Source: an uncultured Spirochaetota bacterium (lineage in GTDB: Bacteria > Spirochaetota > B62-G9 > DRHN01). From it: DNA of 64,000 nucleotides. The translations under genes and the position numbers were made by a program. Each line of letters begins with the position of its first letter. The first letter of the stretch is position 1. The stretch is taken from positions 10,611 to 74,610 of the forward strand of contig CAYSRJ010000014.1 of assembly GCA_964433545.1 (NCBI GenBank), in the 5' to 3' direction. Positions 1 through 64,000 of the stretch are shown here, piece after piece. Below the pieces are notes generated by a model, which saw nothing but the letters and a program-made list of their open reading frames with translations, had not been told where the DNA came from and searched no databases.

Positions 1-1
1 C

Positions 2-1252
2 GACGATAAGACCATATTCCAGCACCTGCTTGACGTGGCGCCGCAGGGGCAGGTACTGGCAAGCGGAGGAAGTATTGAAAAGGGCCGCAGTCTCGCGACC
101 AGGACCTTCGAAGAAACCTACCTGAACGGGTATGTGGCCCATACCCCCATCGAGACACACACGGCGGTAGTGCAGATAAAAGGAGGAAGGGCTACTGTCT
201 GGGCGTCGACTCAGACTCCTTTCCCGGCTCAGAACGAAGTTGCAGAGGCCCTCGGTATCCCCGTCGAGAGAGTCAGAATAATTACTCCTTTTTTGGGCGG
301 AGGATTCGGCGGAAAGAGCAGGAATCAGCAGGTCGTCGAAGCGGCTCTCCTGTCAAAGCTGACCGGCAGGCCGGTGCAGGTGTCATGGAGCCGGGAAGAG
401 GAATTCTTCAACGATTCCTTCCGCCCAGCTGCAGTGGTTAAAATAAGCTCCGGCATTCAAAACAGAGGCAGGATCGTGTTCTGGGATTACAATGTCTATT
501 TCGCCGGCGACAGGGGAGCGGCTCAGTTTTATGAAATACCTCATCACCGCACCTATTCCACCGGGTTTTCGTACAGTGGAAGCTCTCGGCGGTACCACCC
601 CTTTAACACCGGGCCGTGGCGGGCACCAGGAGCCAACACCAATGTCTTTGCAATGGAGTCCCAGATCGATATAATGGCAGCAGGCGCCGGAATGGATCCC
701 CTGGAATTCAGGCTCAGCAATCTGCGGGACACGAGAATGAAAAGGGTTCTCAACGCGGCTGCTTCAAAATTCGGATGGGTTCCCGCAAGGGCGCCGAGCG
801 GCCGCGGCTATGGTGTCGCATGTGCAAGAGATGCGGGCAGCTATGTTGCCCACATGGCTGAAGTCGAGGTCGATCGTTCAAAAGGCAGCGTGCAGGTCAA
901 TCGCGTGGTGTGCGCGCAAGACATGGGCCTTGTGATCAATCCGGAAGGAGCGGTGCAGCAGATTGAAGGATGTGTCACCATGGGGCTTGGATACGCGCTG
1001 GCCGAAGAGATTCACTTTCAAGAGGGAAAGATTTTCGATCTCAATTTCGACACCTATAAAATACCAAGGTTTTCCTGGCTGCCGAAGATCGACACGGTGC
1101 TGATCGATAATAAGGATTTTTCTCCCCAGGGATGCGGAGAGCCCGCCATCGTTTGTATGGGCGCTGTAATCGCAAACGCGATTTACGATGCGGTCGGCGC
1201 GAGGCTCCGCCAGCTTCCCATGATCCCGGAGCGGGTCAGAGAAGCGTTGTAA
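2..1252 (+). CDS. xanthine dehydrogenase/aldehyde oxidase family molybdopterin-binding subunit, C-terminal part; 5' end lies outside the window
   Basis: The reading frame is open from base 2, with no stop upstream of the GTG at 35. The translation contains a GGGFGGKS motif and hammerhead/MoCo-binding-like segments typical of XDH/CoxL-family large subunits. Confidence 0.7.
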   Translation, partial: DDKTIFQHLLDVAPQGQVLASGGSIEKGRSLATRTFEETYLNGYVAHTPIETHTAVVQIKGGRATVWASTQTPFPAQNEVAEALGIPVERVRIITPFLGGGFGGKSRNQQVVEAALLSKLTGRPVQVSWSREEEFFNDSFRPAAVVKISSGIQNRGRIVFWDYNVYFAGDRGAAQFYEIPHHRTYSTGFSYSGSSRRYHPFNTGPWRAPGANTNVFAMESQIDIMAAGAGMDPLEFRLSNLRDTRMKRVLNAAASKFGWVPARAPSGRGYGVACARDAGSYVAHMAEVEVDRSKGSVQVNRVVCAQDMGLVINPEGAVQQIEGCVTMGLGYALAEEIHFQEGKIFDLNFDTYKIPRFSWLPKIDTVLIDNKDFSPQGCGEPAIVCMGAVIANAIYDAVGARLRQLPMIPERVREAL

Positions 1253-1395
1253 ATAGCTATGGGGTTGGGACTGGGGGAGCGACAATATAATTTCCGGGAG
1301 CAGTGAGATCTGTACTGTAATGACGTCATCCTTGGTCCCCATAAGATTTTTAAGAGAGAAAGGTTAAATACCCTATCGGATCTTCGCTTTCATGT

Positions 1396-2082
1396 CTAAA
1401 TCCCGAGAAGGGCAGGTAATTCTGCCAAGGTAGGTACTTCAGCGTCGGGATTCCCCGGGAGTTTCTCAGGACGCTGGCCGTAACGGTTGCACCACACTAC
1501 ACGCAATCCAAAGGCAGAAGCCCCATATGCATCCCATGCATTTGAGGATTGAAAACAAATGGCATGCCTTTTGACTCCAAAAGCATCCAAAGCGAGTTGA
1601 TACACGGAAGGGTGAGGCTTGTAGATTCCAGCCGCCTCGATTGACAGGACTTTATCCAGCAGATGGCCGATGCCGGCTCCTTCAACAGCGGCGGACAGCA
1701 TAGTCGGAGATCCGTTGGAGAGTATCGCCGTCTTCATACCGGCAGATTTAAGTTTCTCGAGCATTTCGTAAACTTCAGGAAATGGCTTCAGGGTCAGGTA
1801 TAGTTTCATGAGCCGATCCCACAAGGAGGGATCGTTTATTTCGAGCGTCTCCATGGCAAAGTCAAGTGCGTCACCTGTGACCTCCCAGAAATCTTTATGC
1901 TGCCCCATGAGGGAACGCTGCCATGTGTACTGCAGTTGTTTTTCACGCCAGATCGCTGAAAGGGGATCTGTGTTGTTGCCCAGAGCATCGCGGCATTGAG
2001 CGGCTGCAGCGTTGAAATCGAAGAGCGTTCCGTAGGCATCGAACACACAGACCTCAACGCCTTTTATTTCAGACTCGCTCAT
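1396..2082 (-). CDS. (S)-2-haloacid dehalogenase (HAD superfamily, type II)
   Basis: 228 aa. N-terminal FDAYGTLFD nucleophile motif and overall L-DEX-like architecture. Confidence 0.65.
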   Translation of the reverse strand: MSESEIKGVEVCVFDAYGTLFDFNAAAAQCRDALGNNTDPLSAIWREKQLQYTWQRSLMGQHKDFWEVTGDALDFAMETLEINDPSLWDRLMKLYLTLKPFPEVYEMLEKLKSAGMKTAILSNGSPTMLSAAVEGAGIGHLLDKVLSIEAAGIYKPHPSVYQLALDAFGVKRHAICFQSSNAWDAYGASAFGLRVVWCNRYGQRPEKLPGNPDAEVPTLAELPALLGI

Positions 2083-2174
2083 TTATACACCTTTGATTGT
2101 TACAGTATCATTCTCTTCCTATTTCGAAGAGACCCTTTACATCATGTATCGTGTCCCGAAGTATTGTATCCCCG

Positions 2175-3485
2175 TTACCCCACATAGACAGTTTTTATGT
2201 TGACGAATTCCCTGATTCCGTATGAAGAAAGCTCACGTCCATACCCGCTCTCCTTGACGCCTCCGAATGGAAGTCTGGGATCGGAGCGCACAAAGCTGTT
2301 CACAAAACAGCACCCCGCTTCAAGCTCATGAGCTGCAATCCTCTCACCACGCTTCCTATCCTGTGTATAAACAGCGGCACCCAAGCCGAAGGAGTTGTCG
2401 TTGGCTACCCCTATGGCATCTTGCTCGGTTTTCACGGGGATTACCGCTGCCACTGGACCGAAAAGCTCCTCTTCGTAGGCTGGCATTCCTTTTCCAACGT
2501 CTGTAAGAACCGTGGGCTGATAAAATGCTCCCGGTCCTGCCGGAATCTCGCCTCCAAGAAGGCATTGAGCGCCTTTTCGTACGCTCTCCTGAACCTGCCG
2601 GTGCAGCTCGTCCCTGAGGTCGTGTGTGGCAAGCGGCCCCAGTCTGGTATCCTTTCTTGTTGGATCTCCCGGTTGGTAAGCACGCATTTTTTTCACGAAG
2701 CGTGTTTCGAATTCCTTGCGTATGGCCTCTACCACGACGAACCGTTTCGCTGCGATACAGCTCTGGCCTTTGTTGATAAGCCGGTTGGTCACACAACTCT
2801 CCACCGTATTCTCCAGTTCTGCGTCCGCCAGGATCAGGTATGGATCGCTTCCACCAAGCTCGAGCGCAGATTTTTTGATATTCTTACTGGCCCGGCTTCC
2901 CACCTCGCGGCCTGCGGGTTTACTGCCTGTGAATGTAACGGCGGCCACCCTGCTGTCCTCGATAACGGGCCATATATCCTTGCTTCTGGTTACGAGAGTT
3001 CGAAACACGTTCTCAGGTAACCCGGCGGAGCGAAAGACATCCTCTATGGACAGTGCGCATCCGGGAACGATGGAGGAGTGCTTGAGCACGGCGACGTTTC
3101 CTGCCATGAGAGAAGGTGCGGCAAACCGAAAGACCTGCCAAAAGGGGAAGTTCCAGGGCATGATTGCCAGAACGATACCCAAAGGCTGAAACGTGACGAA
3201 GCTCTTGAGGGCATCGGTCTTGATTGTCTCATCTTGTAAAAAAGTTTGGGTATTTTCAGCATAATAGTCACAGACCCACGCACATTTTTCCACCTCAGAC
3301 AGCCCATCATGTATTGGTTTTCCCATCTCTTCAGCCATCTTCATGGAGAGATGCGTCTTTTTCTCCAGCAGGATTCTGGATACGGCCCTCATGTAATGTG
3401 CCCTCTCTCTGAAGTCGAGTTTCTTCCAGATTCCAAAAGCTTCCTGTGACTGCGACAGTATGGAGTGTATATCTTCCTGCTCCAT
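2175..3485 (-). CDS. NAD(P)-dependent aldehyde dehydrogenase (succinate-semialdehyde dehydrogenase-like)
   Basis: 436 aa. ALDH family motifs ELGGSDP and GQSCIAAKR (catalytic Cys) and Rossmann segments. Confidence 0.75.
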   Translation of the reverse strand: MEQEDIHSILSQSQEAFGIWKKLDFRERAHYMRAVSRILLEKKTHLSMKMAEEMGKPIHDGLSEVEKCAWVCDYYAENTQTFLQDETIKTDALKSFVTFQPLGIVLAIMPWNFPFWQVFRFAAPSLMAGNVAVLKHSSIVPGCALSIEDVFRSAGLPENVFRTLVTRSKDIWPVIEDSRVAAVTFTGSKPAGREVGSRASKNIKKSALELGGSDPYLILADAELENTVESCVTNRLINKGQSCIAAKRFVVVEAIRKEFETRFVKKMRAYQPGDPTRKDTRLGPLATHDLRDELHRQVQESVRKGAQCLLGGEIPAGPGAFYQPTVLTDVGKGMPAYEEELFGPVAAVIPVKTEQDAIGVANDNSFGLGAAVYTQDRKRGERIAAHELEAGCCFVNSFVRSDPRLPFGGVKESGYGRELSSYGIREFVNIKTVYVG

Positions 3486-4414
3486 CAGGGTGTATTCACG
3501 AATGATCTTTCCTGTTGCTGGGTTTATGGTCTTCTTGGGTCACAACTCATAGTATAGTCTTTGATGAAATAAACTTGGCTTAAGTTACTCTTTCGATCGA
3601 AACGCCTTTTTGATGACACACTTTTAAGCTTTTTACAGGGGCATTTCTTTACAATGAAATCTCAGAATCATTGCACTTTTAATAAGTAATTCGATATCAT
3701 TTTAATTGCATGGATATTACCAGTCAATGAGAAACAACCCCGTATAGATCTTTTTCACAATCACACATGACCGCTTCCAGCCACCGCACTTCTCCCGGAA
3801 AGTTGGTGGCTTGAAAATGTTTTTCTTGCAGCAGCCAGGTTTCCTACCTATAATGTACCGTAGAATAGAGCAGTAATTTGTGACAACTGTGATGAATCTT
3901 TCATTTCAGAAAATGTATCTCGGGAAGTCATGAAATTGGCAGAAAAAGGAGTAATAAGTAGAGGTATTGAGATTGAAATACTCAACTTTGCGGCATAATT
4001 TAATGAAACTTGAAAATAATCGACTTCTCAGGTTGTAATTTACTGGATTTTTTGCCTAAAGAGGTGCGTGTTTCAGGGTATTCATTTTCCCAAGCTGCCT
4101 CCTGAGAACCCACGACGTTGGAATCTCCCTTGGTACTGTTTCAAGAAATCGTGCGCAATCAGGGATACCCAATAACTCGTTCAAGATAACGAGGAAGCCT
4201 GCGTGATCCATGAGGTGCGAAGATTTGATATCCAGGGCAAGAGATATCTGGAATTGTGTGGAAAACACTACATGAATGATCTATGTCTCCGGCATGGATT
4301 TGCAGGATTTACTGATAGGGATACTTCCGGTATTCTTGAGATTGTGGTATATTTCGAATTACTTGCGCGCAGATTTAAGATTAGTATTGGAAGTCTTTAA
4401 AATAAAGAGGTCGA

Positions 4415-4912
4415 TTGATTATGGGTATCATTGAAATATGCGGCTATGTTCCCGGAGCAATAGGTCGGGTGACAGCGCTGCATGCGCTCTACTACCATAA
4501 AAACTGGGGTTTCGGACTGTATTTTGAAGCAAAAGTCGCCAGAGAAGTCGGGGAGTTCTTGAGCCGTTTCGACGAAACGGCCGACGGCTTCTGGACAGTT
4601 TGCTCCAAAAATGTAGTTGAAGGCTCGATTTCGATTGACGCTATCAATGCTGCAGATGAAGGAGCACACCTCAGGTGGTTTATTCTGTCTCCAGAGCTAC
4701 AAGGTCGTGGGTACGGCAATAGACTTATGGAAAGAGCGGTCTCTTTTTGCCGGATGAATGGGTATAGATCAGTCTACCTCTGGACATTCACGGGACTTGA
4801 TGCCGCAAAACATATCTATGATAAGTTCGGTTTCAGAATTGTGAAGCAGGAAAAAGGAACGCAGTGGGGAAAGGAAGTCCTCGAACAGAAGTATGTATTA
4901 CGACTGTCCTGA
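4415..4912 (+). CDS. GNAT family N-acetyltransferase
   Basis: 165 aa. Acetyl-CoA-binding motif LQGRGYGNRLM and a C-terminal FGF..V segment typical of GNAT. Confidence 0.7.
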   Translation: MIMGIIEICGYVPGAIGRVTALHALYYHKNWGFGLYFEAKVAREVGEFLSRFDETADGFWTVCSKNVVEGSISIDAINAADEGAHLRWFILSPELQGRGYGNRLMERAVSFCRMNGYRSVYLWTFTGLDAAKHIYDKFGFRIVKQEKGTQWGKEVLEQKYVLRLS

Positions 4913-5089
4913 TTTATCCTGTCTATCGTACAAGTCCGGTTTTACGGCATTATGTGATATCTGGTATCACAGGCGATCACAGAAAAAACGCGGGAAATTG
5001 GGATTCGTGGATCATTTGTGGATGGGTTGTCCGAGGAACGTCCATGTTCGGCCCAAAACATGGAAGGTCAAGACGCGGTCGGCTCCCCA

Positions 5090-5770
5090 CTATTGAAATA
5101 GAGACGGTACAAAAGCAATGCTTTGTATAATATGAGTGTGTTGTTCCTTTGATAGTTGTTCGGCAGTATGGGCGCCCGACAGCACGGCTATATTCCAGCG
5201 CACTCCTGCCTTCCAGCCGGCCTGCAGGTCGAGCGCAGTATCTCCGATGTTCGCAACCTGTCGTATATCGATGATCTCCGCTAGCTCCATTGCCCGAAAT
5301 ATCATAAATGGAGCAGGGCGGCCGCGGGACACGTCCTCTCCGCAAACGACTGCATCAAATACATCATTTTTCCAGCCTGAACTATTAAGAATAATTTCCA
5401 CGATGGATCGATCGAATCCCGTATTAAGCGCCGCTTTTATACCGTGTTCGCGAAGCCATTTGAATGTTTGTGCAGCTCCGGGAACAGCACGCACACCCTG
5501 TTTTAGATAAGTGCCCGCCAATCGGTTATTAAAATCCTTGTAAATCGTTTCCATTAAATGAATGGTATCTTTCCGCCTGTCTGGATAAGAGACGGAGATC
5601 AGACTGTGGATTGCTTCTCTCTTTGAAGCTCCTCGGAATTTGCGTATATCTTCATTGGAGACATTAATTCCACATGCGTTCAGCGCGGCAATAAATGCGG
5701 CAGGAACCTGCCCGTTGTCTACTATCGTCGTCCCGGCCAAATCAAAGATGATTAACCGAATATCGTCCAT
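5090..5770 (-). CDS. PhnX-like HAD hydrolase (phosphonoacetaldehyde hydrolase family, short form)
   Basis: FDLAGTTIVD nucleophile motif. Segments DVSRGRPAPFMIFRAMELA and IGDTALDLQAGWKAG resemble PhnX DVPAGRPYPWMCYKNAMELG and VGDTVSDMKEGRNAG. Confidence 0.55.
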   Translation of the reverse strand: MDDIRLIIFDLAGTTIVDNGQVPAAFIAALNACGINVSNEDIRKFRGASKREAIHSLISVSYPDRRKDTIHLMETIYKDFNNRLAGTYLKQGVRAVPGAAQTFKWLREHGIKAALNTGFDRSIVEIILNSSGWKNDVFDAVVCGEDVSRGRPAPFMIFRAMELAEIIDIRQVANIGDTALDLQAGWKAGVRWNIAVLSGAHTAEQLSKEQHTHIIQSIAFVPSLFQ

Positions 5771-5936
5771 GAATACTCAGGGTCTCTTGTAGGATGCCAT
5801 TTTTATATAGTGTTGCGATGGTGGTCTCCTCCTGGAAAACGGAGGAGCTTCAATTATTTTAACCACCTGGATGAAATAGTATCGTATTTCTTCCATTTCC
5901 ACAAATTAAAAGTGGTGTATGCTCTCCTTGGGAAAG

Positions 5937-5964
5937 TCCCTGGCGGGATGTATCCCTGGCGGGA
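5937..5964. promoter_or_regulatory. tandem direct repeat TCCCTGGCGGGA-TGTA-TCCCTGGCGGGA in the divergent phnX-like/deoR intergenic region; candidate regulator-binding site
   Basis: Exact 12-mer duplicated with a 4-nt spacer, seen directly in the sequence. Confidence 0.3.
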
Positions 5965-5977
5965 CTGAATATTAAAA

Positions 5978-6002
5978 AGTAACTTTTATGAAGTTACTTA
6001 GA
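5978..6002. repeat. REP/MITE-like palindromic element copy (AGTAACTT-ttatg-AAGTTACT-TAGA)
   Basis: 8-bp perfect inverted repeat with a 5-nt loop. Same core as the copies at 7058, 39297, 53647, 53706 and 58047. Confidence 0.6.
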
Positions 6003-6178
6003 TGTATATAGGTTTTTAATCAACAATATTAGGTGATGGAGGGGGCGGAGCCATATTGGAAACAAAACTGGCGCAGGATAAGTAATGATGAGAGGGTGGT
6101 GATGAAGTTCAGGCAGTGTTTTTTTGTCTTTATCAATGGAGATTGGATTAAAGATTCAGAAATATTCAAAATAATTAC

Positions 6179-6206
6179 TTGACATTCAGAATATTTTTAA
6201 TATGAT
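6179..6206 (+). promoter_or_regulatory. sigma70-like promoter (TTGACA-16-TATGAT) upstream of the DeoR regulator gene
   Basis: Consensus -35 and near-consensus -10 with 16-nt spacing, about 40 nt upstream of the ATG at 6247. Confidence 0.35.
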
Positions 6207-6246
6207 TCAATAATATACATTATAAATTCTTCCTTTGGAAAAGTTA

Positions 6247-7062
6247 ATGCCTTCAGGTCTTATTCCTGCTGATAGGCAAAAGCGGATTTACGATCTCCTC
6301 CGCGAACAGGGTGTTGTCAAAGTCAATGAAATTAGTAAACTATTAGGTGTATCCGAGTTAACTATCAGAAGGGATCTCGATGTATTGGAAAAAAAGGAAA
6401 TCCTCGAGAGAACACACGGCGGGGCGATTTACAATCAGAGAATGCCGGTAGAGCCTCTCTATGAGCAGAAGCATAGGCTGCACAAAGAGGAAAAAAAAGC
6501 AATTGGACGGTATGCAGCAGAACTTATAGAAGACGGTGATACTATTCTGATTAATAGTGGTTCTACAACGCTGGAAGTAATCAACAATCTTCGAAATAAA
6601 AGCGTGAGAATCATTACAAGTAATCTTGGTGCTATATATAAATCCGTAGAAAGTAAATTTGAGCTTATAATGCTTGGAGGTTTATTTCGTTCACAATCAA
6701 ACTCCCTCGTTGGTGAGTTTGCTCAGATTTTGCTTAAACGTGTATACGGTGCAAAGACAATTATAGGCGTTGATGGTTTCAGCATAAAGTATGGACTGAC
6801 TACTCCTGTACTTGAAGAAGCGGGCATTGCCAATAAGATGATTGAATCTACGCTGGGGATGGTCATAGTCGTAGCTGATTATAGTAAATTAGGGGTTGTA
6901 TCAAACTTTGTTTCTGCACCAATAAATAAGGTGAATGTTCTGGTTACAGATGATAAGATAGATGACGAGTATCGAAATAGCCTCGAGGAGATAGGAATAC
7001 GGGTAGTGGTTGCATCCTTAAATGTGGCCAAAGCCACTTCGCGGCCGAGTATCAAACAGTAA
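6247..7062 (+). CDS. DeoR/GlpR family transcriptional regulator
   Basis: N-terminal HTH (RQKRIYDLLREQGVVKVNEISKLLGVSELTIRRDLDVLE) and C-terminal DeoR sugar-binding domain. The last 8 codons and the stop codon lie inside a repeat element. Confidence 0.8.
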   Translation: MPSGLIPADRQKRIYDLLREQGVVKVNEISKLLGVSELTIRRDLDVLEKKEILERTHGGAIYNQRMPVEPLYEQKHRLHKEEKKAIGRYAAELIEDGDTILINSGSTTLEVINNLRNKSVRIITSNLGAIYKSVESKFELIMLGGLFRSQSNSLVGEFAQILLKRVYGAKTIIGVDGFSIKYGLTTPVLEEAGIANKMIESTLGMVIVVADYSKLGVVSNFVSAPINKVNVLVTDDKIDDEYRNSLEEIGIRVVVASLNVAKATSRPSIKQ

Positions 7063-7086
7063 CTTCGCGAGAAGTTACTCAGAAGC
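7037..7086. repeat. REP/MITE-like element copy (CTTCGCGGCCGAGTATCAAAC + AGTAACTTC-gcga-GAAGTTACT + CAGAAG)
   Basis: 9-bp stem with a 4-nt loop. The left arm is near-identical to 53623-53646 and 37395-37410. The TAA inside AGTAACTT is the deoR stop codon. Confidence 0.65.
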
Positions 7087-7187
7087 CAAGGTTGCATCTC
7101 ATATATGATAACCAGAGTGGTCTTCTGCTGGAATTAATGCAGAATCTGAGTTAAAATATAAAAAAATTTAAGAGTGGGAGGTAAGCA

Positions 7188-8270
7188 ATGAAAAAGCTTT
7201 TAGTTGTTTTGCTCATCATTTTTTTTGGTGTCACAGCTAATTTGTTTGCGGCAGGTACTAAAGAAGTGGAGAATAAAGTCTTGAGACTCATTACCTGGTC
7301 AGGTTACGCACCACCGCAGCTTGTTGAAAAGTTTAAAGAAGAAACAGGCATAACGGTGGAAGTTACCCTCAGTAACAACGAAGAGATGATCTCGAAACTC
7401 AGAGCCACGAGGGGCGGGGGTTTTGACCTTGCCCAGCCATCACAGGACAGAATTTCTGCAGTGGTAGAGCAGTATAATATCTATCAGCCAATTGACTATT
7501 CAAAGGTCGATACTGATCAGATAGACCCGTCACTTCTGGAAGCTGTAAAGAAAAATACCCTTGTGAACGGGAAATCCTATGCAGTACCTCACGTGTACGG
7601 CACTTCAGGTCTTGTGATAAATAAAGCAAAAGCACCGGATGTGAAAGATTATAAAGACCTGCTTAATCCTAAATATACGGGAAGGGTCTCATACAGGATG
7701 AAAAGGCCTACCCTGCTTGCAATGGGATATTCTTTCGGGTACGATCCTTTTTCTCTCTATGACGATAAAGCTGCCTATCAGAAGTTTCTCGATGAGATAG
7801 CAGAGAAACTTATTGCCGGAAAACCGGTTGTAAGATTCTACTGGGATAACGGCGATCAGCTGCTTGAATCACTTCGATCAGGAGAAGTCTGGGCTGCAAT
7901 GGCCTGGGAGCAGGCAGGCTGGAAACTGCACGGGGAGAACCCTGATATAGATTATGTTGCACCGACGAGCGGTGCAATGGCATGGATTGATACATTTGCC
8001 ATTCCTGCAAAGTCTGAAAACATCGAAGGTGCATACAAATGGATCAATTTCAGCCTGAGGCCTGAGAATGCTGCGGTATTCACCAATAAGGAAAAATACG
8101 GCACAGCTTCAAAAGATGCTGTAAAATTCCTGGAACCCAGTACTGCTGACAACTTCAAGAGATGTCTTCCTCCCGAAGTGCTGGCGAAAGCCCACTGGTA
8201 TCCTCCCGTACCCCCGGGTTTGGAAGAAATGGAAGGAAAGGTACTGGACAGAATCAGGGCCTCGAAATAA
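7188..8270 (+). CDS. ABC transporter periplasmic substrate-binding protein, PotD/PotF/PhnS family
   Basis: Signal peptide MKKLLVVLLIIFFGVTANLFAAG. Polyamine/2-AEP-type SBP fold. Good RBS GGAGG. Confidence 0.75.
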   Translation: MKKLLVVLLIIFFGVTANLFAAGTKEVENKVLRLITWSGYAPPQLVEKFKEETGITVEVTLSNNEEMISKLRATRGGGFDLAQPSQDRISAVVEQYNIYQPIDYSKVDTDQIDPSLLEAVKKNTLVNGKSYAVPHVYGTSGLVINKAKAPDVKDYKDLLNPKYTGRVSYRMKRPTLLAMGYSFGYDPFSLYDDKAAYQKFLDEIAEKLIAGKPVVRFYWDNGDQLLESLRSGEVWAAMAWEQAGWKLHGENPDIDYVAPTSGAMAWIDTFAIPAKSENIEGAYKWINFSLRPENAAVFTNKEKYGTASKDAVKFLEPSTADNFKRCLPPEVLAKAHWYPPVPPGLEEMEGKVLDRIRASK

Positions 8271-8277
8271 AACATTC

Positions 8278-8318
8278 AAACCGGCAGTAGAGACACTACT
8301 GCCGGTTTTTTTACTGTA
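8278..8318 (+). terminator. intrinsic terminator/attenuator hairpin after the SBP gene
   Basis: AACCGGCAGTAG-agaca-CTACTGCCGGTT followed by TTTTTTT. Confidence 0.5.
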
Positions 8319-8339
8319 TACCCGGAAGGTGAAATCAAA

Positions 8340-9452
8340 ATGCAGATTGCATTATCTGTACAAAACGTAACGAAAAAATTCGGTGATTTTATAGCAGTTG
8401 ATAGTGTTTCCTTCGATGTGGAAGACGGAAAATTTTTTTCAATACTCGGGCCTTCAGGATCCGGTAAAACAACACTACTGAGAATGATAGCAGGGTTTTA
8501 TGAACCCTCAAGCGGGTCAATCAAGATACGCGAAAAAGATATGGCTGGGGTTGGTCCGAACAAGAGGCCGGTTAATCTTGTTTTTCAGAGTCTCGCCTTA
8601 TTTCCGATGATGAACGTTTTTGAGAATGTTTCGTTTGGATTGAAAAGGAGAGGTGAGAAGAGCGGGGATGTGAAAAAAAAGGTCGAATCTATGCTGGAAA
8701 GGGTCGGTCTCATCGACTTTGGAAACAGGAAGATAAATCAGCTCTCCGGCGGACAAAAACAGAGAGTTGCCATCGCACGATGTCTGGTGATGGATCCGAC
8801 GGTTCTGCTTTTAGATGAGCCGCTTGGTGCATTGGACTTTAAATTACGAGAAAATATGAAAGTTGAGCTTAAAAAACTGCAGGCAAAAGTAGGAACCACC
8901 TTTGTCTATATAACCCATGATCAATCGGAAGCAATGGTGATGAGCGATCATGTAGCTGTTCTGAATGCTGGCCGTTTTGAACAGATAGATACTCCGCAAA
9001 ACCTCTATAACAAACCGGCCTCCGCGTTTGTTGCACAGTTTGTCGGAGACAATAATAAGTTCCATGTCAAACTCGGTACGGACAGGCACGGTGTTTTTTA
9101 CGCAACGACAGATGAAGGACAATCGTTTAAACTGGACAAATCGTATGATTTAACGAGAGACAATTCATTCGAAATGTATGTGAGACCCGAGGCAATAATA
9201 ATCAATCCCAAGGAAGACAAGGACAGTGTTAATCTATTGAATGTAGAAGTGAAGTCTATACTATTTGACGGTGGCAACAGTAGAATCCTCATTGTGCCGG
9301 AGGGTTCCAACAAAGAGATTATTGTTTCCCTCCCGCAGAACAGGAAATATGATACGCTCAAAGTCAAAGATAGATTGAAAATTGGCTGGTATCCTTCTGC
9401 AGTCGTATGTTTCAAGGGGACAGGTAAGAGGATATATGAAGAAATCTCATAA
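8340..9452 (+). CDS. ABC transporter ATP-binding protein, PotA/PhnT-like with C-terminal TOBE domain
   Basis: Walker A GPSGSGKTT, signature LSGGQKQRVAIARC, Walker B LLLDEP. The 370 aa length is consistent with an added C-terminal regulatory domain. Confidence 0.85.
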   Translation: MQIALSVQNVTKKFGDFIAVDSVSFDVEDGKFFSILGPSGSGKTTLLRMIAGFYEPSSGSIKIREKDMAGVGPNKRPVNLVFQSLALFPMMNVFENVSFGLKRRGEKSGDVKKKVESMLERVGLIDFGNRKINQLSGGQKQRVAIARCLVMDPTVLLLDEPLGALDFKLRENMKVELKKLQAKVGTTFVYITHDQSEAMVMSDHVAVLNAGRFEQIDTPQNLYNKPASAFVAQFVGDNNKFHVKLGTDRHGVFYATTDEGQSFKLDKSYDLTRDNSFEMYVRPEAIIINPKEDKDSVNLLNVEVKSILFDGGNSRILIVPEGSNKEIIVSLPQNRKYDTLKVKDRLKIGWYPSAVVCFKGTGKRIYEEIS

Positions 9453-10305
9453 GTTCGGAATTCGGTGGGGTTTTATAATCTTTTTTACACCGGTTTTTCT
9501 CTGGTTATTTATGTTGATCATTTTACCGCATCTTGAGCTTCTCAGAATGTCGTTCATAGGTACCGATTATTACGGGAAATCCGGGTTCACCCTTGAGAAT
9601 TATGGAGGGTTTTTTAAAGAGCCTGTTTACTGGCTTACATATGTAAGAACAACGTTATATTCTATTCTGGTTACATTTATCGTTTTAATTATAGCGCTTC
9701 CGGTTTCCTTCTATGTAACAAAAATTGTAAAAGTGAAATTCCAGGGATTTTTAATGGTTCTCCTGCTGGTCCCATTTTGGGTCAGCGAGCTCATCAGAAT
9801 TTATGGCTGGATAATAATTTTACGCGAAAGTGGAGTGTTGAATTATTTCCTTACCAGAGCGCATATACTAAAACAGCCTTTAGAGATGCTCTATCATGAT
9901 GCGACCATGATTCTTGGGCTGGTGTATACCACCATGTTGTTTATGATCGTTCCAATCATCGGAGTTATGGAGAGCCTCGACGATTCTATCATTGAGGCAG
10001 CCCTTGATCTCGGAGCCAGCAAATTAACAATATGGCGTAAAATTATCATACCGTATTGCATGCCCGGAATTATGTCGGGAAGCATCATTGTTTTCATGCT
10101 GGTTCTTGGCAGTTATCTGACACCGAAGCTGATGGGGGGGAAGAATGCGTTGTGGTTCACGGAGCAGATTTACAACCAGATTATTATTTACTTTAACTGG
10201 AATCAGGGGTCGGCATTCGGTTTCCTGCTCCTGTTTATTTCTTCACTGATAATACTTGCTGCGTTGAAGATTACAGGGCAGAAATTTTCACAGGTAATAA
10301 GATGA
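9436..10305 (+). CDS. ABC transporter permease, PotB/PhnU-like
   Basis: Six-TM permease with an EAA-like loop (EAALDLGASKLTIWRKIIIP). Start chosen at the ATG preceded by AAGAGGA. Confidence 0.8.
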   Translation: MKKSHKFGIRWGFIIFFTPVFLWLFMLIILPHLELLRMSFIGTDYYGKSGFTLENYGGFFKEPVYWLTYVRTTLYSILVTFIVLIIALPVSFYVTKIVKVKFQGFLMVLLLVPFWVSELIRIYGWIIILRESGVLNYFLTRAHILKQPLEMLYHDATMILGLVYTTMLFMIVPIIGVMESLDDSIIEAALDLGASKLTIWRKIIIPYCMPGIMSGSIIVFMLVLGSYLTPKLMGGKNALWFTEQIYNQIIIYFNWNQGSAFGFLLLFISSLIILAALKITGQKFSQVIR

Positions 10306-11159
10306 TACGTACTTTGCCGAACACAAAAGTATATTTAACAGGCTTCAGGATTTTCATAATACTTTATTTTATATTTCTATTTTCACCTCTTTTAGTAACC
10401 ATGGTTCTTGCATTCAATGACTCAATGTTTCCTTCTTTGCCATGGAAAGGCTTTACACTCTCGTGGTTTTTAGGCAAAGGTCCGGACAAAATCGGTATTT
10501 TTCATGATGCGATCAATTTGCGGAGTATTTTTAATTCCTTCAGGGTTGCAATTGCCGTTACCATTCTTTCTACAATTGTCGGGACAATGGCAGCATTTCT
10601 CTTTGAGCAGGAAGATTTCAAGTTTAAGAATATTCTCTATTTCCTCATGCTCGCTCCCATGGTTATACCGGGAGTTATTTTAGGTATATCCCTATTAATG
10701 TTTTCCACTGCTGTGGGTTTGTTTTTTGAAAATGCATTTGGTTGGAATATTAAGATGTTGAGTCCGGGTATATGGCTTGTAGTGATGGGCCAGTTTTCAT
10801 TTATTACCACCATTGTAGCATTGTTTGTTTCTGCACGGTTGAGGAAATTTGACAGAACGCTCGAAGAAGCTGCGTACAACCTTGGGGCAACCAGATTAGA
10901 AGTAATATGGTTTATTACATTGAAGTATCTACGTCCCTCAATTATTGGCGGAGCTGCAGTTGCATTCCTGATGTCCTTTGAGAACTTCAACACAACATTA
11001 TTCCTTGTTGGTTCTGACGCCACCCTGCCCATAAATCTTTACCTGCAAGTACGAGACGGATCAACCCCTGTTATAAATGCGATTGCATTACTGCTCATTA
11101 TTACCACTTCCACCTTAGCAGTTACCAATCTTTATCTGGGTAGAAAGAACCATGAGTGA
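10302..11159 (+). CDS. ABC transporter permease, PotC/PhnV-like
   Basis: EAA-like motif EEAAYNLGATRLEVIWFITL. ATGA overlap with the upstream permease gene. Confidence 0.8.
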   Translation: MIRTLPNTKVYLTGFRIFIILYFIFLFSPLLVTMVLAFNDSMFPSLPWKGFTLSWFLGKGPDKIGIFHDAINLRSIFNSFRVAIAVTILSTIVGTMAAFLFEQEDFKFKNILYFLMLAPMVIPGVILGISLLMFSTAVGLFFENAFGWNIKMLSPGIWLVVMGQFSFITTIVALFVSARLRKFDRTLEEAAYNLGATRLEVIWFITLKYLRPSIIGGAAVAFLMSFENFNTTLFLVGSDATLPINLYLQVRDGSTPVINAIALLLIITTSTLAVTNLYLGRKNHE

Positions 11160-11327
11160 GTGATACGCTCAGTACTATTCAACACAGACTCAAAGAGGTT
11201 TTTTATTTTTTTGAGCACGACTTGCTTTTCGGTTTACATGGTGGTGTGGAGTGGTTTGCATTTTGGGTATCCGGGTGGTTGGTATTATATTCAGATGAAC
11301 CGGGAATTCAAGGGGATAATAATAGAG

Positions 11328-12821
11328 ATGAAAAACCGGTATATCCTCGCCATCGACCAGGGAACAACCGGCACAAAGGCGGTTATATACGATCAAAACG
11401 GCATGCAGGTTGCAGGTGCATACGAAGAGCTTCACCAGTACTACCCGAAACCGGGCTGGGTTGAACACGACCCGATGGAGATCTGGGAGACCGTTGAAAA
11501 TACGATTCATGTCGTTCTGAAAATGATTCCTGTGGAGTCTCTTACAGCGATCGGCATCACCAATCAGCGGGAAACGACAATACTCTGGGACAGGGTAACC
11601 GGGGAGCCTGTTCATAACGCCATCGTGTGGCAGTGCAGAAGGACCTCGGATCGATGCAGTACACTCAAAGGGGTTAAAGAGAAGAGCCGACTTGTCTCAC
11701 TTCGTACGGGCCTTCCGATCGACGCTTATTTTTCAGCGACAAAACTGGAGTGGCTTTTGCAGAATGTTCCCGATGCCCTCCGGGATGCGAAAGATGGAAG
11801 GCTCGCCTTTGGAACACCCGATTCGTGGGTGCTCTGGAAACTGACCGGCGGTGCGGTTCATGCCACGGACTTTACCAATGCCTCTCGCACCATGCTGTTC
11901 AATATCGAAACGCGTACATGGGATGAGGACCTTCTGAAGATGTTCGGCATTCCAATGAAGGTCCTCCCGGATGTCAAAAGATCTTCCGGGGTTTTCGGGA
12001 AGAGCGCCGAAACGGATGTTCTTCCTGCCGGTATTCCAATATCAGGAATGGCTGGCGATCAACAGGCGGCTCTTTTTGGGCAGGCCTGCTTTGATGCGGG
12101 ATCGATAAAAAACACATACGGTACCGGCTGTTTCGTTCTTATGAATACCGGAGTGGTACGCCCCGTTTCAAAATACGGGCTTGCCACAACCCTGGCCTGT
12201 AACGGGAGCGGCAAACCGGTATTTGCGCTAGAGGGTTCTATATTTGTCGCGGGTGCTGCAGTACAGTGGCTTCGTGACGGGTTAAAAATTCTTGGCAGTG
12301 CATCAGAATCAGAACCGATGGCCCGGTCAGTTGAAGATACTGCGGGAATATATTTCGTACCTGCTTTCGTCGGGCTCGGTGCTCCATACTGGGACCCTGA
12401 TGCCCGGGGGAGCATATTCGGGATAACCCGTGGAACGACTCAAAATCATATTGTGCGTGCCGCCCTCGAGGCGATGTGTTACCAGACGAGAGATGTTCTC
12501 GAATCGATGTTGAAAGATACAGGCCTGCATGTTCAGGCTTTAAGGGTTGACGGCGGCGCTGCAGAAAACGATTTTCTCTGCCAGTTTCAGGCGGATATTC
12601 TCGGTATCGATGTAATTAGACCGAGGTGTATAGAGAGTACGTCGTTGGGGGTAGCCTTTCTTGCCGGGCTTGCGATCGGATACTGGGAAGATGCAGACGC
12701 ACTGAAGAGGTGTAGTGTAGTCAACACGCGGTTCTCACCGAGTATTTCACAGGCGGATGCCGACATACTGTACGCCGGTTGGCGGGATGCGGTCGAAAGA
12801 ACACGTTCAAAGATGGGATGA
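11328..12821 (+). CDS. glpK: glycerol kinase
   Basis: MKNRYILAIDQGTTGTKAVIYD and the FGGY-family motifs throughout. ATG at 11328 preceded by AAGGGGA. The ORF-track start at 11160 is an upstream extension. Confidence 0.9.
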   Translation: MKNRYILAIDQGTTGTKAVIYDQNGMQVAGAYEELHQYYPKPGWVEHDPMEIWETVENTIHVVLKMIPVESLTAIGITNQRETTILWDRVTGEPVHNAIVWQCRRTSDRCSTLKGVKEKSRLVSLRTGLPIDAYFSATKLEWLLQNVPDALRDAKDGRLAFGTPDSWVLWKLTGGAVHATDFTNASRTMLFNIETRTWDEDLLKMFGIPMKVLPDVKRSSGVFGKSAETDVLPAGIPISGMAGDQQAALFGQACFDAGSIKNTYGTGCFVLMNTGVVRPVSKYGLATTLACNGSGKPVFALEGSIFVAGAAVQWLRDGLKILGSASESEPMARSVEDTAGIYFVPAFVGLGAPYWDPDARGSIFGITRGTTQNHIVRAALEAMCYQTRDVLESMLKDTGLHVQALRVDGGAAENDFLCQFQADILGIDVIRPRCIESTSLGVAFLAGLAIGYWEDADALKRCSVVNTRFSPSISQADADILYAGWRDAVERTRSKMG

Positions 12822-12956
12822 TGAAGTTTACAGAATCAAATGGCATCTGTGTGACTCAATTCGTGTTTTAGATGTCTTTTTTATCTGCGTGCATGCTGAC
12901 TCACTAGTATATTTTATAGATGTGATGTCAATACAGAGTTGATACACGAAGTCGAT

Positions 12957-12972
12957 TGAATCATGTGATTCA
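12957..12972. promoter_or_regulatory. palindrome TGAATCA-TG-TGATTCA about 50 nt upstream of the class V aminotransferase gene; candidate operator
   Basis: 7-bp perfect inverted arms with a 2-nt spacer, seen in the sequence. Confidence 0.25.
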
Positions 12973-13022
12973 GCCACCGATGCTGGATTTACAGACGACC
13001 TAATTTCATCAAAGAGGAAACT

Positions 13023-14138
13023 ATGAAAAATCTACTGGATAACATCGATGAAGTACTGCTTATGGGTCCGGGGCCTTCCTGCGTTCCGGATGAGGTGTAC
13101 AGGGCTCTCTCATGTAAGACGCTCGGGCATATGGACTACTATTTTATCCGGATCATGGATGAAATCAAAGACCTGCTTCAAAAACTGATGGAGACTCAAA
13201 ACAGCCTGACCCTTGCGGTTTCAGGAACAGGTTCTGCGGGCATGGAGACCTGCTTTGTGAACCTGATAGAGCGGGGGGACAGGGTCCTCATTCTGATAAA
13301 CGGTGTATTCGGCAAGAGGATGGCGGATGTTGCGGACAGGCTCGGGGCACAGGTTGATACGCTCGAGTTCGAGTGGGGAACACCGGTTGTTCCCGATCAG
13401 GTGGCTAAAAAGTTGTCAGGTAAATCATACAAAATTGTGGCGGTCGTTCATGCGGAAACTTCGACAGGGGTAAGAAATCCGGTGGAAGAGATCAGCCGGC
13501 TGGTGAAGGACAGCGAAGCTTTTTATCTGGTGGATTGTGTTACCAGCCTTGGAGGTATACCGGTTGAGGCCGACCGCTGGGGGGTGGATGCTTTGTACAG
13601 CGGTACACAGAAATGCCTGTCCTGCCCTCCGGGCCTTTCGCCCGCGACCTTCTCAAAACGCACTGTTGAATTGATAAAAAACAGGAAGAGCAAGGTTCCC
13701 AACTGGTACCTCGACATGAGCATGATCATTCAGTACTGGGAGGGCAAAAAGCGGGCATATCACCACACCGCACCGATCAATATGCTGTACGGTCTGTACC
13801 AGGCCCTTCTGCTGATCTTTGATGAGGGAATTGACCGGGTGCATCAACGGCACCTTGATGCACACCAGCGGCTCGTAGAAGGGCTGGAGGAACTTGGCAT
13901 GGAAATGCTCGTTCAGCCGGAATACCGTCTGCCCATGCTGAATGCAGTGAAGGTACCTGAAGGGGTTGATGAAGCCAAGGCAAGAAACCAGTTTCGAAAA
14001 GAGCATTTTATCGAGATAGGCGGGGGGCTTGGGCCGCTTGCGGGGAAGATATGGAGAATCGGCCTGATGGGCCACACTGCACGGGAGGAAAACGTCGAAA
14101 GATTGCTTTCTGCTCTGAAAAAAATTCTGAAGCGCTGA
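13023..14138 (+). CDS. class V PLP aminotransferase (alanine-glyoxylate/serine-pyruvate aminotransferase family; could be a 2-aminoethylphosphonate-pyruvate transaminase PhnW-like)
   Basis: LLMGPGPSCVPDEV N-terminus, SGTQKCL PLP-lysine region, 371 aa. Confidence 0.75.
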   Translation: MKNLLDNIDEVLLMGPGPSCVPDEVYRALSCKTLGHMDYYFIRIMDEIKDLLQKLMETQNSLTLAVSGTGSAGMETCFVNLIERGDRVLILINGVFGKRMADVADRLGAQVDTLEFEWGTPVVPDQVAKKLSGKSYKIVAVVHAETSTGVRNPVEEISRLVKDSEAFYLVDCVTSLGGIPVEADRWGVDALYSGTQKCLSCPPGLSPATFSKRTVELIKNRKSKVPNWYLDMSMIIQYWEGKKRAYHHTAPINMLYGLYQALLLIFDEGIDRVHQRHLDAHQRLVEGLEELGMEMLVQPEYRLPMLNAVKVPEGVDEAKARNQFRKEHFIEIGGGLGPLAGKIWRIGLMGHTAREENVERLLSALKKILKR

Positions 14139-14314
14139 ACTGTATCGTCTTGATATAGATAGAAGCAGGTGTAGGGAATATAATTGAATAGCATGGGTCG
14201 GTTGTTCTTATTGTACGTTGAGGTGAAGCTACGCTTTTAAGTAGAGGAAAAAAGCCCTGTGCCCGGTAACAAAACTATTTCTCTGGTGCCCGTACAGTGT
14301 ATTAGCGCCCTTTA

Positions 14315-15586
14315 TTGATTTTGAAGTCTCAGGAAGAGGTACGGCAACTGCAGATTAAATACGTAAGCAATAGATGGCAGATCGTAAAGTCCTTCTACAC
14401 CGGTATCGGAAAATCGGCGGTACTGCTGCCGGCCGCCTTCCTCGTCGCCGCTGGTGTCGGTACTGTGGCCCTGGGTATGATTTTTTACGTGCGCGATGTC
14501 TTTGCAGCAACCCCGTCCCAGGTTGGATATCTTACCGCCCTGTGGTCCCTGAGCTATATCATGGGATGCCTCTTCATCCGCCAGGCATTCAACAGGGTTC
14601 TTCCACGCTTTCTTTTAATCGCTTCCACCTTTTTAATGAGTATGTTTGTGTTGGCTTCGGTTTTGTCACACAGGTTTTTCATGGTATACGTTTTTTACAG
14701 CCTGTGGGGCATTGCGATGTCACTTTTCTGGCCCTTTATTATGGGATGGCTGTCATACGGCATTGAAGGTGCGAAACTTGGCAGGGTATTATCCAACTAC
14801 AACTTTTCCTGGAGTATAGGCACAATAATCAGCCCCTTTCTCGCAGGTATTTTGAGCACGTTCTCCTCGCCACTGCCGCTTTTTTTTGGGAGTTCTCTAT
14901 TTTTCCTTACCTGCGTCTTTATCATCGGAGCCACCCTTACCCTGCCGAAGATCAAAGCTGATCGCTGGATCGAGGCCGCAAAAAAGAGTAACACATCCTT
15001 AAAGGACAGCAGTACACCGCTGAGATTCCCATCCCGGATTGGTTTATTCACGACCTATACGGTGGTTGGCGTGATTCTCAATATCTTTCCGGTTTACGCC
15101 CAGGCCGATCTCGGTGTGAGCAAGAGCCTCGTGGGTCTCATCCTCCAGCAGAGGGCAATCTTCGCGACCGTAGGGTTTATCGTTCTTGGACGAACCTCGT
15201 TCTGGCACTTTAAACCCTCGCAGATGATCGTCGGGCAGATTCTGCTTTCGGCAATGGTTTTCTTGCTTCAATATACGAGTATGCCTTTTCCCCTGGGCAT
15301 ACTGCTTGCCCTTATCGGTATCCTCATGTCGTTGAGCTATTTCAACAGCCTCTTCCACGGTGTATCGGGAAGCATCAACAGGGCGGGGAGGATGGCGATT
15401 CACGAGTCGATACTATCGGCGGGGCTCATAGTCGGGTCTTCAGTCGGCGGAATCCTGTATGAAAAATATGCCATGTCAACTGTATACCAGTTTTGCGCCG
15501 CTCTCGTGTTGATTGGGACAGTCCTGCAAACAGGCCTTGTTTTTAAAATACACGGAAAAGATGCTGTCATGAAAAACAGAAGGTAA
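14315..15586 (+). CDS. MFS transporter
   Basis: About 12 predicted TM helices. TTG start required to include TM1. Substrate unknown. Confidence 0.55.
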   Translation: MILKSQEEVRQLQIKYVSNRWQIVKSFYTGIGKSAVLLPAAFLVAAGVGTVALGMIFYVRDVFAATPSQVGYLTALWSLSYIMGCLFIRQAFNRVLPRFLLIASTFLMSMFVLASVLSHRFFMVYVFYSLWGIAMSLFWPFIMGWLSYGIEGAKLGRVLSNYNFSWSIGTIISPFLAGILSTFSSPLPLFFGSSLFFLTCVFIIGATLTLPKIKADRWIEAAKKSNTSLKDSSTPLRFPSRIGLFTTYTVVGVILNIFPVYAQADLGVSKSLVGLILQQRAIFATVGFIVLGRTSFWHFKPSQMIVGQILLSAMVFLLQYTSMPFPLGILLALIGILMSLSYFNSLFHGVSGSINRAGRMAIHESILSAGLIVGSSVGGILYEKYAMSTVYQFCAALVLIGTVLQTGLVFKIHGKDAVMKNRR

Positions 15587-15909
15587 AGCTCATCTCCGCA
15601 GTATACTGTTGGTGAGCGGCTTCTCTTAGCAACCGCTGATTTGCAAAAAGCGCCCTTATACGAAAAATTTTACAGTGCATCGGGGATTTTTCTAGCAATC
15701 AAGTTTTTTAAAAAAACCTTGACAGGTTTTTCACGGCATGATATCGTTTGCACAATCGTTTTCATACGGAAAACTTCCAACATAGTATAAAAGAGTCTAT
15801 TAATGTGCCATCTGTATTAAAAAATGTATTCACAAAAAAAACATGTAGGTATGTGGCTGTAAGTGGAAGTATTGGAATTGTTTTAATTTGATGGGTAGGA
15901 TTAAATGGT

Positions 15910-16914
15910 ATGCCTTCTATGAAGGATGTTGCCTCTATGGCGGGGGTTTCGACCTCTACAGTATCGAGAGTCATTAATCAAACCATTCCTGTCGACAAAC
16001 AGACTCGATCAAAAGTGCTTGATGCAATTGAAAGTTTAAATTACAGACCAAATCTTCTTGCCAAAGGCCTCAGAGTTAAAAGCGGACAATTAATAGGTTT
16101 GATTTTGCCCGAGATACGAATGCACGCTTTTGTCCAGATCATCAACAGTGTTGAGGAATATGTCGTAAACAGGGGATTCAGCCTCATTATAGGGAATACC
16201 CATAACGATCCTGATATTGAGGAGAAGTTACTCGATAACCTGCTTCGAAGAAATGTCGATGGAATCATTTTTTCACGGTTATCAGATGAAAGCAGAGTTC
16301 TGAATCTCATCAAAAAAAGCAGAGTAAAGGTTGTCGCAATAGATAGAGAGCTTGATGTAAAGGACGTGCCGCACGTAATTCTTGATAACTACGGGGCAGG
16401 GGTAACGGCTGCGCGCCACCTTATCTCGCTCGGTCATAAGAAAATGGCGTGTATCACCGGGCCCCTGAATATTAAACTGTGCAGAGAACGCCTGGCCGGT
16501 TTTTCCGATACAATTAAAGATGAACATTTACAACTTGAAGATAATCAGATCTATGAGGGAAGATTTGACTTTGATTCCGGGTTCAAAGGAGCGGAGCATC
16601 TTCTTTCGCAACACAGCGATATAAGCGCTTTGTGGGCACAAAATGACCTTATGGCAATCGGAGCGTTAAAGGCATTGAAAATACATTCACACCTCGTCCC
16701 TGAGGAGATAGCTCTCATGGGGATGGATAATCTTGAGATCTCACGTATGGTCTCACCGGCTTTAACAACAATCATGCAGCCCTTTGACGAAATGAGCAAG
16801 AAAGCAGTTGAAATTCTTTTCAGTAAAGAAAATAAAGCAGGACAACAGCGAATAATTCTTAAACCCGGGCTTGTTGTGCGGGATTCCACCGTTTTAAATA
16901 GTAGCAAAACATAG
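15910..16914 (+). CDS. LacI family transcriptional regulator
   Basis: N-terminal HTH MKDVASMAGVSTSTVSRVIN and periplasmic-binding-protein-like effector domain. Confidence 0.8.
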   Translation: MPSMKDVASMAGVSTSTVSRVINQTIPVDKQTRSKVLDAIESLNYRPNLLAKGLRVKSGQLIGLILPEIRMHAFVQIINSVEEYVVNRGFSLIIGNTHNDPDIEEKLLDNLLRRNVDGIIFSRLSDESRVLNLIKKSRVKVVAIDRELDVKDVPHVILDNYGAGVTAARHLISLGHKKMACITGPLNIKLCRERLAGFSDTIKDEHLQLEDNQIYEGRFDFDSGFKGAEHLLSQHSDISALWAQNDLMAIGALKALKIHSHLVPEEIALMGMDNLEISRMVSPALTTIMQPFDEMSKKAVEILFSKENKAGQQRIILKPGLVVRDSTVLNSSKT

Positions 16915-16965
16915 TAAAATCAGGCAAGGTTTTAGTAATTTCTTGGATAGAGGAGAAACAATAAG

Positions 16966-18468
16966 TTGTCTGAAGAACCATACATTCTAGAGATGAACAA
17001 TATTTCAAAAGAGTTTCCCGGTGTAAAGGCTCTTGAGGATGTCAGTTTGCGACTCAGAAAGGGAGAAGCCTTCGCACTGGTTGGTGAAAACGGCGCGGGT
17101 AAATCCACGCTTATCAAAATCCTTTCAGGAGTATACAGCAACGATACTGGCGAGGTAATAATAAATGGTCAAATGGTAAACATAAAGGGACCGAAAAATG
17201 CAATTGACCTCGGAATCAACACCATTTATCAGGAAACATCCCTGGTACAGGATATTACAGTTGCGGAAAATATATTTCTTGGAAGACAGCCGCAAACCAG
17301 ATGGGGACGGATTAACTGGAAGGAAATGATTGAGTCTTCCGAGAAAATACTTCGGAATCTTTCTATCCCCCTTTCACCTTTATCGATTGTTGCTGAATTA
17401 TCGGCTGCACAGCAACAGCTTATCGAAATAGCGAAGGCATTTTCCCGTGAAGCGAAAATCATCATCATGGACGAGCCGACCGCATCTATTACCGAGGAGG
17501 ATACGGAAAACCTATTCAACCTTATTCGTCGTATTGTCAAAACGGGGACGTCGATAATCTATATTTCACACAGAATACAGGAGATTTTCGTAATAGCGGA
17601 TATGGTCAAGGTGCTTCGTGACGGTAAGACAGTTAAAACGATGAAGATAAGTGAAACAAACGAAAACGAAATAGTCAAATACATGGTGGGACGCGATATA
17701 GGCAATATCTTCGGCGATAAAAGTTATCAATCAAAAGAAAACATCGTCCTTCAGGTACAAAATCTCACCACATCCGGCGTGTTTGAAAATATCAGTTTTG
17801 ATTTAAAGGAAGGCGAAATTCTCGGCTTTTCCGGTCTCGTTGGGGCCGGCCGCAGTGAAATCGTTCGCGCGATTTTCGGACTTGATGAAATAGAAATCGG
17901 AGAAATATATCTATACGGAAAGAAAATAACTTCCCGAAAACCGGACGATGTTATCAAAATGGGTGTTGCCTTTGTGTCGGAGGACAGAAGGCTGGAAAGT
18001 ATAATTCAGGGTTTCAGTGTAAAGGCAAATATTACTATCCTATTATTAAAAGAAGTGCTTTCGAAACTCAGGCTCATTAAAAGAAAAAAAGAAAATGACC
18101 TCGCTGCGCGCTACGTACGTGAATTCGATATTAAAACACCATCACTGGAACAGCTTGTAATGAATCTAAGCGGGGGTAACCAGCAGAAGGTGGCTCTCGC
18201 AAAGTGCCTTTCAACCAAACCGAAAATTCTCATACTTGATGAACCGACAAAAGGAATCGACGTTGGCGCAAAAAAAGAAATTCATACCCTTATAAAAGAA
18301 CTCGCAAACAGGGGAGTTTCGATTATCCTCGTTTCTTCTGAATTGCCGGAAATCATCGGTATGTGTCACCGCGTTGTCGTAATACACGAGGGAAGGTTGA
18401 TGAAGATATTTGAAAAAGAGGAAATAAACGAAGAAAATCTAATGTATGCAGCGGTCGGGAATATGTGA
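16966..18468 (+). CDS. sugar ABC transporter ATP-binding protein with duplicated ABC domains (RbsA/MglA/XylG-like, CUT2)
   Basis: Aligns along its full length to E. coli RbsA (FPGVKAL, GENGAGKST, second domain LSGGNQQKVALAK). TTG start 10 nt after GAGGAG. Confidence 0.85.
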   Translation: MSEEPYILEMNNISKEFPGVKALEDVSLRLRKGEAFALVGENGAGKSTLIKILSGVYSNDTGEVIINGQMVNIKGPKNAIDLGINTIYQETSLVQDITVAENIFLGRQPQTRWGRINWKEMIESSEKILRNLSIPLSPLSIVAELSAAQQQLIEIAKAFSREAKIIIMDEPTASITEEDTENLFNLIRRIVKTGTSIIYISHRIQEIFVIADMVKVLRDGKTVKTMKISETNENEIVKYMVGRDIGNIFGDKSYQSKENIVLQVQNLTTSGVFENISFDLKEGEILGFSGLVGAGRSEIVRAIFGLDEIEIGEIYLYGKKITSRKPDDVIKMGVAFVSEDRRLESIIQGFSVKANITILLLKEVLSKLRLIKRKKENDLAARYVREFDIKTPSLEQLVMNLSGGNQQKVALAKCLSTKPKILILDEPTKGIDVGAKKEIHTLIKELANRGVSIILVSSELPEIIGMCHRVVVIHEGRLMKIFEKEEINEENLMYAAVGNM

Positions 18469-18484
18469 CAGAGGGTTATACTGA

Positions 18485-19462
18485 ATGAATGTTCAGAAAC
18501 AGCATACTTCTTTTAAGTTTCGACGAAGTCTCGCACGTTTTTTCTTTAACCAGGCAATGCTCATTGTTCTGCTTGTATTTATTATCGGGATGAGTCTTGT
18601 TGCAAAAGATTTTCTAACGGTAGGAAACATTTTTAATATAATTCGACAGATCACCGTACACGGCATTGTGGCGTGCGGCATGACGATCGTTGTAATCGGA
18701 AAAGGTATGGATCTTTCTGCCGCTTCGATTCTTGCCCTGTGCGCAGTCGTCAATGTGATGCTTCAGCCATTCGGTTATCTCGTTGCTATTGTTGCAGCAG
18801 TTGCTGTCGGTTTTATCGCAGGGTTCATCAACGGATATCTCATCGGAAAGGTGAAAGCAAATTTTATAATAGTAACACTGGGAACGTCGATCTTCTATAA
18901 AGGTGTCGCTCTCATTATTTCCGGTGGAAGGAATTTGAAGAGCAGGCCGGAAAGAATATTCCATTTCATCGGTGATGAAAGCCTGTTTGGCATACCGGTA
19001 CTTGCATATTTTCTTGTTGTGACTATGGTTTTTGTGGGAATTCTTCTGCATAAAACAATTTCCGGCAGATGGTTGTATGCTGTCGGTCTGAACGATAGAG
19101 CTGCCCGGGTTGCCGGTATCAATGTTTCGAATGTTGTCATGTGGAGTTATATCATCAACGGATTAATTATTTCGCTGGGCTCTATTGTTCTCACCTCTCG
19201 TTTGCCCAGAATCAGGGTGGGTACCGCTTCAACGTACCTGTTTGATGTAATCACAATTGTCGTTCTCGGTGGGACAGCCCTGTCCGGCGGTGTTGGCGGT
19301 ATTTATAAAACGGCGATCGGACTTTTTATTTTCGCCATTATCAATAACGGTATGGCTCTTCTGTCTATTCCTTTCGAATACCAGCAGTTAATAAAAGGAG
19401 TAATTCTTATTCTTGCTGTGCTGTATGATGAATTCAATAGAAGAAAGAGGTTGATGTATTAA
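18485..19462 (+). CDS. sugar ABC transporter permease (RbsC/AraH family)
   Basis: Polytopic membrane protein with CUT2 permease signature regions. Confidence 0.8.
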   Translation: MNVQKQHTSFKFRRSLARFFFNQAMLIVLLVFIIGMSLVAKDFLTVGNIFNIIRQITVHGIVACGMTIVVIGKGMDLSAASILALCAVVNVMLQPFGYLVAIVAAVAVGFIAGFINGYLIGKVKANFIIVTLGTSIFYKGVALIISGGRNLKSRPERIFHFIGDESLFGIPVLAYFLVVTMVFVGILLHKTISGRWLYAVGLNDRAARVAGINVSNVVMWSYIINGLIISLGSIVLTSRLPRIRVGTASTYLFDVITIVVLGGTALSGGVGGIYKTAIGLFIFAIINNGMALLSIPFEYQQLIKGVILILAVLYDEFNRRKRLMY

Positions 19463-19465
19463 AAA

Positions 19466-20425
19466 ATGAAGGGAAAAATTACACATTTTATAAGAGAGCA
19501 GAAACTTCTTTTTATCACACTTGTGCTGCTCATAATCCTGACGGCAGCTGATCCCAGATTTTTTACAATAAGAAGCCTGTACAGTATTCTTGACCACATC
19601 ACGATAAACGGAATCATGGCGGCTGGAATGACCGTTCTTCTGATCAGCGGGTCCTTTGACCTCTCCGTCGGTTCTGTCATGTCGTTTACCGGCATAGTCA
19701 CAATAATGATGCAGCCTCACGGTATGCTCCTATCGATTCTCAGTGGGCTAATCGTTGGTACATGCGTGGGTGCATTAAACGGCCTTCTTGTAGTAAAGGG
19801 AAGGATCAATGCGTTTATCGTTACGCTCGGCACAATGATTATTTTCAAAGGTCTGGGGCTTGCCGTAACAGGAAGCCACCCGGTGAAAGGCAGTATTGAT
19901 GCATATCAATTTATCGGCCAGGAAAATATCCTTGGTATACCTGCGCCCGTTTTCTACTTGATAATTTCTTATGTGATTGTATGGTATATTTTAAAATACA
20001 CGAAATTTGGAAGAAACGATTATGCGATTGGAGGAAATCCACTTTCATCAAGGCTTGCAGGTATCAACGTAAATCTGTATACCTTTTTTTATTTCGTTCT
20101 GTGTTCTTTTACTGCCGCCGTATCGGGAGTAATTCTCTCTTCCAGAGTCAATACCGGATCGGCTGTATTCGGTGATAATACACCCCTCATCGTGATCGCT
20201 GCTGCGGTGCTTGGCGGTACGAGCCTTTTTGGCGGAAAGGGTAAAGTAATCGGTACCCTCCAGGGTGTATTGATCCTGGGGCTTGTGGAAAGGGCGATGG
20301 TTATCTTTAACGTTTCGACCAACTATCAGCTGCTTTTACGCGGGTTGATAATACTGGCTGTTGTCGTTACTGATGCTCTCACTGTATCAAAGGAAAAAGT
20401 TGCTTTTCGGGCGGGTGAAACCTAG
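19466..20425 (+). CDS. sugar ABC transporter permease (RbsC/AraH family), second paralogue
   Basis: Homologous to the preceding permease. Heterodimeric permease arrangement. Confidence 0.8.
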   Translation: MKGKITHFIREQKLLFITLVLLIILTAADPRFFTIRSLYSILDHITINGIMAAGMTVLLISGSFDLSVGSVMSFTGIVTIMMQPHGMLLSILSGLIVGTCVGALNGLLVVKGRINAFIVTLGTMIIFKGLGLAVTGSHPVKGSIDAYQFIGQENILGIPAPVFYLIISYVIVWYILKYTKFGRNDYAIGGNPLSSRLAGINVNLYTFFYFVLCSFTAAVSGVILSSRVNTGSAVFGDNTPLIVIAAAVLGGTSLFGGKGKVIGTLQGVLILGLVERAMVIFNVSTNYQLLLRGLIILAVVVTDALTVSKEKVAFRAGET

Positions 20426-20554
20426 AATTGTCACCATCAGCATATACCTGTAACTGGAGCCCGAAACCAAGTTTATTTATGAAAGGGGTGATGTTTGCCG
20501 GAACAGATAATCAGAAGTTTTTATTTTATTACAATTCAAATAGGAGGGTTAATT

Positions 20555-21574
20555 ATGAAAAAGCAGGTAAAAATTTTACTGTTTGCTGTGGTGCTCATCA
20601 CATTTGCGTTCAGCGCCTTCATGGTGTATGCCGGAGGGGGTGAAAAAAAGGGGGGTAAGGAGCAGATTACAGTGGGCTTCTCACTGCCCTTCATAGAAGA
20701 CAGCCCCTACTGTTTTCCCTATGCAGAGGAGTTGAAAAAAGAGGCAGCAAAACGCGGCTGGAAACTTATCATGACTGATGCCAGTGGTGATCTGAACAAG
20801 CAGGTGAATCAGGTAGAAGACCTTGTCGCAAAGGGAGTGGACGGGTTGATGATCATGCCTGTTGATGCAGCCGGTATTGTGCCGGTGATCAATGAGGTCT
20901 ACAAAGAAACCAATGGAAAGCTCCCGGTTATTACCTCAAATGTTATGACAGATCCGCCGAAGCTTGACTCGTTAATTGGTTTTGCAGGACCGAACAGCTA
21001 CCTCGAGGGAAGGCTGATGGGCAAGACCTATGTCGAATACCTCGACTCTAAAGGAATCGACAAAATAAACTTCTGCGAATTAACTGGAACGGCAGGATAC
21101 TCCGCGGCAATTGACAGGCAGAAGGGGTTTGCAGACCAGATTAAGGAGATGGGCGCAGAGGATCGTTTCGTCCTGCTCGATCGACAGCCGGGTGACTGGT
21201 CTCCGGATAAGGCCCAGACAATGACAGAGAATTGGCTTACGACCTATGGTGATAAGCTCCAGATGATCTACTCGCATAATGACGGAATGGCGATCGGTAT
21301 CGCCAAAGCTCTTCAGAATGCAGGACTTAAGCCGGGCCAGGTCATTTTCAACGGATGCGACGGTCAGACAGAAGCGGTCAAGAATATAAAAGACGGATGG
21401 CAGTTGTTTACCGTTTTTCAGTCTCCCGCTGTTGATGCGGCAACGAGTATGCAGGTAATGGAGAAGATTCTGGGCGGTGAAAAGGTTGATTACTATACCT
21501 ATATGGATACCCCCATTATCAATGCTGACAATGCTGACAAGTATCTACCCATTGTGGAAGAACTCTGGAAGTAG
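20555..21574 (+). CDS. sugar ABC transporter periplasmic binding protein (RbsB-like, PBP type I)
   Basis: Signal/TM anchor MKKQVKILLFAVVLITFAFSAFMVYA and type-I periplasmic-binding-protein fold segments. RBS TAGGAGGG. Confidence 0.75.
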   Translation: MKKQVKILLFAVVLITFAFSAFMVYAGGGEKKGGKEQITVGFSLPFIEDSPYCFPYAEELKKEAAKRGWKLIMTDASGDLNKQVNQVEDLVAKGVDGLMIMPVDAAGIVPVINEVYKETNGKLPVITSNVMTDPPKLDSLIGFAGPNSYLEGRLMGKTYVEYLDSKGIDKINFCELTGTAGYSAAIDRQKGFADQIKEMGAEDRFVLLDRQPGDWSPDKAQTMTENWLTTYGDKLQMIYSHNDGMAIGIAKALQNAGLKPGQVIFNGCDGQTEAVKNIKDGWQLFTVFQSPAVDAATSMQVMEKILGGEKVDYYTYMDTPIINADNADKYLPIVEELWK

Positions 21575-21675
21575 TGTCGTTTACCTTGATTTGTATAAAG
21601 TATCACTCAAGCGAATGGCCCGATATCCAGAATGGTATGGGGCCATTGTTAAATCAGCTTAATTGGGAGCAGAAG

Positions 21676-23067
21676 ATGTTTTACAAGGAGAAAACAACAA
21701 AAGCAGGACTTATTGTTACCATGTCACCGGATGAGACATGGCCCGAGAGTTTTGTAAGCCGGGTAAAAGGTTATCTCCCGAAGGTGCGAAAATCCCTTGA
21801 AAAGATCGGCATGCAGGTGTTTGATTGTGGAAAAATTGCCCGGACAAACAGGCAGATGGCTCAACAGGGTGAAACATTGAGGCAAAAGGGTGTGCACGTT
21901 CTTGTTATTTATGTCGGAACATGGACGTATTCCAGTACGGCTGTTATGGCTGCATTTAAAACCGATGTGCCGGTTATCGTATGGGCGGATCCGCACATTG
22001 AAACCTTCGGGATCGTCGGCGGTTCGATCGTCCGTGGTGCGCTCGATGAAGTCGGCATAAAGAACTATCTGGTGTACGGCGGCTTTGAAGAACAGAGGGT
22101 TCTCGACAGGATGAAAATACTCTGCAACGGTATCGCCGGAGCGACGAAGCTCCGGGGTATGATATACGGTGAGGGCGGCAGCAGATGCATGGGTATGTAT
22201 ACGGCCCGCATTGACCCGTCGGAATGGATGAGTCGATTCGGTATTGATGTAGACGGCTTCGAGCAGGTCGATGTAATCAAAAGGGCCGAGAGATACGACT
22301 CAAAAGAGGTGGTCACCCTCCTTGATTGGATTAAAAATGATTTTGGCGGAGTAGAGGTGAAGGATGAGGTTATGGCCTCACAGATCAGGATGTACCTGGC
22401 TCTGCGTGAAGTGATACGTGAAAAGGGGTATGATTTTATTTCGGTGAAATGTCTGCCTGAGCTCCCGTCCTGCTATACCACATTCTGCGTTGCGCATGCT
22501 CTCCTCAACGATTCGTCAGATGACGGATTCGATGAAAAAAGCTCGTTTGTCTGTGCCTGCGAGGCTGATGCCAACGGCGCCCTTACCATGCAGATACTGA
22601 ACAACATCACGAACGATACCACGATGTTTACCGATGTTCTGTACTATGATTACGATGAGAATATGGTGAGGATGTGCAATTGCGGGTCACAACCCACAGA
22701 CTTTGCACGATCGAGGAAGGATGTTACCTGGGTTGCTGAGGGGTTGAGGGAATTCAACTGGGTGGTCGGCGGTGCCTGCCCCAGATATGTGGGTAAGCCG
22801 GGAAAGGTGACCATCGCACGGCTCAGCAGGATCAACGGGGAATATGTCATGCTCATTACCGGCGGAGAGGCCCTGGATATGCCTCTTGAAAAGATCAACG
22901 AGACGAACTCACAGCAGCCCCATGTATTTGTTCGGCTTGACTGCAATCAGGAAGGCTTTATTAGTGCTCTCCGGGCGAATCACGTACACGTCGTGTACGG
23001 TGATTACAAAAATGAACTTGAAACAACGTGTGAGGTGCTTGGAATAGAACCGGTGATTCCTGAATAG
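21676..23067 (+). CDS. L-fucose isomerase/L-arabinose isomerase superfamily sugar isomerase (specificity unknown)
   Basis: About 460 aa. The C-terminal half has a CEADANGAL segment resembling the AraA/FucI catalytic-domain Mn-binding region. Start chosen at MFYKEK. Confidence 0.5.
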   Translation: MFYKEKTTKAGLIVTMSPDETWPESFVSRVKGYLPKVRKSLEKIGMQVFDCGKIARTNRQMAQQGETLRQKGVHVLVIYVGTWTYSSTAVMAAFKTDVPVIVWADPHIETFGIVGGSIVRGALDEVGIKNYLVYGGFEEQRVLDRMKILCNGIAGATKLRGMIYGEGGSRCMGMYTARIDPSEWMSRFGIDVDGFEQVDVIKRAERYDSKEVVTLLDWIKNDFGGVEVKDEVMASQIRMYLALREVIREKGYDFISVKCLPELPSCYTTFCVAHALLNDSSDDGFDEKSSFVCACEADANGALTMQILNNITNDTTMFTDVLYYDYDENMVRMCNCGSQPTDFARSRKDVTWVAEGLREFNWVVGGACPRYVGKPGKVTIARLSRINGEYVMLITGGEALDMPLEKINETNSQQPHVFVRLDCNQEGFISALRANHVHVVYGDYKNELETTCEVLGIEPVIPE

Positions 23068-23126
23068 CTGATCATAAGAGGCTGTTTGACATCAGTATTT
23101 AAATCCAATTATACGGGAGGCGTGTA

Positions 23127-24329
23127 ATGAAAAATACAATCGAACTGCTGAAAAATGCCCTTGACAGGGGGAACGGTATTTTACGCCTTTTTCCTAACTG
23201 GGTTCCCAGGGAGTTCTGCATTCCCGGAAGGCGGCTGAAGCTGCATCCGGATGATTATTTCTCGTTCGGCGCGCACAGGGGTGGAATCAGCGAGCGGTGG
23301 TTTGCATCAACCACAAAGGCTGATAACGGGCCTGAAACTCTTGAGGATGAGGGCTTGAGTTACATTTACATTGAGGACGGTTCCAAATCTGAAAAAGTAC
23401 TTTTCAAAGATGCGGTAGAGCTGATTGGGGAGGAAATTCTCGGAAAAGCGGTGATGGAAAAGCACGGCGGCTGGACGATGTATTCGAAATTCTTCGACAA
23501 TATGCAGCCTCTTCCCCATCATCTCCACCAGGATGATGAGAGTGCGGCGAAGGTGGGGCGAAAGGGAAAACCCGAGGGCTACTATTTTCCAAAGCAGCTC
23601 AACAACCATCCGGCCTGGTTCCCCTATACATTTTTCGGTCTCAACCCCGGTACCACGAAAGATCAGGTGCGAAAATGCCTGGAGAACTGGGAAAGGGGAG
23701 ACAACGGAATCCTGTACCTCTCGTGTGCGTATAAGCTGAAGCCGGGTACAGGCTGGGATGTTCCGTCCGGTATTCTTCACGCGCCCGGATCGTTTTTGAC
23801 CTATGAACCGCAGAGAGCTTCCGATGTGTTTGCCATGTTTCAGTCCCTTGTGTGGGAGCAGTATACTCCGTGGGACCTCCTGGTAAAGGATGTGCCGGAG
23901 GAGTACAGGCATGATCTTGACTACATTATAAATATGATAGACTGGGACCTGAATCTCGACCCGGATTTTTACAAAAACCGGTTTTTAGAGCCGAAACCCA
24001 TCAGGCCCGTAGAAGAGATGCGGGAAGAGGGCCATGCGGAATACCACATTGTGTATAACTCTGAGTATTTCAGTGCCAGGGAACTGACGGTTCTGCCTGG
24101 ACGTTCGGTCACAATAAAGGATGATGCCGCGTACGGATTAATTGTCATTCAGGGGCACGGAAAGTTCGGTGTGCTTGATGTGGAAGCACCTGCACTGATC
24201 AGATTCGGCCAGATGACGGGTGATGAGCTTTTCGTCAGCGTGAATGCCGCCCGGGAAGGCATCGCTGTTACAAATGAAAGCAGTACCGACGACCTCGTCA
24301 TGCTCAAGCATTTCGGACCGGGAGTGTAA
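23127..24329 (+). CDS. cupin-fold protein, class I mannose-6-phosphate-isomerase-like (function unknown)
   Basis: 400 aa. His-rich PHHLHQDD segment and SGILHAPGS resemble the Q/H metal-ligand and TPHAYLQG regions of type I PMI. Similarity is weak. Confidence 0.35.
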   Translation: MKNTIELLKNALDRGNGILRLFPNWVPREFCIPGRRLKLHPDDYFSFGAHRGGISERWFASTTKADNGPETLEDEGLSYIYIEDGSKSEKVLFKDAVELIGEEILGKAVMEKHGGWTMYSKFFDNMQPLPHHLHQDDESAAKVGRKGKPEGYYFPKQLNNHPAWFPYTFFGLNPGTTKDQVRKCLENWERGDNGILYLSCAYKLKPGTGWDVPSGILHAPGSFLTYEPQRASDVFAMFQSLVWEQYTPWDLLVKDVPEEYRHDLDYIINMIDWDLNLDPDFYKNRFLEPKPIRPVEEMREEGHAEYHIVYNSEYFSARELTVLPGRSVTIKDDAAYGLIVIQGHGKFGVLDVEAPALIRFGQMTGDELFVSVNAAREGIAVTNESSTDDLVMLKHFGPGV

Positions 24330-24793
24330 TAAGAGACTGAAACTGTTACTGGTAGTATAGGATTTAACGGTATATTTTACACATTATGAAAACAGGGTAT
24401 TTTTTATCATTTTTGATCCTTACCCTGACTGCAGTTCCGTGCGGTTATGTGGAAGAGATAGATTTTATATAACCGCCGGGTTCAACGGGTACGGCCCTCT
24501 TTTGAATAATTTCGATGTAGTGTCGGACCTGTATATAGAGGAGAGAAGCTCAGGTGCCGGGGTCAGTGCGGTATCAGATAAGCAACGACGGAACAACCTG
24601 GCACTGGTGGAACGGGAGCACATGGACCAATGCTGCCTCTTCTGCAGAGGCAAATACGGCGTCTGAAGTCAATGCCCGGATTTCACGGTTCGCGACCGAT
24701 GTTGGAACCGGCTCCTTTTGCCTCAGGGCGTTTCTTGTTTCCGACCGGACACAGCAGGTGCGGCTCGATGCAGTTGCCATTGACTACCGATGA

Positions 24794-25246
24794 TTACACC
24801 CACTTGTTGAAGTTTTTAATGGTAACGAGGCTTTCGGTCGATGCAACCGTTCCGATTGTTGATAATTCATTGGTGAGAAAGTTTATAAGGTTATGCGGCT
24901 CGATGAAGAGTTCGACTATCAGGTCGAATCTTCCTGTGATCATCGAGACAGACCGTACATTGGGGAGATCTGATACTCTCTGCGCGGTTTCTTTCCACTT
25001 TTTATTCATCTGCAGCGTGACCAGGATATAGATGAGCTGTTTTTCCGTACCCTCGTCCGGATTGATGAGTCCTTTCACTTTCAGGAGGTTGTTCACGGTG
25101 AGTTTCTTTATGCGGTTTCGGACCGTGCCTTCCGAAATGGAAAGTCTGGCCGCTATCTCGTTGTTGGGTATACGCCCGTTTTGGGAGAGTATATCAACAA
25201 TTTCGAGGTCTATGGCATCTATTTTGATCATTCCATACTGTATCAT
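24794..25246 (-). CDS. Lrp/AsnC family transcriptional regulator
   Basis: HTH IDLEIVDILSQNGRIPNNEIAARLSISEGTVRNRIKKL plus a C-terminal RAM domain. Confidence 0.8.
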   Translation of the reverse strand: MIQYGMIKIDAIDLEIVDILSQNGRIPNNEIAARLSISEGTVRNRIKKLTVNNLLKVKGLINPDEGTEKQLIYILVTLQMNKKWKETAQRVSDLPNVRSVSMITGRFDLIVELFIEPHNLINFLTNELSTIGTVASTESLVTIKNFNKWV

Positions 25247-25474
25247 TTATTGCTGCTGTTGTCAATCCAGTGCCGCAGTGATTTCCGGCTCGATAAAAAT
25301 ATACTGTGCAAGGTGATTGAAAAGTAGTATGTTTGGGAGGAATTACAGACAATCCGGGTTTTTGTTTCACCGTATGGCGTTGATTTCAATAGTGAAGAGC
25401 GTTATGAATGAAATAAATATCTGCGGGACATAGTTCCCCCCCTTATTAAATAAATCAGGAAAAAATATCCGAAC

Positions 25475-25609
25475 CTTACGAACAGAGAGCTCGAAGTCGC
25501 CTCACTGATTACCGAGGGAAATACGAGTAAGGAGATTGTGGATATCCTCTGCATAACACAAAAGGCGGTTGAGTTTTACAGGATGAACCTGAGAAAAAAA
25601 CTCAATCTC
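25475..25609 (+). pseudogene. orphan LuxR/FixJ-type C-terminal HTH fragment, in frame with and immediately upstream of the OYE-like gene
   Basis: Translation LTNRELEVASLITEGNTSKEIVDILCITQKAVEFYRMNLRKKLNL matches the LuxR-type HTH. No receiver or N-terminal domain, and no ATG between the upstream stop at 25451 and the HTH. Confidence 0.4.
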
Positions 25610-25711
25610 GGCCGCCGCGAAATGAATCTCAGGATGTGTCTGCTGTGTATACCTGTTCAATCAGAACGGGGTGAATTCCAACAGGATGTTTTACAACAGG
25701 AGGTTTTATTT

Positions 25712-26953
25712 ATGGAAGAAAACGATATTCTCTTTACACCGATCAAAATCGGAAGCAGGCAGGTGGAAAATCGTTTTGCAATCAACGCCATGGAATGCTG
25801 CGACTCGGACGAGGAGGGAAACCCAACGGACAAGACGTATCGGCGGTACGAGCGTCATTTCAGAGGGGAATCCGGGGTTATCGTGCTCGAAGCAATCACC
25901 GTTACCTACGAAAGCAGGGGACGACTCATGGAGCTCAGTGTTATGCCCCGGAACCGGAAAGCGCTGACTAAATTCGTGTCGGAAATGAAAAAGGTGAACG
26001 ACAAACCTCTCTTCTTCTGGCAACTTACCCACTCAGGCGAGTTGAGTCACCCGGATTTTTCCCGTCGGGTGTGTGTTAAACCGCTTCCCGGGTTCGGGGG
26101 AGACCTGCTCACCGAGGAAGATATCGGGAAGATCATGGACCAGTTCGTGCTTTCTGCCAAAATCGCCCACGACTGCGGCGCGGACGGCATAGATTTCAAA
26201 CTCTGCCACGGGTACCTGGGTTCACAGCTCCTCAGGCCCTACAATGACAGAAAATGGAAGTACGGCGGTTCATGGGAAAACCGAACGCGATTTGCCTATG
26301 AAACATACGAGAGAATCATAAGAGAGGTGAACGATCCGGATTTCATCGTCGGATCCAAGGTTTCGATATGGGAGGGTTTTCCGGGCGGCCAGGGCAGCGC
26401 CGGTCCGGATACGGCGATAATCGACCTTACAGAATCTTTAAATCTCGTGAAGGGTATCGAGGAGCGGGGCGCCCGATTCATCCTCGTTTCTGCAGGCTCC
26501 CCGTCGATTACCCTTGCACTTTCACAGCCTGATAAAAGCATACCGGACGATGTGTATCTTCACCATACCTTCCAGAAGGCGGTCAGCGATGTGGTCAAAC
26601 CTGAGACCGTCGTTATCGGCTCCGCCTACTCGGTGCTGCGGAACGGAAAGAACAAGCTCCTTGCGGTAAAGGAAGAGGAGGCGTCTGCACTGTACTGGGC
26701 GCGAAAGAACATCAAGGACGGGGTATGCGATATGATAGCCTTCGGACGCCAGTCGCTTGCGGACAGCCTTATTCCACTGAAGCTGAAAGAGGGGCGGGAA
26801 GATGAGATCAAGTGGTGCACGGCATGCGATAACTGCATAGAATTTTTGATCCGGCAGAAGAATGTCGGGTGCGCAACCTACGACAGGGAGTATACCGAGT
26901 CTTTGAAGAGAATCAGGGAAGAAGAGGGCTCCTTGAGGGCCAAGCATACCTGA
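25712..26953 (+). CDS. Old Yellow Enzyme-family FMN oxidoreductase with C-terminal 4Fe-4S cysteine motif (2,4-dienoyl-CoA reductase N-domain-like)
   Basis: HG(A)HGY-like CHGYLGSQLLRP, and C-x2-C-x2-C-x11-C (CTACDNCIEFLIRQKNVGC). ATG at 25712 preceded by AGGAGG. The ORF track extends it upstream through the LuxR fragment. Confidence 0.6.
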   Translation: MEENDILFTPIKIGSRQVENRFAINAMECCDSDEEGNPTDKTYRRYERHFRGESGVIVLEAITVTYESRGRLMELSVMPRNRKALTKFVSEMKKVNDKPLFFWQLTHSGELSHPDFSRRVCVKPLPGFGGDLLTEEDIGKIMDQFVLSAKIAHDCGADGIDFKLCHGYLGSQLLRPYNDRKWKYGGSWENRTRFAYETYERIIREVNDPDFIVGSKVSIWEGFPGGQGSAGPDTAIIDLTESLNLVKGIEERGARFILVSAGSPSITLALSQPDKSIPDDVYLHHTFQKAVSDVVKPETVVIGSAYSVLRNGKNKLLAVKEEEASALYWARKNIKDGVCDMIAFGRQSLADSLIPLKLKEGREDEIKWCTACDNCIEFLIRQKNVGCATYDREYTESLKRIREEEGSLRAKHT

Positions 26954-27127
26954 GCCGAATCGATCTCGAACAATGTAGTTCGGTACGACGGAATATATTC
27001 CGTCAGCCTCCGTCGGCAGATGCGCTGTTGTTCGGTATGGTATCCGGAAGCAAGCGTCCGGATAACGTGCCGGAGTCAGATGCGGTTTATTATACAGGCG
27101 ACAGATCCTGGAAAAACGCTAAACAGT

Positions 27128-27649
27128 TTATACATCGATATCCACATCGATTTCAAGGCCGATACGGTCGAGGTCTTTTTTCATCCTTTCGAGGGAGACA
27201 TCCCCGGGAACCTGTATCTCGATATCCAGGGAGTAACGTACCGTTCCGCTCTCAGGCGAGGTGATGCGCCGGGATGTCAGGTTGGCGATATTCACCTTCA
27301 TCGATGAAAGGTAATCGCTTATCCGATACACGATACCGGTATGGTCGACCCCTTCGACATGTACACGCCGGGGGATAAACGGCTCCACTATCCACCCGCC
27401 TGATCTGTTTGCCGGACGGAAAAAGGCAGAAATTCCCCGCTGTTTCTCGAGCCGCCTGCATGCTTTTGCAAGGTCATCCTCGATATCCTCACGAATCGAG
27501 AAGAGGAGGATGATTGCGAATTCATCGGCAAGCCGGGTCATGGTGGAATCTTCGAGATTTCCCCCGATTTCGAATATAAGCCCGGCAACATCCGCAACGA
27601 CGCCAGGACGGTCTTTTCCGAATGCAGTTAGTACGTAATGCTTTTCCAT
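27128..27649 (-). CDS. gcvR: glycine cleavage system transcriptional regulator GcvR-like (tandem ACT domains)
   Basis: HYVLTAFGKDRPGVVADV aligns to E. coli GcvR HYLVITALGADRPGIV. Two ACT-like halves. Second ATG chosen because it follows GGGAGTGA. Confidence 0.6.
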   Translation of the reverse strand: MEKHYVLTAFGKDRPGVVADVAGLIFEIGGNLEDSTMTRLADEFAIILLFSIREDIEDDLAKACRRLEKQRGISAFFRPANRSGGWIVEPFIPRRVHVEGVDHTGIVYRISDYLSSMKVNIANLTSRRITSPESGTVRYSLDIEIQVPGDVSLERMKKDLDRIGLEIDVDIDV

Positions 27650-27924
27650 GTGTTTCACTCCCATTTCATATCACCGATTGATTACGTGTACAAAGACCTT
27701 TAATCCATGATAAATCAGGTGATTCCCTGTTTTTGCATCATTAATTATTGCATAAAAAACACAGCTTATCCAGTTCTTCTTCGTCTATGTGAACTTGATC
27801 ACGCCTGTAACGGCACTGTTATTAAACAAAGGTCTCGCTATTGATTATTTTCGTATTAATATAGCTCATATTACATATTATATGTAATTTTTTATAAATA
27901 AATTGTGTTATCTGTATTTATCAC

Positions 27925-27953
27925 TTGACAGAAAAGGTGGTACGGAGTATACT
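27925..27953 (+). promoter_or_regulatory. sigma70-like promoter TTGACA-17-TATACT for the SHMT-GcvT gene
   Basis: Perfect -35 and near-consensus -10 about 18 nt upstream of RBS GAAGGAG and the ATG at 27971. The leader is too short for a riboswitch. Confidence 0.4.
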
Positions 27954-27970
27954 GGCTGAAGGAGTGTACC

Positions 27971-30900
27971 ATGCATTATGCTGGTTATGTATTCGGCAAG
28001 ACGCTTGAGGATATCGATCCGACTATAGCAGGAATCGTAGAATTCGAGGAGGCGCGGCAGGCAAGAAAAATTATTCTCATTCCCTCCGAGAGCATATGCC
28101 CGGCGCCTGTGCTCAGAGCGCTTGGCTCTTCCTTTAATAACGTATATGCGGAAGGATATCCCTCTCGTTTCATGGAGGGTGAAGATGAGCCGACTCTGGC
28201 TGACATTGATTTCCAGCTCACCCGGTATAGGCGGTACGCGGACAGGCGGTTCTACAAGGGGTGTGAGTATGCAGATCTCGTCGAGAAGATCGCGGCGCGC
28301 AGGGCGGCACAGCTGTTTCGGACCAGGAAGAATTCACCTGAAAATATTTTTATCAATGTTCAGCCGCTCTCGGGTTCGATTGCAGTGAGCGCCGTATACG
28401 ATGCCTTTGTACAGCCCGGTGAAACCGTGATGGGTATGTCACTGATGCACGGTGGGCATCTCACCCACGGAAGCGAGTTCAACAGGTCTGGAAAACAGCA
28501 CCGAATCGTCTCCTACGAGGTTGATCCCGTATCGGGGAGGCTCGACTACTCCCGTATCATCGATCTTGCCGCTACACATAGGCCGCGGATGATTATTGCA
28601 GGCTATACCTCGTACCCCTGGGCCCCGGACTGGAAAAAATTCAGGAAGGCTGCTGATAGTGCCGGGGCAATACTGCTGGCCGATATTTCTCACCCGGCGG
28701 GGATGGTTACAGCCGGTGTATACCCAAATCCGGTCGATTATGCGGATGTTGTTGTATTCACCACGCATAAAACACTGTTCGGTCCCCGTGGCGCGGTCAT
28801 CATGACCACAAACAGGGAGTACGCTGAACGTATTGATCAGGCGGTGTTCCCCGGTGAGCAGGGGGGGCCCCACGTGAACAAGTTTGCAGCAATGGCGGTG
28901 GCATTCGGAATCGCAGGAAGTAGTGCATTTAAAAAAGTACAGAAGGATATTGTTGAAAACGCGCATTTTCTCGGACAGGTGCTCGAGCGAAACGGGCTGA
29001 AACTCGCCTACGGCGGAACAGATACCCATCTTCTTCTTCTCGACCTCAATTCGGTTGAAACGAAGAGCGGTTTTCCGCTCAAAGGTGAGATAGCTGTTCG
29101 AATCCTGGACCTTTGCGGGATCGTCGCCAACAAGAACACCATACCGGGCGACACAGCAACAGCCGAAGCGAGTGGCGTGCGTATCGGCACACCGTGGATC
29201 ACGCAAAGAGGAATAACGAGGACTGGGCTCGAGGAGTTAGGCGTTCTCATAGCAAAGACAATTAAAAACATACAGCCTTTCACCTACAGAGGGATCACCG
29301 GCGACCTGCCGAGAGGCAAGATTGACCTCGATCTGCTTGTCGATATACAAAGTCGCGTGGCGTCTCTTGCCGGGAGCCTCGAAAAACAGAAAGATGCAGC
29401 GGTAATGGGTTACCCCCAGTATGGCTTGCAGTCTGCAAAAGAAACTGCAGACAGCGCACATCACTTTTGCTCAATCCTGATTAAAGGGGAACGTTCTCCT
29501 CTGTTTCTTGAAGGGGTTTCCACACGTGCGATCAGCACATCTATACAGGGTAATGCAGTCGAAACCTTTTTACTCGGGGGTGACGGTACGCTTATTTCGC
29601 AGGCTGTTGTGGTAAGACTTTCTCCCGATAAAAGGGGGAAAGATCGATTTCTCCTCGTGTGCCCGGGTGAAACCTGTCAAAAGGTCCTGACCTGGCTCAG
29701 GGGCCTGTCCGACGGATACATCGCTTTTGATCCTCGTGATATTTTCAGAAAGATTGATGGCCCTGTTGTGATCAGGGAGCATGATGAGTGCAGTGAAGAC
29801 GAGAAACATGAGATCGAAGGTATGCTTGAAACGATTTCGCCACATCTGAAAATAGAGCAGAAAATAAAGGGGAAAAATTCCTCATCTTTCAAACCGGGGG
29901 CAGAGTCCCAGGAACTATATAGACAGCGGCCGGATTGCTTTGATGTTTCAAAGCCCTATTTTATCGGCATGCATGCTCTGGGTCGTGCGGCGAAAAATAC
30001 CGGTAAGAAAATTTTCCGCCCGGCAGAAGTGCTTCATAATAAACCAGGTGCAGGGAAACAAGGTGCAAAGCCGAGCTGTCTCTACGCGGAACACCTGAAG
30101 CTCAGGGCGCATATGGTTGCCTTTGCAGGATGGGAAATGCCGGTACGGTACGAGCGGATAATCGATGAGCACAGGGCTGTGCGACAGAACGCCGGGCTGT
30201 TCGATATCAGTCATATGGGTATTCTTGAGGTAAGTGGCAGGTTTTCAACACAGTTTCTTGATACGGTATACAGCAACTATGTCCCCTGGATAAAAACAGG
30301 GGAATCGATGTACGGGTACCTGCTTGACCCGGATGGCCACACGATCGATGATATCATGATTTACAAACTAGGCCATGAGAGATACATTGTGGTCGTAAAT
30401 GCGGCAAACAGTGACGTCGATATCAGGTGGCTCAATGCGGTAAATGAAAAAGCAGTTTGTATTGATGCCGATGTGCCGGTTCGGGAAATAATCGGTGATG
30501 TAGTTATTCGGAACCTCAAGGATATTCAGGCTGTCGGATCTGATGCGCGTGTCGGCATGGCCCTTCAGGGACCGGCCTCTTTGAAAGCCCTGTGCGCTCT
30601 CACCGACGCGGTCGGGACACAAATTTCACGCCTTGAGAAATCGACTTTTATTCAGTGTGAGATCGGCGGTTGCGATGTTCTGGTATCGAGGACAGGCTAT
30701 ACGGGGGAGGAGATAGGGTATGAGATCATGGTTCATCCAGACAGTGCGTCTCTTCTTTGGAACAGCCTACTCGATGTGGGTAGACCGTACGGAGTAAAGC
30801 CTGCGGGTCTTGGGGCGCGCGATTCTCTCAGAATCGAAGCAGGCCTCCCCCTGCATGGCCATGAGCTTGCAGGACCCTGGGATATAACTCCCCTGGAGGC

Positions 30901-31273
30901 AGGATTCGGCCCCTATGTAAAGTTTCACAAGGCTTTTTTCATCGGGAGAGACGCCTTTTTGCAGCGTATGAAGAAATCTACGATGGAGGTCGTACGTTTC
31001 AAGGTACGGACACGCGGTGTGCGCATGGCGAAAACGGGTGACTGCGTGGTTGAAATCAGAAGCCAGCGTATTATCGGCAGGGTGACGAGCTGCGCACAGG
31101 GAACCGATGAGCTGCAGGTCGGTATGGCGTATATCGACACCCGGTTTTCACGGGAGGGGACTCTGATAGGTATTATCAGTGCCTTTTCGGAAAATGAGAA
31201 AACTGTTTCCGGAAAAATCGGAGAAAAGTATCATCTACATATCGATGCCGGGATAATCAGCAGGTTTCCTTAG
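27971..31273 (+). CDS. fused serine hydroxymethyltransferase (N-terminal, about aa 1-460) - unknown middle region (about 200 aa) - aminomethyltransferase GcvT (C-terminal, about aa 690-1100)
   Basis: N-terminal SHMT segments (NVYAEGYP, LMHGGHLTHGS, TTHKTLFGPRG, VFPGEQGGPH). C-terminal GcvT segments (MPVRYERIIDEHRAVRQNAGLFDISHM, SRTGYTGEEIGYEI, GLGARDSLRIEAGLPL). A single continuous 1100-codon frame. Confidence 0.7.
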   Translation: MHYAGYVFGKTLEDIDPTIAGIVEFEEARQARKIILIPSESICPAPVLRALGSSFNNVYAEGYPSRFMEGEDEPTLADIDFQLTRYRRYADRRFYKGCEYADLVEKIAARRAAQLFRTRKNSPENIFINVQPLSGSIAVSAVYDAFVQPGETVMGMSLMHGGHLTHGSEFNRSGKQHRIVSYEVDPVSGRLDYSRIIDLAATHRPRMIIAGYTSYPWAPDWKKFRKAADSAGAILLADISHPAGMVTAGVYPNPVDYADVVVFTTHKTLFGPRGAVIMTTNREYAERIDQAVFPGEQGGPHVNKFAAMAVAFGIAGSSAFKKVQKDIVENAHFLGQVLERNGLKLAYGGTDTHLLLLDLNSVETKSGFPLKGEIAVRILDLCGIVANKNTIPGDTATAEASGVRIGTPWITQRGITRTGLEELGVLIAKTIKNIQPFTYRGITGDLPRGKIDLDLLVDIQSRVASLAGSLEKQKDAAVMGYPQYGLQSAKETADSAHHFCSILIKGERSPLFLEGVSTRAISTSIQGNAVETFLLGGDGTLISQAVVVRLSPDKRGKDRFLLVCPGETCQKVLTWLRGLSDGYIAFDPRDIFRKIDGPVVIREHDECSEDEKHEIEGMLETISPHLKIEQKIKGKNSSSFKPGAESQELYRQRPDCFDVSKPYFIGMHALGRAAKNTGKKIFRPAEVLHNKPGAGKQGAKPSCLYAEHLKLRAHMVAFAGWEMPVRYERIIDEHRAVRQNAGLFDISHMGILEVSGRFSTQFLDTVYSNYVPWIKTGESMYGYLLDPDGHTIDDIMIYKLGHERYIVVVNAANSDVDIRWLNAVNEKAVCIDADVPVREIIGDVVIRNLKDIQAVGSDARVGMALQGPASLKALCALTDAVGTQISRLEKSTFIQCEIGGCDVLVSRTGYTGEEIGYEIMVHPDSASLLWNSLLDVGRPYGVKPAGLGARDSLRIEAGLPLHGHELAGPWDITPLEAGFGPYVKFHKAFFIGRDAFLQRMKKSTMEVVRFKVRTRGVRMAKTGDCVVEIRSQRIIGRVTSCAQGTDELQVGMAYIDTRFSREGTLIGIISAFSENEKTVSGKIGEKYHLHIDAGIISRFP

Positions 31274-31314
31274 AAGGGTTTAGCGCTGAACAAAACATCT
31301 ACCGGGGGTATACC

Positions 31315-32541
31315 ATGGCAACAATTAAAGCATTCAGGGCGCTTGCCCCTGCACCAGAAAAGGCGCGGGCGGTTTCGAGTGTTCCGTACGATGTAGTAAC
31401 TGTTGAAGAGGCGAAAAATATGGCTGAGGGGAATCCGCTCAGCTTCCTTCATGTCATTCGTCCTGAAATAGATCTACCTGAGGGTATGAATCCATACGAC
31501 CCTGCGGTGTACCAGAAGGCCGCTCAAAATTTCCATACCCTGCGGCAAAAAAATCTTCTAATTCAGGACGACAGTCCTGTCCTGTATATCTACCGGCTGC
31601 AGGTAAACAGCCATGAGCAGACTGGTGTTGCGGGTTGCTGCCGGGTCGATGAATATGACCGTGACATTATTAAAAAACATGAACATACCAGGAAGGAAAA
31701 GGAGGATGACCGGGTCCGGCATATGCTCGCTCTCTCTGCCCATGCAGGACCTGTACTTATGACCTATCGGGGGATCCGGCATCTTGATGCATTGATCGAT
31801 CGCGAGAGAAAAAATGCTCCTCTCCATGATTTTACTGCCGTCGACGGTGTCCGGCATACGGTCTGGCGGGCTGAAAATTCTGAAGAGATAGAGGCTGTTT
31901 TTAAAGAGGTGCCTTATTTGTATATTGCAGATGGTCATCACCGGGCTGCAGGTGCGAGCCGAGTCCGGGAGGAAATGAGGAAAAAAAATATTGGTCGCGG
32001 TGACGACTCTTCAGCAGAGTACAATTTTTTTCTTGCCGTGCTCTTTCCATCTGAACAGCTCAGGATACTTTCGTACAACAGGCATGTCAGCGATCTCAAC
32101 GGACGAAGTGAAAAAGATTTTATGAAAGAAGTAAAAGCCCGATTCGATGTAGCTGAAACGACGAATCCTGCTCCAGCGCAAAAGGGTGTTTTTTGCATGT
32201 ATCTTGAAGGAACCTGGTTCAGCCTTACCGCTGCCGGAGATGTGAGCTCGAATGATCCTGTAAGTGCGCTCGATCTGAGCATATTTCAGAGACTGCTTTT
32301 AGAGCCGATACTCGGGATTATGGATCAGAAGAAGGACCGGCGCATCGATTTTGCCGGCGGTTCGGACAGCACCGAAAAACTCAAGGGGCTTGTCGATAAA
32401 AAGGGCGGGGTTGCATTTTCATTTTATCCTGTGGGCGCCGAGGAGCTTCTTGCGGTTGCCGATGCCGGCATGGTAATGCCGCCAAAATCGACCTGGTTTT
32501 CACCGAAGCTTCGGTCCGGGCTGCTCGTTCATCTATTCTGA
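31315..32541 (+). CDS. DUF1015 domain-containing protein (function unknown)
   Basis: 408 aa. Architecture and motifs (YIADGHHR) match the DUF1015 family, which commonly neighbours serA/serC. Confidence 0.55.
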   Translation: MATIKAFRALAPAPEKARAVSSVPYDVVTVEEAKNMAEGNPLSFLHVIRPEIDLPEGMNPYDPAVYQKAAQNFHTLRQKNLLIQDDSPVLYIYRLQVNSHEQTGVAGCCRVDEYDRDIIKKHEHTRKEKEDDRVRHMLALSAHAGPVLMTYRGIRHLDALIDRERKNAPLHDFTAVDGVRHTVWRAENSEEIEAVFKEVPYLYIADGHHRAAGASRVREEMRKKNIGRGDDSSAEYNFFLAVLFPSEQLRILSYNRHVSDLNGRSEKDFMKEVKARFDVAETTNPAPAQKGVFCMYLEGTWFSLTAAGDVSSNDPVSALDLSIFQRLLLEPILGIMDQKKDRRIDFAGGSDSTEKLKGLVDKKGGVAFSFYPVGAEELLAVADAGMVMPPKSTWFSPKLRSGLLVHLF

Positions 32542-32640
32542 CTATAAAGGCGAGCTAAGTGTGTCGGTATTCTTCGATCATATAAAAGGGGCACCTTAAG
32601 TAAATACCGGGGATTTTGAAGCTGTAAAAGGAGGTGGAAC

Positions 32641-33858
32641 ATGTCCATGAAGGTTTTAATTGCAGACAAGTTCCCAGATGAAAAGATCGATGAGTTGAGA
32701 AGTCTCGGATGCGAGACCATGTATGACCAGTCTCTCAAGGATGATTCGCTGCTTTCTGCTCTTCATACGCAGCAACCGGATGTGCTCATTGTACGTTCTA
32801 CTAAAGTGGACGCTGATATGATTAAAGCAGACAGGGGGCTGAACCTCATTATCAGGGCCGGCTCAGGGGTAAATACCATCGATGTAGAAACCGCATCGGC
32901 TAGGAGCATATACGTTGCCAACTGTCCCGGAAAAAATGCTGTGGCTGTTGCTGAGCTTGCGTTCGGGTTGATTCTTGCTCTGGACAGGAAGATTCCGGAC
33001 AATGTAATCCAGTTGAGGGACGGGAGGTGGAACAAGAAGGAATTTTCAAAGGCGAGCGGGATCAGCGGACGGACGCTTGGTGTGGTCGGTGTAGGCAGGA
33101 TCGGTAAAGAGGTCATTTCAAGGGCGCGGGCGTTCGGTATGCATGTGATTGCATGGAGCAGGTCCCTCGACCAACAGAAGGCCCGGCTTCTCGGCATCGA
33201 TTATCGAAAGAGTCCTGAGGCCCTGGCTCGCGATGCGGATATCGTGACGATTCACCTTGCACTTACCTCGGAAACCACTGGTCGTATTGGAAATACCTTC
33301 TTTCAGGCGATGAAACCAGGCGCCTGTTTCATCAATACATCGAGGGCTGAAGTCGTCGATGAACGGGCATTGTTGCTGGCCATAGCTGAAAAAGGAATAC
33401 GGGCCGGACTTGACGTTTTTGCAGAAGAACCCGCGGCGAAGGAAGGCGAGATTAAAAGTTCACTCACCGAATCTCCGAATGTGTACGGTACACATCATAT
33501 CGGTGCATCCACCGAGCAGGCGCAGAATGCTGTTGCAGACGAAACCATACATATCCTGCGGGAGTTTCTCCGAACTGGAAAGGTTGCCAATTGTGTGAAT
33601 CTCATGGAACGAACCCCCGCTCGCTGGATGCTTTCTGTTCATCACAAGAATCGTGTCGGGGTGCTTGCAGGAGTTCTTGATATTATTCGGGATGCTGGCA
33701 TAAATATCGAAACAATGGAGAATATTATTTTCAAGGGAGCAGACGGCGCCTGCGCGCGTATTCAGCTTGATGGTAAGATTTTAGACCGGAACATCAAGAA
33801 AATTGAAAACAGCAATGAAGATATACTATACGTATCGCAAGTAGAACTGGGAAGGTGA
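32641..33858 (+). CDS. serA: D-3-phosphoglycerate dehydrogenase (2-hydroxyacid dehydrogenase with C-terminal ACT domain)
   Basis: NAD-binding GVVGVGRIGKEV, catalytic R/E/H region and a C-terminal ACT-like segment. RBS AGGAGGTG. Confidence 0.8.
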   Translation: MSMKVLIADKFPDEKIDELRSLGCETMYDQSLKDDSLLSALHTQQPDVLIVRSTKVDADMIKADRGLNLIIRAGSGVNTIDVETASARSIYVANCPGKNAVAVAELAFGLILALDRKIPDNVIQLRDGRWNKKEFSKASGISGRTLGVVGVGRIGKEVISRARAFGMHVIAWSRSLDQQKARLLGIDYRKSPEALARDADIVTIHLALTSETTGRIGNTFFQAMKPGACFINTSRAEVVDERALLLAIAEKGIRAGLDVFAEEPAAKEGEIKSSLTESPNVYGTHHIGASTEQAQNAVADETIHILREFLRTGKVANCVNLMERTPARWMLSVHHKNRVGVLAGVLDIIRDAGINIETMENIIFKGADGACARIQLDGKILDRNIKKIENSNEDILYVSQVELGR

Positions 33859-33892
33859 GTCGCGGTTCAAGCGCGCGAAAGAGGAGGCGGTT

Positions 33893-34288
33893 ATGAAGTT
33901 TCCGGAAAATTTACGTTATACCGATGAGCATGAATGGATTTTACAGGATGGAAGTTTGGTGACGGTGGGTATTACGGATTATGCTCAGGGCCGGCTGGGT
34001 GATGTTGTATTCGTCGAAATGCCTGCAATCGGAACAAGGCTCAAACGGGGAGAAGCTGTCGGCGTCGTAGAATCCGTGAAAGCGGCATCGGATGTGTATG
34101 CACCTGTGGGTGGGGAGGTGGTCGAAACGAACGAGACTCTAATCGAGCATCCCGAATACGTCAATCTTTCTCCCTATAACGACGGCTGGATGGTGAGAAT
34201 TAAAATGAACGAACCATCCGAGATATCTCAACTGATGGACGGCGGCGCATACGGTGAGCTCGTAAAAAAAGAGTCTAAGGAAGGCTGA
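33893..34288 (+). CDS. gcvH: glycine cleavage system H protein
   Basis: 131 aa. Lipoyl-lysine motif ESVKAASDV. Confidence 0.9.
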   Translation: MKFPENLRYTDEHEWILQDGSLVTVGITDYAQGRLGDVVFVEMPAIGTRLKRGEAVGVVESVKAASDVYAPVGGEVVETNETLIEHPEYVNLSPYNDGWMVRIKMNEPSEISQLMDGGAYGELVKKESKEG

Positions 34289-34418
34289 AGCACATACTCG
34301 GCGTCGATCTACCTGGATTTAACAATTTTTGAGATATTACGGTTTGGTTGAATCGCCAGGTCGATGCTGAATGGGAATCGGCGGCATAGTACCGGTGTGT
34401 GATGAGAGGAGCGAATCG

Positions 34419-35765
34419 ATGAGTTATATTCCGAATACCGATGAAGATATTCACGATATGCTCCGGCTTATAGGATGCAGGGATGTTTCAGACCTGTTTT
34501 CACACATACCCGAAGATTTACAATTTAGTGAAGAACTTGATCTCCCGAAACCGCTTTCCGAACCCGACCTTGTTCGGCACATGCGGGGCCTGAGCATGAA
34601 GAACGCCCACCTGCGTGAATACTCCTCTTTTCTCGGCGGCGGTCTGTACAACCACTATATTCCTTCGGCTGTAAGCCAGCTTGCAGCACGTTCGGAGTTT
34701 TATACTTCCTATACTCCATATCAACCGGAGGTAAGCCAGGGAACACTGCAGGCCATATTCGAGTACCAGTCGCTTATGTGCTCACTTTCCGGTATGGATG
34801 TTTCTAATGCTTCGGTGTATGACGGGGCAACGAGTGTTGCCGAGGCGGTGCTCATGGGACTCAGGATAAACAGGCGAAATACAGTTATCCTGTCCAGATC
34901 CTTGAACCCGCAGTACCGCGCGGTGATAGAGACGTACATGAAAGGGCATGCGAAGATACTCGAAACTCCATGGGACAAACATGGGGTAACGGATATCAAA
35001 AAACTCTCGGCAATGCTCGATGAATCCGTATCAAGCGTTGTGCTTCAGTCACCTAACTTCTTTGGGATTCTCGAAGACCTACAGAAGTTTGAAAAAGAGG
35101 TACACGCGCAGGGCGCGCTTTTTATCGCCGTGTTTTCAGAGCCGCTTGCCTTCGGAATAATCAACCCACCCGGTGTGTACAATGCGGATATCGCCTGCGG
35201 TGAGGGACAGAGCCTTGGAATTCCTCCCGGGTACGGCGGACCGCTGCTCGGTATACTCACCTGCAAGAGGGATTTCATTCGCAGCATGCCGGGGCGTATT
35301 GCAGGCATGTCCGTCGACCGGAAAGGAAACAGGGCGTTCGTGCTCACTCTGACGGCGCGCGAACAGCATATACGGCGTGAAAAGGCGACGTCGAATATCT
35401 GCACCAATCAGGGGTTATGTGCGCTGACGGCTGCACTGTATCTGAGCGCATTGGGAAAGAAGGGATTTCAACGCGTCGGTCTGCTTAATTATGAGCGTGC
35501 CGAATACGCTAAGAAGGTTTTTGCCGGGGTCAGCGGATTCAGATTGAAGTTCAACGCGCCTACATTCAACGAATTTGTTCTCGAAACCGACCTGAATGTT
35601 GAAAAACTCATGCAGCACGCAATCGAGAAGAAGTTTATTCCCGGGCTGTCTCTTTCACCTTATTATAAGGAGCTTACAAACTGTCTGCTGGTAAACGTTA
35701 CTGAGATGAACACAAAAAAAGAGATCGATTCACTTGGCACCGTCTTGAGTGAATGCGGAAAGTAA
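34419..35765 (+). CDS. gcvPA: glycine dehydrogenase (decarboxylating) subunit 1
   Basis: Split-type P-protein N-terminal subunit. ATG preceded by GAGAGGAG. Confidence 0.85.
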   Translation: MSYIPNTDEDIHDMLRLIGCRDVSDLFSHIPEDLQFSEELDLPKPLSEPDLVRHMRGLSMKNAHLREYSSFLGGGLYNHYIPSAVSQLAARSEFYTSYTPYQPEVSQGTLQAIFEYQSLMCSLSGMDVSNASVYDGATSVAEAVLMGLRINRRNTVILSRSLNPQYRAVIETYMKGHAKILETPWDKHGVTDIKKLSAMLDESVSSVVLQSPNFFGILEDLQKFEKEVHAQGALFIAVFSEPLAFGIINPPGVYNADIACGEGQSLGIPPGYGGPLLGILTCKRDFIRSMPGRIAGMSVDRKGNRAFVLTLTAREQHIRREKATSNICTNQGLCALTAALYLSALGKKGFQRVGLLNYERAEYAKKVFAGVSGFRLKFNAPTFNEFVLETDLNVEKLMQHAIEKKFIPGLSLSPYYKELTNCLLVNVTEMNTKKEIDSLGTVLSECGK

Positions 35766-35783
35766 TAAAACCGGAGAACGTAC

Positions 35784-37268
35784 GTGGACATTTCATTGGA
35801 TAAAGAAACGGCTTTTGCAGAAGAGCCGCTTGTTTTTGAAAAGGGATCGCCGGGAAGAACCGCTGTCGAGCTCCCCGAGACCTGGAATAATGAAACCCTG
35901 CTGAAGAAATCGCTGCCTCCATCGATGATCCGAAATTCCTTCGAAGGGTTTCCAGAGATAAGCCAGGTCGAACTTGTCAGGCATTTCACGAGGCTTTCAC
36001 AGTGGAACTACGGGCTCGACACCGGGTTCTATCCCCTTGGTTCGTGTACCATGAAGTATAATCCGAAGGTCCATGAAGACATCGTGAAGCTCGAGGGTTT
36101 CAGCTTCATCCACCCCCTGCAACCGGAGGAGCTTGCACAGGGTGCTTTGCAGATTATGTACGAGCTTGAAAGATACCTGGCTTCTATCACCGGAATGGAC
36201 AGGGTTACGCTGCAGCCTGCGGCCGGAGCGCACGGGGAACTGACCGGCATGACTATGATACGGGCCTATTTTACGGACCGGGGAGAGAAACGGACAAAGG
36301 TGCTTATCCCTGATACAGCACACGGCACAAACCCCGCGAGTGTGAGTATGTGCGGGTTTACACCGGTGCCGATCAAATCGGGGAAAGGAGGGTGGCTGGA
36401 AGCTGCTGCGGTCGATGCGGTAATGGACGAAAACACCGCGGCGATCATGATCACCAACCCGAATACACTCGGAATATTCGAGGAGGAGATGGGCAGGATT
36501 GCAGAAATAGTACACAGTAAGGGCGGGCTTTTGTATATAGACGGTGCAAATCTCAACGCACTTATGGGAATTGTCCGCTTCGGGGATATCGGGTGTGATG
36601 TGCTTCACATGAATCTGCACAAGACCTTTTCAACTCCGCATGGCGGCGGGGGTCCCGGAGCCGGACCTGTTGCAGTCAAAGATACACTCGCCTCGTTTCT
36701 CCCTGTGCCCGTTATCGAGAAGAAAGACGATGTATTCAGCCTCGATTACGATCTTAAAAAATCGATCGGCAGGGTAAAAAGCTTTTACGGCAATTTTCTC
36801 GTCTGCGTCAGGGCGTATGCGTATATACGAACCCTGGGCTGGGCGGGACTGAAGAGGGTATCTCAGACAGCGGTGGTAAACGCGAACTACCTGCGTAAGA
36901 GGCTCGAGAGATATTTTTTCCTTCCATATAAAACACCGTGTATGCATGAGTGCGTCTTTACCGACAGGGAGCAGCAAAAACACGGTGTCAGCACACTTGA
37001 TATTGCGAAACGGCTCATCGATTACGAATTTCACCCGCCGACTATTTACTTTCCCCTCGTTGTGCATGGTGCGCTCATGGTCGAACCGACGGAAACCGAA
37101 AGCAGGGTAACGCTTGATCGTTTCATAGATGCAATGATAGCTATTGCTGATGAAGCGGAGAAATCCCCCGATATACTGCACAATGCACCGCAGAGGGTGA
37201 AAATAACGAGAGTCGATGAGGTACAGGCAGCGAGAAAGCCGATACTTCGATGGAAGGATATGAAATAG
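35784..37268 (+). CDS. gcvPB: glycine dehydrogenase (decarboxylating) subunit 2
   Basis: PLP-lysine region HMNLHKTFSTPHGGGGPGAGP. GTG start after GGAGAA. Confidence 0.85.
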   Translation: MDISLDKETAFAEEPLVFEKGSPGRTAVELPETWNNETLLKKSLPPSMIRNSFEGFPEISQVELVRHFTRLSQWNYGLDTGFYPLGSCTMKYNPKVHEDIVKLEGFSFIHPLQPEELAQGALQIMYELERYLASITGMDRVTLQPAAGAHGELTGMTMIRAYFTDRGEKRTKVLIPDTAHGTNPASVSMCGFTPVPIKSGKGGWLEAAAVDAVMDENTAAIMITNPNTLGIFEEEMGRIAEIVHSKGGLLYIDGANLNALMGIVRFGDIGCDVLHMNLHKTFSTPHGGGGPGAGPVAVKDTLASFLPVPVIEKKDDVFSLDYDLKKSIGRVKSFYGNFLVCVRAYAYIRTLGWAGLKRVSQTAVVNANYLRKRLERYFFLPYKTPCMHECVFTDREQQKHGVSTLDIAKRLIDYEFHPPTIYFPLVVHGALMVEPTETESRVTLDRFIDAMIAIADEAEKSPDILHNAPQRVKITRVDEVQAARKPILRWKDMK

Positions 37269-37445
37269 GAACCTTAGAAGTGGTGTGAATCCCCCCGGGG
37301 AATGACATTTGCGGGACGTGCCATTTCGAGGTCGATCCTTGACAGGGCTCGGTATCACAACTATCTTAATAAAAGTTACTTAGAAATGGAACCATTTCGC
37401 GGCCGAGTATTACAACTATCTTAATCCAAGGTACTTAGAAACAGC
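37269..37445. repeat. degenerate composite copies of the REP/MITE-like family in the convergent gcvPB/HDAC intergenic region
   Basis: CTTAGAAG at 37273. CCCCCCGGGG box at 37291. AAGTTACTTAGAA at 37373. TTTCGCGGCCGAGTAT at 37395. Direct 16-mer duplication CACAACTATCTTAAT at 37356 and 37412. Confidence 0.5.
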
Positions 37446-38505
37446 TCCAGAACTCCCTTTGAACACCCGAAACCTGATTGATTATCAGGTCGACATCCTG
37501 CCTGCGTCTGACACTGGGTTGTTCCGGAGAAACGTCATCTCTCTCACCGTTGAGGCGCAGCAAAACTTTTTTTACACTTTCTCTCAATGCCTCGAGGTTG
37601 TACCCTCCTTCGAGGGAGAGCAGTAGTTTCCCGTTCGCCGTGCTTTCTGCTGTATCCATTACTACACCGGCGAGAGAGGCGAATCCATCGGTTGTAACCT
37701 CCATTCCACCCAATGGGTCTTCGTAGTGGGCATCAAATCCTGCGGATACGAGCACGAGTTGCGGCCTGTACAGCAGCGAAATGGGTTTGAGCACTTTTTC
37801 AAACAGGGTTACGTATGCGTAGTCTCCGTATCTTGGTCCGAGAGGAATATTGACGGTGAACCCTCTGCCCCTTCCGCTTCCGGCTTCCATGACATCACCG
37901 GTTCCCGGATAGTAAGGGTATTGATGAATTGAAAAATAGAGCACCCTGTCATCCGAGTAGAAGGAATGCTGTGTACCATTACCATGATGAAGGTCCCAAT
38001 CGACGATAAGCACCCGTTCGAGCGCGTGATTCCTGATTGCATGTTCTGCGCCGACTGCGATGTTGTTGAAGATGCAGAAGCCCATGCCTCTGTTTGCCTC
38101 CGCATGATGGCCGGGTGGGCGAATAAGCGCAAAGACATTGTCACACTCTTCATTCATCAGTGCGTCGATACCACGCAGAACACCTCCTGCAGCGTAGAGG
38201 GCTGCTTCGAAAGACTTTGCAGAAAGCTGGGTATCCATATCGAGGGACGAATAAGGGATGCCTTCTGTCATAGCCACCTGTTCATAATATGCAGGCTTGT
38301 GGTTATACTCAATCTCCTCCTTTGTAGCCTTCCTGGGGGGAAGGTATTCGAGCTTTCCCGATATGTCTTTATCTTCAAGCATATCATAGAGAACCTCGAG
38401 CCGGCGGGGACTTTCCGGATGCGGCGGTCCAGTTTTGTGCTCGATAAAAATAGCGTCTTTCACGACTCCTGTCATAGGCACCCTCCTGACCATGAAGACA
38501 CACAT
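37435..38505 (-). CDS. histone deacetylase-family protein (acetoin utilization AcuC / acetylpolyamine amidohydrolase-like)
   Basis: HDAC motifs RPPGHHA, DWDLHHGNGTQ and GFD. The true start may be the internal Met (MTGVVKD, 38475). Confidence 0.75.
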   Translation of the reverse strand: MCVFMVRRVPMTGVVKDAIFIEHKTGPPHPESPRRLEVLYDMLEDKDISGKLEYLPPRKATKEEIEYNHKPAYYEQVAMTEGIPYSSLDMDTQLSAKSFEAALYAAGGVLRGIDALMNEECDNVFALIRPPGHHAEANRGMGFCIFNNIAVGAEHAIRNHALERVLIVDWDLHHGNGTQHSFYSDDRVLYFSIHQYPYYPGTGDVMEAGSGRGRGFTVNIPLGPRYGDYAYVTLFEKVLKPISLLYRPQLVLVSAGFDAHYEDPLGGMEVTTDGFASLAGVVMDTAESTANGKLLLSLEGGYNLEALRESVKKVLLRLNGERDDVSPEQPSVRRRQDVDLIINQVSGVQREFWSCF

Positions 38506-38558
38506 ATTCTACGGGGTGTATGGAACATGTGTTGTTTTTTCATTGAGTAAAAGTGCTT

Positions 38559-38688
38559 CCAGTACTACAGCGATACTTTTCATCTCAAGAGCGATTATGA
38601 TACGTTTTGCAGCGGGAAATACGGCCTGTTTTATGTCAAAGGTCTGCTTTTAAAACCATATAATCATTAAGTATCGCTGTAGTACCAG
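38559..38688. repeat. 20-bp inverted repeats (CCAGTACTACAGCGATACTT ... AAGTATCGCTGTAGTACCAG) flanking a 90-bp spacer; possible structured RNA or MITE
   Basis: 19 of 20 positions are complementary. Located between the HDAC-like and YbaK-like genes. Confidence 0.35.
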
Positions 38689-38708
38689 TCAAAGCGACAT
38701 TAATGAAT

Positions 38709-39170
38709 TCATTTGGCGATCTTTGCGATTTTCGGCTGAACCAGTTTATCAAAATCTTTGAAGGCGAGCTGAATGAGCTCCGTATGGGATCCTGCATTGA
38801 ATGCTATTTCTTCATTATTTTTTAAGGAGCTGTCGGCATACACTTCCATTCCGTACAGGTTGCCGAACGGCGGCATTGCACCCACTGCGCAGTCGGGAAA
38901 GAGGTCCTGAAACTCCTGTTCTCCGGCGATTTCCACCTTTTTTACACCTGTTGCTTTTTTGAGCATGTCCAGGTTTATCCTCATGCTTGCCGGAAGAACT
39001 GCCATAGCCATTTTTCCATCAGCCTTGATGACGACAGTTTTGGCAATCTTCTTTCCCCGTATATGGGTGGATGCTGCGACCTCCTGTGCCGTGTATGCGA
39101 GTGAATGCTTGATACTAACGTATTTAATAGTATTATCATCAAGAAACTGTTTTACTTTTTTAACCGGCAT
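38709..39170 (-). CDS. YbaK/ProX-type aminoacyl-tRNA deacylase domain protein
   Basis: 153 aa. YbaK-like fold motifs (KTVVIKADGKMAMAVLP ... GAMPPFG). Confidence 0.65.
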   Translation of the reverse strand: MPVKKVKQFLDDNTIKYVSIKHSLAYTAQEVAASTHIRGKKIAKTVVIKADGKMAMAVLPASMRINLDMLKKATGVKKVEIAGEQEFQDLFPDCAVGAMPPFGNLYGMEVYADSSLKNNEEIAFNAGSHTELIQLAFKDFDKLVQPKIAKIAK

Positions 39171-39296
39171 CTTTTGCCTCCTGTATAATGAATTATTTCC
39201 TGTTTTTCACAGTGTGGGCCGGAATTTAGATTCCCTCGGGCGCTGGCAGTGTAACGCTCAGTTCAATGTATGAATACAGAGTCAGCGGCACTGTTG

Positions 39297-39345
39297 AGTA
39301 ACTTCTCGCGAAGTTACTTTATGATATTCGGTCCCCGGGTACGTA
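39297..39345. repeat. REP/MITE-like element copy in reverse orientation (AGTAACTTC-tcgc-GAAGTTACT then TTATGATATTCGGTCCCCGGGTAC)
   Basis: The reverse complement matches the second module of the 53682-53727 copy, including the CCCCGGGGAC box. Confidence 0.6.
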
Positions 39346-39512
39346 AACCACTTTTAAGTAAATTGTTACACCAAAAAGCTGAAATTGCAATTGTATTATA
39401 TGCGGGAAAAAAAGAGGAAAATGATGTAATGTATGTAGGGTTTACAGTGGGGTTCTTTCTCTTGCGGTCTCACACGGGATTTATTATAATAGGCAGAAAA
39501 TGGAGGAATAAA

Positions 39513-40553
39513 ATGACCAAAAAGCTTATATCCATTGTTTTTTTCATCCTGACACTGGTTGCGGTTCCAGTTCTATCCTATTCCGCTGTCGTCGACTGGG
39601 TTTCAGGTGATGTTGCATACAGTCATCTGAAAAGCGCCTGGGAACAGCTTGATTCGGGGATGACACTGGTCTCAGGTGACATTGTCAAAACAGGCGAAGG
39701 CGGTGAGGCTACCCTCATTGACGAAGGGAGTGAAATGCATATAATGGCAAACTCTCAATTCACTATCTCGGAAAAATACGTGCAGGAGCAGAAAAAACCT
39801 TCTTTCATGCTTTTTATCGGGAGAATGAAGTTCAAGCTGGGCAAAAAAGCAAAGACTGAGCCGGATATTCAGACTCAAACGGTAAATCTCACCATCAGGG
39901 GCACCGAGTTTGAGGTGGGATCCGGATATGACGGGTCGACTATTGTCCTTTTGAATGAAGGAAGCGTTGCAGTGCAGGGGCAGAAGAATGAATTGGTTCT
40001 GCAGACGGGTGAAGGGACAGAGGTTGCGTTCGGGGAGGAACCGACGGAAAAGTTTAGAGTCATGACCAGAGTCATCGACTGGGACGCCTGGCTCGCAGAT
40101 TCACAGGAGGCCGTTAAAGGAAACGAAGTCTCACTTTTGGACAAAGTACTCGGCAGGTTTCAAGGGATAGAAGAAGACATCAATAAAAATGAGGTGCTGC
40201 GAGCTAGTGCGCAGAAAAAAAAGGATGAGTTTATTGCCGAGCGGGACAGGCTCATCGATGAGGGGAAAAAGGAGGAGGCGGATACATACTCCAAAAAAGC
40301 AGGGGAGCAAAGCAAGCTCGCTTTTCATTCTTTTGTGAATATACGGTTTTTAGCCCTTTCCACGATTGGTCTCTTTGACATGGCTGAAAGGATATATACG
40401 GGGATTGAAAAGCCGCCTAAAGAAGCTAGTGACCTGTTTGAACAGATTCAAAAAATATATAAAGATATAGAAGCAAAATATCTGTATGAAGGAGACAGGG
40501 AACGGCTCGAAAAAAAGGCTGAAAAGAAAAAGGGGTGTAGCAAACTGTTTTAA
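39513..40553 (+). CDS. secreted FecR-domain protein with C-terminal coiled-coil/charged region
   Basis: Signal peptide, then a FecR-like domain (VSGDVAY...LVSGDIVKTGEGGEATLIDEGSEMHIMANSQF...RGTEFEVGS...EGSVAVQG). Confidence 0.6.
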   Translation: MTKKLISIVFFILTLVAVPVLSYSAVVDWVSGDVAYSHLKSAWEQLDSGMTLVSGDIVKTGEGGEATLIDEGSEMHIMANSQFTISEKYVQEQKKPSFMLFIGRMKFKLGKKAKTEPDIQTQTVNLTIRGTEFEVGSGYDGSTIVLLNEGSVAVQGQKNELVLQTGEGTEVAFGEEPTEKFRVMTRVIDWDAWLADSQEAVKGNEVSLLDKVLGRFQGIEEDINKNEVLRASAQKKKDEFIAERDRLIDEGKKEEADTYSKKAGEQSKLAFHSFVNIRFLALSTIGLFDMAERIYTGIEKPPKEASDLFEQIQKIYKDIEAKYLYEGDRERLEKKAEKKKGCSKLF

Positions 40554-40557
40554 GACC

Positions 40558-40582
40558 GCCGCCCTCAACCGGGCGGCATTTT
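40558..40582 (+). terminator. intrinsic terminator GCCGCCC-tcaacc-GGGCGGC-ATTTT
   Basis: 7-bp GC stem followed by a T-tract immediately after the stop codon. Confidence 0.5.
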
Positions 40583-40631
40583 AATACATGCCGGTTAGAG
40601 CGTTTTTTGGGTATATTAGTTTCAGGTATAT

Positions 40632-41846
40632 ATGGAACCGAAACGATACACATGTATGTTACTGCTGTTGCTGATCCTTTCCTTTTTCAATTCTCAATTT
40701 CTATCCGCTCAGGTACACAATGAGAAGCCCCTGAATGCAGGTGAAGATGAATCTTTATTCCCTGAGTATGAGGTGGAACACCTGAGTGAGCCTCCGGAAG
40801 GAGCCGATACGATTTTTCCGGTAATTTTTAATGGCTCACTCTACTCTTTTTCTCTCGGCAGCTCAAAACCCATCTGGAAGATATTTATTGGCGGTGATCT
40901 TTTAAATCCATTTACTGTTCAAAATGGAGATGTTTACTTCTACGACATTTATAACAGATTGTACGCTGTTGATTTAAGAAGTGGAAAAGTGTCCTGGGTA
41001 TCCATGATCAAGGAAGAAATCAGGGGGGAACCGGTTATTTATGGTGATTATTTGATTGTTTCCACCTTTAACGGCGGTATATATGTCCTGATTCGCTCGG
41101 ACGGACATCTGGTATATTCGTATGAAAATGAGGATGAGATAATTGCGGGGATGAATATATATAAAAACCTTCTGGTCGTTCCATTTAAGAGCGGGAAGCT
41201 GGTTGCCTATGATATGGGATCAAGAAAGCAACAATGGAGCTTTGGCACGAATGGTATCATCAACGTATCTCCGGTGGTGAGGGACACCAGCCTTTATTTC
41301 GGTGCATGGGATGGAACATTCTATGCACTCGATGTTAGAACTGGTAAATCAAAATGGATACGTTATGTTGGCGATAATACAACAAGAGATTTTCTTGTTT
41401 TTAAAAACGTGATCGTTCTTTTTTTCTCAAAGGGAGAAGTCGTGTGTTTAAATCGAGAAACGGGCGCTATTGAATGGATAAAATATTTTTCCGGTGTGGA
41501 TTTCAATTACAATTATTTTTCGGGAGAAAAGGCGATGTATGTTTTTCTGCCTGATTTCACTGCCTTCGACCCGATGAACGGTGGTTTGCTCTTCGATTAT
41601 AGAGAGAGAGCGTTCAATTTATATAAGGAGATGCTGTTTGACAATATGGTTGAGGGAAAAAATCCACTTTCTAACGAAGATAGAATCGGGCTCCTTTCCG
41701 ATGAGTTTTTTTCTGTCGATGCCTTTCCCTATCTTCCGCCGGCGAGGGCCGGTAAAAACCTTGTGTACTTTGTCACTGGTAATGCCTATCTATACGTGTA
41801 CGATTTGCTCAAGGATTTTTTTATTTTAAAATATAAAATGAGTTAG
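40632..41846 (+). CDS. secreted PQQ-repeat beta-propeller protein (BamB-like fold)
   Basis: Signal peptide. Repeated 'Y..D...G...W' blades (LYAVDLRSGKVSW, LVAYDMGSRKQQW, FYALDVRTGKSKW, VVCLNRETGAIEW). Confidence 0.6.
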   Translation: MEPKRYTCMLLLLLILSFFNSQFLSAQVHNEKPLNAGEDESLFPEYEVEHLSEPPEGADTIFPVIFNGSLYSFSLGSSKPIWKIFIGGDLLNPFTVQNGDVYFYDIYNRLYAVDLRSGKVSWVSMIKEEIRGEPVIYGDYLIVSTFNGGIYVLIRSDGHLVYSYENEDEIIAGMNIYKNLLVVPFKSGKLVAYDMGSRKQQWSFGTNGIINVSPVVRDTSLYFGAWDGTFYALDVRTGKSKWIRYVGDNTTRDFLVFKNVIVLFFSKGEVVCLNRETGAIEWIKYFSGVDFNYNYFSGEKAMYVFLPDFTAFDPMNGGLLFDYRERAFNLYKEMLFDNMVEGKNPLSNEDRIGLLSDEFFSVDAFPYLPPARAGKNLVYFVTGNAYLYVYDLLKDFFILKYKMS

Positions 41847-41856
41847 GAATACAAAG

Positions 41857-42354
41857 ATGAAGACAAAAAAAATGTATTGTCCTAAAACCGGGTGGCTGTG
41901 TATTGCCGTGATCACGGTTGTGCTTCTGATTGCTGTTTCCTGTGCAACCAGAGAAAAGACAATTGTCGATCGTGCCGGAATAAAGGGTACGGTTGTGCCG
42001 ACTGATGCATCCGGAAATGAAATAGAGATGCAGGACAGAGGCGGCGTCATTATCAACTGCATTCCGTTGCGTGAAGGAAAGCAAAAACAGGAGATGGCTA
42101 TCACGGCAAATACGCAGAATGACGGAAGTTTTTCTATTGGTTTACCAGGCGGTGAGTATATGATCGAAATATTTCTCGAGGGGTTCTATGTCAAGAGCTT
42201 TCACCTCGACCTCAAGGCCGGTAAACGGTACAATCTGGGGAAGATAGCACTTCGAAAGATAGAGGTGGGTGAGGGAATGCCACTCAAAAATAGCGAACAG
42301 AAGGAAAATATCGGCAGCGAGGGTGATGTTACCATACAGCCGCCTGTGATGTAA
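41857..42354 (+). CDS. lipoprotein with carboxypeptidase-regulatory-like (CarboxypepD_reg) domain
   Basis: Lipobox-like IAVSC. GIKGTVV...DGSFSIGLPGGEYMIEI pattern. Confidence 0.5.
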   Translation: MKTKKMYCPKTGWLCIAVITVVLLIAVSCATREKTIVDRAGIKGTVVPTDASGNEIEMQDRGGVIINCIPLREGKQKQEMAITANTQNDGSFSIGLPGGEYMIEIFLEGFYVKSFHLDLKAGKRYNLGKIALRKIEVGEGMPLKNSEQKENIGSEGDVTIQPPVM

Positions 42355-42381
42355 TACCACCGACAAAGTCGAGTTGAGTCA

Positions 42382-45081
42382 TTGAACAGATTAAACACAT
42401 TTATTATCCTTTTTTTCAGTTTTGCTCTCACGGTTCTTGTAATGTATCTATTTATTACCGAACAGTATGAAAAAGAGATCGTAACGATTACGGCACCCCT
42501 CAAGATTGAAACCTACAGAATCGACCGTTTTCCCCTTCCGGATGCCGACATATACCTCAACCAGAAATTTATAGGTAAAACAGATGAAAAGGGTTTTTTT
42601 TCAACAAATGTGGATTTGAATGTTGGCGAGTCGTATACACTTATTATTGAAAGAGAGAACAATGGGTATGAATACGGGCCGTGGGAAACCCATTTCAAAG
42701 TCGTCGGGGAAGAACAGAGGGCAAAGAAGAAAGAAAAAAAGGGTGAGGAGAACATGCCGACTCTTGAAGGGGAATCTGATATACTGACAGAGCTTCAACG
42801 CGCAGAGCTCGGGAAGGCGAGTCTGTATGAAAAGTATCACTTTCTCGCTATCATAGACGGTCATATGTACTACACCCTGGAAGTACGCCGGGGCAATCCG
42901 GTGGCGGACGCATCGGTTATTATAAACGGCACATATATGGGAAAGACCGACAGGACCGGCCGATTTACCGTGCAGTACTCCGGACAGGAGAAACGGAAGG
43001 AAGAAATACAGGTCTCGAAGGAGGGGGAGCACACCTGGATTAAACGAATTGACGTATATCCCGATGCAGTAATAACGGCTGATCTTGACAGGAGGCTCTC
43101 TATCGAGATGTATGCGGTAACTGATAATTATAACGTTATTAGAGGCATTGAAGGTACGCGGGTTTTCATAGATGACCGGTATATGGGTATATCCGGGCCC
43201 GATGGTCGGATCTCGTTCAATTATGAAAGTGAAAAAGGAGTGGACCGGGAACTACAACTTGTCGTTTTATACCCATCGAACTACTTCCCTGACAGAATTG
43301 TTATAACATACGATATACATAGGGAGCTGCCTGCTTTGCAGGATTATGTGTTTTCCTATACAAAGACACCTGTCCCTCCGGGTGTCGCTGTATTCCCGCT
43401 TGCCGTCAGCAACAGGGATGATCCGCTTCTCAAACGCAAGGCTGAGGATGTCAAAACGAGGATTATCGACTATCTTACGAGTGCCGGAGTATTTCACAAT
43501 GTGTCCAGTAAGGCCATGCAATTGGCGCGTGAAGAGGGCCTAACCCTTGCGAAGAAAGGTGTGAACTGGAGTGATATTCCGGAGATTAAAAGTAAAGTGG
43601 ATGGAGTAATATTCGGAAGTCTGGGTCGAAGCGGAACATTATTTCAACTGTACTTATGCGGTGTTGACTACACAGGGGAAGTTATCAGTGAGATAAACAA
43701 GTTTGTTACGATGCGGGAAGTACAGTCAGTGCTCGAAGATTTTACCACTTCCTTCATGAAAAATTTTCCGTTTGAAGGGAACATTTCTTCGATCGGAAAT
43801 AAAATGTATATTAATCTCGGAAGACGGCAGGGTGTTGCGCGGGATAACAAATTTTACAGCTACTACGAATATTTTGATAGAATAAAGGGTGATTATTCAA
43901 AAAAAAGAGTGGCGCGGCTCGTTGTTGTTGATACCGGCGAGACACTTTCTGCATGCACCCTGGAGACGATAAGTGAGGGGTATCTTCTCGAAGCAGGCGG
44001 AAGGGTAAAACGGTATCGGGAACCGATACAGGAATTAAAAGAGATTCCTGTCACTATTGTTGTTACTTCGGGCAGGGACATGGTTGGGAATGCAAATGTA
44101 TACCTCGATGACCGCTGGCGGGGGCAGACGAATGAGAATGGGGAGCTTCAGCTCTCTCTGGCCGAGAGTCTCGATGCAGACATTCTCGTGTACAAAGAGG
44201 GGTATAAGCCTGCAAAAATTGCGCTTAAAGTTCGGGAAGACAGCAGGAAGATAACTGTTGATCTTAGGCGTGGAAAGACCGCATTTATTGTCGATTCGAA
44301 TCCCCGTGATGCGCTTCTTTTTATTGACGGTGATTTCAAAGGAAAAACTCCGATAATAAAAAAGCCGATACAGGTGCCGTACGGCTATCATCTTGTTGAG
44401 TTGAAGCGTGAAGGGTATAAAGAGTATAAAAAATATATAAGCTTCGGAGAGAAGAGGTTTTCTCTAACCGGTGATGAAGCTGTTCGCCTCTATAAAGATT
44501 ACTATACTGATGCTGAAAATGAATATAAAAAAGGGAATATACACGGGGCAATTATCACCCTGCAATCGGTCTCCCGTGAGCACCCTGATTTCGGACGGGC
44601 GGCTGAATTTCTTGCCTTTATATACTTGAATGATTTGAAAGATAATGAACAGGCACTTTATTATTACAACAGAGCAATTGAAGTTTTAAATGATGATCTA
44701 TCTGTCATTTCATACTACAACATGGGGCAGGCATATTTCAATATTGCTGAAAAGCTCTTTTATACCGATGCACGAATTGCAGAGGAAAATTATAGAAATG
44801 CGATTTCAGCATTCAATGTGATCCGGGAGAAAAAGAATCGTCTCAATATCGGCCAAAGGAAAAATGTATACCAGAATACTCTTTTTTATCTTTCTGTATC
44901 CTATCAGAAGTTGTACTATATGACCAATCAGAGTGAGTATTTGACAAAAGCGTTTTACTCCTGGGCAGACTATTTCGATTTTTTTAATGAAAAACTTATG
45001 GAAGAGCAGCAATTTAGAGACCAGTATGCGGTTGCGGTTTCATACAGAGATGAGGTGAAGAGGTTGAGAGGTGAAAAGTAA
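42382..45081 (+). CDS. large membrane-anchored envelope protein: N-terminal TM, multiple PEGA domains, TolB_N-like domain, C-terminal TPR repeats
   Basis: PEGA-like repeats (ADIYLNQKFIGKTDEKGFFS; ASVIINGTYMGKTDRTGRFTV; TRVFIDDRYMGISGPDGRISF; ANVYLDDRWRGQTNENGELQ; ALLFIDGDFKGKTP...GYHLVELKREGY). VAVFPLAVSNRDD is a TolB_N-type segment. TPR-like C-terminus. Confidence 0.55.
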   Translation: MNRLNTFIILFFSFALTVLVMYLFITEQYEKEIVTITAPLKIETYRIDRFPLPDADIYLNQKFIGKTDEKGFFSTNVDLNVGESYTLIIERENNGYEYGPWETHFKVVGEEQRAKKKEKKGEENMPTLEGESDILTELQRAELGKASLYEKYHFLAIIDGHMYYTLEVRRGNPVADASVIINGTYMGKTDRTGRFTVQYSGQEKRKEEIQVSKEGEHTWIKRIDVYPDAVITADLDRRLSIEMYAVTDNYNVIRGIEGTRVFIDDRYMGISGPDGRISFNYESEKGVDRELQLVVLYPSNYFPDRIVITYDIHRELPALQDYVFSYTKTPVPPGVAVFPLAVSNRDDPLLKRKAEDVKTRIIDYLTSAGVFHNVSSKAMQLAREEGLTLAKKGVNWSDIPEIKSKVDGVIFGSLGRSGTLFQLYLCGVDYTGEVISEINKFVTMREVQSVLEDFTTSFMKNFPFEGNISSIGNKMYINLGRRQGVARDNKFYSYYEYFDRIKGDYSKKRVARLVVVDTGETLSACTLETISEGYLLEAGGRVKRYREPIQELKEIPVTIVVTSGRDMVGNANVYLDDRWRGQTNENGELQLSLAESLDADILVYKEGYKPAKIALKVREDSRKITVDLRRGKTAFIVDSNPRDALLFIDGDFKGKTPIIKKPIQVPYGYHLVELKREGYKEYKKYISFGEKRFSLTGDEAVRLYKDYYTDAENEYKKGNIHGAIITLQSVSREHPDFGRAAEFLAFIYLNDLKDNEQALYYYNRAIEVLNDDLSVISYYNMGQAYFNIAEKLFYTDARIAEENYRNAISAFNVIREKKNRLNIGQRKNVYQNTLFYLSVSYQKLYYMTNQSEYLTKAFYSWADYFDFFNEKLMEEQQFRDQYAVAVSYRDEVKRLRGEK

Positions 45082-46429
45082 GGGCTGGCTGGTAATTTTA
45101 GTGCTTATGATCGTATCACTGGTTCTTTCAGCAGGCTGTGCAGGGGAAGCTGTACGCTCCACACACCCTGAAAAGCCCGATGAATCTGTGATTGAACCTG
45201 AACAGCCTGAGGAAAAAGCTGCTGAAGAAAACGTTACCGTTGATTATCAGGGAATCGAGTTGAAGCTCTTTGATTTCATGCAGGTGGAGCAAATACCGGG
45301 CCTGTATAACTCATACAATCCTCAATTCTCGACAAATGAAAAGTATCTGGCATTCGAGGTGGATCAGGGCACGATTAAAAAGATCCGTATCTATACAATC
45401 GGTATCAACAAGCCGACTTATGCACTGGAGTTTGAAAAGGTGAAAGAAGTTTCTCTGACAGATACATCAGCGGATCAGCTTACGGACGATCTTTTCGAGT
45501 CTTTTACCGAGGAAAGTTTCAATTATGAATTCACCTGGTTTCCGTTCAGCAGCTCGTTTATATTTACGTCCAATGCAGGCCGCGGCGAATACAATTTATA
45601 CGCGGGTTCAGTGCAGGAGAATGACCGGGTGCTGAGGCAAATACAGGAGTCGTTGCATCCAAAACAATACAACGGCTATTTCATGGTCACCGAAGAGTTC
45701 AGAAAAGACGGACAGGCACGGGTTTCCCCGGATGGAAAAAAGATAGTATTCAGCTCAGGAAGAACCGGCAACGGAGACCTCTACCTTTTTGACATAACGA
45801 ACGGGACGCTTGACCAACTCACTACCGGCATGGCTACCGATCTTTTTCCACAGTGGTCTCCTGACGGTAAGGATATCGTATTTACCACCGGGGGAAAGAC
45901 CGCTCATGATATTCATATAATTCGTGATGTAGGTTCTCCCGGTCAGCATGAAGATGTGCTGGTGAGCTGGTTTTTCGACGATGAGCTTCCATCTTTTTCG
46001 CCTGACGGCAAATTTGTTTCCTTTTATACAACCTATAATCGGGAGCGCGACCCGTTCAATACAAAACGGTGGGGAATAATGATTGTTCCTTCAGACGGTT
46101 CGGGACCCAATGCCGGGAAAGAACTTATAGATTATTTCCATATCCCGAATGTAATTAAAGACAACACGCAGGGAACTGCATGGTTCCCCGACAGCAGGCA
46201 TATCATCTTTGCTAAAAATATTGATAGCGATTACAATCCAATTTATATTTATGATATCCAGAAGAGAACAGAAGAGTATGTCGATACCGGTACACGCATA
46301 AATCACGATATAACTGTTTCCCGCCATGGATTAGTCTCATTCCGTGCCCAACAGCTGGGCTGGGACAGAATATTTACCGCATCTTCTACATATTTTCAGG
46401 AATATTTGAATGAAAAATTTGCGAAATAA
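45071..46429 (+). CDS. TolB-like WD40/beta-propeller lipoprotein
   Basis: Lipobox LSAGC. Repeated SPDGK.IVF motifs (SPDGKKIVFSS, SPDGKDIVFTT, SPDGKFVSFYT). Confidence 0.6.
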   Translation: MKSKGWLVILVLMIVSLVLSAGCAGEAVRSTHPEKPDESVIEPEQPEEKAAEENVTVDYQGIELKLFDFMQVEQIPGLYNSYNPQFSTNEKYLAFEVDQGTIKKIRIYTIGINKPTYALEFEKVKEVSLTDTSADQLTDDLFESFTEESFNYEFTWFPFSSSFIFTSNAGRGEYNLYAGSVQENDRVLRQIQESLHPKQYNGYFMVTEEFRKDGQARVSPDGKKIVFSSGRTGNGDLYLFDITNGTLDQLTTGMATDLFPQWSPDGKDIVFTTGGKTAHDIHIIRDVGSPGQHEDVLVSWFFDDELPSFSPDGKFVSFYTTYNRERDPFNTKRWGIMIVPSDGSGPNAGKELIDYFHIPNVIKDNTQGTAWFPDSRHIIFAKNIDSDYNPIYIYDIQKRTEEYVDTGTRINHDITVSRHGLVSFRAQQLGWDRIFTASSTYFQEYLNEKFAK

Positions 46430-47990
46430 GCGCCCTGGTGCCGTTTTACTATTTTTGCTGCTTTTTTTTTCCAGCACTCAGGCGGTATACCCGATTCCGA
46501 AGGAGATCGAGGAGGCGCTGAAGCTGAATCGTGTAAACCATTTTGATGAAGCGCTGCAGGTTGTCGAGAAAGCACTGGCGGAAGAAAAAATAACACCCGA
46601 CATTACTTCAGCGTATACTGTAGGTCGAATACTGTACCGCAAAGGCGAACTATACCGTAAAATTGCCGAAGTAAGTATATTGACCAGCATTGGACGCATA
46701 CGGCAGATCAAAGATGATGAAAAAAAATTACCGGACGAACTGAAATTATTTCTCGCAAAAGGATACTTTTTCAATCACCAGTATACGGATGCTGCTGAAA
46801 TTCTGAAACAGGTGGTAAACAGCTCTAAACTATCTGACGAGTTTTTGGCCCTCGCACGGGTGTACCTCGGTGCAACCTATTACCGGCTCGGTGATAAGAA
46901 AAAGGCTGAAGCGATGTGGCAGGGTATACGTGAAAAGCAGGTATACGCCTATTCCACACTCGGACTGTTATACGCGCTTCTAGGTATCAATCCATCCGGG
47001 GGAGAGCTGATGACGAGAAAGGCGATCGAGCACCTCTCCGATTTGAGAAAATCACTTTCACCGGAAATGATGAAGTCCTACAAGTATGTATTGCAGGTAT
47101 ACCATGCGTTCTCACTGCTGACGCTTGGCAGATTTCATGATGCCTATTCGGAAGTCAAAGGTGTCAGGCTCGATATGCCGGTGTACGTATACACTCCTTC
47201 TAGGGTTACATCCTCTAAAGAGGATGTATCCTCTTTAGAGAACATGCACATGAGGTTTTATGATGTCGCACTCCTGCTTTGCTACAGCAGGATTATTTTC
47301 GGCGAATCTATAAAGAATCTCGAACCGATTGTTTCAGCTTCATCCGGAGAACTTGCGAGCTTCGCCTCTTTTTACGTGGCTCAGATGTACCTGTATCTGG
47401 AGGATTATGAAACCAGCCTCAAGTTTGCATTAAAGGCCAGAAAGTTATCGGTAACAGGTTCGCTTACGATGTACAGGGCAATTGCATGCGAAAGCGTAAA
47501 CTATATGCTTGCCGGAAAACAGAAAAAGGGTAACAGGATCATTTTAAAGGAAATGGAATCAATATTCGGTAAACCCTCATTTCTTCTTGAAATGATGAAA
47601 GTTGTTATATCATCCGGCGTCACGTACAAGCAGGTGAAGGATATAATCGCTGATGTCGAATCTTATATATATGAAACAGAGTGGGAGAAAACAAGAAGAG
47701 ATTCTGCTTTGATGGGTGAGCTGTCTTTCTTTGCGGGTAACTTCCCAAAGGCTCTGTACTATCTCGAACGGGCCCGTGACAAAGGCAACAAGAACAGGAT
47801 TGAGACCAATGACCCGGGTTTCCTGCTGAAACTGTCATACGTATATTACAGCAGAGAAAGTTACCCGGAGAGTCTAGAGATTCTTTTTTCTCTCGGAAAA
47901 TATTTTTCCGGTATAAGACCTGTGCAGGATGCTATACAGACTGTTTACTCGTATAAGCAGAAAGGTACAGGTGAGATACTCATCGAGTGA
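46410..47990 (+). CDS. secreted tetratricopeptide-repeat protein
   Basis: Signal peptide and multiple TPR-like helical hairpins. Overlaps the preceding gene by 20 nt. Confidence 0.5.
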   Translation: MKNLRNKRPGAVLLFLLLFFSSTQAVYPIPKEIEEALKLNRVNHFDEALQVVEKALAEEKITPDITSAYTVGRILYRKGELYRKIAEVSILTSIGRIRQIKDDEKKLPDELKLFLAKGYFFNHQYTDAAEILKQVVNSSKLSDEFLALARVYLGATYYRLGDKKKAEAMWQGIREKQVYAYSTLGLLYALLGINPSGGELMTRKAIEHLSDLRKSLSPEMMKSYKYVLQVYHAFSLLTLGRFHDAYSEVKGVRLDMPVYVYTPSRVTSSKEDVSSLENMHMRFYDVALLLCYSRIIFGESIKNLEPIVSASSGELASFASFYVAQMYLYLEDYETSLKFALKARKLSVTGSLTMYRAIACESVNYMLAGKQKKGNRIILKEMESIFGKPSFLLEMMKVVISSGVTYKQVKDIIADVESYIYETEWEKTRRDSALMGELSFFAGNFPKALYYLERARDKGNKNRIETNDPGFLLKLSYVYYSRESYPESLEILFSLGKYFSGIRPVQDAIQTVYSYKQKGTGEILIE

Positions 47991-48090
47991 AAGTCTCGTT
48001 TCTTTTATCTGCCCGGAAAATTTGAAGTATTGTGAATTTATCGGAGTGTATTGCAAGATTCCCAATCAGGATTAAAATCGGGGATGTGAA

Positions 48091-49707
48091 ATGAAACAGT
48101 TCAAACGAACAGTATTTTTCAGTGCGGTTTTTATTCTTATAGCCCTGTGTGCTGCACCCATACTTTTTTCGCAGGAGCCGGGCGGCACCCTCGTATATGG
48201 AGAGTACGGCGCACCAACACGTCTTGTGCCGATACTTGCGAACGATTCGATATCCATCCGCCTCATAGAGCTGATCTATGGTTCTCTTGTATACTACGAC
48301 CCCGACGGAGAAATAAAGGGTGACCTTGCTAAAAGCTGGGACATTGCAAAGGATTTAAAAACCGTGACCTTTTATCTACGCGATGATGTCCGCTGGCATC
48401 CGATGCCCGGAGAATCGGATGGAGAGCTGTTTACCGCCGATGACGTTGTAAAAACATATAAAATCATGATGCACCCGAATACGATAACCTCGCTGCAATC
48501 CAGATACAATTTTATCGCTTCAGTGAAGAAGATCGATGATTATACCGTTATGTTTAAATTGAAAAAACCGGTTTTGAATGTGCTGGGCAGATTCAGCTTC
48601 AAGATTCTTCCGGCATACCTCCTGAGGGGTGTATCGTATCTGCGCGGCGATGAAGATCTCTCCATTTATAAACATCCGATCGGAACGGGCCCGTATATGT
48701 TCGTTTCTCAGAAAGGACCGTCTTCAGAGATAGTATTGAAGGCGTATGACGCGTATCATCTCGGGAGGCCCTTTATAGATACAATCATTATGCGGCCCTT
48801 TGCCGATCAGAATATTATAACTCAAACTCTCCTCTACGGCGGTATCGATATGGAGATCAGGGTTCCGCCGCGTGACATCGCCGAGATACAGGGAGACTCG
48901 CGTTTTGAGCTCAATCCCTACAGCACACTATCATTTTCCTTTTTCGGATATAATTTGAGAAATCCGGTGCTTGCGATAAAGGAGGTGCGGCAGGCGATAT
49001 CCTACGCGATCAACAGACAGGAAATGCTTGATTCATTTTTTGAAGGCAAGGGCCAGCTGATTTCCGGACCTTTCGCACCGGGAAGCTGGGCATACAACCT
49101 CGATGTCAAGCCAATCGTCTATTCTGTGGACAAGGCAAACAGTCTCCTCGACCGGGCCGGGTTTACCGAGTGGACAAAGGGTATTCGCAAGAGAGGCAGC
49201 TATGAGCTCAGATTTGAGATGGTGGTGCCCATATCGAAGGAGAACGAAACAACAAAGAGGGTCATACTCGCATTTCAGAATTACCTGCAGAAGGTCGGCA
49301 TACAGGTAGATATTAAATGGCTTGAATGGAAGGCGTGGACAGAGGCCGTGTTCATAGACCATAAGTTTGATATAATTTATGCAGACTGGATTTTCGATGA
49401 TTCATTTGATATTTCCTCTCTGTTTCACTCACGGGAAATCGGGATTGGGAAAAACAACTTTGGGGCCTATAGAAATCCCGAGGTTGATGCCCTGCTGGAT
49501 GAAGCGAATACAACCCTTGATATGGAGAAAAAAAGAACCATATACAGGCAGCTCCACGCTATCCTTGCAGAGGATGTACCGTATACCTACCTGTGGACCC
49601 TTACAAATTATGCAGCCTATAACAGGAAGGTGAGACGGGTGGAGATTCATCCAACCCGTTTCTTTACCTACGTGAGGGAATGGTATATCCAGAGAGGGGG
49701 AGGATGA
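48091..49707 (+). CDS. ABC transporter substrate-binding protein, family 5 (peptide/nickel, DppA/OppA-like)
   Basis: Signal peptide. SBP_bac_5 signature region (LVYYDPDGEIKGDLAKSWDI...). Confidence 0.8.
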   Translation: MKQFKRTVFFSAVFILIALCAAPILFSQEPGGTLVYGEYGAPTRLVPILANDSISIRLIELIYGSLVYYDPDGEIKGDLAKSWDIAKDLKTVTFYLRDDVRWHPMPGESDGELFTADDVVKTYKIMMHPNTITSLQSRYNFIASVKKIDDYTVMFKLKKPVLNVLGRFSFKILPAYLLRGVSYLRGDEDLSIYKHPIGTGPYMFVSQKGPSSEIVLKAYDAYHLGRPFIDTIIMRPFADQNIITQTLLYGGIDMEIRVPPRDIAEIQGDSRFELNPYSTLSFSFFGYNLRNPVLAIKEVRQAISYAINRQEMLDSFFEGKGQLISGPFAPGSWAYNLDVKPIVYSVDKANSLLDRAGFTEWTKGIRKRGSYELRFEMVVPISKENETTKRVILAFQNYLQKVGIQVDIKWLEWKAWTEAVFIDHKFDIIYADWIFDDSFDISSLFHSREIGIGKNNFGAYRNPEVDALLDEANTTLDMEKKRTIYRQLHAILAEDVPYTYLWTLTNYAAYNRKVRRVEIHPTRFFTYVREWYIQRGGG

Positions 49708-50579
49708 CACGTTTTCTGAAGCTTATCGTGAAAGAAGTCGTCTATACATTCCTCCTTGTCATTGGCGTGAGTTTTCTTCTCTTTTTACTTTTTAACATGA
49801 TGCCTGGGGAATTCCTGGGAAAAGGGGAAGGGGTTCGTTCCTTCATGCTTCTCCTTAAAAGGTTATTCACTCTCCATTTCGGTGTTTCGATTGTTTCAGG
49901 AATCGATATCAACAGTATTATCTTCCCCGCATTTAAAAATACGCTTATTCTTACTGTTGGTGCCCTGTTTATTTCTCTCCTGTTCGCAGTTCCTATTGGT
50001 ATCTTTTCCGCATTCAGAGGATTTAAAACATACTCCTGGCCACTCTCAATGCTTTCGTATATCGTATCCTCGATCCCTGTTTTTTATTTCGGCTACCTTG
50101 TGCTTTATCTGGTATCAAGATACACGGGATACCTGCCTATCTACTACGTGCAGGCCAGTGGAACAGGCAGTAGAGTTCTGGCATATTTGCTTCCGATTCT
50201 TGTTCTCGGCCTGGGTAACAATTCCATCTGTGAAATTGTTCGTTTGATTACTATTGAACTGGATAGGGTAATCGGCACCGACTACGTCGCCGCTTCCAGG
50301 GCGCGGGGGGAGTCGATTCTTGCAAGCGCGGCAGGCGAGGGTATTCTTATACCGCTGGTATCAATTGTATTTTCGAAGGTGCCGTTTATAATAGGCGGGG
50401 CTGTAATTGTTGAACAGGTTTTCAACTGGCCCGGCATGGGAAGGCTGGCCTTTCAATCGACACTCGACAGGGATATGCCTGTTCTTATCGTTATTGCATT
50501 TCTTTCAGTCCTGATGGTGCGGGTGGGGATGATTGCACGAAATATACTACTCTTTCACCTGAATCCGAGAGAGGCATAA
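49704..50579 (+). CDS. peptide ABC transporter permease (DppB/OppB-like)
   Basis: ATGA overlap with the SBP stop. RBS GAGAGGGGGAGG. BPD_transp_1 fold. Confidence 0.8.
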   Translation: MTRFLKLIVKEVVYTFLLVIGVSFLLFLLFNMMPGEFLGKGEGVRSFMLLLKRLFTLHFGVSIVSGIDINSIIFPAFKNTLILTVGALFISLLFAVPIGIFSAFRGFKTYSWPLSMLSYIVSSIPVFYFGYLVLYLVSRYTGYLPIYYVQASGTGSRVLAYLLPILVLGLGNNSICEIVRLITIELDRVIGTDYVAASRARGESILASAAGEGILIPLVSIVFSKVPFIIGGAVIVEQVFNWPGMGRLAFQSTLDRDMPVLIVIAFLSVLMVRVGMIARNILLFHLNPREA

Positions 50580-50582
50580 TAT

Positions 50583-51476
50583 ATGAAGCGATTTTACTAC
50601 GAAGAGGAACCGGTCGATATCGAAGAGTTTTATGTTCCGATATACAGAAGGGCAAGTGTTCGTGATGTTGTCTCCATAGGATTCGGTCTTTTTGTTGTTG
50701 CGTATCTCTTTATTTTTTATTTCATATCGATAACCAATACCTTCATTCAGAATCCGATGGACGTGCATGTTGATCAGATGTTTCAGCGGCCGTCGTTTGA
50801 GCACCTGTTTGGAACAGATTTTCTCGGACGCGATATATTTTCAAGAATTGTCAAGGGCACAGAAGCATTTTTTGTTCCCGGGCTGCTATCAATAGTCATC
50901 TCGACCTCTTTCGGTCTCCTCTTCGGAGTTGTCACCGGTTTTTACCCAAAAATCTTGTCGAGTATAATCTTCTATTTTCTCAATATCATAGATTCAATAC
51001 CGCGCCTGATTCTAATCCTCATTATCATTGTGCTGTTCAGGCCGTCAATATACCTTGTCATGGTTTTTGTCGGTATAACGAGCATTCCGAAAATGACCGC
51101 CTATATACGATCGAAAGTAGAGATATTGAAAAACCAGCGTTTCATTGAAGCGGGGAAAGCTCTCGGCCTTTCACCGGGAAGCATTGTTTTCAAACATATT
51201 GTATGGCTTTCAGCGAAGTCTGTATTAATAATCCATGCAACACTGGGGATGGGAGAAGCTGTGCTGATCGAGACGTCACTCTCATATCTGGGTTTTGGTG
51301 TTCAGGAACCCGACCCAAGCTGGGGGAATATGGTTGCTATGGGTATCGATTTCTTTTTTCAGGGCAGGCTGTGGTTGTCGACAATCCCCGCTGTTGTCAT
51401 CCTTACAACCATAATGGGCCTCTATTTACTCGGTGACGGACTGAACTCCATTTATAATGAAAAGGTTTCTCGATAA
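50583..51476 (+). CDS. peptide ABC transporter permease (DppC/OppC-like)
   Basis: N-terminal OppC_N-like segment and permease core. Confidence 0.8.
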   Translation: MKRFYYEEEPVDIEEFYVPIYRRASVRDVVSIGFGLFVVAYLFIFYFISITNTFIQNPMDVHVDQMFQRPSFEHLFGTDFLGRDIFSRIVKGTEAFFVPGLLSIVISTSFGLLFGVVTGFYPKILSSIIFYFLNIIDSIPRLILILIIIVLFRPSIYLVMVFVGITSIPKMTAYIRSKVEILKNQRFIEAGKALGLSPGSIVFKHIVWLSAKSVLIIHATLGMGEAVLIETSLSYLGFGVQEPDPSWGNMVAMGIDFFFQGRLWLSTIPAVVILTTIMGLYLLGDGLNSIYNEKVSR

Positions 51477-52627
51477 TGCCGTTAATTGCATCGTTGGGCG
51501 GATTGAAGGTCTATTTTTACGACCAGAAGGACAAGCGGTTCATTCGCGCAGTGGAGGATGCTTCGCTGAGTATCGATGAAGGCTCTGTACTGGGACTGGT
51601 GGGTGAATCTGGGTGCGGCAAGACCGTCACCGCGCTTTCCTTGATGGGACTCGTTGATTCCGAACCAGGTATCGTGGGAGGCGAGTTTTACTTTCGGCCG
51701 AAAAGGGATGACAGGAGGGCGGTTATACATGCGATTCTACGCGGCTTCGGGAAATCGAGGAACTACAGACGGGGGGAGCTCGTTAATCTCTTCTACGGAC
51801 TCGAAAGCTTCATCGAGTTTCGGTATAACCCCTTTACAATGATCAAGGATAACGAAAAATGGCTCCGCAGGCATAACAGAATCATGGAGCACATACGGGG
51901 AAGAAATATTTCAATGATTTTTCAGAATCCGCTTCGAAGCCTCAATCCTTTTACACCGGTCGGAGCGCAGCTCATGAAAACCATCGAACGATTCAATCAG
52001 GAGAAGAATGAGAATGAGATTTATGAGATGGCTGTGGGTCTTCTGCGGTCTACACTGCTGTACAATCCGGAGAGTATTATGAAGATGTACCCCGGCTCAC
52101 TCTCTCTGGGTATGGCGCAGAGAGTCATTATTGCGATTGCCCTTGCATCAAATCCGACACTCCTTATTGCCGATGAGCCGACTTCCGGACTTGATACGAC
52201 GAACAGGTACAGGATCATCGATCTTCTTGAAACAATCATTGAAAAAATGAATCTGACACTTATGCTCATATCGCACAATATACACATTGTCGGGCTTATT
52301 GCAACCAATGTAGCCGTCATGTATGCGGGTATAATTGTGGAGAGCGGGAGCAAGCGGGATGTAATAGGCAAGAAGCACGGACCGAAGCATCCTTATACAC
52401 GGGCTCTTGTTTCCTCAATGCCGACAGATTCGGATATCAAGAGGGGGAAGAGACTGCGGGTGATTCAGGGTACTGTACCGGATAATAAAATAGCGATACG
52501 CGGCTGCCCCTTCATAGACAGGTGTCAATATGCAAAGGGAAAAATCAGGAGGAGGTGCAGGGAGAAGTGCCCTGATCTTGTCGAGGTTGGGAAGAATCAT
52601 TTTATACGCTGTTATCTTTATTATTGA
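51476..52627 (+). CDS. peptide ABC transporter ATP-binding protein (DppD/OppD-like) with about 55-aa insertion after Walker A
   Basis: GESGCGKTVTA, then an unusual insert before MIFQNPLRSLNP. C-terminal oligopeptide-ABC Cys-rich tail. Confidence 0.8.
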   Translation: MPLIASLGGLKVYFYDQKDKRFIRAVEDASLSIDEGSVLGLVGESGCGKTVTALSLMGLVDSEPGIVGGEFYFRPKRDDRRAVIHAILRGFGKSRNYRRGELVNLFYGLESFIEFRYNPFTMIKDNEKWLRRHNRIMEHIRGRNISMIFQNPLRSLNPFTPVGAQLMKTIERFNQEKNENEIYEMAVGLLRSTLLYNPESIMKMYPGSLSLGMAQRVIIAIALASNPTLLIADEPTSGLDTTNRYRIIDLLETIIEKMNLTLMLISHNIHIVGLIATNVAVMYAGIIVESGSKRDVIGKKHGPKHPYTRALVSSMPTDSDIKRGKRLRVIQGTVPDNKIAIRGCPFIDRCQYAKGKIRRRCREKCPDLVEVGKNHFIRCYLYY

Positions 52628-52639
52628 TGCGAGGAGGGC

Positions 52640-53578
52640 ATGAAGGAAACCGAAGGGTTATGCGCGGATTGCCTGCAGGGCCGGCATCTGACCAAATACT
52701 ACTATGGGAAGAGCAGAAGGATTACAGCCTGTAGTGATGTGTCAATATCGATTTTTCGTGAAAAAACGGTGGGTCTCGTCGGTGAATCGGGTTGCGGCAA
52801 GACGACAGCGGGGCGTCTCCTCCTACGGCTCATTGATGCTGATTGGGGAGAGGTGTTTTACAAAGACAACAATCTCTCCATCATCTCAGAGAAAGATATC
52901 CGGCCCTTGAGAAAAAATTTTCAGATGATGTTTCAGGATTCTAAATCGGCTTTCAATCCCCGCATGAGAGTATTCGATGCTCTTCGTGAATCCATAAAGC
53001 TGTACGAAGAGATGAAAGCCAGGGAGCTCCGTTATAGAGTAACGGAGATCATTTCCAGGGTCAATTTGAGCAGAGGCATACTCCAAAACTTTATTGGGAA
53101 CCTCTCCGGTGGTGAGCTTAAACGCCTCGACATTGCCCGTGCCCTTACCATTCATCCCGAATACCTCATTGCGGATGAACCGCTCACTCTGCTCGATATA
53201 TCGATTCAGGGGCAGATCGCCCAGTTGCTTATGGAAGTACAGGAAACGGAACACACCGGAATTCTTTTTATTTCGCATGATCTCCGGATGGTTGAGATGC
53301 TCAGCGATACGGTAGCGGTTATGTACAGGGGCAAAATCATAGAGCGTGCATCCAAGAAAGATATAACAGGAAGGCCGCTCCATCCATACACCCGGCATCT
53401 CTGGAATCCTATGAGTTCACTCTTTTTCATAGGTTTCCGCGAAGGTGGTTGTGTGTACAAAAACAGGTGTTTTCTCTTTCAGAAGAAGGAGTTTCCGCCC
53501 ATTTGTTCCGAAATACAGCCTGACCTGCTCGAGTACAGAAAAGGGCATTACGCGGCATGCCATTTTGCCGGTGAATAA
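52640..53578 (+). CDS. peptide ABC transporter ATP-binding protein (DppF/OppF-like)
   Basis: GESGCGKTT, LSGGELKRLDIARAL, C-terminal oligopeptide-ABC domain. Confidence 0.8.
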   Translation: MKETEGLCADCLQGRHLTKYYYGKSRRITACSDVSISIFREKTVGLVGESGCGKTTAGRLLLRLIDADWGEVFYKDNNLSIISEKDIRPLRKNFQMMFQDSKSAFNPRMRVFDALRESIKLYEEMKARELRYRVTEIISRVNLSRGILQNFIGNLSGGELKRLDIARALTIHPEYLIADEPLTLLDISIQGQIAQLLMEVQETEHTGILFISHDLRMVEMLSDTVAVMYRGKIIERASKKDITGRPLHPYTRHLWNPMSSLFFIGFREGGCVYKNRCFLFQKKEFPPICSEIQPDLLEYRKGHYAACHFAGE

Positions 53579-53622
53579 GCGCACCGGTGTAGAAATTCTG
53601 TATTTTGCCGATATAAAAGCGG

Positions 53623-53735
53623 CGGCTTCGCGGCTGAGTATCAAACAGTAACTTGTTCGAAGTTACTTAGAAGCGGCATACGTCCCCGGGGACCGAATAT
53701 CATAAAGTAACTTCGTGAGAAGTTACTTAGAAGAA
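53623..53735. repeat. full-length composite REP/MITE-like element with two hairpins and a central GTCCCCGGGGAC box
   Basis: GGCTTCGCGGCTGAGTATCAAAC. AGTAACTT-gttcg-AAGTTACT-TAGAAG. GTCCCCGGGGAC (53682-53693). AGTAACTTC-gtga-GAAGTTACT-TAGAAG. Confidence 0.65.
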
Positions 53736-53762
53736 TCGTGTATACAATAATAGAAGGGTATC

Positions 53763-55307
53763 ATGGAAAACAGACGCATAGCGCGCTCGGCCTTCAGTAT
53801 CAGTTCGGTTACCTTTGTTTCGCGCGTATTCGGCCTCGTGCGTGAATGGCTGAGGGGCTATCTTCTCGGCACCTCCGGAAGTTCGGATGCATTTACGCTC
53901 GCCTTTATGTTTCCGAATCTGATGCGGCGTCTGGTCGGTGAGGGAGCGCTGATGGCCGCCTTCATACCTGTTATTTCCGAGTACATTGAAAACCGGGATA
54001 AGCGGGAACTGGAGGACTTTTTATACAGTTTTTTCTCGATTTTGCTCGTTATTTTGCTTGTTATTACAGCAGCAGTTGTACTTGCCGCGCCGCTTCTTCG
54101 GTTCTTTCTTCCCCAGTTTACGAAGGTTGAGGGCAAGATAGAGCTTACCGTTCTTCTCACCCGGATCATGTTTCCCTACTTGCTCTTCATCAGTCTGGCC
54201 GCGCTGTCACAGGGAATACTCAACGCGCACAAAATATTTATCCCGTCTGCGGTTACACCGATTTTACTGAATATTTCGATTATCTTCTTTGGACTGCTTG
54301 CAGGTAATAGGTTTTTCGATCCGGCTATTGCCCTTGGGGTGGGTGTAATTACCGGCGGAGTGATCCAGTTCTTTTTTCAGTGGCCTTTTTTAGCAAAGAG
54401 GGGATTCAGCTACAGGCTTCATTTTAATTTTCACAGCCAGGGGGTGAAGAGGGTGTTTATGCTTATGGTACCCGGTGCCATCGGTGCCGGCGTATACCAG
54501 ATCAATGCACTCGTTTCCCAGTTTATTGCGGCTTTTTTAGAGGAGGGCACGGTCGCCGCCCTGAGGTTTTCGCTGACCCTTATAGAACTTGTGCTCGGTA
54601 TATTTGTCATTTCTCTTACAACGGTGATACTCCCGGTTCTCTCGGAAAAATCGGCACACGATGACAGGGAGGGGATGAAGGATACGCTTCGGTATGCACT
54701 GCGCTTGATGTTCGTTATCACCATGCCTGCAATGGCCGGGCTTATACTGCTACGGTATCCCATTGTGACAATGTTGTTCAGATACGGGAGATTTACCGCT
54801 GATTCCGCATCGCTCGTTTCATACGCACTTCTGTTTCATGCGGCCGGCCTGCCGGGTATCGGGGGAAACCGGGTTCTCGTGCAGATGTTCTATTCCATGA
54901 AGGATACGAAAACTCCCGTCTATGTGGCGGGAGCCTCCATGATAATAAATCTTATGCTCTGCTACTATCTGCGGTATCCGCTGCGGATAGGTGGTATAGC
55001 TCTTGCGGGAACAGTATCTTCCTACTGCAATCTATTTCTCCTTGTCTTCCTATTGCGGAGGAGAGTCGGGGTCATCATGGACAGGACCGTTTATATTTCA
55101 CTTGTAAAATCCAGCACAGCAGCAGCCGGTATGGGTGCTGCAATACTGATGCTGTACATGCGGTTGAAGAGCATTATGCAGATGGGCAGGTCCTACAATG
55201 CGGGTACCACACTCGGTCTGATAGTTGTTGGCCTCTTTGTGTATATTGCGATAAGTATTTTGATGAAAAACAGGGACATCACCGAACTGAAGAAGATATT
55301 CAGGTAA
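53763..55307 (+). CDS. murJ: lipid II flippase MurJ
   Basis: 514 aa, 14-TM MOP-superfamily protein. N-terminus SVTFVSRVFGLVRE...AFTLAFMFPNLMRRL is typical of MurJ/MviN. Confidence 0.85.
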   Translation: MENRRIARSAFSISSVTFVSRVFGLVREWLRGYLLGTSGSSDAFTLAFMFPNLMRRLVGEGALMAAFIPVISEYIENRDKRELEDFLYSFFSILLVILLVITAAVVLAAPLLRFFLPQFTKVEGKIELTVLLTRIMFPYLLFISLAALSQGILNAHKIFIPSAVTPILLNISIIFFGLLAGNRFFDPAIALGVGVITGGVIQFFFQWPFLAKRGFSYRLHFNFHSQGVKRVFMLMVPGAIGAGVYQINALVSQFIAAFLEEGTVAALRFSLTLIELVLGIFVISLTTVILPVLSEKSAHDDREGMKDTLRYALRLMFVITMPAMAGLILLRYPIVTMLFRYGRFTADSASLVSYALLFHAAGLPGIGGNRVLVQMFYSMKDTKTPVYVAGASMIINLMLCYYLRYPLRIGGIALAGTVSSYCNLFLLVFLLRRRVGVIMDRTVYISLVKSSTAAAGMGAAILMLYMRLKSIMQMGRSYNAGTTLGLIVVGLFVYIAISILMKNRDITELKKIFR

Positions 55308-56324
55308 TCACAAAGGCTTGAACCTTTCGCATGATTCTCTTACCACCAGTATCGGTTCGAGTAATATTTTTTGACCCTTTTCTTTGACCTGTTTAATGCC
55401 TTTAAGAAGCATGTTAACTGCAATTCTTCCTAGTTCTTCGAGGGGTGTTGCAATTGTCGAGATTCGAGGTGTTATTAGATCATCAATAAAAATGTTATCG
55501 TAACCCAATACTGAGATGTCCCGGGGTACTCTCAGATTGAGTTTATTAAATGCTTTTATTGAACCGATTGCCATCATATCATTGAATGTAAATACTGCAG
55601 AAAAACTCAGCCCCTTTTCTATTGCATTAATGACAATATTATATGCGGATTCAATGTCATATTGGCCTTCAATGATGAGGTCCTGTTTTATTTCAATGTT
55701 ATTGTCTTCCAAGAAATCCATGAATCCTTTTAATCTGTTCTGTGAGGATCCACGCGACAAAGGTCCTGTAATAACGAGAATTTCTCTATGTCCTAAGTTG
55801 AATAAATAACGGGCCCCCTCGTACCCACCTTTGTAATCATCCCCTATTATTATATCGCTTTCAAAATTTGATATTTCCTCATCCAATAAGATCACTCTTA
55901 TTTGCGGCGGTACAATTGATTTGATTTTATCTCCCATGAGACCAGTACTGCACAACAGAATGCCCGTTACTCTCTGTCCAATTAAATGCCGTAAATAATC
56001 AATTTCTCTCCTTTTATCAGAATTGGTGTTGCAGATGAGTGTCATGTACTCATTATTGAAACATTCATTTTCAATGGCTTTTCCTAATTGGGCGTAATAT
56101 GGATTTACATTATCCGGAAGTATTACACCGATGACATTCGATAATCCGCGACGCAGACCAGACGCAAGGGCATGGGGTGTATAGCCGGTTTCATCGATAA
56201 TTTTCTTGATACGTTCGTATGTCTCGGTACTCATATTACCTTCTGTATTGTCGTTGAGGACTCTTGAGACAGTTGCAGTAGATACCTTCGCCAGTTTAGC
56301 AATATCTTTGAGTGTTATTGACAT
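55308..56324 (-). CDS. LacI family transcriptional regulator
   Basis: HTH ITLKDIAKLAKVSTATVSRVLN plus a sugar-binding domain. Confidence 0.8.
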   Translation of the reverse strand: MSITLKDIAKLAKVSTATVSRVLNDNTEGNMSTETYERIKKIIDETGYTPHALASGLRRGLSNVIGVILPDNVNPYYAQLGKAIENECFNNEYMTLICNTNSDKRREIDYLRHLIGQRVTGILLCSTGLMGDKIKSIVPPQIRVILLDEEISNFESDIIIGDDYKGGYEGARYLFNLGHREILVITGPLSRGSSQNRLKGFMDFLEDNNIEIKQDLIIEGQYDIESAYNIVINAIEKGLSFSAVFTFNDMMAIGSIKAFNKLNLRVPRDISVLGYDNIFIDDLITPRISTIATPLEELGRIAVNMLLKGIKQVKEKGQKILLEPILVVRESCERFKPL

Positions 56325-56528
56325 TTTTGCGCAAAACCCTTAAACGTTTTCCTAAAACGTTTACTAGACTATCTCAGATATTAAATATAGTCAATATTTT
56401 TAAAGAAATAGTAGAGATATTACGAAATTTTTTTAAAGATTACTACGGTATTATGTAGCTGAAAATCTGTTTATTTAAAAATCGAGTGGAATTTAGGAAA
56501 TATAAGTTTATAAATTTCTCAAAAATGC

Positions 56529-56588
56529 TTGACAATATGTTTTTAAAAAATTAAAATGACGATTAAACGTAATCCTTTACGTTAATCG
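56529..56588 (+). promoter_or_regulatory. promoter TTGACA-17-TAAAAT followed by a 29-bp near-perfect palindrome (CGATTAAACGTAA-tcc-TTTACGTTAATCG), candidate LacI-family operator
   Basis: The palindrome overlaps the predicted +1, upstream of the sugar SBP gene and divergent from the LacI gene. Two AAACGTTT palindromes also lie at 56341-56365. Confidence 0.4.
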
Positions 56589-56609
56589 ATTAAGTCATAG
56601 GAGGAAGTT

Positions 56610-57962
56610 ATGAGGCAAAAGATCTTACTGTTTTTTTGTGTATTTGTTATTCTGATGTTCAGTATGGGTATACTCTATGCGGGGAGCAATAAGAAAGCTG
56701 AAAAATCCTCATCGGGTAAACCATATGAAGGTGTAACTTTACATCTTCTTATGGAGGATGTGCCTGATACCACGTCAATCGAACCCCTGCTGCCTGAATT
56801 CGAGGCTCAAACAGGCATTAAAGTCGTTTTTGAAAAGGTTGTGTATACGGTTATGCACGATAAACTGGTACCGCAGCTCATGGCCGGTGAAGAAGGTGGA
56901 TCTTATGATGTTCTCGAGTGTGACAACTACTGGGTAGGTGAGTTTGTTATGGCGGGATGGCTACGACAGATCGACGGCTATTTAAATAAGACGCCTGAAG
57001 TTGATTTAAATAATTACCTGGAATCTGTTGTCGAAATGTTTACGGTAGGTGATAAAAAATATTTTGTCCCGATGTGGACATACCCAATGGGGATCGTGTA
57101 TCGGACGGATATCGTCAATGATCCGAAATTCCAGTCTTTTTATGAAAAGGAAACAGGCAAGTCCTGGGAATTTCCGCCAAAAGACCTGTTTGAATATGCA
57201 GAAATGGCAAAAGTTGCAGAAAAGTATACCCCGGACGATATATACGGTGTTGCTATGCAGGGAGCAAAGATAGATCCTCTTGTAATGGAGATTACAAACT
57301 ATCTTTTTGCATTGGGCGGCGATTACTACAATAGAAATACCTGGAAAGCAACTTTTGACAGCCCGGAAGGCAAAGATGCACTTCTAGTCTATAAGGACCT
57401 TCTCAACAATGCTGCCCAGCCAGGGGCAAGTGGTGCAAATTTTGATGATGCATTCAATGTCTTCGGTCAAGGAAAGGCAGTCTTTGCAATTACGTACAAC
57501 TTTCTTATGTCCTGGTTGCTTGATGAAAACAACAGCGTAGTGTATGATAAAGTAGATTTTATACCGCTGCCCGGTGGCGGGCTACTTGGAGGTTGGGCGT
57601 GGGCTGTCCCTGTATCCTCACCGAATCCTGACGCTGCCTGGGAGTTCATCAAATGGGTTGAGACAAAAAAAGTCCAGAAGGCACGGGCAATGGACGGTGG
57701 TATGCCAACAGCCAAATGGATTTATGATGATCCTGAATTCCTCGAAAAATACAAGTATCAAAAGAGGGCGAAGGATATTCTTTTAACATCAAAACCGGTG
57801 CCAATTATATCACAGTCGACCCGGATGGTTGAGATCATTGGTGAGGCTTCTTCAAGTGCAATAATCGGTGATATTTCTATCGAAGAGGCATTGAAACAGG
57901 CTAATAAGAAACTGAATGAGATCGTTGTTGATGATCCTCTTGTTGAGATGCAGAAAAAGTAA
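56610..57962 (+). CDS. sugar ABC transporter substrate-binding protein (family 1, CUT1)
   Basis: Signal peptide. SBP_bac_1 fold. RBS AGGAGG. Confidence 0.75.
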   Translation: MRQKILLFFCVFVILMFSMGILYAGSNKKAEKSSSGKPYEGVTLHLLMEDVPDTTSIEPLLPEFEAQTGIKVVFEKVVYTVMHDKLVPQLMAGEEGGSYDVLECDNYWVGEFVMAGWLRQIDGYLNKTPEVDLNNYLESVVEMFTVGDKKYFVPMWTYPMGIVYRTDIVNDPKFQSFYEKETGKSWEFPPKDLFEYAEMAKVAEKYTPDDIYGVAMQGAKIDPLVMEITNYLFALGGDYYNRNTWKATFDSPEGKDALLVYKDLLNNAAQPGASGANFDDAFNVFGQGKAVFAITYNFLMSWLLDENNSVVYDKVDFIPLPGGGLLGGWAWAVPVSSPNPDAAWEFIKWVETKKVQKARAMDGGMPTAKWIYDDPEFLEKYKYQKRAKDILLTSKPVPIISQSTRMVEIIGEASSSAIIGDISIEEALKQANKKLNEIVVDDPLVEMQKK

Positions 57963-58040
57963 CGTGGTAAGATAAACTGTGGGCGTCTTATTTTTCAACA
58001 CGATGAGACGCCCGCATAAAATAAAAAAAATGTATGCCAG

Positions 58041-58067
58041 CTTCTAAGTAACTTCGGGCAAGTTACT
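58041..58067. repeat. REP/MITE-like element copy, reverse orientation (CTTCTA-AGTAACTT-cgggc-AAGTTACT)
   Basis: 8-bp stem. CTTCTA is the reverse complement of the TAGAAG tail. Confidence 0.6.
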
Positions 58068-58147
58068 GTTTGGTACTCGGTTCCGCCAGGGATACATCCT
58101 GTCAAGGACGTACAAAGCTTTTAATTACATCGGTGGATTTATATTCA

Positions 58148-59032
58148 ATGAGAAATAAAACTGTTTTACAGAGGGTTTTTCAATTCAAATACACCATGAT
58201 TTACCCTACGATTTTCATCCTGCTTCTGGTTATAGTGGCTCCGCTTGTATACTCCTTTTATATAAGCCTCCATAAATACATCCTACAGTTTGGTATCGGG
58301 AAATGGGTCTATTTGAAGAACTACTTGAATGCATTTCAAGATAGGGAATTCCTTATATCAATGAAGAACACATTTATTCTAACTTTTTCAGTTGTTACAC
58401 TTGAGTTCCTCATTGCTCTCGGAACAGCTTTACTTCTGAATCGTGATGATCTGAAAGGGAAAACTTTTTACACTATAATTCTTATGATTCCTGTTATGAT
58501 GCCTCCGATTGCAGTCGGCTTGATATGGAGACTTCTCCTTCAACCCGACCTTGGAATTGTCAACTACGTACTTGGCCTTTTTGGAGCCAAAAGCTATGGT
58601 TGGTACGGCGATCCCAAGCTTGCCATGCTTACGGTAATCAGCGTTGACGTGTGGCATGAAACATCTCTGATATTGATAATTATTCTTGCGGGATTGACTA
58701 GCCTCGATAAAACCCCCTATGAGGCAGCAAGGGTGGACGGTGCTTCAGGTTTCCAGACGTTTTTTTATATAACACTTCCGATGCTTGCGCCGGTTCTTAT
58801 GGTTGCAATTTTGATCCGGATGATAGCCGCCATTAAAACGTATGACTTAATATATATACTGACTCGAGGCGGACCTGGTTTCAGAACGGAAACGATGAGC
58901 TTCTTTGTGTATAAAAAAGCATTCAGGGAATTAAGTATGGGAGATGCGTCTTCTCAATCTTTTATTCTTTTAATCATTATTTTAATTTTCAGTATCGTCC
59001 TATTGAAAGTAATGAATCGGCAGGAAACATAA
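58148..59032 (+). CDS. sugar ABC transporter permease (MalF/UgpA-like)
   Basis: BPD_transp_1 with an EAA-like loop (YEAARVDGASGFQTFFYITLP). Confidence 0.75.
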   Translation: MRNKTVLQRVFQFKYTMIYPTIFILLLVIVAPLVYSFYISLHKYILQFGIGKWVYLKNYLNAFQDREFLISMKNTFILTFSVVTLEFLIALGTALLLNRDDLKGKTFYTIILMIPVMMPPIAVGLIWRLLLQPDLGIVNYVLGLFGAKSYGWYGDPKLAMLTVISVDVWHETSLILIIILAGLTSLDKTPYEAARVDGASGFQTFFYITLPMLAPVLMVAILIRMIAAIKTYDLIYILTRGGPGFRTETMSFFVYKKAFRELSMGDASSQSFILLIIILIFSIVLLKVMNRQET

Positions 59033-59097
59033 TTTGATAAGAAAACCCCTGTTGAAATGACAAAAACCGGCCGGGAGGAGTTGAGAGGATAGTTCTT

Positions 59098-59931
59098 ATG
59101 ATAAATTACAGACTGAAAAAGAAGGTATCGTTATCTCTGGTACATCTGATACTCATCATTGAATGTCTGATAGTAATCCTGCCTATTCTGTGGATTTTCC
59201 GAACCTCTCTCGTGCATCGCGTTTTGGCATATCGTATTCCACCGAAGTGGATTTTTATTCCAACATTAGAAAACTACAGTGTTATCTTTAAAGAAGAGCC
59301 ATTCAAGCTATTTTTTGCAAACAGCATCATTGTGGCTGTGTCATCAACGCTGATCTGTCTGGCAGTCGGCGCTCCTGCTGCTTTTAGCTATTCCAGATTT
59401 AAAACTGGGGGCAACGCACTGGTTATAGGAATACTGTCAACACAGATGCTCCCTCCGATTACTCTGGTTATTCCGTTTTTTCTCGTATATAAAACAATTG
59501 GACTATACAACACAAGGATAGGCCTTATAATTACATATATCACATTCAATATACCATTTATTATCTGGATATTAATTGGGTTCTTTCAGGGTGTTCCAAA
59601 AGAATTAGAAGAAAGCGCTATGGTTGATGGCTGCAACAGGTTTACAGCTTTTATTCGTATTATACTGCCGATTTCCCTTCCCGGCATTCTCTCCGCTGGT
59701 GTGTTCAGCTTTGTTCTATCGTGGAATGAATTCCTCTTTGCTCTGATACTAACCGGTAAAAAAAGCAAAACACTTCCTGTCGCGGTATCAGGTTTGATAA
59801 CCCAACAGGGTACCCAGATCGGCGCTGTATGTGCGGCAGTTATATTAATAATTCTTCCCATGGTGATACTCTATTTCGGTCTTAGAACCTTTCTTATAAA
59901 GGGTCTTGTTGCCGGAGCAGTGAAAGAATAG
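59098..59931 (+). CDS. sugar ABC transporter permease (MalG/UgpE-like)
   Basis: EAA-like loop (EESAMVDGCNRFTAFIRIILP). Confidence 0.8.
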   Translation: MINYRLKKKVSLSLVHLILIIECLIVILPILWIFRTSLVHRVLAYRIPPKWIFIPTLENYSVIFKEEPFKLFFANSIIVAVSSTLICLAVGAPAAFSYSRFKTGGNALVIGILSTQMLPPITLVIPFFLVYKTIGLYNTRIGLIITYITFNIPFIIWILIGFFQGVPKELEESAMVDGCNRFTAFIRIILPISLPGILSAGVFSFVLSWNEFLFALILTGKKSKTLPVAVSGLITQQGTQIGAVCAAVILIILPMVILYFGLRTFLIKGLVAGAVKE

Positions 59932-59999
59932 GCGATGAGTAGATAATTATTTATGTACCGTTTTAAAGATGGTACAATCTTATTACAAGGAGTGAAATA

Positions 60000-61424
60000 A
60001 TGATAAAAGGATTTCGTGAAAGACTGATTGGTCAGCGAGAGAAACTCAAGGTAACGGAAAAAGAGCTGCTTGAAAGGATAGAGTCCTCTCCTTTTGGAGA
60101 TAAATCGAAAGAACTTGCTCGAAAATGGGCGCAGTACGAATCGTTTGGGGGAGTCGGTTGGGGAATTTTTGATGTTACACCGATAATTGAACGGGCCCAG
60201 GGAGCATATTTATACGATGCCGACGGAAAAAAGTATCTTGATTTGCTTGCAGGTTTTGCGGTGAATGCGCTTGGGGAGTGCAATAAAGAAATAACCAAAA
60301 TCATACAGGAACAGGCTTCAAAACTGACACATTTCTTTGACTTTCCTCATGTTGAACGAATAAAGCTTGCAGAGAAATTATCGAAACATTCGAAGATCAA
60401 AGGGAAAACAAGAGTGATGTTCGGGGTAACCGGAAGTGACGGTATAGAGCTTGCGGTGAGGGCGGCCCGATACTTTACAGGAAACCCGTATATTTTGACG
60501 GCGTACGGCGACTATCACGGTGTAACATATGGGACCATGGGATTGACCGGCAAAGGAAACATGCAGCCCTTTTTCTACCCGGTCTTGCCGGATAAGGCAA
60601 TAGGATATTTCCAATTTCCCCATGAGTATAGAAGCGAGCCCGGACATGCAATGGACTGTATAAGGGATTTTGAGAAACTGCTTGACAGCAAGGAATCACC
60701 GTACACGGATGGTGCCAACGGGATATGCAACGTCGCTGCAATATTGGTGAGCCCGTTTCAGAGCAGTGCGGGGTACTACATACCACCTGTTGAATATCTG
60801 CAGGAATTACGGCGTATCGCGGATAAATTCGGGATGCTTCTGATAGTTGATGAGATACAGACCGGCCTCGGGAGAAGCGGGAAACTGTGGGCCTTCGAGC
60901 ACTCGGGTATAGAACCTGATATGATCGTAACATCAAAGGCCTTGGGAGGAGGGCTTCCGATATCCGCGGTCATTGCACGGGATGAGATACTAACGGAGTG
61001 GGGACCTGGCGCGCATGTATCGACGCAGGCAGGTAACGTGCTGGCATGTGCAGCAGGGAACTACGTGCTCGATGTGGTGACAGGCGATGAGTTTTTAAAA
61101 AAGGTAAACGAGATCGGATCATATTTTGTTGAGGGCCTCAAGGGACTCCAGAAGAAGCACACAATTTTAGGATGGATAGACAATAAGGGGATATATACCG
61201 GGCTGGAGCTTGTTCGTGACAGGAAAACGAAGGAACCAGCCTCAAAAGAAGCGACATATATCAGGGACCGGTGTGTCGCAGAGGGGCTGTTGTACGAGAA
61301 GGGTGGCTATTATCACAACCGAATGCAGCTTATACCTCCGTTGAATATAACCAGAGATGAAATAGACCGCGTGATTGAGATATTCGACAGGGTATTCGGG
61401 GAAGCTGAGAAAAAATTCGAGTAA
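60000..61424 (+). CDS. class III PLP-dependent aminotransferase (substrate unknown)
   Basis: VDEIQTGLGRSGKLWAFEH and TSKALGGGLPISAV (PLP-Lys) motifs. 474 aa with an N-terminal extension. Confidence 0.75.
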   Translation: MIKGFRERLIGQREKLKVTEKELLERIESSPFGDKSKELARKWAQYESFGGVGWGIFDVTPIIERAQGAYLYDADGKKYLDLLAGFAVNALGECNKEITKIIQEQASKLTHFFDFPHVERIKLAEKLSKHSKIKGKTRVMFGVTGSDGIELAVRAARYFTGNPYILTAYGDYHGVTYGTMGLTGKGNMQPFFYPVLPDKAIGYFQFPHEYRSEPGHAMDCIRDFEKLLDSKESPYTDGANGICNVAAILVSPFQSSAGYYIPPVEYLQELRRIADKFGMLLIVDEIQTGLGRSGKLWAFEHSGIEPDMIVTSKALGGGLPISAVIARDEILTEWGPGAHVSTQAGNVLACAAGNYVLDVVTGDEFLKKVNEIGSYFVEGLKGLQKKHTILGWIDNKGIYTGLELVRDRKTKEPASKEATYIRDRCVAEGLLYEKGGYYHNRMQLIPPLNITRDEIDRVIEIFDRVFGEAEKKFE

Positions 61425-61534
61425 GAAACGGTATTTGTGCGTGCTGCGTCCGGATAACGCCGTCGGGCTCCACTTCCATATCGTGGAAAACCAACCGCTC
61501 ACCGTTGGCGGCATGTTTGTATTGCAAGATTATT

Positions 61535-62530
61535 TCAGACCGGGTTTTTAAGATAATCGAGCTGGACTTGTTCCAGCAGTTTGTTCGCCTCGTCTTTGCT
61601 GAAACGGCCGGCTCCGGAGATCAGTGTATTCGCCCCGCCCATGGCACAGGCGAGACGGGCTGTATCCTCGTCGCTGAGATTTCTGATTATGCCGATCACT
61701 CCGCCTGCAACAGCGCAGTCACCTGATCCGACTGTGTTTATCGGATGCTTGATTACAAGTCTGGCCTCTAGAATGCCGTTTCCGCAGGAATAAACTATGC
61801 CATCCTTTCCCCTTGAAATCATCACCCGCTCAGTACCCATGTTGTGAAAGGTTTCAACCGCTTTAATAAAATCCGTGTTCGACGACGGTAAAAACCCGAG
61901 CGCATCTCCAACCTCCCGCATATTCGGCTTGATAAGGAGAGGAGCTGCTCGGACCCCTTCCCTGAAGGCTTCACCCGACGCGTCAAGTATAGAGGGGCAC
62001 TTCCACTCCGTAACTGTCTCTATGAGCTCTCTGTACGTATGTTGTGAAAGGCCCGTCGGCAATCCGCCTGCGAATATGAAAAGGACGGGGAGGCGGGATA
62101 CGATCTTTTCATGCAATCCGGCAGCAAATTCATTGATCGATTTATCCTTCAACTCCTGGAGCTTTCCTGCAAATTCCAAAAGAACGCTGTTATGTACGGA
62201 GAGGCCCTTTTCCCGCAGATGGGTTTCTCTGCCGGTCTCAGGTGAGACAACAGTAATATTGGTGCGAACGGGTCCCCGGGTTATAAAAAAAGCATGCTCG
62301 ATTCCATCGGCATCAAGAAGTCTACGGTAGGTATCTTTTCCCTCGTCTCCGAGAATACCTGTTGCAGTTGTGCGGATAGAAAAATTGAGCAGTGCCCGGG
62401 ATACGTTTACGCCTTTGCCGCCGGCGTACGTTTCAGACTGTGACGCAAGAAAAGTTTTTCCGATACTGAAATTGCGAATCCATAGTGTCTTATCGAACAC
62501 AGGGCTAAGAGTTACAGTAATAACCTGCAT
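61535..62530 (-). CDS. PfkB-family carbohydrate kinase (1-phosphofructokinase/tagatose-6-phosphate kinase-like)
   Basis: GGKGVNVSRAL N-terminal motif and C-terminal GSGDCAVAGG anion-hole motif. Start chosen at MQVITVT; the ORF-track N-terminal extension is Arg/Cys-rich and unlikely. Confidence 0.65.
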   Translation of the reverse strand: MQVITVTLSPVFDKTLWIRNFSIGKTFLASQSETYAGGKGVNVSRALLNFSIRTTATGILGDEGKDTYRRLLDADGIEHAFFITRGPVRTNITVVSPETGRETHLREKGLSVHNSVLLEFAGKLQELKDKSINEFAAGLHEKIVSRLPVLFIFAGGLPTGLSQHTYRELIETVTEWKCPSILDASGEAFREGVRAAPLLIKPNMREVGDALGFLPSSNTDFIKAVETFHNMGTERVMISRGKDGIVYSCGNGILEARLVIKHPINTVGSGDCAVAGGVIGIIRNLSDEDTARLACAMGGANTLISGAGRFSKDEANKLLEQVQLDYLKNPV

Positions 62531-62702
62531 ATCGCTGATTTCTTCAGTTCCAACCATAACATGTCCAATTGCATGCTCAATACGGTTGATTTTTTTTCTG
62601 TATCCGATTACTATTAATGCCGTCGGTGAGCGGCATTCGCACCGGCGGCGTTTAGTCGGCCGCAAGTCGGTTGAGTATTCAGATTACGAGGAGGCGGCAG
62701 TG

Positions 62703-63110
62703 CTCATTGGAATAATATACTCCACTGAAAAAAAAGTCATTGAAAAACTGGTTCAGGGGTTGAAAAGAGGGCTCGAAGAACAGGGGCATCGTGTGCAGGT
62801 CTATTCTGATAGCGATGAGAGGTTTTCAGGACTTGCCGGCTGCAGGCATCTGTTTGTTGGTTCGTTTTCGACCGGGGGCTTCAAACCAAAAACACCGATG
62901 CGACTCAGGGAAATGCTCAGTAATACTGGCGGAATCTCAGGTAAACGGTCGATAGCCTTCCTTGCAAAGGGAGGGATGAGTGAAAGAAAAGCCCTGGCTG
63001 CGCTGATGAATGACATGGAAAAACAGGGCTGTTATATCATCGACCAGGAGATTTTTTCCTCTCAACAGCACGCGTATAATTTTGGAAAGTCTGTTAATCT
63101 GAAAGAATAG
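62703..63110 (+). CDS. hypothetical protein (possible flavodoxin-like fold)
   Basis: GTG start 5 nt after GAGGAGG. 135 aa. Alternating beta-alpha pattern (VLIGIIYSTEKKVIEKLVQGL...). No recognizable cofactor motif. Confidence 0.3.
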   Translation, partial: LIGIIYSTEKKVIEKLVQGLKRGLEEQGHRVQVYSDSDERFSGLAGCRHLFVGSFSTGGFKPKTPMRLREMLSNTGGISGKRSIAFLAKGGMSERKALAALMNDMEKQGCYIIDQEIFSSQQHAYNFGKSVNLKE

Positions 63111-63117
63111 CGACGAT

Positions 63118-63924
63118 TTATATATTTTCGGCCTTCTTGCTCATGAGGATGGCTATCGGCTTCATTGTCTCTATGTTCATAAGCACTATTTTCATGATTG
63201 CTGTAATCGGTATCGCTATGAAGGCTCCAACAATACCCCACACGTAACTCCAGAAAAACAGTGACACGATTATCAGGATAGGCGAAAGGTTGAAGCGGTT
63301 GCCCATCATTTCAGGGTCAAGATAACTCCCCATGAAAACCTGAATGACTATCAGTGAAATAGCTGCAATGAGTGGGATATAGGAATGGGGAAACTGAAAC
63401 AGGGAGAGAATAATCGGAAATACTACTGCGGCAAGTGATCCGATATACGGTATGTAGTTGAGCATGAATGCAAGAAACCCCCATAAAACCGCAAACTTGA
63501 TGCCCAGAAGCCAGCATGCAATTCCGGTAAGAAAGCCAGTTCCCATACTGATCAGTGTTTTTATAAAGATGTAGTTAATTATTTGAAAGTTGATATTACG
63601 GAGGACCTTGAATATTTCGCTCACCCGCTTTTTTCTGAAGGCCTTCTTTATGAGACGGGGGTAGTTGTGATAGGTCAGGTAAATGAATATGAGAAAGACC
63701 AATGTGAGAAGAGACTTGCCTGCAAAAGAGAGGGAAAAACTGAAAGCCGACTGTAGAAACTCCGTAACCCTGGTGCTTCGCAAAATGCTCGTTAGGTTTG
63801 TCGTATCGATTTTAACGTACGTTGTTAAAAATCGGCCGAAGTTGGTTATGATCTGGCTCTCTATTGTCGGCCAAAAGACGATAAACTCCTTCGCGTTCTT
63901 TACGAGGATCTGCGCAACGAACAT
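63118..63924 (-). CDS. AI-2E family transporter (PerM/YhhT-like, UPF0118); possibly N-terminally incomplete
   Basis: Polytopic membrane protein with AI-2E-like C-terminal helices. A hydrophobic stretch continues upstream of the ATG with no alternative start before a TAA at 63982-63984. Confidence 0.55.
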   Translation of the reverse strand: MFVAQILVKNAKEFIVFWPTIESQIITNFGRFLTTYVKIDTTNLTSILRSTRVTEFLQSAFSFSLSFAGKSLLTLVFLIFIYLTYHNYPRLIKKAFRKKRVSEIFKVLRNINFQIINYIFIKTLISMGTGFLTGIACWLLGIKFAVLWGFLAFMLNYIPYIGSLAAVVFPIILSLFQFPHSYIPLIAAISLIVIQVFMGSYLDPEMMGNRFNLSPILIIVSLFFWSYVWGIVGAFIAIPITAIMKIVLMNIETMKPIAILMSKKAENI

Positions 63925-64000
63925 GCCGATGAGAGATATAATCGCGAGGAGTATAAAGAGGGAGAATATCCTGGGAATTTTTATTTTTGCAAAAAATTCG

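Follow-up and report, generated by a model that had tools for sequence, protein, structure and literature searches.

A probable glp-type operon of an uncultured spirochaete with a PotD-family ABC importer and glycerophosphoethanolamine as its leading candidate substrate

The described systems closest to the locus considered here are the 2-aminoethylphosphonate (2-AEP) system PhnSTUV–PhnR–PhnWX of Salmonella and Bacillus; the spermidine/putrescine importers PotABCD and PotFGHI of E. coli; the uptake system UgpBAEC–UgpQ for glycerol-3-phosphate and glycerophosphodiesters; and the ethanolamine gamma-glutamylation operons with the TRAP transporter EtoXVW of Phaeobacter MED193, Chromohalobacter, and Agrobacterium. 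The published ethanolamine set, as given in section 9 of PMC10132767, comprises a GS-like enzyme, an alcohol dehydrogenase, an aldehyde oxidoreductase, and a gamma-glutamyl amidohydrolase.

The analyzed stretch (hereafter, the window) is 64 kb of DNA from an uncultured Spirochaetota bacterium. A nine-gene locus at 5090–15586 is confirmed in the ORF list (Table 1); all nine ORFs have strong matches in Pfam or NCBIfam profile searches, hence none is a chance ORF. The genes for DeoR, the substrate-binding protein (SBP), the ATPase, both permeases, GlpK, the aminotransferase, and the MFS transporter lie on the plus strand, and the original prediction was right that a DeoR regulator and glycerol kinase share the direction of the transporter. 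The MFS gene, absent from that earlier account, is the final plus-strand gene before a LacI-controlled sugar operon; it matches no NCBIfam family in the profile search, and adjoins the cassette in only two of the 80 loci compared (L001 and L002).

Table 1. Features of the locus, in window coordinates.
Feature	Position	Strand	Basis
HAD hydrolase, PhnX-like, 226 aa	5090–5770	−	TIGR03351 match
Intergenic region between divergent HAD and deoR genes, 464 bp	5771–6234		promoter-like site and palindrome copy
DeoR/GlpR-family repressor, HTH_DeoR and DeoRC	6235–7062	+	PF08220 and PF00455
Periplasmic SBP, PotD/PotF fold	7188–8270	+	HMM scores, PDB matches, AF2 model
Hairpin, 13-bp stem followed by T-run, directly 3' of the SBP gene	8278–8308	+	pattern match only
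ABC ATPase with TOBE domain, PotA/PotG/PhnT-like	8340–9452	+	Pfam ABC_tran and TOBE_2
ABC permease 1, PotB/PotH-like	9436–10305 (ORF open from 9382)	+	profile matches
ABC permease 2, PotI/PotC-like	10302–11159	+	profile matches
Glycerol kinase GlpK	11328–12821 (ORF open from 11160)	+	NF000756, TIGR01311
Class V aminotransferase, AGXT family	13023–14138	+	HMM and PDB sequence matches
MFS transporter	14315–15586	+	Pfam MFS_1

The operon core is a widely conserved PotD-family ABC importer. Its order, SBP–ATPase–permease–permease, was correctly described in the original prediction as that of PhnSTUV, but is not diagnostic, since potFGHI has the same order and the SBP gene is last in the orthologous locus L060. 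The SBP scores 119 bits with PotD (cutoff 582), 110 with PotF (636), and 26 with PhnS2 (393); its PDB sequence and fold matches (AF2 model, pLDDT 87.7) are PotD/PotF, and BLASTP detects no similarity to real PhnS. By these sequence and fold comparisons, the SBP is nearest PotD/PotF, and a PhnS identity is rejected. The family match of the ATPase, which is PotA/PotG/PhnT-like, is not discriminating (TIGR01187, 345.6 bits, cutoff 355.6; PhnT2, 339.6, cutoff 457.7; PotA, 337, cutoff 482).

In the SBP pocket, the aromatic box of PotD (W37, Y40, W240, W266, and Y304) and D268 are retained, while PotD E36, D168, and E171 are replaced by G, K, and T, respectively; R88, R170, and R173 are conserved in 96–99%, and K172 in 90%, of 69 SBP orthologs. 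The protein belongs to a separate subfamily with the PotD/PotF fold, for which we predict a phospho-amine pocket. Databases, including the source names of the homologs, treat the cassette as a spermidine/putrescine importer, which would then stand in a glycerol operon by chance, and the best named HMMs and the top PDB and fold matches all agree with this name. However, the SBP is far below both equivalog cutoffs; of the four acidic residues that bind the amine in PotD, three have given way to other residues, with Lys or Thr at two positions within the invariant basic patch; and conservation around the cassette concerns phosphodiesterase, glycerol-3-phosphate, and ethanolamine genes rather than genes for polyamines. 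Polyamine import is therefore highly improbable.

The aminotransferase yields 366.7 bits with Nostoc AGT (1vjo) vs. 107–120 bits with solved PhnW structures, is 27% identical to bona fide PhnW, and is below every PhnW cutoff (169, 213, and 165 bits; cutoffs 400.8, 360.8, and 296), although its top NCBIfam match by E-value is PhnW-AepZ. Members of its family, named alanine–glyoxylate aminotransferase, share about 70% identity between phyla, Promethearchaeota among them. Judged by these similarities, the enzyme is of the alanine–glyoxylate/serine–pyruvate (AGXT) type, and a PhnW identity is rejected; what stands of the earlier placement is a class V aminotransferase on the other flank of the transporter, with glpK in between. 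A class V aminotransferase adjoins the cassette in three of 80 loci (L002, L060, and L087), and the L001 copy is broken by a 330-bp deletion. It may be an accessory of amine, glycine, or serine metabolism, travelling with the cassette in a few genomes.

The HAD hydrolase is indeed PhnX-like with a cap lysine, as predicted: it narrowly passes the phosphonatase-like model TIGR03351 (220.8 bits, cutoff 218.9), but fails the true PhnX model TIGR01422 (127 bits, cutoff 220), and a 76%-identical relative, with 208 bits, is under the TIGR03351 cutoff. Among PDB entries, B. cereus PhnX matches it best (65 bits). Here, D10, A12, K50, and R151 align with D12, A14, K53, and R160 of PhnX, so that DxAGT, the cap lysine K50, and the motif-III (GRP) arginine are kept, while M49, H56, C22, and Y128 of PhnX are replaced by R, A, G, and F, respectively. 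Across 120 homologs, the cap sequence R46-G-A-S-K50-R51-E is kept, with A48 and E52 shared by at least 80% of them and each remaining residue by at least 97%; TIGR03351 members from real 2-AEP clusters have M-G-x-x-K instead. By its sequence, the protein belongs to a divergent TIGR03351 subclade marked by the RGASKRE motif.

In six of the genomic contexts examined for this subclade there are no phosphonate genes, and its sole conserved neighborhood is the glp locus of three related genomes. Beside the cassette, a HAD relative occurs in one of 80 loci, in a sister genome; the operon of L002 has no HAD gene next to it, and in L001 the HAD gene is parted from the operon by a 1.6-kb insertion. The HAD gene, on the opposite strand and divergent from deoR, is probably not part of the operon; it would be a neighbor transcribed separately, and at most a candidate member of the pathway.

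The original prediction assembled a complete phosphonatase pathway (PhnSTUV, PhnW, and PhnX), in which the ABC system imports 2-AEP, the aminotransferase forms phosphonoacetaldehyde, and the HAD enzyme cuts the C–P bond; glpK and deoR would then be interlopers. TIGR03351 proteins do occur in genuine 2-AEP clusters, with phnW in Fulvitalea, and with a PhnS-type ABC transporter and a TIGR03364 oxidase in Tsukamurella; one amine site plus a basic patch in the SBP pocket would suit 2-AEP as well. Against this, an HMM scan finds a PhnW-type enzyme in none of the 80 cassette loci, and two of the three pillars, the aminotransferase and the SBP, fail the tests by which the prediction was to be refuted. 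On its own terms the 2-AEP reading is already largely refuted, and we regard it as very unlikely; the interpretation as a whole is partly supported.

The same HMM scan of the 80 cassette loci, with Pfam identities confirmed, gave the counts of neighbors. Conservation of the four-gene cassette extends to 80 genomes (Spirochaetota, Atribacterota, Synergistota, Campylobacterota, and Alpha- and Gammaproteobacteria), whose SBP orthologs are 55–98% identical. A phosphodiesterase (GDPD, DHH, or metallophosphoesterase) is present in 31 loci, in 23 of them GDPD; GS-like, Peptidase_C26, or choline/ethanolamine kinase genes of the gamma-glutamyl ethanolamine pathway in 17; and 12 loci have GlpA-like or GlpD genes (glycerol-3-phosphate dehydrogenase) or GlpP genes. 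In total, 37 of the 80 loci have one or more of these neighbors, while about half have no informative neighbor. Between the spirochaete ethanolamine-pathway proteins and their Marinovum counterparts, identity is 38%. Cultured carriers of the cassette include Marinovum, Sulfitobacter, and Sphaerochaeta halotolerans. On Marinovum algicola pMaD4, the cassette directly follows TRAP transporter, GS, ALDH, and ADH genes, with an Ugp-like transporter adjoining. On two Sulfitobacter plasmids, it directly follows ugpBAEC, with a Na/Pi cotransporter alongside. Among close relatives, L002 has a GlpA-like glycerol-3-phosphate dehydrogenase trio directly upstream of deoR, and L087 combines subunits of the same trio with a fragment of glpK, the aminotransferase gene, and the cassette. 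The 64-kb window holds no phosphodiesterase, ethanolamine-pathway, or glycerol-3-phosphate dehydrogenase gene, so the pathway is incomplete there. We found no paper characterizing the cassette family in the literature.

From these data, we infer a DeoR/GlpR-controlled glp-type operon that combines GlpK with a PotD-family importer of an amine-bearing glycerophosphodiester, the leading candidate being glycerophosphoethanolamine, and assign this reading a probability of roughly one half. The SBP would hold the ethanolamine end by the aromatic box and Asp268, and the phosphate by the invariant Arg88/Arg170/Lys172/Arg173 patch in place of the PotD acidic residues; the ABC complex would import the intact diester; a cytoplasmic phosphodiesterase, whose gene neighbors the cassette in many other genomes, would release glycerol-3-phosphate and ethanolamine; and GlpK would feed free glycerol into the same glycerol-3-phosphate pool, the probable signal for the DeoR repressor. 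The earlier hedge, a glycerol-linked substrate such as glycerophosphoethanolamine or else a mosaic operon, is supported: deoR and glpK point to the former, as does comparative genomics, and the operon is partly mosaic, since glpK and the aminotransferase gene are decaying in close relatives (glpK of L002 has a 208-bp deletion). On the other hand, the pocket would also fit 2-AEP, phosphoethanolamine, and other zwitterions, and glycerol-3-phosphate released from a diester needs no GlpK.

Import of free ethanolamine or phosphoethanolamine (or choline/phosphocholine) instead of a glycerol diester would agree with the adjoining gamma-glutamylation and choline/ethanolamine kinase genes and with the single amine site. 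We consider it unlikely, as the commonest neighbors are phosphodiesterases, which come from three unrelated families; the GDPD representative lacks a signal peptide, implying entry of a diester into the cytoplasm; the Marinovum operon carries, besides the cassette, a TRAP transporter where the published Phaeobacter operon has EtoXVW; the basic patch speaks against plain ethanolamine; and linkage to GlpP, GlpD, GlpA, and DeoR indicates glycerol-3-phosphate as a product. The last linkage, together with GDPD and the tandem with ugpBAEC, could suggest an Ugp analogue, i.e., a general importer of glycerol-3-phosphate and glycerophosphodiesters that recognizes the glycerol-phosphate end with no amine specificity. 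In tables 1–2 of PMC10132767, a Phaeobacter MED193 "PotD/PotA" pair, three genes from GlpR and a putative counterpart of the window SBP, shows PhoB-dependent induction under phosphate stress. However, the aromatic box and Asp268, which typify the amine sites of PotD/PotF, do not vary; genes of the ethanolamine pathway are repeatedly linked to the cassette; and its position in tandem with an entire Ugp system suggests that it complements Ugp by a specificity of its own. A general importer of this kind is hence rather improbable.

Under the preferred diester reading, control would be of the glp type. The top NCBIfam matches of DeoR are AgaR and haloarchaeal GlpR, all under cutoff; among the cassette loci compared, deoR is conserved only in L001 and L002, while at L089, the locus of a HAD relative with 76% identity, GlpP takes the place of DeoR. 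GlpK is above its equivalog cutoff (NF000756, 734 bits vs. 498; TIGR01311, 691 vs. 590). Upstream of deoR, a sigma-70-like match (TTGACA-16-TATGAT, 6179–6206) is a consensus match only, since the overall number of promoter-like sites does not exceed that expected from shuffling; a repeated palindrome has one of its copies at 5978–5998. The hairpin downstream of the SBP gene is likely an intra-operon attenuating terminator, as far as a pattern match can tell.

The locus and PhnSTUV–PhnR–PhnWX both have an SBP-first ABC importer with four components, and the two importers belong to one broad superfamily; a class V aminotransferase and a HAD protein with DxAGT and the cap lysine are likewise common to both. 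The window locus differs in an SBP unrelated to PhnS by BLASTP, an AGXT-type aminotransferase, a HAD protein that fails the PhnX model and lacks Met49 and His56, a non-contiguous arrangement (HAD divergent, glpK interposed), and a gene combination not conserved in other genomes. With the TIGR03351 family, PhnX-like partners of PhnW or of PbfD/TIGR03364 oxidases, the window HAD, just over the cutoff, has in common DxAGT, the invariant cap Lys, NTGF, GRPxP, and GDT..D; its subclade departs from them in the invariant RGASKRE and in contexts without phosphonate genes.

PotABCD and PotFGHI are similar in fold (TM 0.71–0.77), aromatic box, the equivalent of Asp257/Asp278, permease and ATPase types, and, for potFGHI, gene order, but are 25–27% identical and have the acidic residues instead of the basic patch, and the neighbors of the cassette family are phosphodiesterase, glycerol-3-phosphate, and ethanolamine genes. 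About a dozen genomes have the four enzyme types of the ethanolamine gamma-glutamylation operons next to the cassette, and Marinovum has the cassette attached to an operon of this kind; in contrast, none of these enzymes is encoded in the window, its transporter is ABC rather than TRAP, and the basic patch would be needless for plain ethanolamine. UgpBAEC–UgpQ parallels the proposed import of intact glycerophosphodiesters, cleavage by cytoplasmic GDPD, and control of the glp/pho type, whereas the window transporter is PotD-type, not UgpB/CUT1-type; nor does the cassette replace ugpBAEC, since two plasmids carry both side by side, with ugpBAEC complete.

Nine clear genes are found in the region, each with a strong Pfam or NCBIfam match; the gene for a PhnX-like HAD hydrolase is divergent from deoR, at a distance of 464 bp. 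The gene order, the orientation, and the HAD motifs are as described in the original prediction, which proposed here a complete phosphonatase locus for 2-aminoethylphosphonate (2-AEP), with PhnSTUV-type transport, PhnW, and PhnX interleaved with glpK. The aminotransferase gene does lie on the far side of the transporter genes, although with glpK between both. The transporter cassette (solute-binding protein, SBP; ATPase; two permeases) does start with the SBP gene, although this order is not diagnostic, as potFGHI starts in the same way and the SBP gene comes last in the orthologous cassette of the locus L060. No Rfam matches are seen at window positions 1–17000, and the counts from promoter and terminator scans are not above the shuffled expectation.

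Genes of the region and copies of the repeated palindrome (window coordinates)
Feature	Coordinates	Strand	Basis or remark
HAD hydrolase, 226 aa	5090-5770	-	ORF + Pfam/NCBIfam match
DeoR-family regulator	6235-7062	+	ORF + Pfam/NCBIfam match
Solute-binding protein (SBP)	7188-8270	+	ORF + Pfam/NCBIfam match
ABC ATPase	8340-9452	+	ORF + Pfam/NCBIfam match
ABC permease 1	9382/9436-10305	+	ORF + Pfam/NCBIfam match
ABC permease 2	10302-11159	+	ORF + Pfam/NCBIfam match
Glycerol kinase	11328-12821	+	ORF + Pfam/NCBIfam match
Class V aminotransferase	13023-14138	+	ORF + Pfam/NCBIfam match
MFS transporter	14315-15586	+	ORF + Pfam/NCBIfam match
Palindrome copies	5978-5998, 7058-7079, 39297-39318, 53647-53667, 53706-53727, 58047-58067		Also at 7539 and 7615 of L001, a relative's locus

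The aminotransferase, of the Aminotran_5 fold (PF00266), had been taken for PhnW-like. It stays below the cutoffs of all three PhnW models, scoring 169.4 against 400.8 bits on TIGR02326, 213.5 against 360.8 on TIGR03301, and 165.4 against 296 on NF010006; a real PhnW from Fulvitalea, to which it is 27% identical, yields 588, 508, and 570 bits, respectively. In the PDB search, it matches the Nostoc alanine–glyoxylate aminotransferase 1vjo with 366.7 bits (E = 1e-108) and animal AGXT/SPT structures with 255–291 bits, far more closely than PhnW structures (107–120 bits). Homologs with about 70% identity come from Aminicenantes, Spirochaetota, Deltaproteobacteria, and Promethearchaeota and, where named, are assigned to the alanine–glyoxylate aminotransferase family. 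Judged by its sequence, the enzyme is a member of the AGXT/serine–pyruvate family. In other loci, the gene for the AGXT-type aminotransferase is repeatedly followed by that of a PF12831 FAD-dependent oxidoreductase of about 450 aa (L060 5629-8108, L087 6001-8483, L088 6001-8601), and this pair, or the oxidoreductase gene alone, adjoins the cassette in several genomes, including L061 (3' of the permease genes).

The HAD hydrolase is indeed PhnX-like and has a lysine in the cap. Motif I reads D10-L-A12-G-T (DxAGT), and in the alignment with Bacillus cereus PhnX, K50 is aligned to K53 and R151 to R160; hence, Ala at Asp+2, the Schiff-base Lys of the cap, and Arg for Lys in motif III are all present. 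Assignment to PhnX itself fails, with 127.1 bits against the cutoff of 220 on the equivalog TIGR01422. The phosphonatase-like family TIGR03351 is matched marginally, at 220.8 bits against 218.9; its members in true 2-AEP clusters score 229–261 bits, and a 76%-identical relative of the HAD 208 bits. Opposite Met49, His56, Cys22, and Tyr128, the cap and active-site residues of B. cereus PhnX, the HAD has R46, A53, G20, and F119. The cap motif R46-G-A-S-K50-R51-E is highly conserved among 120 HAD homologs, and the TIGR03351 members of genuine 2-AEP clusters have M-G-x-x-K, the same as PhnX. The Fulvitalea 2-AEP cluster combines phnW with a phosphonatase-like TIGR03351 gene, and that of Tsukamurella a PhnS-type ABC transporter with a TIGR03364 oxidase and a phosphonatase-like gene; no genes for PhnW, the Pbf/TIGR03364 oxidase, or a phosphonate transporter are seen in six neighbourhoods of the subclade sharing the RGASKRE motif (L081, L083, L084, L089, L090, L091). 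Given the retained nucleophile Asp, Asp+2 Ala, cap Lys, and motif-III Arg, the HAD is plausibly a Schiff-base-assisted hydrolase; phosphonoacetaldehyde, while possible, is not indicated as its substrate. The PA2803/PcrP "inactive phosphonatase" subfamily was considered for the HAD and rejected: the HAD has the nucleophile, the cap Lys, and the part of the cap that are missing from the proteins of this subfamily.

Upstream of the HAD gene, at window positions 35-3485, there are three genes. One is truncated by the start of the window and encodes the C-terminal portion of a molybdenum subunit of the xanthine dehydrogenase family; another encodes a type II haloacid dehalogenase (TIGR01428, 215 bits at a cutoff of 125), and the third an ALDH that resembles succinate-semialdehyde dehydrogenase and scores below its cutoffs. 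Neither the MFS transporter nor the molybdenum subunit forms a conserved link with the HAD: in a comparison with L081, the MFS proteins prove unrelated, and the molybdenum subunits share only 26–31% identity, over local segments. RGASKRE-type HAD genes repeatedly adjoin a gene for a YNCE-like beta-propeller protein (L083, L084, L091; Acidobacteria-type contigs), with a BNR/Sortilin-repeat protein of about 900 aa also beside them in L083 and L084; these neighbours may hint at what the subclade really does.

The SBP had been predicted to be PhnS-type. Out of the PhnS models NF011620, TIGR03227, and TIGR03261, only the last one (PhnS2) matches it, at 25.8 against 392.75 bits, and BLASTP finds no similarity to Tsukamurella PhnS (E = 0.097). 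Its nearest relatives are PotD and PotF, being both its PDB sequence matches (25–27% identity) and the top Foldseek matches of its AF2 model (pLDDT 87.7; TM 0.70–0.77); no ligand-specific relative is found by Foldseek past these, and Salmonella STM0429, the PhnS protein, appears at rank 46 with 14% identity. The modelled SBP has the type II periplasmic binding fold and the aromatic box of PotD/PotF. On the PotD and PotF equivalogs, it scores 119.3 and 109.7 bits, far below 582 and 636, respectively. By its predicted structure, it belongs to the PotD/PotF family; it fails the acidic-residue pattern and the HMM cutoffs of that family.

The spermidine-binding residues of PotD were mapped onto the SBP through a phmmer alignment and checked in 69 orthologs. 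The aromatic box (W37, Y40, W240, W266, Y304) is retained. Among the four nitrogen-binding acidic residues of PotD, only D257 has a kept equivalent (D268); E36, D168, and E171 are replaced by G39, K172, and T175, conserved in 90–96% of the orthologs, and a basic patch of R88, R170, K172, and R173 is found in 90–99%. The retained box and Asp268, the replaced acids, and the basic patch predict a ligand with one ammonium and one anionic group, like a phospho-amine. True polyamine import, which the fold would suit and the replaced acids would not, is highly improbable and comes last among the rivals by plausibility. The 2-AEP reading, third in this order, can draw on the marginal TIGR03351 match, the sole Phn-side membership found; by every other such comparison the locus is no Phn phosphonatase locus, and this reading is very improbable.

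The genome-collection scan with the SBP returned 80 loci with orthologs 55–98% identical, from Spirochaetota, Atribacterota, Synergistota, Cloacimonadota, Campylobacterota, and Alpha- and Gammaproteobacteria; the four-gene cassette is kept throughout. We clustered the neighbours, named the clusters by Pfam, and re-scanned all 80 loci with HMMs. A GDPD glycerophosphodiesterase gene is beside the cassette in 23 loci and any phosphodiesterase gene (GDPD, DHH, or metallophosphoesterase) in 31; GS-like, Peptidase_C26, or choline/ethanolamine kinase genes are seen in 17, a GlpA-like or GlpD dehydrogenase or GlpP antiterminator in 12, and at least one phosphodiesterase, ethanolamine-type, or glp neighbour in 37. 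A PhnX-like HAD is seen in one locus, and a class V aminotransferase of any kind in three.

Among the neighbours, a GS-like protein, an alcohol dehydrogenase, an aldehyde oxidoreductase, and a gamma-glutamyl amidohydrolase constitute the published ethanolamine gamma-glutamylation pathway (PMC10132767). To turn to cultured bacteria, in Marinovum algicola pMaD4, the cassette is appended to an operon for this pathway, beside a Ugp-like system; its adjoining regulator is no DeoR homolog. Import of free ethanolamine or phosphoethanolamine, the first rival by plausibility, would suit these neighbours and leave aside the phosphodiesterases and the glp neighbours; it is unlikely. On two Sulfitobacter plasmids, ugpBAEC is directly followed by the cassette, with a Na/Pi cotransporter adjoining. 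A general Ugp-like specificity, second by plausibility, would agree with the GDPD neighbours and less well with this separate ugpBAEC, and is unlikely. In six to eight spirochaete loci (L003, L004, L007, L014, L026, L035, L058), the cassette directly adjoins a gene for a GHMP-family kinase (about 320 aa), in most cases together with one for a DHH-family phosphoesterase (about 415 aa), and at times with genes for a PfkB kinase and a Cof-type HAD; the ethanolamine model gives no explanation for the GHMP/DHH pairing.

The glpK product scores 690.8 against 590 bits on TIGR01311 and 734.4 bits on NF000756; this equivalog score and both FGGY domains, N- and C-terminal (PF00370, PF02782), assign it as a glycerol kinase. 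The regulator has the HTH_DeoR + DeoRC architecture of GlpR, its best NCBIfam scores being 184.8 against 260 bits for AgaR and 179 against 300 for haloarchaeal GlpR. If deacylated phosphonolipid head groups (glycero-2-aminoethylphosphonate) were processed by a non-canonical route, the kinase would also be accounted for: uptake of this glycerol-linked aminophosphonate would fall to the PotD-type system, its single P–O ester would be cleaved to yield glycerol and 2-AEP, and the AGXT-type aminotransferase with the RGASKRE-type HAD would act as a phosphonatase pathway outside the PhnW and PhnX families. Release of glycerol would explain why the operon has a glycerol kinase, and not only glycerol-3-phosphate enzymes; however, no conserved neighbourhood supports this route, and the window has no gene for the esterase that it needs. 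As a whole, the route is very unlikely.

In the two closest relatives, L001 and L002, the transporter genes are intact, the L002 cassette being about 90% identical to that of the window at the DNA level. In L002, a trio of genes for a GlpA-like glycerol-3-phosphate dehydrogenase lies immediately upstream of deoR, the HAD is missing, and glpK has a 208-bp deletion (L002 10414-11819); L001 keeps the HAD, with a 1.6-kb segment containing a 503-aa ORF between it and deoR, and has a 330-bp internal deletion in the aminotransferase gene (L001 13671-14484). The deletions, found against window 11197-14160, may reflect genuine decay or errors in the MAG assembly, and the broken accessory gene differs between the two loci. 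L089, with a HAD 76% identical to that of the window, is arranged as HAD / 503-aa ORF–GlpP; in L087, the cassette and the aminotransferase gene occur together with dehydrogenase subunits, a glpK fragment, and the PF12831 FAD oxidoreductase. The operon periphery is mosaic and, if the deletions are real, decaying in close relatives. The arrangements in L001, L002, and L089 make the HAD a lineage-specific neighbour of a glp locus, and the aminotransferase appears to be a recurrent yet dispensable accessory. The 503-aa ORF, between the HAD and the glp regulator (L001 5053-6564, L089 765-2276), has a Cys-rich N-terminus and no Pfam match; tblastn finds neither it nor any remnant in the window.

What is observed here are the identities and family placements of the genes, the counts of neighbours, and the substitutions in the pocket. 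From these, we infer that the locus core is most likely a DeoR/GlpR-controlled importer of an amine-bearing glycerophosphodiester with a glycerol kinase, glycerophosphoethanolamine being the favoured substrate (probability about 0.5 for the whole reading); what the regulator senses and which roles the aminotransferase, the MFS transporter, and the HAD play are likewise conjectural. The main weakness is that tblastn and HMM searches of the 64-kb window yield no phosphodiesterase, ethanolamine-pathway, or glycerol-3-phosphate dehydrogenase gene, and about half of the cassette loci have no informative neighbours. This transporter family, labelled "spermidine/putrescine" in databases, is spread over many anaerobic Spirochaetota, Atribacterota, and Synergistota and marine Alphaproteobacteria. 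If glycerophosphoethanolamine-type import is true, it would be a second, Ugp-independent route recycling membrane phospholipids for carbon, nitrogen, and phosphorus, and a large set of annotations as polyamine transporters would be in error. The phosphonate question is answered in the negative: the locus should not count as phosphonate-degradation capacity in metagenome surveys, and a marginal TIGR03351 match beside a class V aminotransferase is insufficient evidence for a phosphonatase pathway.

Across the window, the palindrome AGTAACTT-N5-6-AAGTTACT occurs in six copies; the expectation from 100 shuffles is 0. Four of them clearly lie between genes, that at 7058 overlaps the DeoR ORF at its 3' end, and that at 39297 is at the start of the ORF at 39270; the flanks are conserved in several copies (type CGCGGCCGAGTATCAAAC...AGAAGC), and the palindrome resembles repeated hairpin elements of the REP/MITE type. 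At 15910-24329 (+), a LacI-regulated operon for a sugar ABC transporter (ATPase, two permeases, and an RbsB/YtfQ-like SBP) is followed by genes for two further proteins, one of 497 aa with weak similarity to sulfoquinovose/L-fucose isomerases and one of 400 aa without an NCBIfam match. An 1100-aa ORF at 27971-31273 (+) is an apparent fusion of a serine hydroxymethyltransferase domain (residues ~89–465) with a glycine-cleavage T-protein/aminomethyltransferase domain (~700–1066).

Our literature search found no published characterisation of the cassette or of the RGASKRE HAD subclade. In Phaeobacter MED193, a "PotD/PotA" pair near GlpR is induced by phosphate stress (PMC10132767); it may be the same system as the cassette, as a candidate ortholog only. 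The NCBIfam search gives no UgpB match, and elsewhere the cassette stands beside separate ugpBAEC genes. By analogy, the locus would work like Ugp/UgpQ, although it is not a member of that family.

Follow-up and report, generated by a model that had tools for sequence, protein, structure and literature searches.

A riboswitch-free locus predicted to form one operon for serine synthesis and glycine cleavage, headed by a fusion of two folate-dependent enzymes

In this report, we describe a locus in which the genes of serine synthesis and those of glycine cleavage most likely form a single riboswitch-free operon, headed by a gene that fuses two folate-dependent enzymes. It lies in a 64-kb window, meaning the whole stretch of DNA that was analysed, and consists of six co-oriented genes (27971-37268, + strand) that follow a near-consensus promoter; a double-ACT gene lies upstream of them in divergent orientation. 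We consider it somewhat more probable than even that this operon joins the phosphorylated serine pathway to glycine cleavage, that the fusion hands over folate between its enzymes, and that the net flux is anabolic.

All the genes named in a preliminary description of this DNA (double-ACT protein, SHMT-GcvT, DUF1015, serA, gcvH, gcvPA and gcvPB) are present by profile matches, and the module that it had proposed, linking 3-phosphoglycerate, serine, glycine and one-carbon (C1) units, is real and compact. The features downstream of the fusion gene are the following:

31315..32541, + strand: DUF1015 protein ("SerBK" family), full-length Pfam DUF1015 match, 327.9 bits
32641..33858, + strand: SerA-like 3-phosphoglycerate dehydrogenase with a C-terminal ACT domain, 2-Hacid_dh_C 164.5 bits plus ACT (longest ORF; gene callers start it at 32647)
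33893..34288, + strand: GcvH, lipoyl carrier protein, TIGR00527 154 bits (cut-off 115.85), with an ESVKA lipoyl-lysine motif
34298..34370, + strand: long hairpin without a U-tract in the 82-nt gcvH-gcvPA gap, MFE -25.7 kcal/mol
34371..35765, + strand: GcvPA, glycine dehydrogenase subunit 1, NF001696 600.8 bits (cut-off 364)
35784..37268, + strand: GcvPB, glycine dehydrogenase subunit 2, NF003346 730.6 bits (cut-off 441)

From the fusion gene through gcvPB, the intergenic gaps measure 41, 99, 34, 82 and 18 nt, and no terminator-like site lies inside any of the five; across the region, the count of such sites is not above chance (15 vs 10.7 +/- 2.9 expected). Because these gaps are short and free of terminator-like sites, the six genes most likely constitute one transcription unit, although internal promoters or processing sites may be concealed in the two longest gaps (99 and 82 nt). 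The hairpin of the gcvH-gcvPA gap, which shows no conservation in the relatives L085 and L087, may affect how the mRNA is processed or how stable it is. The locus is carried in identical gene order by at least four independent metagenome contigs, so the sequence can be taken as real. The host, an uncultured bacterium, probably belongs to the Spirochaetota, a placement made solely from named homologues at 55-61% identity.

The most unusual item of the locus is its first gene (27971-31273, + strand), a single ORF of 1100 aa that matches both Pfam SHMT (serine hydroxymethyltransferase; 384.6 bits) and Pfam GCV_T (279.3 bits). The preliminary description had listed it as SHMT-GcvT, but had overlooked that the protein is made of three modules, the second of which is a degenerate T-like one:

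27971..29275, + strand: module 1 (aa 1-435), serine hydroxymethyltransferase, with the Pfam SHMT match in two stretches
29291..30040, + strand: module 2 (aa ~441-690), truncated degenerate T-protein-like module, partial Pfam GCV_T match of 33.9 bits
30041..31273, + strand: module 3 (aa 691-1100), intact T-protein (aminomethyltransferase), TIGR00528 gcvT 270 bits (cut-off 235.85)

The SHMT module scores 408 bits against NF000586 (cut-off 335) and matches the Bacillus stearothermophilus enzyme with an E-value of ~1e-95. Its PLP lysine K267 (in TTHKT), together with E61, Y95 and R404, is invariant across 32 family members, and after the AEGYP motif, beside the active-site loop, the family has an insertion of its own, some 25-30 residues long. 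The T module is intact: it matches B. subtilis 1YX2 (E 4.9e-63) with FDISHMG, IDD, SRTGYTGE and GLGARDSLR kept in the alignment, it superposes on solved T-proteins with Foldseek TM values of 0.85-0.87, and the catalytic motifs of both enzymes are kept in the 32 aligned members. Module 2 covers only positions 47-123 of the 255 of the GCV_T profile, carries ISQ in place of the catalytic IDD motif, and is 25% identical (E 6e-8) to the intact T module of the same protein; in long-form relatives (1215-1250 aa), it is a complete second T-like domain. Ten of its residues are invariant in the alignment (R508, W575, D581, Y583, F586, D590, K594, G597, P598 and K661), and a search of 1.84 billion representatives recovered it from 184 clusters (50% identity), with full-length matches carrying it at ~aa 440-690. 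Every one of the best 120 homologues of the fusion measures 1063-1278 aa and has both domains. The family amounts to about 100-180 clusters at 50% identity, spread across anaerobic phyla, fermentative ones among them, and includes a Thermodesulfobacteriota MAG; our literature search found no paper describing it.

SHMT and T-protein are the only two tetrahydrofolate (THF) enzymes of the operon, and each makes a folate form that the other can consume. The fusion itself suggests that methylene-THF and THF may shuttle back and forth between the two active sites while staying on the protein. With the H and P proteins, the fused enzyme would interconvert serine + CO2 + NH3 + 2[H] and two glycines; supplied with free THF instead, it would yield glycine and C1 units. 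The same net chemistry operates in plant mitochondria, where glycine decarboxylase and SHMT interconvert 2 glycine and serine + CO2 + NH3 during photorespiration and methylene-THF goes from T-protein to SHMT. The plant enzymes are separate proteins, whereas here a single polypeptide with an extra pseudo-T module would do this in an anaerobic heterotroph. The sequence from serine through methylene-THF to the aminomethyl-lipoyl-H protein has been carried out in vitro with the enzymes as individual proteins (PMC11736057), so SHMT feeding T-protein is demonstrated chemistry. The L protein of the cleavage system would be encoded elsewhere in the host genome, as would SerC, which with SerA and SerBK would tie the three-carbon end of the system to 3-phosphoglycerate.

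The preliminary description had assigned no role to DUF1015, which is out of date, as a GapMind 2026 preprint (10.1101/2024.10.14.618325) names the family SerBK, reports that it complements E. coli serB, and describes its conserved linkage to serA and serC and its serine-kinase-like fold; serB is mostly absent from genomes with DUF1015 beside serA. We reproduced the fold match for the protein of this operon: its AF2 model (pLDDT 92.5) has free serine kinases as its only significant PDB fold matches (E 8e-8 to 3e-6), namely SerK 5X0E and relatives, SbnI 5UJE and 6NR6, and 1VK1, while its sequence has no detectable match among PDB chains. The resemblance to SerK of Thermococcus kodakarensis (PMC5120207) and to SbnI of Staphylococcus is nevertheless a distant one, with identity of only 12-16%, TM of only 0.5-0.6 and some 170 additional residues. 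As proposed in the preprint, SerBK may be a free-serine kinase standing in for phosphoserine phosphatase, SerB. Its neighbor, the SerA-like protein, falls below both NCBIfam PGDH cut-offs (best match TIGR01327, 282 bits vs 454) and keeps the H-x-N loop of its ACT domain (HHKNRVGVL).

The linkage of DUF1015 to serA and the gcv genes, to which the preliminary description had drawn attention, is conserved. The order fusion-DUF1015-serA-gcvH-gcvPA-gcvPB was found in 11/11 near relatives and in none of 50 distant loci, where the 11 are the near-clade loci with downstream DNA, DUF1015 comes right after the fusion, and the remaining genes were counted wherever the contig allows. In particular, serA follows DUF1015 in all eight near-clade loci with enough downstream DNA, and a true serC (TIGR01364 491 bits, cut-off 443.6) lies directly upstream in five relatives (L086, L087, L091, L093 and L094); there is no serC within this 64-kb window. 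DUF1015 likewise adjoins serA in the serC-serA-DUF1015 clusters of Clostridioides difficile, Clostridium botulinum and Bacteroides thetaiotaomicron, but here the pair is embedded between the fused SHMT-T gene and gcvH-PA-PB, and the main text of the preprint that describes these clusters (10.1101/2024.10.14.618325) never mentions glycine cleavage.

Upstream of the fusion gene, the following elements can be found:

24794..25231, - strand: AsnC/Lrp-family regulator, Pfam HTH_AsnC-type and AsnC_trans_reg
27128..27649, - strand: GcvR-like double-ACT protein "ACT2", 173 aa per gene finders (longest ORF to 27664)
27870..27888, no strand: candidate operator, 19 bp and perfectly palindromic (ATTACATAT-T-ATATGTAAT), with the -35 box 37 nt downstream
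27925..27953, + strand: predicted sigma-70-type promoter TTGACA-17-TATACT, 11/12 consensus positions
27958..27964, + strand: Shine-Dalgarno GAAGGAG, seen by inspection of the sequence, with a 6-nt spacer to the ATG

The promoter already singled out in the preliminary description is indeed present: the 64 kb contain only 2 sites of this quality, where 0.54 would be expected, and L085 and L088 retain both of its hexamers. Its spacing had been misjudged: from the end of the -10 box it is 17 nt to the ATG at 27971 and only ~5-7 nt to the Shine-Dalgarno, rather than the 18 nt to the ribosome-binding site given earlier. Transcription would thus start from a conserved near-consensus promoter with a predicted leader of ~11 nt. 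The absence of a glycine riboswitch also held: the Rfam scan of the whole window returned zero matches at the gathering score, RF00504 gave no match in 27600-28050 even at E<=10, and none was found in 9 near-clade loci. This negative is meaningful, since the same tool detected RF00504 in about seven distant relatives' loci, including L009, L019, L035, L038, L098 and L110, and control of the operon is therefore either protein-based or absent. The locus resembles the gcvT-gcvPA-gcvPB operon of the B. subtilis type in that the T-protein gene comes first, followed by split PA and PB, but it lacks the tandem glycine riboswitch of that operon (which distant fusion relatives such as L009, L035, L098 and L110 keep upstream as RF00504), its T-protein is preceded in the same polypeptide by SHMT and the degenerate module, and gcvH and the serine genes are lodged inside.

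As for the regulator, ACT2 (Pfam ACT_6 63.5 bits and ACT_4 41.6 bits) is similar end to end to the putative GcvR of Vibrio cholerae, 1U8S (E 2.8e-9), and to 2NYI. With 55 bits against an NCBIfam cut-off of 267, it is no GcvR equivalog, and the likeness is confined to its architecture. It lacks a DNA-binding domain, the annotated ORFs of the window include no LysR/GcvA-type gene that might serve as its partner, and it cannot be the regulator by itself. What remains of the GcvR-based regulation suggested earlier is this resemblance, the fact that ACT2 homologues turn up inside or next to gcv clusters in several independent contexts (L009, L128 and L130), and the missing riboswitch; among near relatives, an ACT gene is nearby in only 3 lineages and is no constant part of the cluster. 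The palindrome, unique within the 64 kb (0.02 expected by chance), has both arms in L085 and one exact arm in L088, and in both of these relatives the ACT gene still has the AsnC/Lrp gene near it (directly adjacent and on the same strand in L085). These two are better candidates for the DNA-binding part, and ACT2 could be a ligand sensor needing a DNA-binding partner, possibly the neighboring AsnC/Lrp protein at the palindrome. This would recall E. coli gcvTHP with GcvA, GcvR and Lrp, where a double-ACT protein likewise goes with gcv and an Lrp-family gene is found nearby here too, but ACT2 is no GcvR equivalog, no GcvA-type LysR gene is among the annotated ORFs of the window, and gene order and content are different.

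The net flux is most likely anabolic: 3-phosphoglycerate would be converted to serine, and serine to glycine and C1 units, while the fused enzyme would keep the pools of glycine and C1 in balance. We favor this direction because SerA keeps an ACT domain with its H-x-N loop, because DUF1015 complements serB in E. coli and serB is missing from most genomes that carry DUF1015 beside serA, because no glycine-sensing riboswitch is found here or in nine near-clade loci, and because the promoter is strong and conserved. Against it, a flux that simply went from serine by way of glycine to CO2 would have methylene-THF made by both modules, and the fusion would then offer no advantage in channelling. 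The opposite direction is possible, though not likely: in glycine catabolism or assimilation, the cleavage system and the fusion would make serine + CO2 + NH3 from two glycines, T-protein passing methylene-THF to SHMT, and the DUF1015/SerBK kinase, SerC and SerA in reverse would lead on to 3-phosphoglycerate. The fusion would then link consecutive folate steps, and the kinase fold of DUF1015, whose model matches free serine kinases only, fits this direction too, as do the need of B. thetaiotaomicron for its DUF1015 on serine as nitrogen source and the thermodynamically favored forward kinase reaction (10.1101/2024.10.14.618325). Glycine riboswitches, which usually switch on glycine consumption, precede the fusion and gcv genes in distant relatives and point to this direction in those lineages; their operons pair the fusion and the cleavage system with enzymes that could carry serine to three-carbon products (an aminotransferase and a glyoxylate/hydroxypyruvate-reductase-like enzyme in L009, a D-serine-dehydratase-like enzyme in L098 and L110, and an AGXT-like aminotransferase in L035). 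An oligopeptide uptake system in the window also makes peptide-derived glycine plausible. Yet neither this locus nor the nine near-clade loci show a riboswitch or other visible glycine-responsive element, SerA has kept an ACT domain, of the kind that usually mediates feedback inhibition by serine, so that high serine would shut off the reverse route, and no serine-pathway genes other than these are visible, with canonical serC among them in relatives.

It is doubtful that we are dealing with an ordinary biosynthetic operon, running from 3-phosphoglycerate to serine to glycine and C1 units while the cleavage system oxidises the surplus, in which the fusion and its middle module only equalise amounts or stabilise the H complex. 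Its parts are standard enzymes above family cut-offs, SerA excepted, the anabolic indicators (the SerA ACT domain and the serB complementation) apply to it equally, and functionally linked enzymes are often fused without channelling; but the retention of the fusion and extra module across several phyla, the 10 invariant middle-module residues and the conserved SHMT insertion suggest selection on the physical link itself. Very unlikely is the core of a reductive glycine pathway, where a reversed cleavage system would fix CO2 and formate-derived C1 into glycine and SHMT would add C1 to give serine for central metabolism. Its gene set (T, H, P and SHMT) is that of the pathway described in Desulfovibrio desulfuricans (PMC7547702), and anaerobes, the Thermodesulfobacteriota MAG included, carry the fusion family; still, fhs, folD, formate dehydrogenase and lpd are absent from the annotated ORFs of the window, the surrounding genes for sugar and peptide uptake and catabolism are those of a heterotroph, and both modules would consume methylene-THF, leaving nothing to hand over. 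We would give hardly any credence to a role in [FeFe]-hydrogenase maturation, with the fusion loading H-protein with aminomethyl from serine and ammonium for the dithiomethylamine bridge. SHMT, T-protein and H-protein do supply the ligand precursor in that order in defined in vitro maturation (PMC11736057), and the family does occur in fermentative anaerobic phyla, but hyd genes are absent nearby, both P-protein subunits and the serine-synthesis genes would be superfluous, and the trace flux that maturation needs is hard to square with a strong promoter.

The joining of a GcvT-fold THF-binding module to a C1-making or C1-using module, as in this fusion, is also seen in dimethylglycine oxidase/dehydrogenase, in the sarcosine oxidase alpha subunit and in TMAO demethylase, and the T module described here gives matches below threshold to the models of TMAO demethylase and SoxA. 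The partner in those proteins is an oxidase or a demethylase, whereas here it is a second folate enzyme, SHMT, and the T module is, by its equivalog score, a bona fide H-protein-dependent aminomethyltransferase.

The preliminary description of this DNA had claimed a co-oriented cluster of glycine cleavage, SHMT, serA and DUF1015 genes, and the listing of ORFs together with the Pfam and NCBIfam scans bears it out.

Genes of the cluster and the divergent gene upstream of it (ORF listing, Pfam and NCBIfam matches)
27128-27664, minus strand: ACT2, a GcvR-like protein with two ACT domains, 173-178 aa
27971-31273, plus strand: the fusion, SHMT and GCV_T domains in a single 1100-aa ORF
31315-32541, plus strand: DUF1015 protein (PF06245, 327.9 bits, profile positions 1-324 of 325)
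32641-33858, plus strand: 2-hydroxyacid dehydrogenase with a C-terminal ACT domain, SerA-like (best family matches are phosphoglycerate dehydrogenases)
33893-34288, plus strand: GcvH (TIGR00527, 154 bits, cut-off 115.85)
34371-35765, plus strand: GcvPA (NF001696, 600.8 bits, cut-off 364)
35784-37268, plus strand: GcvPB (NF003346, 730.6 bits, cut-off 441)

The NCBI curated cut-offs are exceeded by the H, PA and PB proteins as well as by the T and SHMT modules of the fusion. GcvH carries the lipoyl-lysine motif ESVKA, and the P-protein is split into PA and PB subunits. The SerA-like protein scores 282 bits with the phosphoglycerate dehydrogenase model TIGR01327 (cut-off 454) and 209 bits with NF008759 (cut-off 404), and its probable identity as SerA finds support in its 2-Hacid_dh plus ACT architecture and in its conserved place between SerBK (the family name of DUF1015) and gcvH. 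No Pyr_redox_2-type gene for the L-protein was found among the annotated ORFs of the window; since the gene of this protein (dihydrolipoyl dehydrogenase) commonly sits elsewhere in genomes, this is compatible with a working glycine cleavage system (GCS). At least four independent metagenome contigs show this same arrangement. The genes of the cluster are separated by gaps of 41, 99, 34, 82 and 18 nt, in which no terminator-like site was found, the regional count of such sites being at chance level, and a single transcript would be the simplest reading. The 82-nt gap between gcvH and gcvPA is filled by a long hairpin (34298-34370; MFE of the gap about -26 kcal/mol) that has no U-tract, is not kept in L085, one of the two closest relatives, and faces a gap of 21 nt only in the related locus L087; it is possibly a processing or stability element. 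The convergent gap 3' of gcvPB (37339-37425) has no obvious gene and contains a promoter-like TTGACA-17-TATCTT at 37339-37367 and a 20-nt direct repeat, GGTATCACAACTATCTTAAT, at 37351, with a second copy at 37406 that has 2 mismatches, where 0 such repeats are expected by chance. Either a small RNA or repeated binding sites could be located here.

Every enzyme of the cluster is already known, and its distinguishing points are the SHMT-T'-T fusion, its clade-specific joining to the SerBK serine pathway, and a GcvR-like protein that recurs. The 1100-aa fusion product falls into three parts, of which module 1 (aa 1-435), an SHMT, matches the B. stearothermophilus enzyme with an E value of about 1e-95 and scores 408 bits with NF000586 (cut-off 335). 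Its PLP lysine K267 (in TTHKT), E61, Y95 and R404 are invariant among 32 members of the fusion family, and a conserved insertion of about 25-30 residues (aa ~64-91), C-terminal to the AEGYP motif, splits the HMM match into two stretches. A complete T-protein makes up module 3 (aa 691-1100), and its residues 701-1066 reach 270 bits with the gcvT equivalog TIGR00528 (cut-off 235.85). Its FDISHMG, IDD, SRTGYTGE and GLGARDSLR motifs align with those of B. subtilis 1YX2 and T. maritima 1WOO, and its predicted structure superposes on solved T-proteins with a TM of 0.85-0.87 (Foldseek). The SHMT part of the whole-fusion model superposed badly (TM 0.49, rmsd of about 20 A, Foldseek), so that we draw no inference on domain packing. 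Module 2 (aa ~441-690) matches GCV_T in part, shares 25% identity with the equivalent region of module 3 (E 6e-8) and has ISQ in place of the catalytic IDD. Relatives of 1215-1250 aa from Anaerolineae and Aerophobetes carry a complete second T-like domain at this position, and ten residues of module 2 are invariant across the fusion family. We therefore conclude that the ancestral architecture was SHMT-T'-T and that T' was trimmed in the lineage of the window. This module is a truncated GcvT paralogue, and we reject the view of it as a mere linker or as a new domain.

We also considered that the fusion could be an artefact of assembly or a frameshift, and rejected this: the ORF is uninterrupted on at least four contigs of the window organism and in more than 100 homologues of independent origin, and conservation extends to the linker module. 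The best 120 whole-protein homologues are all 1063-1278 aa long and contain both domains; those named belong to Spirochaetota, Anaerolineae, Aerophobetes and unclassified MAGs, and bear the NCBI label 'GcvT'. When module 2 alone was compared with 1.84 billion cluster representatives, 184 clusters matched at E<=1e-3 (106 at E<=1e-10), and in full-length proteins the match fell at about residues 440-690. A scan of a genome collection with this module gave, among the matches listed, mostly Chloroflexota and ordinary gcvT; among these matches, the fusion was found in MAGs of Chloroflexota, Thermodesulfobacteriota, Myxococcota, Bipolaricaulota, Planctomycetota and Armatimonadota. The range of the fusion takes in Spirochaetota, Chloroflexota, Aerophobetes, Bipolaricaulota, Thermodesulfobacteriota and other phyla. 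We found no description of a natural SHMT-GcvT fusion in the literature searched, a coverage outside which most subscription journals lie, and a covalent natural union of SHMT and T-protein with a conserved pseudo-T module is, within it, undescribed.

The surroundings of the fusion were compared by tblastn in 66 fusion loci, among which a near clade was defined by an SHMT module at least 69% identical to that of the window, its loci being taken from metagenome contigs. DUF1015 lies immediately 3' of the fusion in all 11 near-clade loci with enough downstream DNA, whereas it holds this place in none of the 50 more distant loci, where gcvH comes next in four (L026, L098, L110, L112) and gcvP is within reach in nine. 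Wherever the near-clade contigs reach, DUF1015 is followed by serA, gcvH, gcvPA and gcvPB. Five near relatives have a bona fide serC directly 5' of the fusion (TIGR01364, 491 bits, cut-off 443.6), and the full form of the cluster is serC-[SHMT-T'-T]-DUF1015-serA-gcvH-gcvPA-gcvPB. The near and distant loci, together with the serC of the relatives, thus establish a clade-specific conserved arrangement, and an operon that unites the fusion with a SerBK-type serine pathway is undescribed in the literature searched. Among named proteins, the nearest homologues of the DUF1015 and fusion proteins belong to Spirochaetota, Marispirochaeta among them; Marispirochaeta aestuarii, of a cultured genus, has just a DUF1015-serC pair and lacks a fusion within 10 kb of it.

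No serC was found in the 64-kb window. The class-V aminotransferase at 13023-14138, which adjoins a glycerol kinase, was tried as the missing SerC and rejected: it is AGXT/PhnW-like, it stays below all cut-offs, and tblastn finds no similarity at E<=1e-5 between it and the true SerC of L087. A 33%-identical homologue of it lies between gcvPA and gcvPB (15319-16485) in L035, an Anaerolineae locus with a glycine riboswitch, which hints at a link of this aminotransferase to glycine and serine metabolism. Two of the distant loci (8634-18697 in L110, and likewise L098) show a run of glycine riboswitch, uncharacterised 393-aa ORF, fusion, gcvH, gcvPA and gcvPB, ending with an alpha/beta hydrolase and a D-serine-dehydratase-like protein. 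In L086 (CP070841.1, a complete Spirochaetota MAG) the gene for ornithine carbamoyltransferase is broken into two pieces (5740-6629), gcvPA is reduced to a 68-aa call (14188-14391) and gcvPB is missing; these could be assembly frameshift errors or real decay of the P-protein genes.

The role of DUF1015 had been called unknown, which is out of date, as it is largely answered in the GapMind 2026 preprint (10.1101/2024.10.14.618325). According to this work, DUF1015 genes commonly adjoin serA and serC, serB is mostly absent from genomes with DUF1015 beside serA, a C. botulinum DUF1015 protein complements an E. coli serB mutant, and the fold, as predicted, is similar to that of the serine kinase SbnI. 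In B. thetaiotaomicron, the gene matters for the use of serine as nitrogen source, and the family was named SerBK, the authors calling the reversed kinase thermodynamically awkward (10.1101/2024.10.14.618325). The linkage to serA and serC is seen here too: serA directly follows DUF1015 in the window and throughout the near clade, and five relatives have serC 5' of the fusion. The window contains two HAD hydrolase genes (1396-2082 and 5090-5770), which may or may not encode a SerB. The DUF1015 protein has no sequence-level match to PDB chains, and its AlphaFold (AF2) model, built with 24 homologues (pLDDT 92.5), finds significant matches among solved structures only in SerK and SbnI, which are free serine kinases, and in their P. 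furiosus relative (1VK1, 5X0E, 6NR6 and 5UJE; Foldseek E 8e-8 to 3e-6, probability 1.00; next E 0.015). Since the main text of the preprint (10.1101/2024.10.14.618325) does not contain 'glycine cleavage', that DUF1015 is linked to the fusion and to the GCS is apparently a new observation. The cluster is a concrete context in which to ask whether DUF1015 acts as a kinase or in reverse.

The gene set forms a module of 3-phosphoglycerate, serine, glycine and C1 interconversion, as had been suggested. The THF-dependent steps of serine and glycine metabolism are those of SHMT and T-protein, and they are consecutive only if the methylene-THF from one feeds the other. In that case two glycine give serine, CO2 and NH3 or, in reverse, serine, CO2, NH3 and 2[H] give two glycine. 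In vitro, the order SHMT, T, H has been carried out with individual proteins (PMC11736057). The fusion is kept across phyla, with its conserved extra module and the conserved insertion beside the active-site loop of SHMT, which argues that the physical link matters; a hand-over of folate between the fused SHMT and T-protein would be its obvious benefit, and SerA, SerC and SerBK would join serine to 3-phosphoglycerate. On balance, we lean towards a module of folate-coupled interconversion whose flux in the window organism is mainly anabolic. Several pointers to net synthesis, from 3-phosphoglycerate to serine and then to glycine and C1, can be listed: SerA keeps its ACT domain with the H-x-N loop, DUF1015 complements serB (10.1101/2024.10.14.618325), the relatives have a canonical serC, no glycine-inducible element was found at the operon, and the promoter is strong and looks constitutive. 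The main rival is the reverse, catabolic reading, in which glycine is consumed. It can draw on the fold of DUF1015, which is that of a kinase, on the B. thetaiotaomicron homologue needed for serine utilisation (10.1101/2024.10.14.618325) and on the riboswitch-driven fusion and GCS operons of other lineages, which pair these genes with enzymes that could carry serine to three-carbon products; we hold this reading to be the less likely one for the window organism. A role in reductive-glycine carbon fixation is unlikely, as there is no fhs, folD or formate dehydrogenase among the annotated ORFs of the window, and the surroundings are those of a sugar- and peptide-using heterotroph.

Beyond the anabolic module that we favor, a bolder and rather improbable proposal is that the SHMT-pseudoT-T protein is an undescribed bifunctional enzyme that hands methylene-THF directly from one of its active sites to the other, coupled in this clade to an unrecognised route between glycine and 3-phosphoglycerate through SerBK, SerC and SerA. 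The fusion with H and P would then be a self-contained machine that converts serine to two glycines and back. In one version of the route, the phosphoserine pathway would run backwards and SerBK would act as a serine kinase; the other version would run forward and conserve ATP, the downstream pull of SHMT and GCS making the reversed kinase reaction feasible. This forward version, if true, would address the thermodynamic puzzle of SerBK raised in the GapMind preprint (10.1101/2024.10.14.618325). Should the fusion channel folate, it would offer a ready-made part to engineers of the reductive glycine pathway, and a natural test of whether the coupling of glycine decarboxylase and SHMT gains from physical linkage.

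As for the expression of the operon, a consensus-type promoter had been described, and the TTGACA-17-TATACT at 27925-27953 indeed has 11 of the 12 consensus positions. Two sites this near to consensus occur in the 64 kb, against 0.54 expected, and both hexamers of this one are kept in the two closest relatives (L085 and L088). The distance of about 18 nt to the RBS was wrong: the -10 box is about 5-7 nt from the Shine-Dalgarno sequence (GAAGGAG, 27958-27964). As this box ends 17 nt before the ATG of the fusion, the predicted 5'UTR is about 11 nt long. The other site, TTGACA-17-TAAAAT at 56529-56557, is the only other near-consensus sigma-70 promoter of the window and lies a short way 5' of the gene at 56610 for a solute-binding protein. 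The claim that a glycine riboswitch is absent agrees with the covariance scans: Rfam gave no match in the whole window at gathering thresholds, and RF00504, the glycine riboswitch, gave none in 27600-28050 at a permissive E<=10, where only three junk matches appeared. This negative is meaningful because the same tool detects RF00504 at 47.6-70.8 bits in the loci of distant relatives (L009, L019, L035, L038, L098, L110). Taken alone, a gcv cluster without a riboswitch is ordinary.

The preliminary description had proposed control by a GcvR-like protein, of which the riboswitch-free part stands and the GcvR part goes too far: ACT2 scores 55 bits with the GcvR equivalog NF008612 (cut-off 267), over aa 6-56 only. 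Its architecture is of GcvR type, with tandem ACT_6 and ACT_4 domains and no DNA-binding domain, and it aligns end to end with 1U8S, the V. cholerae putative GcvR (aa 5-173, E 2.8e-9), and with 2NYI (aa 8-176). The family has 601 homologues at E<=1e-10, mostly of about 175 aa, labelled 'glycine cleavage system transcriptional repressor' by JGI and 'ACT domain-containing protein' by NCBI. ACT2 is divergent from the fusion operon in the window, L085 and L088, and is missing from most near-clade clusters. Its homologues are found after the fusion as the last gene of a riboswitch-controlled operon (L009, a Thermodesulfobacteriota MAG), directly 3' of gcvH-PA-PB (L128), and at the head of a co-directional run of ACT2, APH kinase, an unnamed gene, serC, fusion, DUF1015, serA and gcvH (L130); one adjoins an MTTB-family methyltransferase instead. 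Since the family recurs with gcv genes independently, its functional tie to glycine cleavage is well supported by context, and such a GcvR-like protein repeatedly accompanying gcv genes, with no visible GcvA in its hosts, is undescribed in the literature searched. The L009 run (409-13098) consists of a tandem glycine riboswitch, an aminotransferase, a glyoxylate/hydroxypyruvate-reductase-like gene, a lipoate-protein ligase, gcvH, gcvPA and gcvPB, followed by an uncharacterised 446-aa ORF, a long-form SHMT-T'-T fusion and the GcvR-like ACT protein. In L130, the APH-family kinase and an uncharacterised 372-aa protein lie between ACT2 and serC (6023-9957) in the direction of the fusion operon.

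While E. coli GcvR acts through the LysR-type activator GcvA, no LysR-family gene was found among the annotated ORFs of the window, and an AsnC/Lrp gene (24794-25231) is present instead. This gene is conserved beside ACT2, and is directly adjacent and co-directional in L085. A perfect 19-bp palindrome, ATTACATAT-T-ATATGTAAT, lies at 27870-27888, with the -35 box 37 nt downstream of it; it occurs once in the window, is conserved in L085 and L088, and is a candidate operator for a regulator. Its half-site ATATGTAAT, considered as a possible clade-wide operator, is exact in the window, L085, L088 and L087, and matches with one mismatch mean little since they occur 0.1-0.6 times per kb in these AT-rich loci. 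We propose that the AsnC/Lrp protein and the palindrome may be the DNA-binding half of the control system. In the window and in L088, an Old-Yellow-Enzyme-family flavoprotein gene (25538-26953 in the window) lies between the AsnC/Lrp and ACT genes; it is absent from this position in L085, and seems to have been inserted recently between the two regulator genes. A 400-aa ORF (23127-24329) with no Pfam match has a conserved place 3' of a fucose-isomerase-like gene in both the window and L085.

Follow-up and report, generated by a model that had tools for sequence, protein, structure and literature searches.

Is a single reading frame that seems to hold both serine hydroxymethyltransferase (SHMT) and the T-protein of the glycine cleavage system (GcvT) a genuine gene, what lies between its two enzymes, and what could be their common task? 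We addressed these questions for an ORF situated in a 64,000-nt stretch of DNA, referred to here as the window.

The SHMT-GcvT fusion is a genuine and conserved protein

The ORF, described in an earlier note as an in-frame fusion, starts with ATG, has no internal stop codons and encodes an 1100-aa protein with the AF2 model of a compact molecule (pLDDT 85.9, pTM 0.86). No second SHMT or GcvT was found in the window, the fusion being the sole copy of each.

27971..31273, plus strand: whole fusion ORF, 1100 aa, organized as SHMT - GcvT' remnant - GcvT

Since glyA and gcvT are usually separate genes, one could suppose that they had been joined by misassembly, by a frameshift in sequencing or by loss of a stop codon, and the earlier note had voiced this worry for positions 29300-30100. 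Apart from that prior, we found nothing in favour of an artefact, and the comparative data refute it. An identical protein (P0001) is present on seven contigs from different sources, while full-length homologues form at least 120 clusters with 46-79% identity; around 70 clusters at 50% identity have a length of at least 1000 aa. Of 80 loci, assembled independently and drawn from three phyla, 78 show the three parts in collinear order, and the family-specific middle region was detected in 231 species genomes. The carriers are uncultured bacteria, in the hundreds, belonging to Spirochaetota, Anaerolineae and Aerophobetes. Moreover, the middle region is not translated intergenic DNA but a domain that folds and is under selection, and dN/dS values indicate that purifying selection acts on all modules of the fusion. 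Because the full-length architecture is kept in many independent assemblies and every module is under such selection, misassembly or frameshift is excluded. The ORF is thus confirmed as a genuine in-frame fusion of SHMT and GcvT, a conserved protein that is both real and old. Its architecture is common in public data, where such proteins are labelled simply "GcvT", and the joining of two enzymes of one pathway is a familiar type of evolutionary event. Our literature searches found no published description of an SHMT-GcvT fusion.

The SHMT module

The N-terminal half of the protein consists of a catalytic module with two family-specific additions:

27971..29272, plus strand: SHMT catalytic module (aa 1-434), recognized by Pfam, Foldseek, invariant residues and dN/dS
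28169..28243, plus strand: family-conserved 25-aa insertion in SHMT (aa 67-91), a gap in the alignment with PDB SHMTs
29273..29377, plus strand: C-terminal extension of the SHMT clade (aa 435-469), a beta-hairpin with PFxYxGxxGxLxRGK followed by a helix

Profile-HMM scans and structural comparison agree with the earlier claim that the SHMT domain is complete. The module matches Pfam SHMT (PF00464) with E 5e-115 and 384.6 bits (cutoff 27), passes NCBIfam NF000586 (PRK00011; 408 bits vs. cutoff 335) and scores 330 bits against Geobacillus SHMT. Foldseek assigns it to fold-type I PLP enzymes (TM 0.91-0.94, normalised to SHMT structures). Residues Y59, E61, Y95, D238, H241, T264-T-H-K267, N387-K-N-T-I-P392 and R404 are invariant in 78 family sequences. 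When aligned with solved SHMTs, K267 of the T-T-H-K-T motif corresponds to the PLP Schiff-base lysine, D238 to the Asp contacting PLP-N1, E61/Y59/Y95 to the catalytic Glu/Tyr residues and R404 to the Arg that binds the substrate carboxylate. Its dN/dS is about 0.10. The SHMT half is intact in its catalytic residues and is predicted to be an active PLP-dependent enzyme.

The module shares the fold of bacterial GlyA proteins (PF00464; G. stearothermophilus 1KKJ, E. coli 1DFO) at 38-41% identity and keeps their PLP lysine, catalytic Glu/Tyr, carboxylate-binding Arg and NKNTIP folate loop. In contrast to GlyA, it is covalently joined to two GcvT-type domains, its sequence holds a conserved helical insertion of 25 aa, and a hairpin-helix extension follows at its C-terminus. 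The insertion, already noticed in the earlier note, comprises about 25 residues that Geobacillus SHMT lacks; it is flanked by GYPSR and RRFYKGCEY and thus lies between catalytic E61 and Y95. It is predicted to be helical (AF2 model) and is conserved throughout the family; R87, R88 and Y89 do not vary in the 78 sequences. A similar insertion occurs in the shorter SHMT-only relatives P0236 and P0259, which are possibly stand-alone proteins or fragments. In the extension, P436, F437, Y439, G441, L446, R448, G449 and K450 are invariant, and the AF2 model places strands at 435-440 and 445-451 and a helix at 453-469. The alignment with the long-SHMT model NF010094 (PRK13580) reaches residue 465. Membership in this related equivalog was rejected (286.5 bits vs. 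cutoff 735), and the SHMT-only relatives P0222, P0236 and P0249 likewise score below its cutoff.

The C-terminal GcvT module

The last 400 residues correspond to a T-protein:

30071..31270, plus strand: predicted functional GcvT (T-protein) module (aa 701-1100) with a putative barrel at the C-terminus, recognized by TIGR00528, Foldseek and invariant residues

This domain, too, appears complete, as the earlier note had proposed. It matches Pfam GCV_T with E 3e-83 and exceeds the cutoff of the TIGR00528 equivalog (270.3 bits vs. 235.85) over residues 701-1066; against B. subtilis GcvT (1YX2) it yields 217 bits and a Foldseek TM of 0.89 normalised to 1YX2. For the C-terminal barrel, the match to Pfam GCV_T_C (PF08669) remains below the cutoff (19.6 vs. 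25.9 bits); the TIGR00528 alignment extends to residue 1066 and the AF2 model has beta strands in this region. Twelve residues are invariant in the 78 sequences (D793, D794, N810, A811, N813, G909, T911, G912, E913, R950, R954 and E956). D794 stands where T. maritima GcvT has its catalytic Asp D96, and the motifs of the folate site (NAAN, GYTGE, LGARD..EAG) are kept. The dN/dS of both catalytic modules is 0.09-0.25. Like the SHMT half, the GcvT half is intact in its catalytic residues, and we predict a functional T-protein.

Compared with stand-alone GcvT proteins (B. subtilis 1YX2, T. maritima 1WOO, E. coli 3A8I), the fusion module has a probable C-terminal barrel and the invariant IDD catalytic Asp, NAAN, GYTGE and LGARD...EAG motifs, and the fusion gene often lies directly upstream of gcvH-gcvPA-gcvPB. 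It differs from them in that its N-terminus is tethered to upstream domains and is preceded by a degenerate paralogous copy, and from T. maritima GcvT in having around 14 additional residues after the WL motif.

The middle region is a degenerate copy of GcvT

Between the two enzymes the following elements can be distinguished:

29378..29458, plus strand: variable linker of low confidence (aa 470-496); long forms have the N-terminal segment of their middle GcvT copy here
29459..29785, plus strand: GcvT' remnant (aa 497-605), a duplicated GcvT subdomain recognized by Pfam GCV_T, hhalign and Foldseek
29786..30070, plus strand: fast-evolving tail/linker of the middle region (aa 606-700), containing the FDxSKPYFIG motif
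29939..29968, plus strand: conserved FDxSKPYFIG motif (aa 657-666), a remnant of the GCV_T domain end

The earlier note had regarded some 200 residues as unassignable. This did not hold, as the middle region of about 265 aa can be assigned, with Pfam, BLASTP, hhalign and Foldseek identifying a GcvT duplicate in it. GcvT' scores 34.1 bits with Pfam GCV_T (PF01571; cutoff 25.6), covering profile positions 47-123 of 255 only. It is similar to the protein's own C-terminal GcvT (BLASTP E 6e-8), hhalign likewise supports its GcvT identity (99.2%, E 3e-19), and its Foldseek matches are exclusively GcvT-fold structures (core rmsd 2.1 Å over 109 columns). The remnant is modelled with a pLDDT of about 86-94, carries the invariant motif WLRGLSDGYxxFDxxDIFxKxxGP and has a core dN/dS of 0.16-0.20. 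In the preceding linker, pLDDT falls below 50 at residues 492-495. The tail evolves faster (dN/dS 0.35-0.78), yet it contains invariant K661 within FDxSKPYFIG, which aligns with KxxFIG(R/K), the end of the folate-binding domain in T. maritima GcvT and in the C-terminal copy.

Long relatives (1214-1278 aa) possess a whole middle GcvT copy (Pfam positions 2-239, E 1e-40 to 1e-47) that retains DD but has degenerate NAAN, GYTGE and LGARD motifs; the alignment blocks unique to these long forms precede query position 497. The window protein lacks the entire QGP...GYTGE...LGARD subdomain of roughly 90 aa present in the long forms and has SQ where DD is expected, so that the catalytic Asp is lost. With neither this Asp nor the GYTGE/LGARD subdomain, GcvT' is, as judged from its sequence, a truncated and degenerate duplicate of the GcvT folate-binding domain, homologous to the T-protein and predicted not to function as one. 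It goes back to an internal duplication of the GcvT that follows it.

GcvT folds without T-protein catalytic residues are also known from the non-catalytic or repurposed YgfZ/Iba57 and MnmE/TrmE N-domain. Iba57, YgfZ and the TrmE N-domain appear among the Foldseek matches of GcvT', and the last resembles the short-form remnant in comprising only about 110 residues. In contrast to YgfZ and MnmE, the sequence of GcvT' marks it as a recent paralogue of the GcvT next to it, and the two have a lineage-specific insertion in common. It belongs to neither the YgfZ nor the MnmE family.

Gene neighbourhood of the fusion

The genes next to the fusion were identified with Pfam and NCBIfam models as follows:

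27128..27664, minus strand: divergent tandem-ACT protein, 177 aa (Pfam ACT_6 + ACT_4)
31315..32541, plus strand: DUF1015 protein of the SerBK family (Pfam PF06245, E 7e-98, 327.9 bits, cutoff 25.8)
32641..33858, plus strand: SerA-like D-2-hydroxyacid dehydrogenase with a C-terminal ACT domain (Pfam)
33893..34288, plus strand: gcvH (TIGR00527, 154 bits, cutoff 115.85)
34371..35765, plus strand: gcvPA (NF001696, 601 bits, cutoff 364)
35784..37268, plus strand: gcvPB (NF003346, 731 bits, cutoff 441)

The cluster listed in the earlier note was recovered in its DUF1015, serA-like, gcvH, gcvPA and gcvPB members. The tandem-ACT gene, which the note had named gcvR, encodes a GcvR-sized protein, but its identity as GcvR is not confirmed, since NF008612 gives 55 bits vs. 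cutoff 267 and aligns with the first ACT domain alone. Among the loci, this gene is found only in the two closest ones. The best NCBIfam match of the SerA-like enzyme is the phosphoglycerate dehydrogenase model TIGR01327, which remains below its cutoff (282.6 vs. 454 bits); "SerA-like" is therefore the safe name. The cluster contains neither serC nor lpdA. In agreement with the earlier note, no LpdA-like protein was detected among the scanned window ORFs, which included every ORF of LpdA size (around 420-475 aa), the remaining ones all being shorter than an LpdA.

The fusion often occupies the usual position of gcvT, upstream of gcvH-gcvPA-gcvPB. In 53 loci the downstream sequence reaches 2.5 kb or more, which makes them informative; 28 of them have gcvH/gcvP, and 25 lack these genes within 10 kb. 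In 12 loci gcvH lies no more than 400 nt downstream of the fusion. DUF1015 and serA-like genes recur beside the fusion in Spirochaetota and several Anaerolineae, and in the Spirochaetota loci they are located between the fusion and gcvH-gcvPA-gcvPB.

A separate gcvT (376 aa, L046) or glyA (423 aa, L026) can accompany the fusion in the same operon, which means that the fusion does not in every case simply replace the separate genes. These few operons would fit the idea that one half has become a pseudo-enzyme, e.g., SHMT as a dimerisation scaffold for GcvT or GcvT as a folate binder for SHMT, all the more so as one of the GcvT copies has become a dead domain in this family already. Yet neither half varies in any checked catalytic or cofactor residue among 78 diverse sequences, both halves score above curated family cutoffs and their dN/dS is low, which makes such a loss very improbable.

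Proposed coupling of glycine cleavage to serine formation

For the enzyme activities, the flux direction, the recycling or channelling of folate and the role of GcvT', we infer the following scheme. The fusion would make most mechanistic sense if the folate product of one module were the substrate of the other. We consider it probable (roughly 0.6) that the protein is a bifunctional T-protein/SHMT in which glycine cleavage feeds serine formation and THF is recycled locally. It would be the T-protein for the glycine cleavage system whose GcvH, GcvPA and GcvPB are encoded in this cluster and whose L-protein is encoded at another site, and it would hold SHMT in the same particle. The P-protein would put the aminomethyl group of glycine on lipoyl-GcvH, and the GcvT module would move it to THF, giving NH3 and CH2-THF. 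The SHMT module, presumably a dimer like other bacterial SHMTs, would then convert CH2-THF and a second glycine to serine, regenerating THF next to the T site in a local THF/CH2-THF cycle. The net reaction would be 2 Gly + NAD+ -> Ser + CO2 + NH3 + NADH. GcvT' might be a docking element or structural spacer and thereby set how the two folate sites are placed relative to each other.

DUF1015/SerBK is a proposed serine kinase and SerB substitute, important in serine utilisation (bioRxiv 10.1101/2024.10.14.618325), which fits a flux from glycine through serine to 3-phosphoglycerate. In the Spirochaetota operon this putative kinase and the SerA-like enzyme may take serine towards 3-phosphoglycerate or, alternatively, supply serine in the opposite direction.

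Precedents for a one-carbon hand-over exist. Dimethylglycine dehydrogenase/oxidase, sarcosine oxidase alpha subunit and TMAO demethylase, types which are found among the matches to the GcvT-type domains of the fusion, also carry a fused C-terminal GcvT-like domain. In such enzymes a THF-binding domain is joined to a C1-generating enzyme, and C1 is captured on THF within one polypeptide. The partner in the fusion, in contrast, is the folate enzyme SHMT and not a flavoprotein or metalloenzyme releasing iminium or formaldehyde, so the potentially shared intermediate is CH2-THF itself. In turn, the net chemistry proposed here is that of photorespiration in plant mitochondria, where two glycines yield serine, CO2, NH3 and NADH and THF cycles between T-protein and SHMT; the plant proteins are separate, whereas the fusion is one chain. 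Channelling of CH2-THF between the fused modules is plausible, though plant glycine decarboxylase and SHMT reportedly cooperate without physical channelling. A further counter-point is that in E. coli T-protein the N-terminal region is free and matters in H-protein binding, while in the fusion this end is tethered.

A bolder version, which we regard as doubtful, is a self-contained glycine-to-serine machine with its own (polyglutamyl-)THF, in which CH2-THF would be handed over inside the particle with no bulk mixing. GcvT' would then be a station for folate holding or H-protein docking, similar in extent to the MnmE N-domain, which binds formyl-THF at its dimer interface. Together with DUF1015 and the SerA-like enzyme, such a machine would give uncultured anaerobes a path from glycine to 3-phosphoglycerate that has not been described before.

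Co-regulation with the serA-like gene fits the opposite flux (3-PG -> Ser -> Gly -> C1 units) equally. A possible, though less probable, alternative is that the bifunctional enzyme supplies C1 units. Serine would be made from 3-PG by the SerA-like enzyme, an aminotransferase and DUF1015, SHMT would split it into glycine and CH2-THF, and glycine cleavage would give a second CH2-THF. The fusion would then ensure 1:1 stoichiometry and co-localisation only. Both modules are intact, and in Spirochaetota the serA-like gene and DUF1015, which can replace SerB in serine synthesis, are co-transcribed with the fusion and gcvH/P. On the other hand, CH2-THF would be a product of both modules, leaving nothing to be channelled; the P-protein, and not T, receives the glycine, and with no intermediate exchanged there is less selective reason for a fusion or for a constrained spacer domain. 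In addition, DUF1015 is argued to be a kinase, favouring serine consumption, and the reverse SerA reaction is the thermodynamically favoured one.

It is also conceivable, but unlikely, that the system runs reductively as in the reductive glycine pathway, with glycine synthase making glycine from CH2-THF, CO2 and NH3, a second CH2-THF giving serine, and the DUF1015 serine kinase and SerA-like enzyme leading to 3-PG. Save for an aminotransferase, the cluster covers every step from the glycine cleavage system through serine to (phospho)serine, and Spirochaetota, Anaerolineae and Aerophobetes are lineages known mainly as anaerobes. Yet the modules would compete for CH2-THF instead of passing it on, the window is devoid of formate dehydrogenase, fhs, folD and other C1-activation genes, and the neighbouring sugar and peptide ABC transporter genes are typical of a heterotroph.

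Upstream region

Rfam gives no match at gathering score anywhere in the window, neither to the glycine riboswitch (RF00504) nor to any other family, nothing relevant was found at E<=10 between 27000 and 28200, and the leader between promoter and ATG is too short for a riboswitch. Two other elements precede the fusion:

27870..27888, no strand: palindrome ATTACATAT-T-ATATGTAAT upstream of the promoter, a candidate operator or activator site
27925..27953, plus strand: sigma-70-like promoter TTGACA-17-TATACT, 18 nt upstream of the fusion ATG

The promoter matches 11 of 12 consensus positions and is conserved in loci L001 and L002. The palindrome core TTACATAT-N-ATATGTAA is found both in the window and in L002, between which coding dS is approximately 0.9-1.1; in L001, one base of the left arm differs (TAACATAT).

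The fusion gene and its relatives

We found that the open reading frame described in the earlier note holds as reported: it runs from 27971 to 31273 on the forward strand, begins with ATG and comprises 1100 codons with zero internal stops. The two enzyme domains proposed there were recovered by profile scans, in which the protein matched Pfam SHMT (E 5e-115) and GCV_T (E 3e-83), with a weak match to GCV_T_C. Its N-terminal half exceeds the NCBIfam SHMT subfamily cutoff (408 bits vs. 335) and its C-terminal half that of the gcvT equivalog (270 bits vs. 235.85).

A protein identical to the window fusion is recorded from several sources. Full-length homologues (1063–1278 aa, 46–79% identity) form at least 120 clusters, and an exhaustive search among 50%-identity representatives gave around 70 clusters with proteins of 1000 aa or more. 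Orthologous fusions, which the earlier note had suggested looking for, are thus readily found: with the family-specific middle region as query, a scan over one genome per species gave 231 genomes with a relative. Among these, the top 80 are without exception MAGs and comprise 14 Spirochaetota, 7 Aerophobetes and 3 unclassified genomes, the rest being Chloroflexota (mainly Anaerolineae). The SHMT, middle and GcvT parts are collinear in 78 of these 80 best loci, the remaining two being truncated by contig ends. The loci nearest to the window are designated L001 and L002. Sequences carrying the fusion also include CP070841.1 and DAOUME010000026.1. When the window fusion was compared with its two closest relatives, dN/dS amounted to 0.09–0.10 for the SHMT module, 0.12–0.25 for the GcvT module, 0.16–0.20 for the core of the middle region and 0.35–0.78 for its tail. 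The homologues, the collinear loci and the dN/dS values rule out a misassembly or frameshift as the origin of the fusion. AF2 gave a compact full-length model of high confidence (pLDDT 85.9, pTM 0.86), and a structure search returned no solved structure spanning more than one fusion module (TM normalised to the query ≤0.36).

The SHMT and GcvT halves

The SHMT half (aa 1–434) shares 38–41% identity with solved SHMTs. Invariant among 78 aligned family sequences are the PLP lysine K267 (TTHKT), D238, H241, E61, Y59, Y95, R404 and the NKNTIP loop. The GcvT half (aa 701–1100) can be aligned with the T-proteins of B. subtilis, T. maritima and E. coli, and its catalytic Asp (D794, in IDD) and its NAAN, GYTGE and LGARD..EAG motifs are likewise invariant. 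Judged by these residues, both catalytic halves are intact.

The insertion noticed earlier in the SHMT domain is real. It comprises about 25 residues (aa 67–91) between GYPSR and RRFYKGCEY, that is, between the catalytic Glu and Tyr; it is strongly conserved, with R87, R88 and Y89 invariant, and is helical in the AF2 model. Shorter relatives limited to SHMT likewise have a similar insertion and a C-terminal hairpin-helix extension; these relatives could be stand-alone proteins or fragments. Both the SHMT half and these shorter relatives score below the cutoff of the long-SHMT equivalog NF010094.

A degenerate second GcvT domain in the middle region

The middle region, left unassigned in the earlier note, was identified by Pfam, self-alignment, profile-profile comparison and an AF2 model with structure search as a degenerate second GcvT domain, designated here GcvT' (aa 497–605). 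Scanned alone, residues 432–707 reach 34.1 against the Pfam GCV_T gathering score of 25.6, covering only profile positions 47–123 of 255, and they align with the C-terminal GcvT of the same protein at 25% identity (E 6e-8). When short-form middle regions were compared profile to profile with the C-terminal GcvT, the match had a probability of 99.2% (E 3e-19). The structure prediction proposed for this region yielded a confident fold: the middle core has a pLDDT of 86–94 within the full-length model, and a model of the middle region alone matches GcvT folds only (T-protein, Iba57/YgfZ, DMGDH, sarcosine oxidase and the MnmE/TrmE N-domain), with the core of this separate model superposing on the E. 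coli T-protein at 2.1 Å over 109 columns. A novel domain is therefore ruled out by sequence, profile and structure comparison alike, and a faint match to Pfam DUF384 (E 0.23) was taken as noise.

The fusion family splits into two size classes. In the long class (1214–1278 aa), the GCV_T folate-binding domain of the middle region is complete (E 1e-40 to 1e-47; profile positions 2–239 of 255), and the C-terminal barrel is lacking. A joint alignment revealed that the NAAN, GYTGE and LGARD motifs are degenerate even in these complete copies. In the short class, to which the window protein belongs, the N-terminal ~45 residues of the middle copy and the entire ~90-residue QGP..GYTGE..LGARD subdomain are gone, and S-Q stands where the catalytic D-D is expected. 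Family-specific motifs are nevertheless conserved in the middle region (PFxYxGxxGxLxRGK, WLRGLSDGYxxFDxxDIFxKxxGP and FDxSKPYFIG), and D581, Y583, K594 and R448-G-K450 are invariant. In the same alignment, an insertion of ~14 residues follows the WL motif in both the middle and the C-terminal copy; T. maritima GcvT has no such insertion, and the duplication therefore occurred inside the fusion lineage. In the window protein the two loops are located as follows:

aa 582–600, nt ~29714–29770, forward strand: post-WL loop insertion of the middle copy, absent from T. maritima GcvT
aa 826–845, nt ~30446–30505, forward strand: post-WL loop insertion of the C-terminal copy, absent from T. maritima GcvT

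As these loops are predicted to have non-regular structure, with block-mean pLDDT of ~85–93 over the spans containing them, the model suggests that they may be inter-domain contact elements. In one short-form homologue, GcvT' carries a sevenfold tandem repeat of the peptide STNKI after its first helix, which suggests a surface loop tolerant of large insertions.

Gene context

As proposed earlier, the fusion gene is followed on the forward strand by genes for DUF1015, a SerA-like dehydrogenase with an ACT domain, gcvH, gcvPA and gcvPB, with gaps of 18–99 nt. The last three each exceed their equivalog cutoffs; PGDH is the best match of the SerA-like protein, yet the score remains under the PGDH cutoff. 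DUF1015 has been proposed to be SerBK, a serine kinase able to replace SerB and important for serine utilisation (bioRxiv 10.1101/2024.10.14.618325). No Lpd-like protein was detected among the window ORFs scanned, in agreement with the earlier observation, and neither were a second SHMT or GcvT or C1-activation genes.

Spirochaetota loci keep the gene order fusion-DUF1015-serA-gcvH-PA-PB. Many Anaerolineae and Aerophobetes have the fusion immediately 5' of gcvH-gcvPA-gcvPB, which is the canonical gcvT slot. Downstream sequence of 2.5 kb or more is available for 53 loci; 28 of these contain gcvH, in 12 cases within 400 nt. DUF1015 and serA-like genes are also found repeatedly close to the fusion in Anaerolineae loci without gcvH. 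The loci were compared as 20-kb stretches, so stand-alone glyA or gcvT genes are visible only inside these. Two Chloroflexota loci encode such genes in the same operon as the fusion, namely a separate 376-aa canonical gcvT (operon at 8708–18507 of L046) and a separate 423-aa glyA between gcvH and gcvPA (operon at 8708–17403 of L026), and a further locus (L076, ~1682–13487) has two fusion genes. The fusion is thus not always a simple replacement.

Proposed function

Amino acids and the folate C1 pool are connected mainly through two gateways, SHMT and the glycine cleavage system. The most economical reading of our data is that the fusion is a bifunctional T-protein/SHMT. The GcvT module would make CH2-THF from H-protein-bound aminomethyl groups, and the tethered SHMT would combine it with a second glycine to give serine and return THF. 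The folate cycle would thereby be closed inside one particle (2 Gly -> Ser + CO2 + NH3 + NADH), with GcvT' as a putative structural or docking element. In Spirochaetota, the DUF1015 kinase and the SerA-like enzyme, the latter working in reverse, could then convert serine to 3-PG together with an aminotransferase whose gene lies elsewhere. This reverse direction is the thermodynamically favoured one. The main rival takes the same genes to support the opposite flux, from 3-PG through Ser and Gly to two C1 units, the fusion only co-localising two CH2-THF producers. A role in the reductive glycine pathway is less likely because the surrounding gene context is heterotrophic; the genes around the cluster encode mostly sugar and peptide ABC transporters.

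The fusion joins two well-known enzymes of one pathway via a pseudo-enzyme remnant and is not a new kind of system. Full-text searching, with incomplete coverage that makes an earlier description possible, revealed no paper on a natural SHMT-GcvT fusion. Public databases hold hundreds of such proteins, labelled 'GcvT' or 'glycine hydroxymethyltransferase', and there is no dedicated NCBIfam model. These labels cover one of the two predicted activities, so metabolic reconstructions may mistakenly treat fusion lineages as lacking glyA or gcvT, which makes the fusion a cautionary case for annotation. Direct exchange of CH2-THF between SHMT and glycine cleavage has been debated for plant mitochondria, and the question bears on reductive glycine pathway engineering. 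A natural single-chain SHMT/T-protein, conserved across three phyla in no fewer than 231 species, provides a simple test system for folate hand-over by kinetics and cryo-EM, as well as a ready-made part for synthetic C1 pathways. GcvT' is, in addition, a clear case of a duplicated enzyme domain that lost its activity and part of its sequence and is still selected, presumably as a structural element.

Upstream region and neighbouring genes

A Shine-Dalgarno sequence directly precedes the fusion gene, and the following elements were located upstream:

27665–27970: intergenic stretch separating the ACT gene from the fusion gene, with a palindrome at 27870–27888 and conserved blocks at ~27725–27760 and ~27903–27925
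27925–27953, forward strand: sigma-70-like promoter (TTGACA-17-TATACT), directly upstream of the fusion and rated good

The palindrome core, TTACATAT-N-ATATGTAA, is identical in the window and L002 and differs by one base of the left arm in L001. Several further intergenic blocks are kept in L001 and L002 despite a window-L002 coding dS of ~1. An Rfam search found no glycine riboswitch or other Rfam element upstream of the fusion, and a promoter and terminator scan inside the cluster gave nothing beyond shuffled expectation. The palindrome and blocks probably serve as operator or activator sites replacing the usual glycine riboswitch. The divergent upstream tandem-ACT protein, earlier named as gcvR, fails the GcvR model, which leaves this label unsupported.

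Other genes of the window are the following:

13023–14138, forward strand: class-V aminotransferase, PhnW/AepZ- and aspartate-glyoxylate-aminotransferase-like, all below cutoff
23127–24329, forward strand: 400-aa ORF just upstream of the cluster, no Pfam or NCBIfam match
24630–25031, forward strand: 133-aa ORF just upstream of the cluster, no Pfam match
25538–26953, forward strand: OYE-like FMN oxidoreductase (471 aa), weakly similar to bilirubin reductase/BaiCD-type enzymes
37435–38505, reverse strand: histone-deacetylase-family gene, convergent with the gcvPB end
39270–47990, forward strand: run of FecR-domain, PQQ-like beta-propeller, PEGA/CarboxypepD_reg (899 aa), PD40 and TPR genes

The aminotransferase gene, which comes after an FGGY kinase and an ABC transporter, was rejected as the missing SerC, as its best matches are PhnW-like and serC models reach only ~35 bits. 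The oxidoreductase gene adjoins the ACT gene in L001 also, and the convergent arrangement of the histone-deacetylase-family gene is kept in L002. The run at 39270–47990 may encode a cell-envelope complex unconnected with the fusion.
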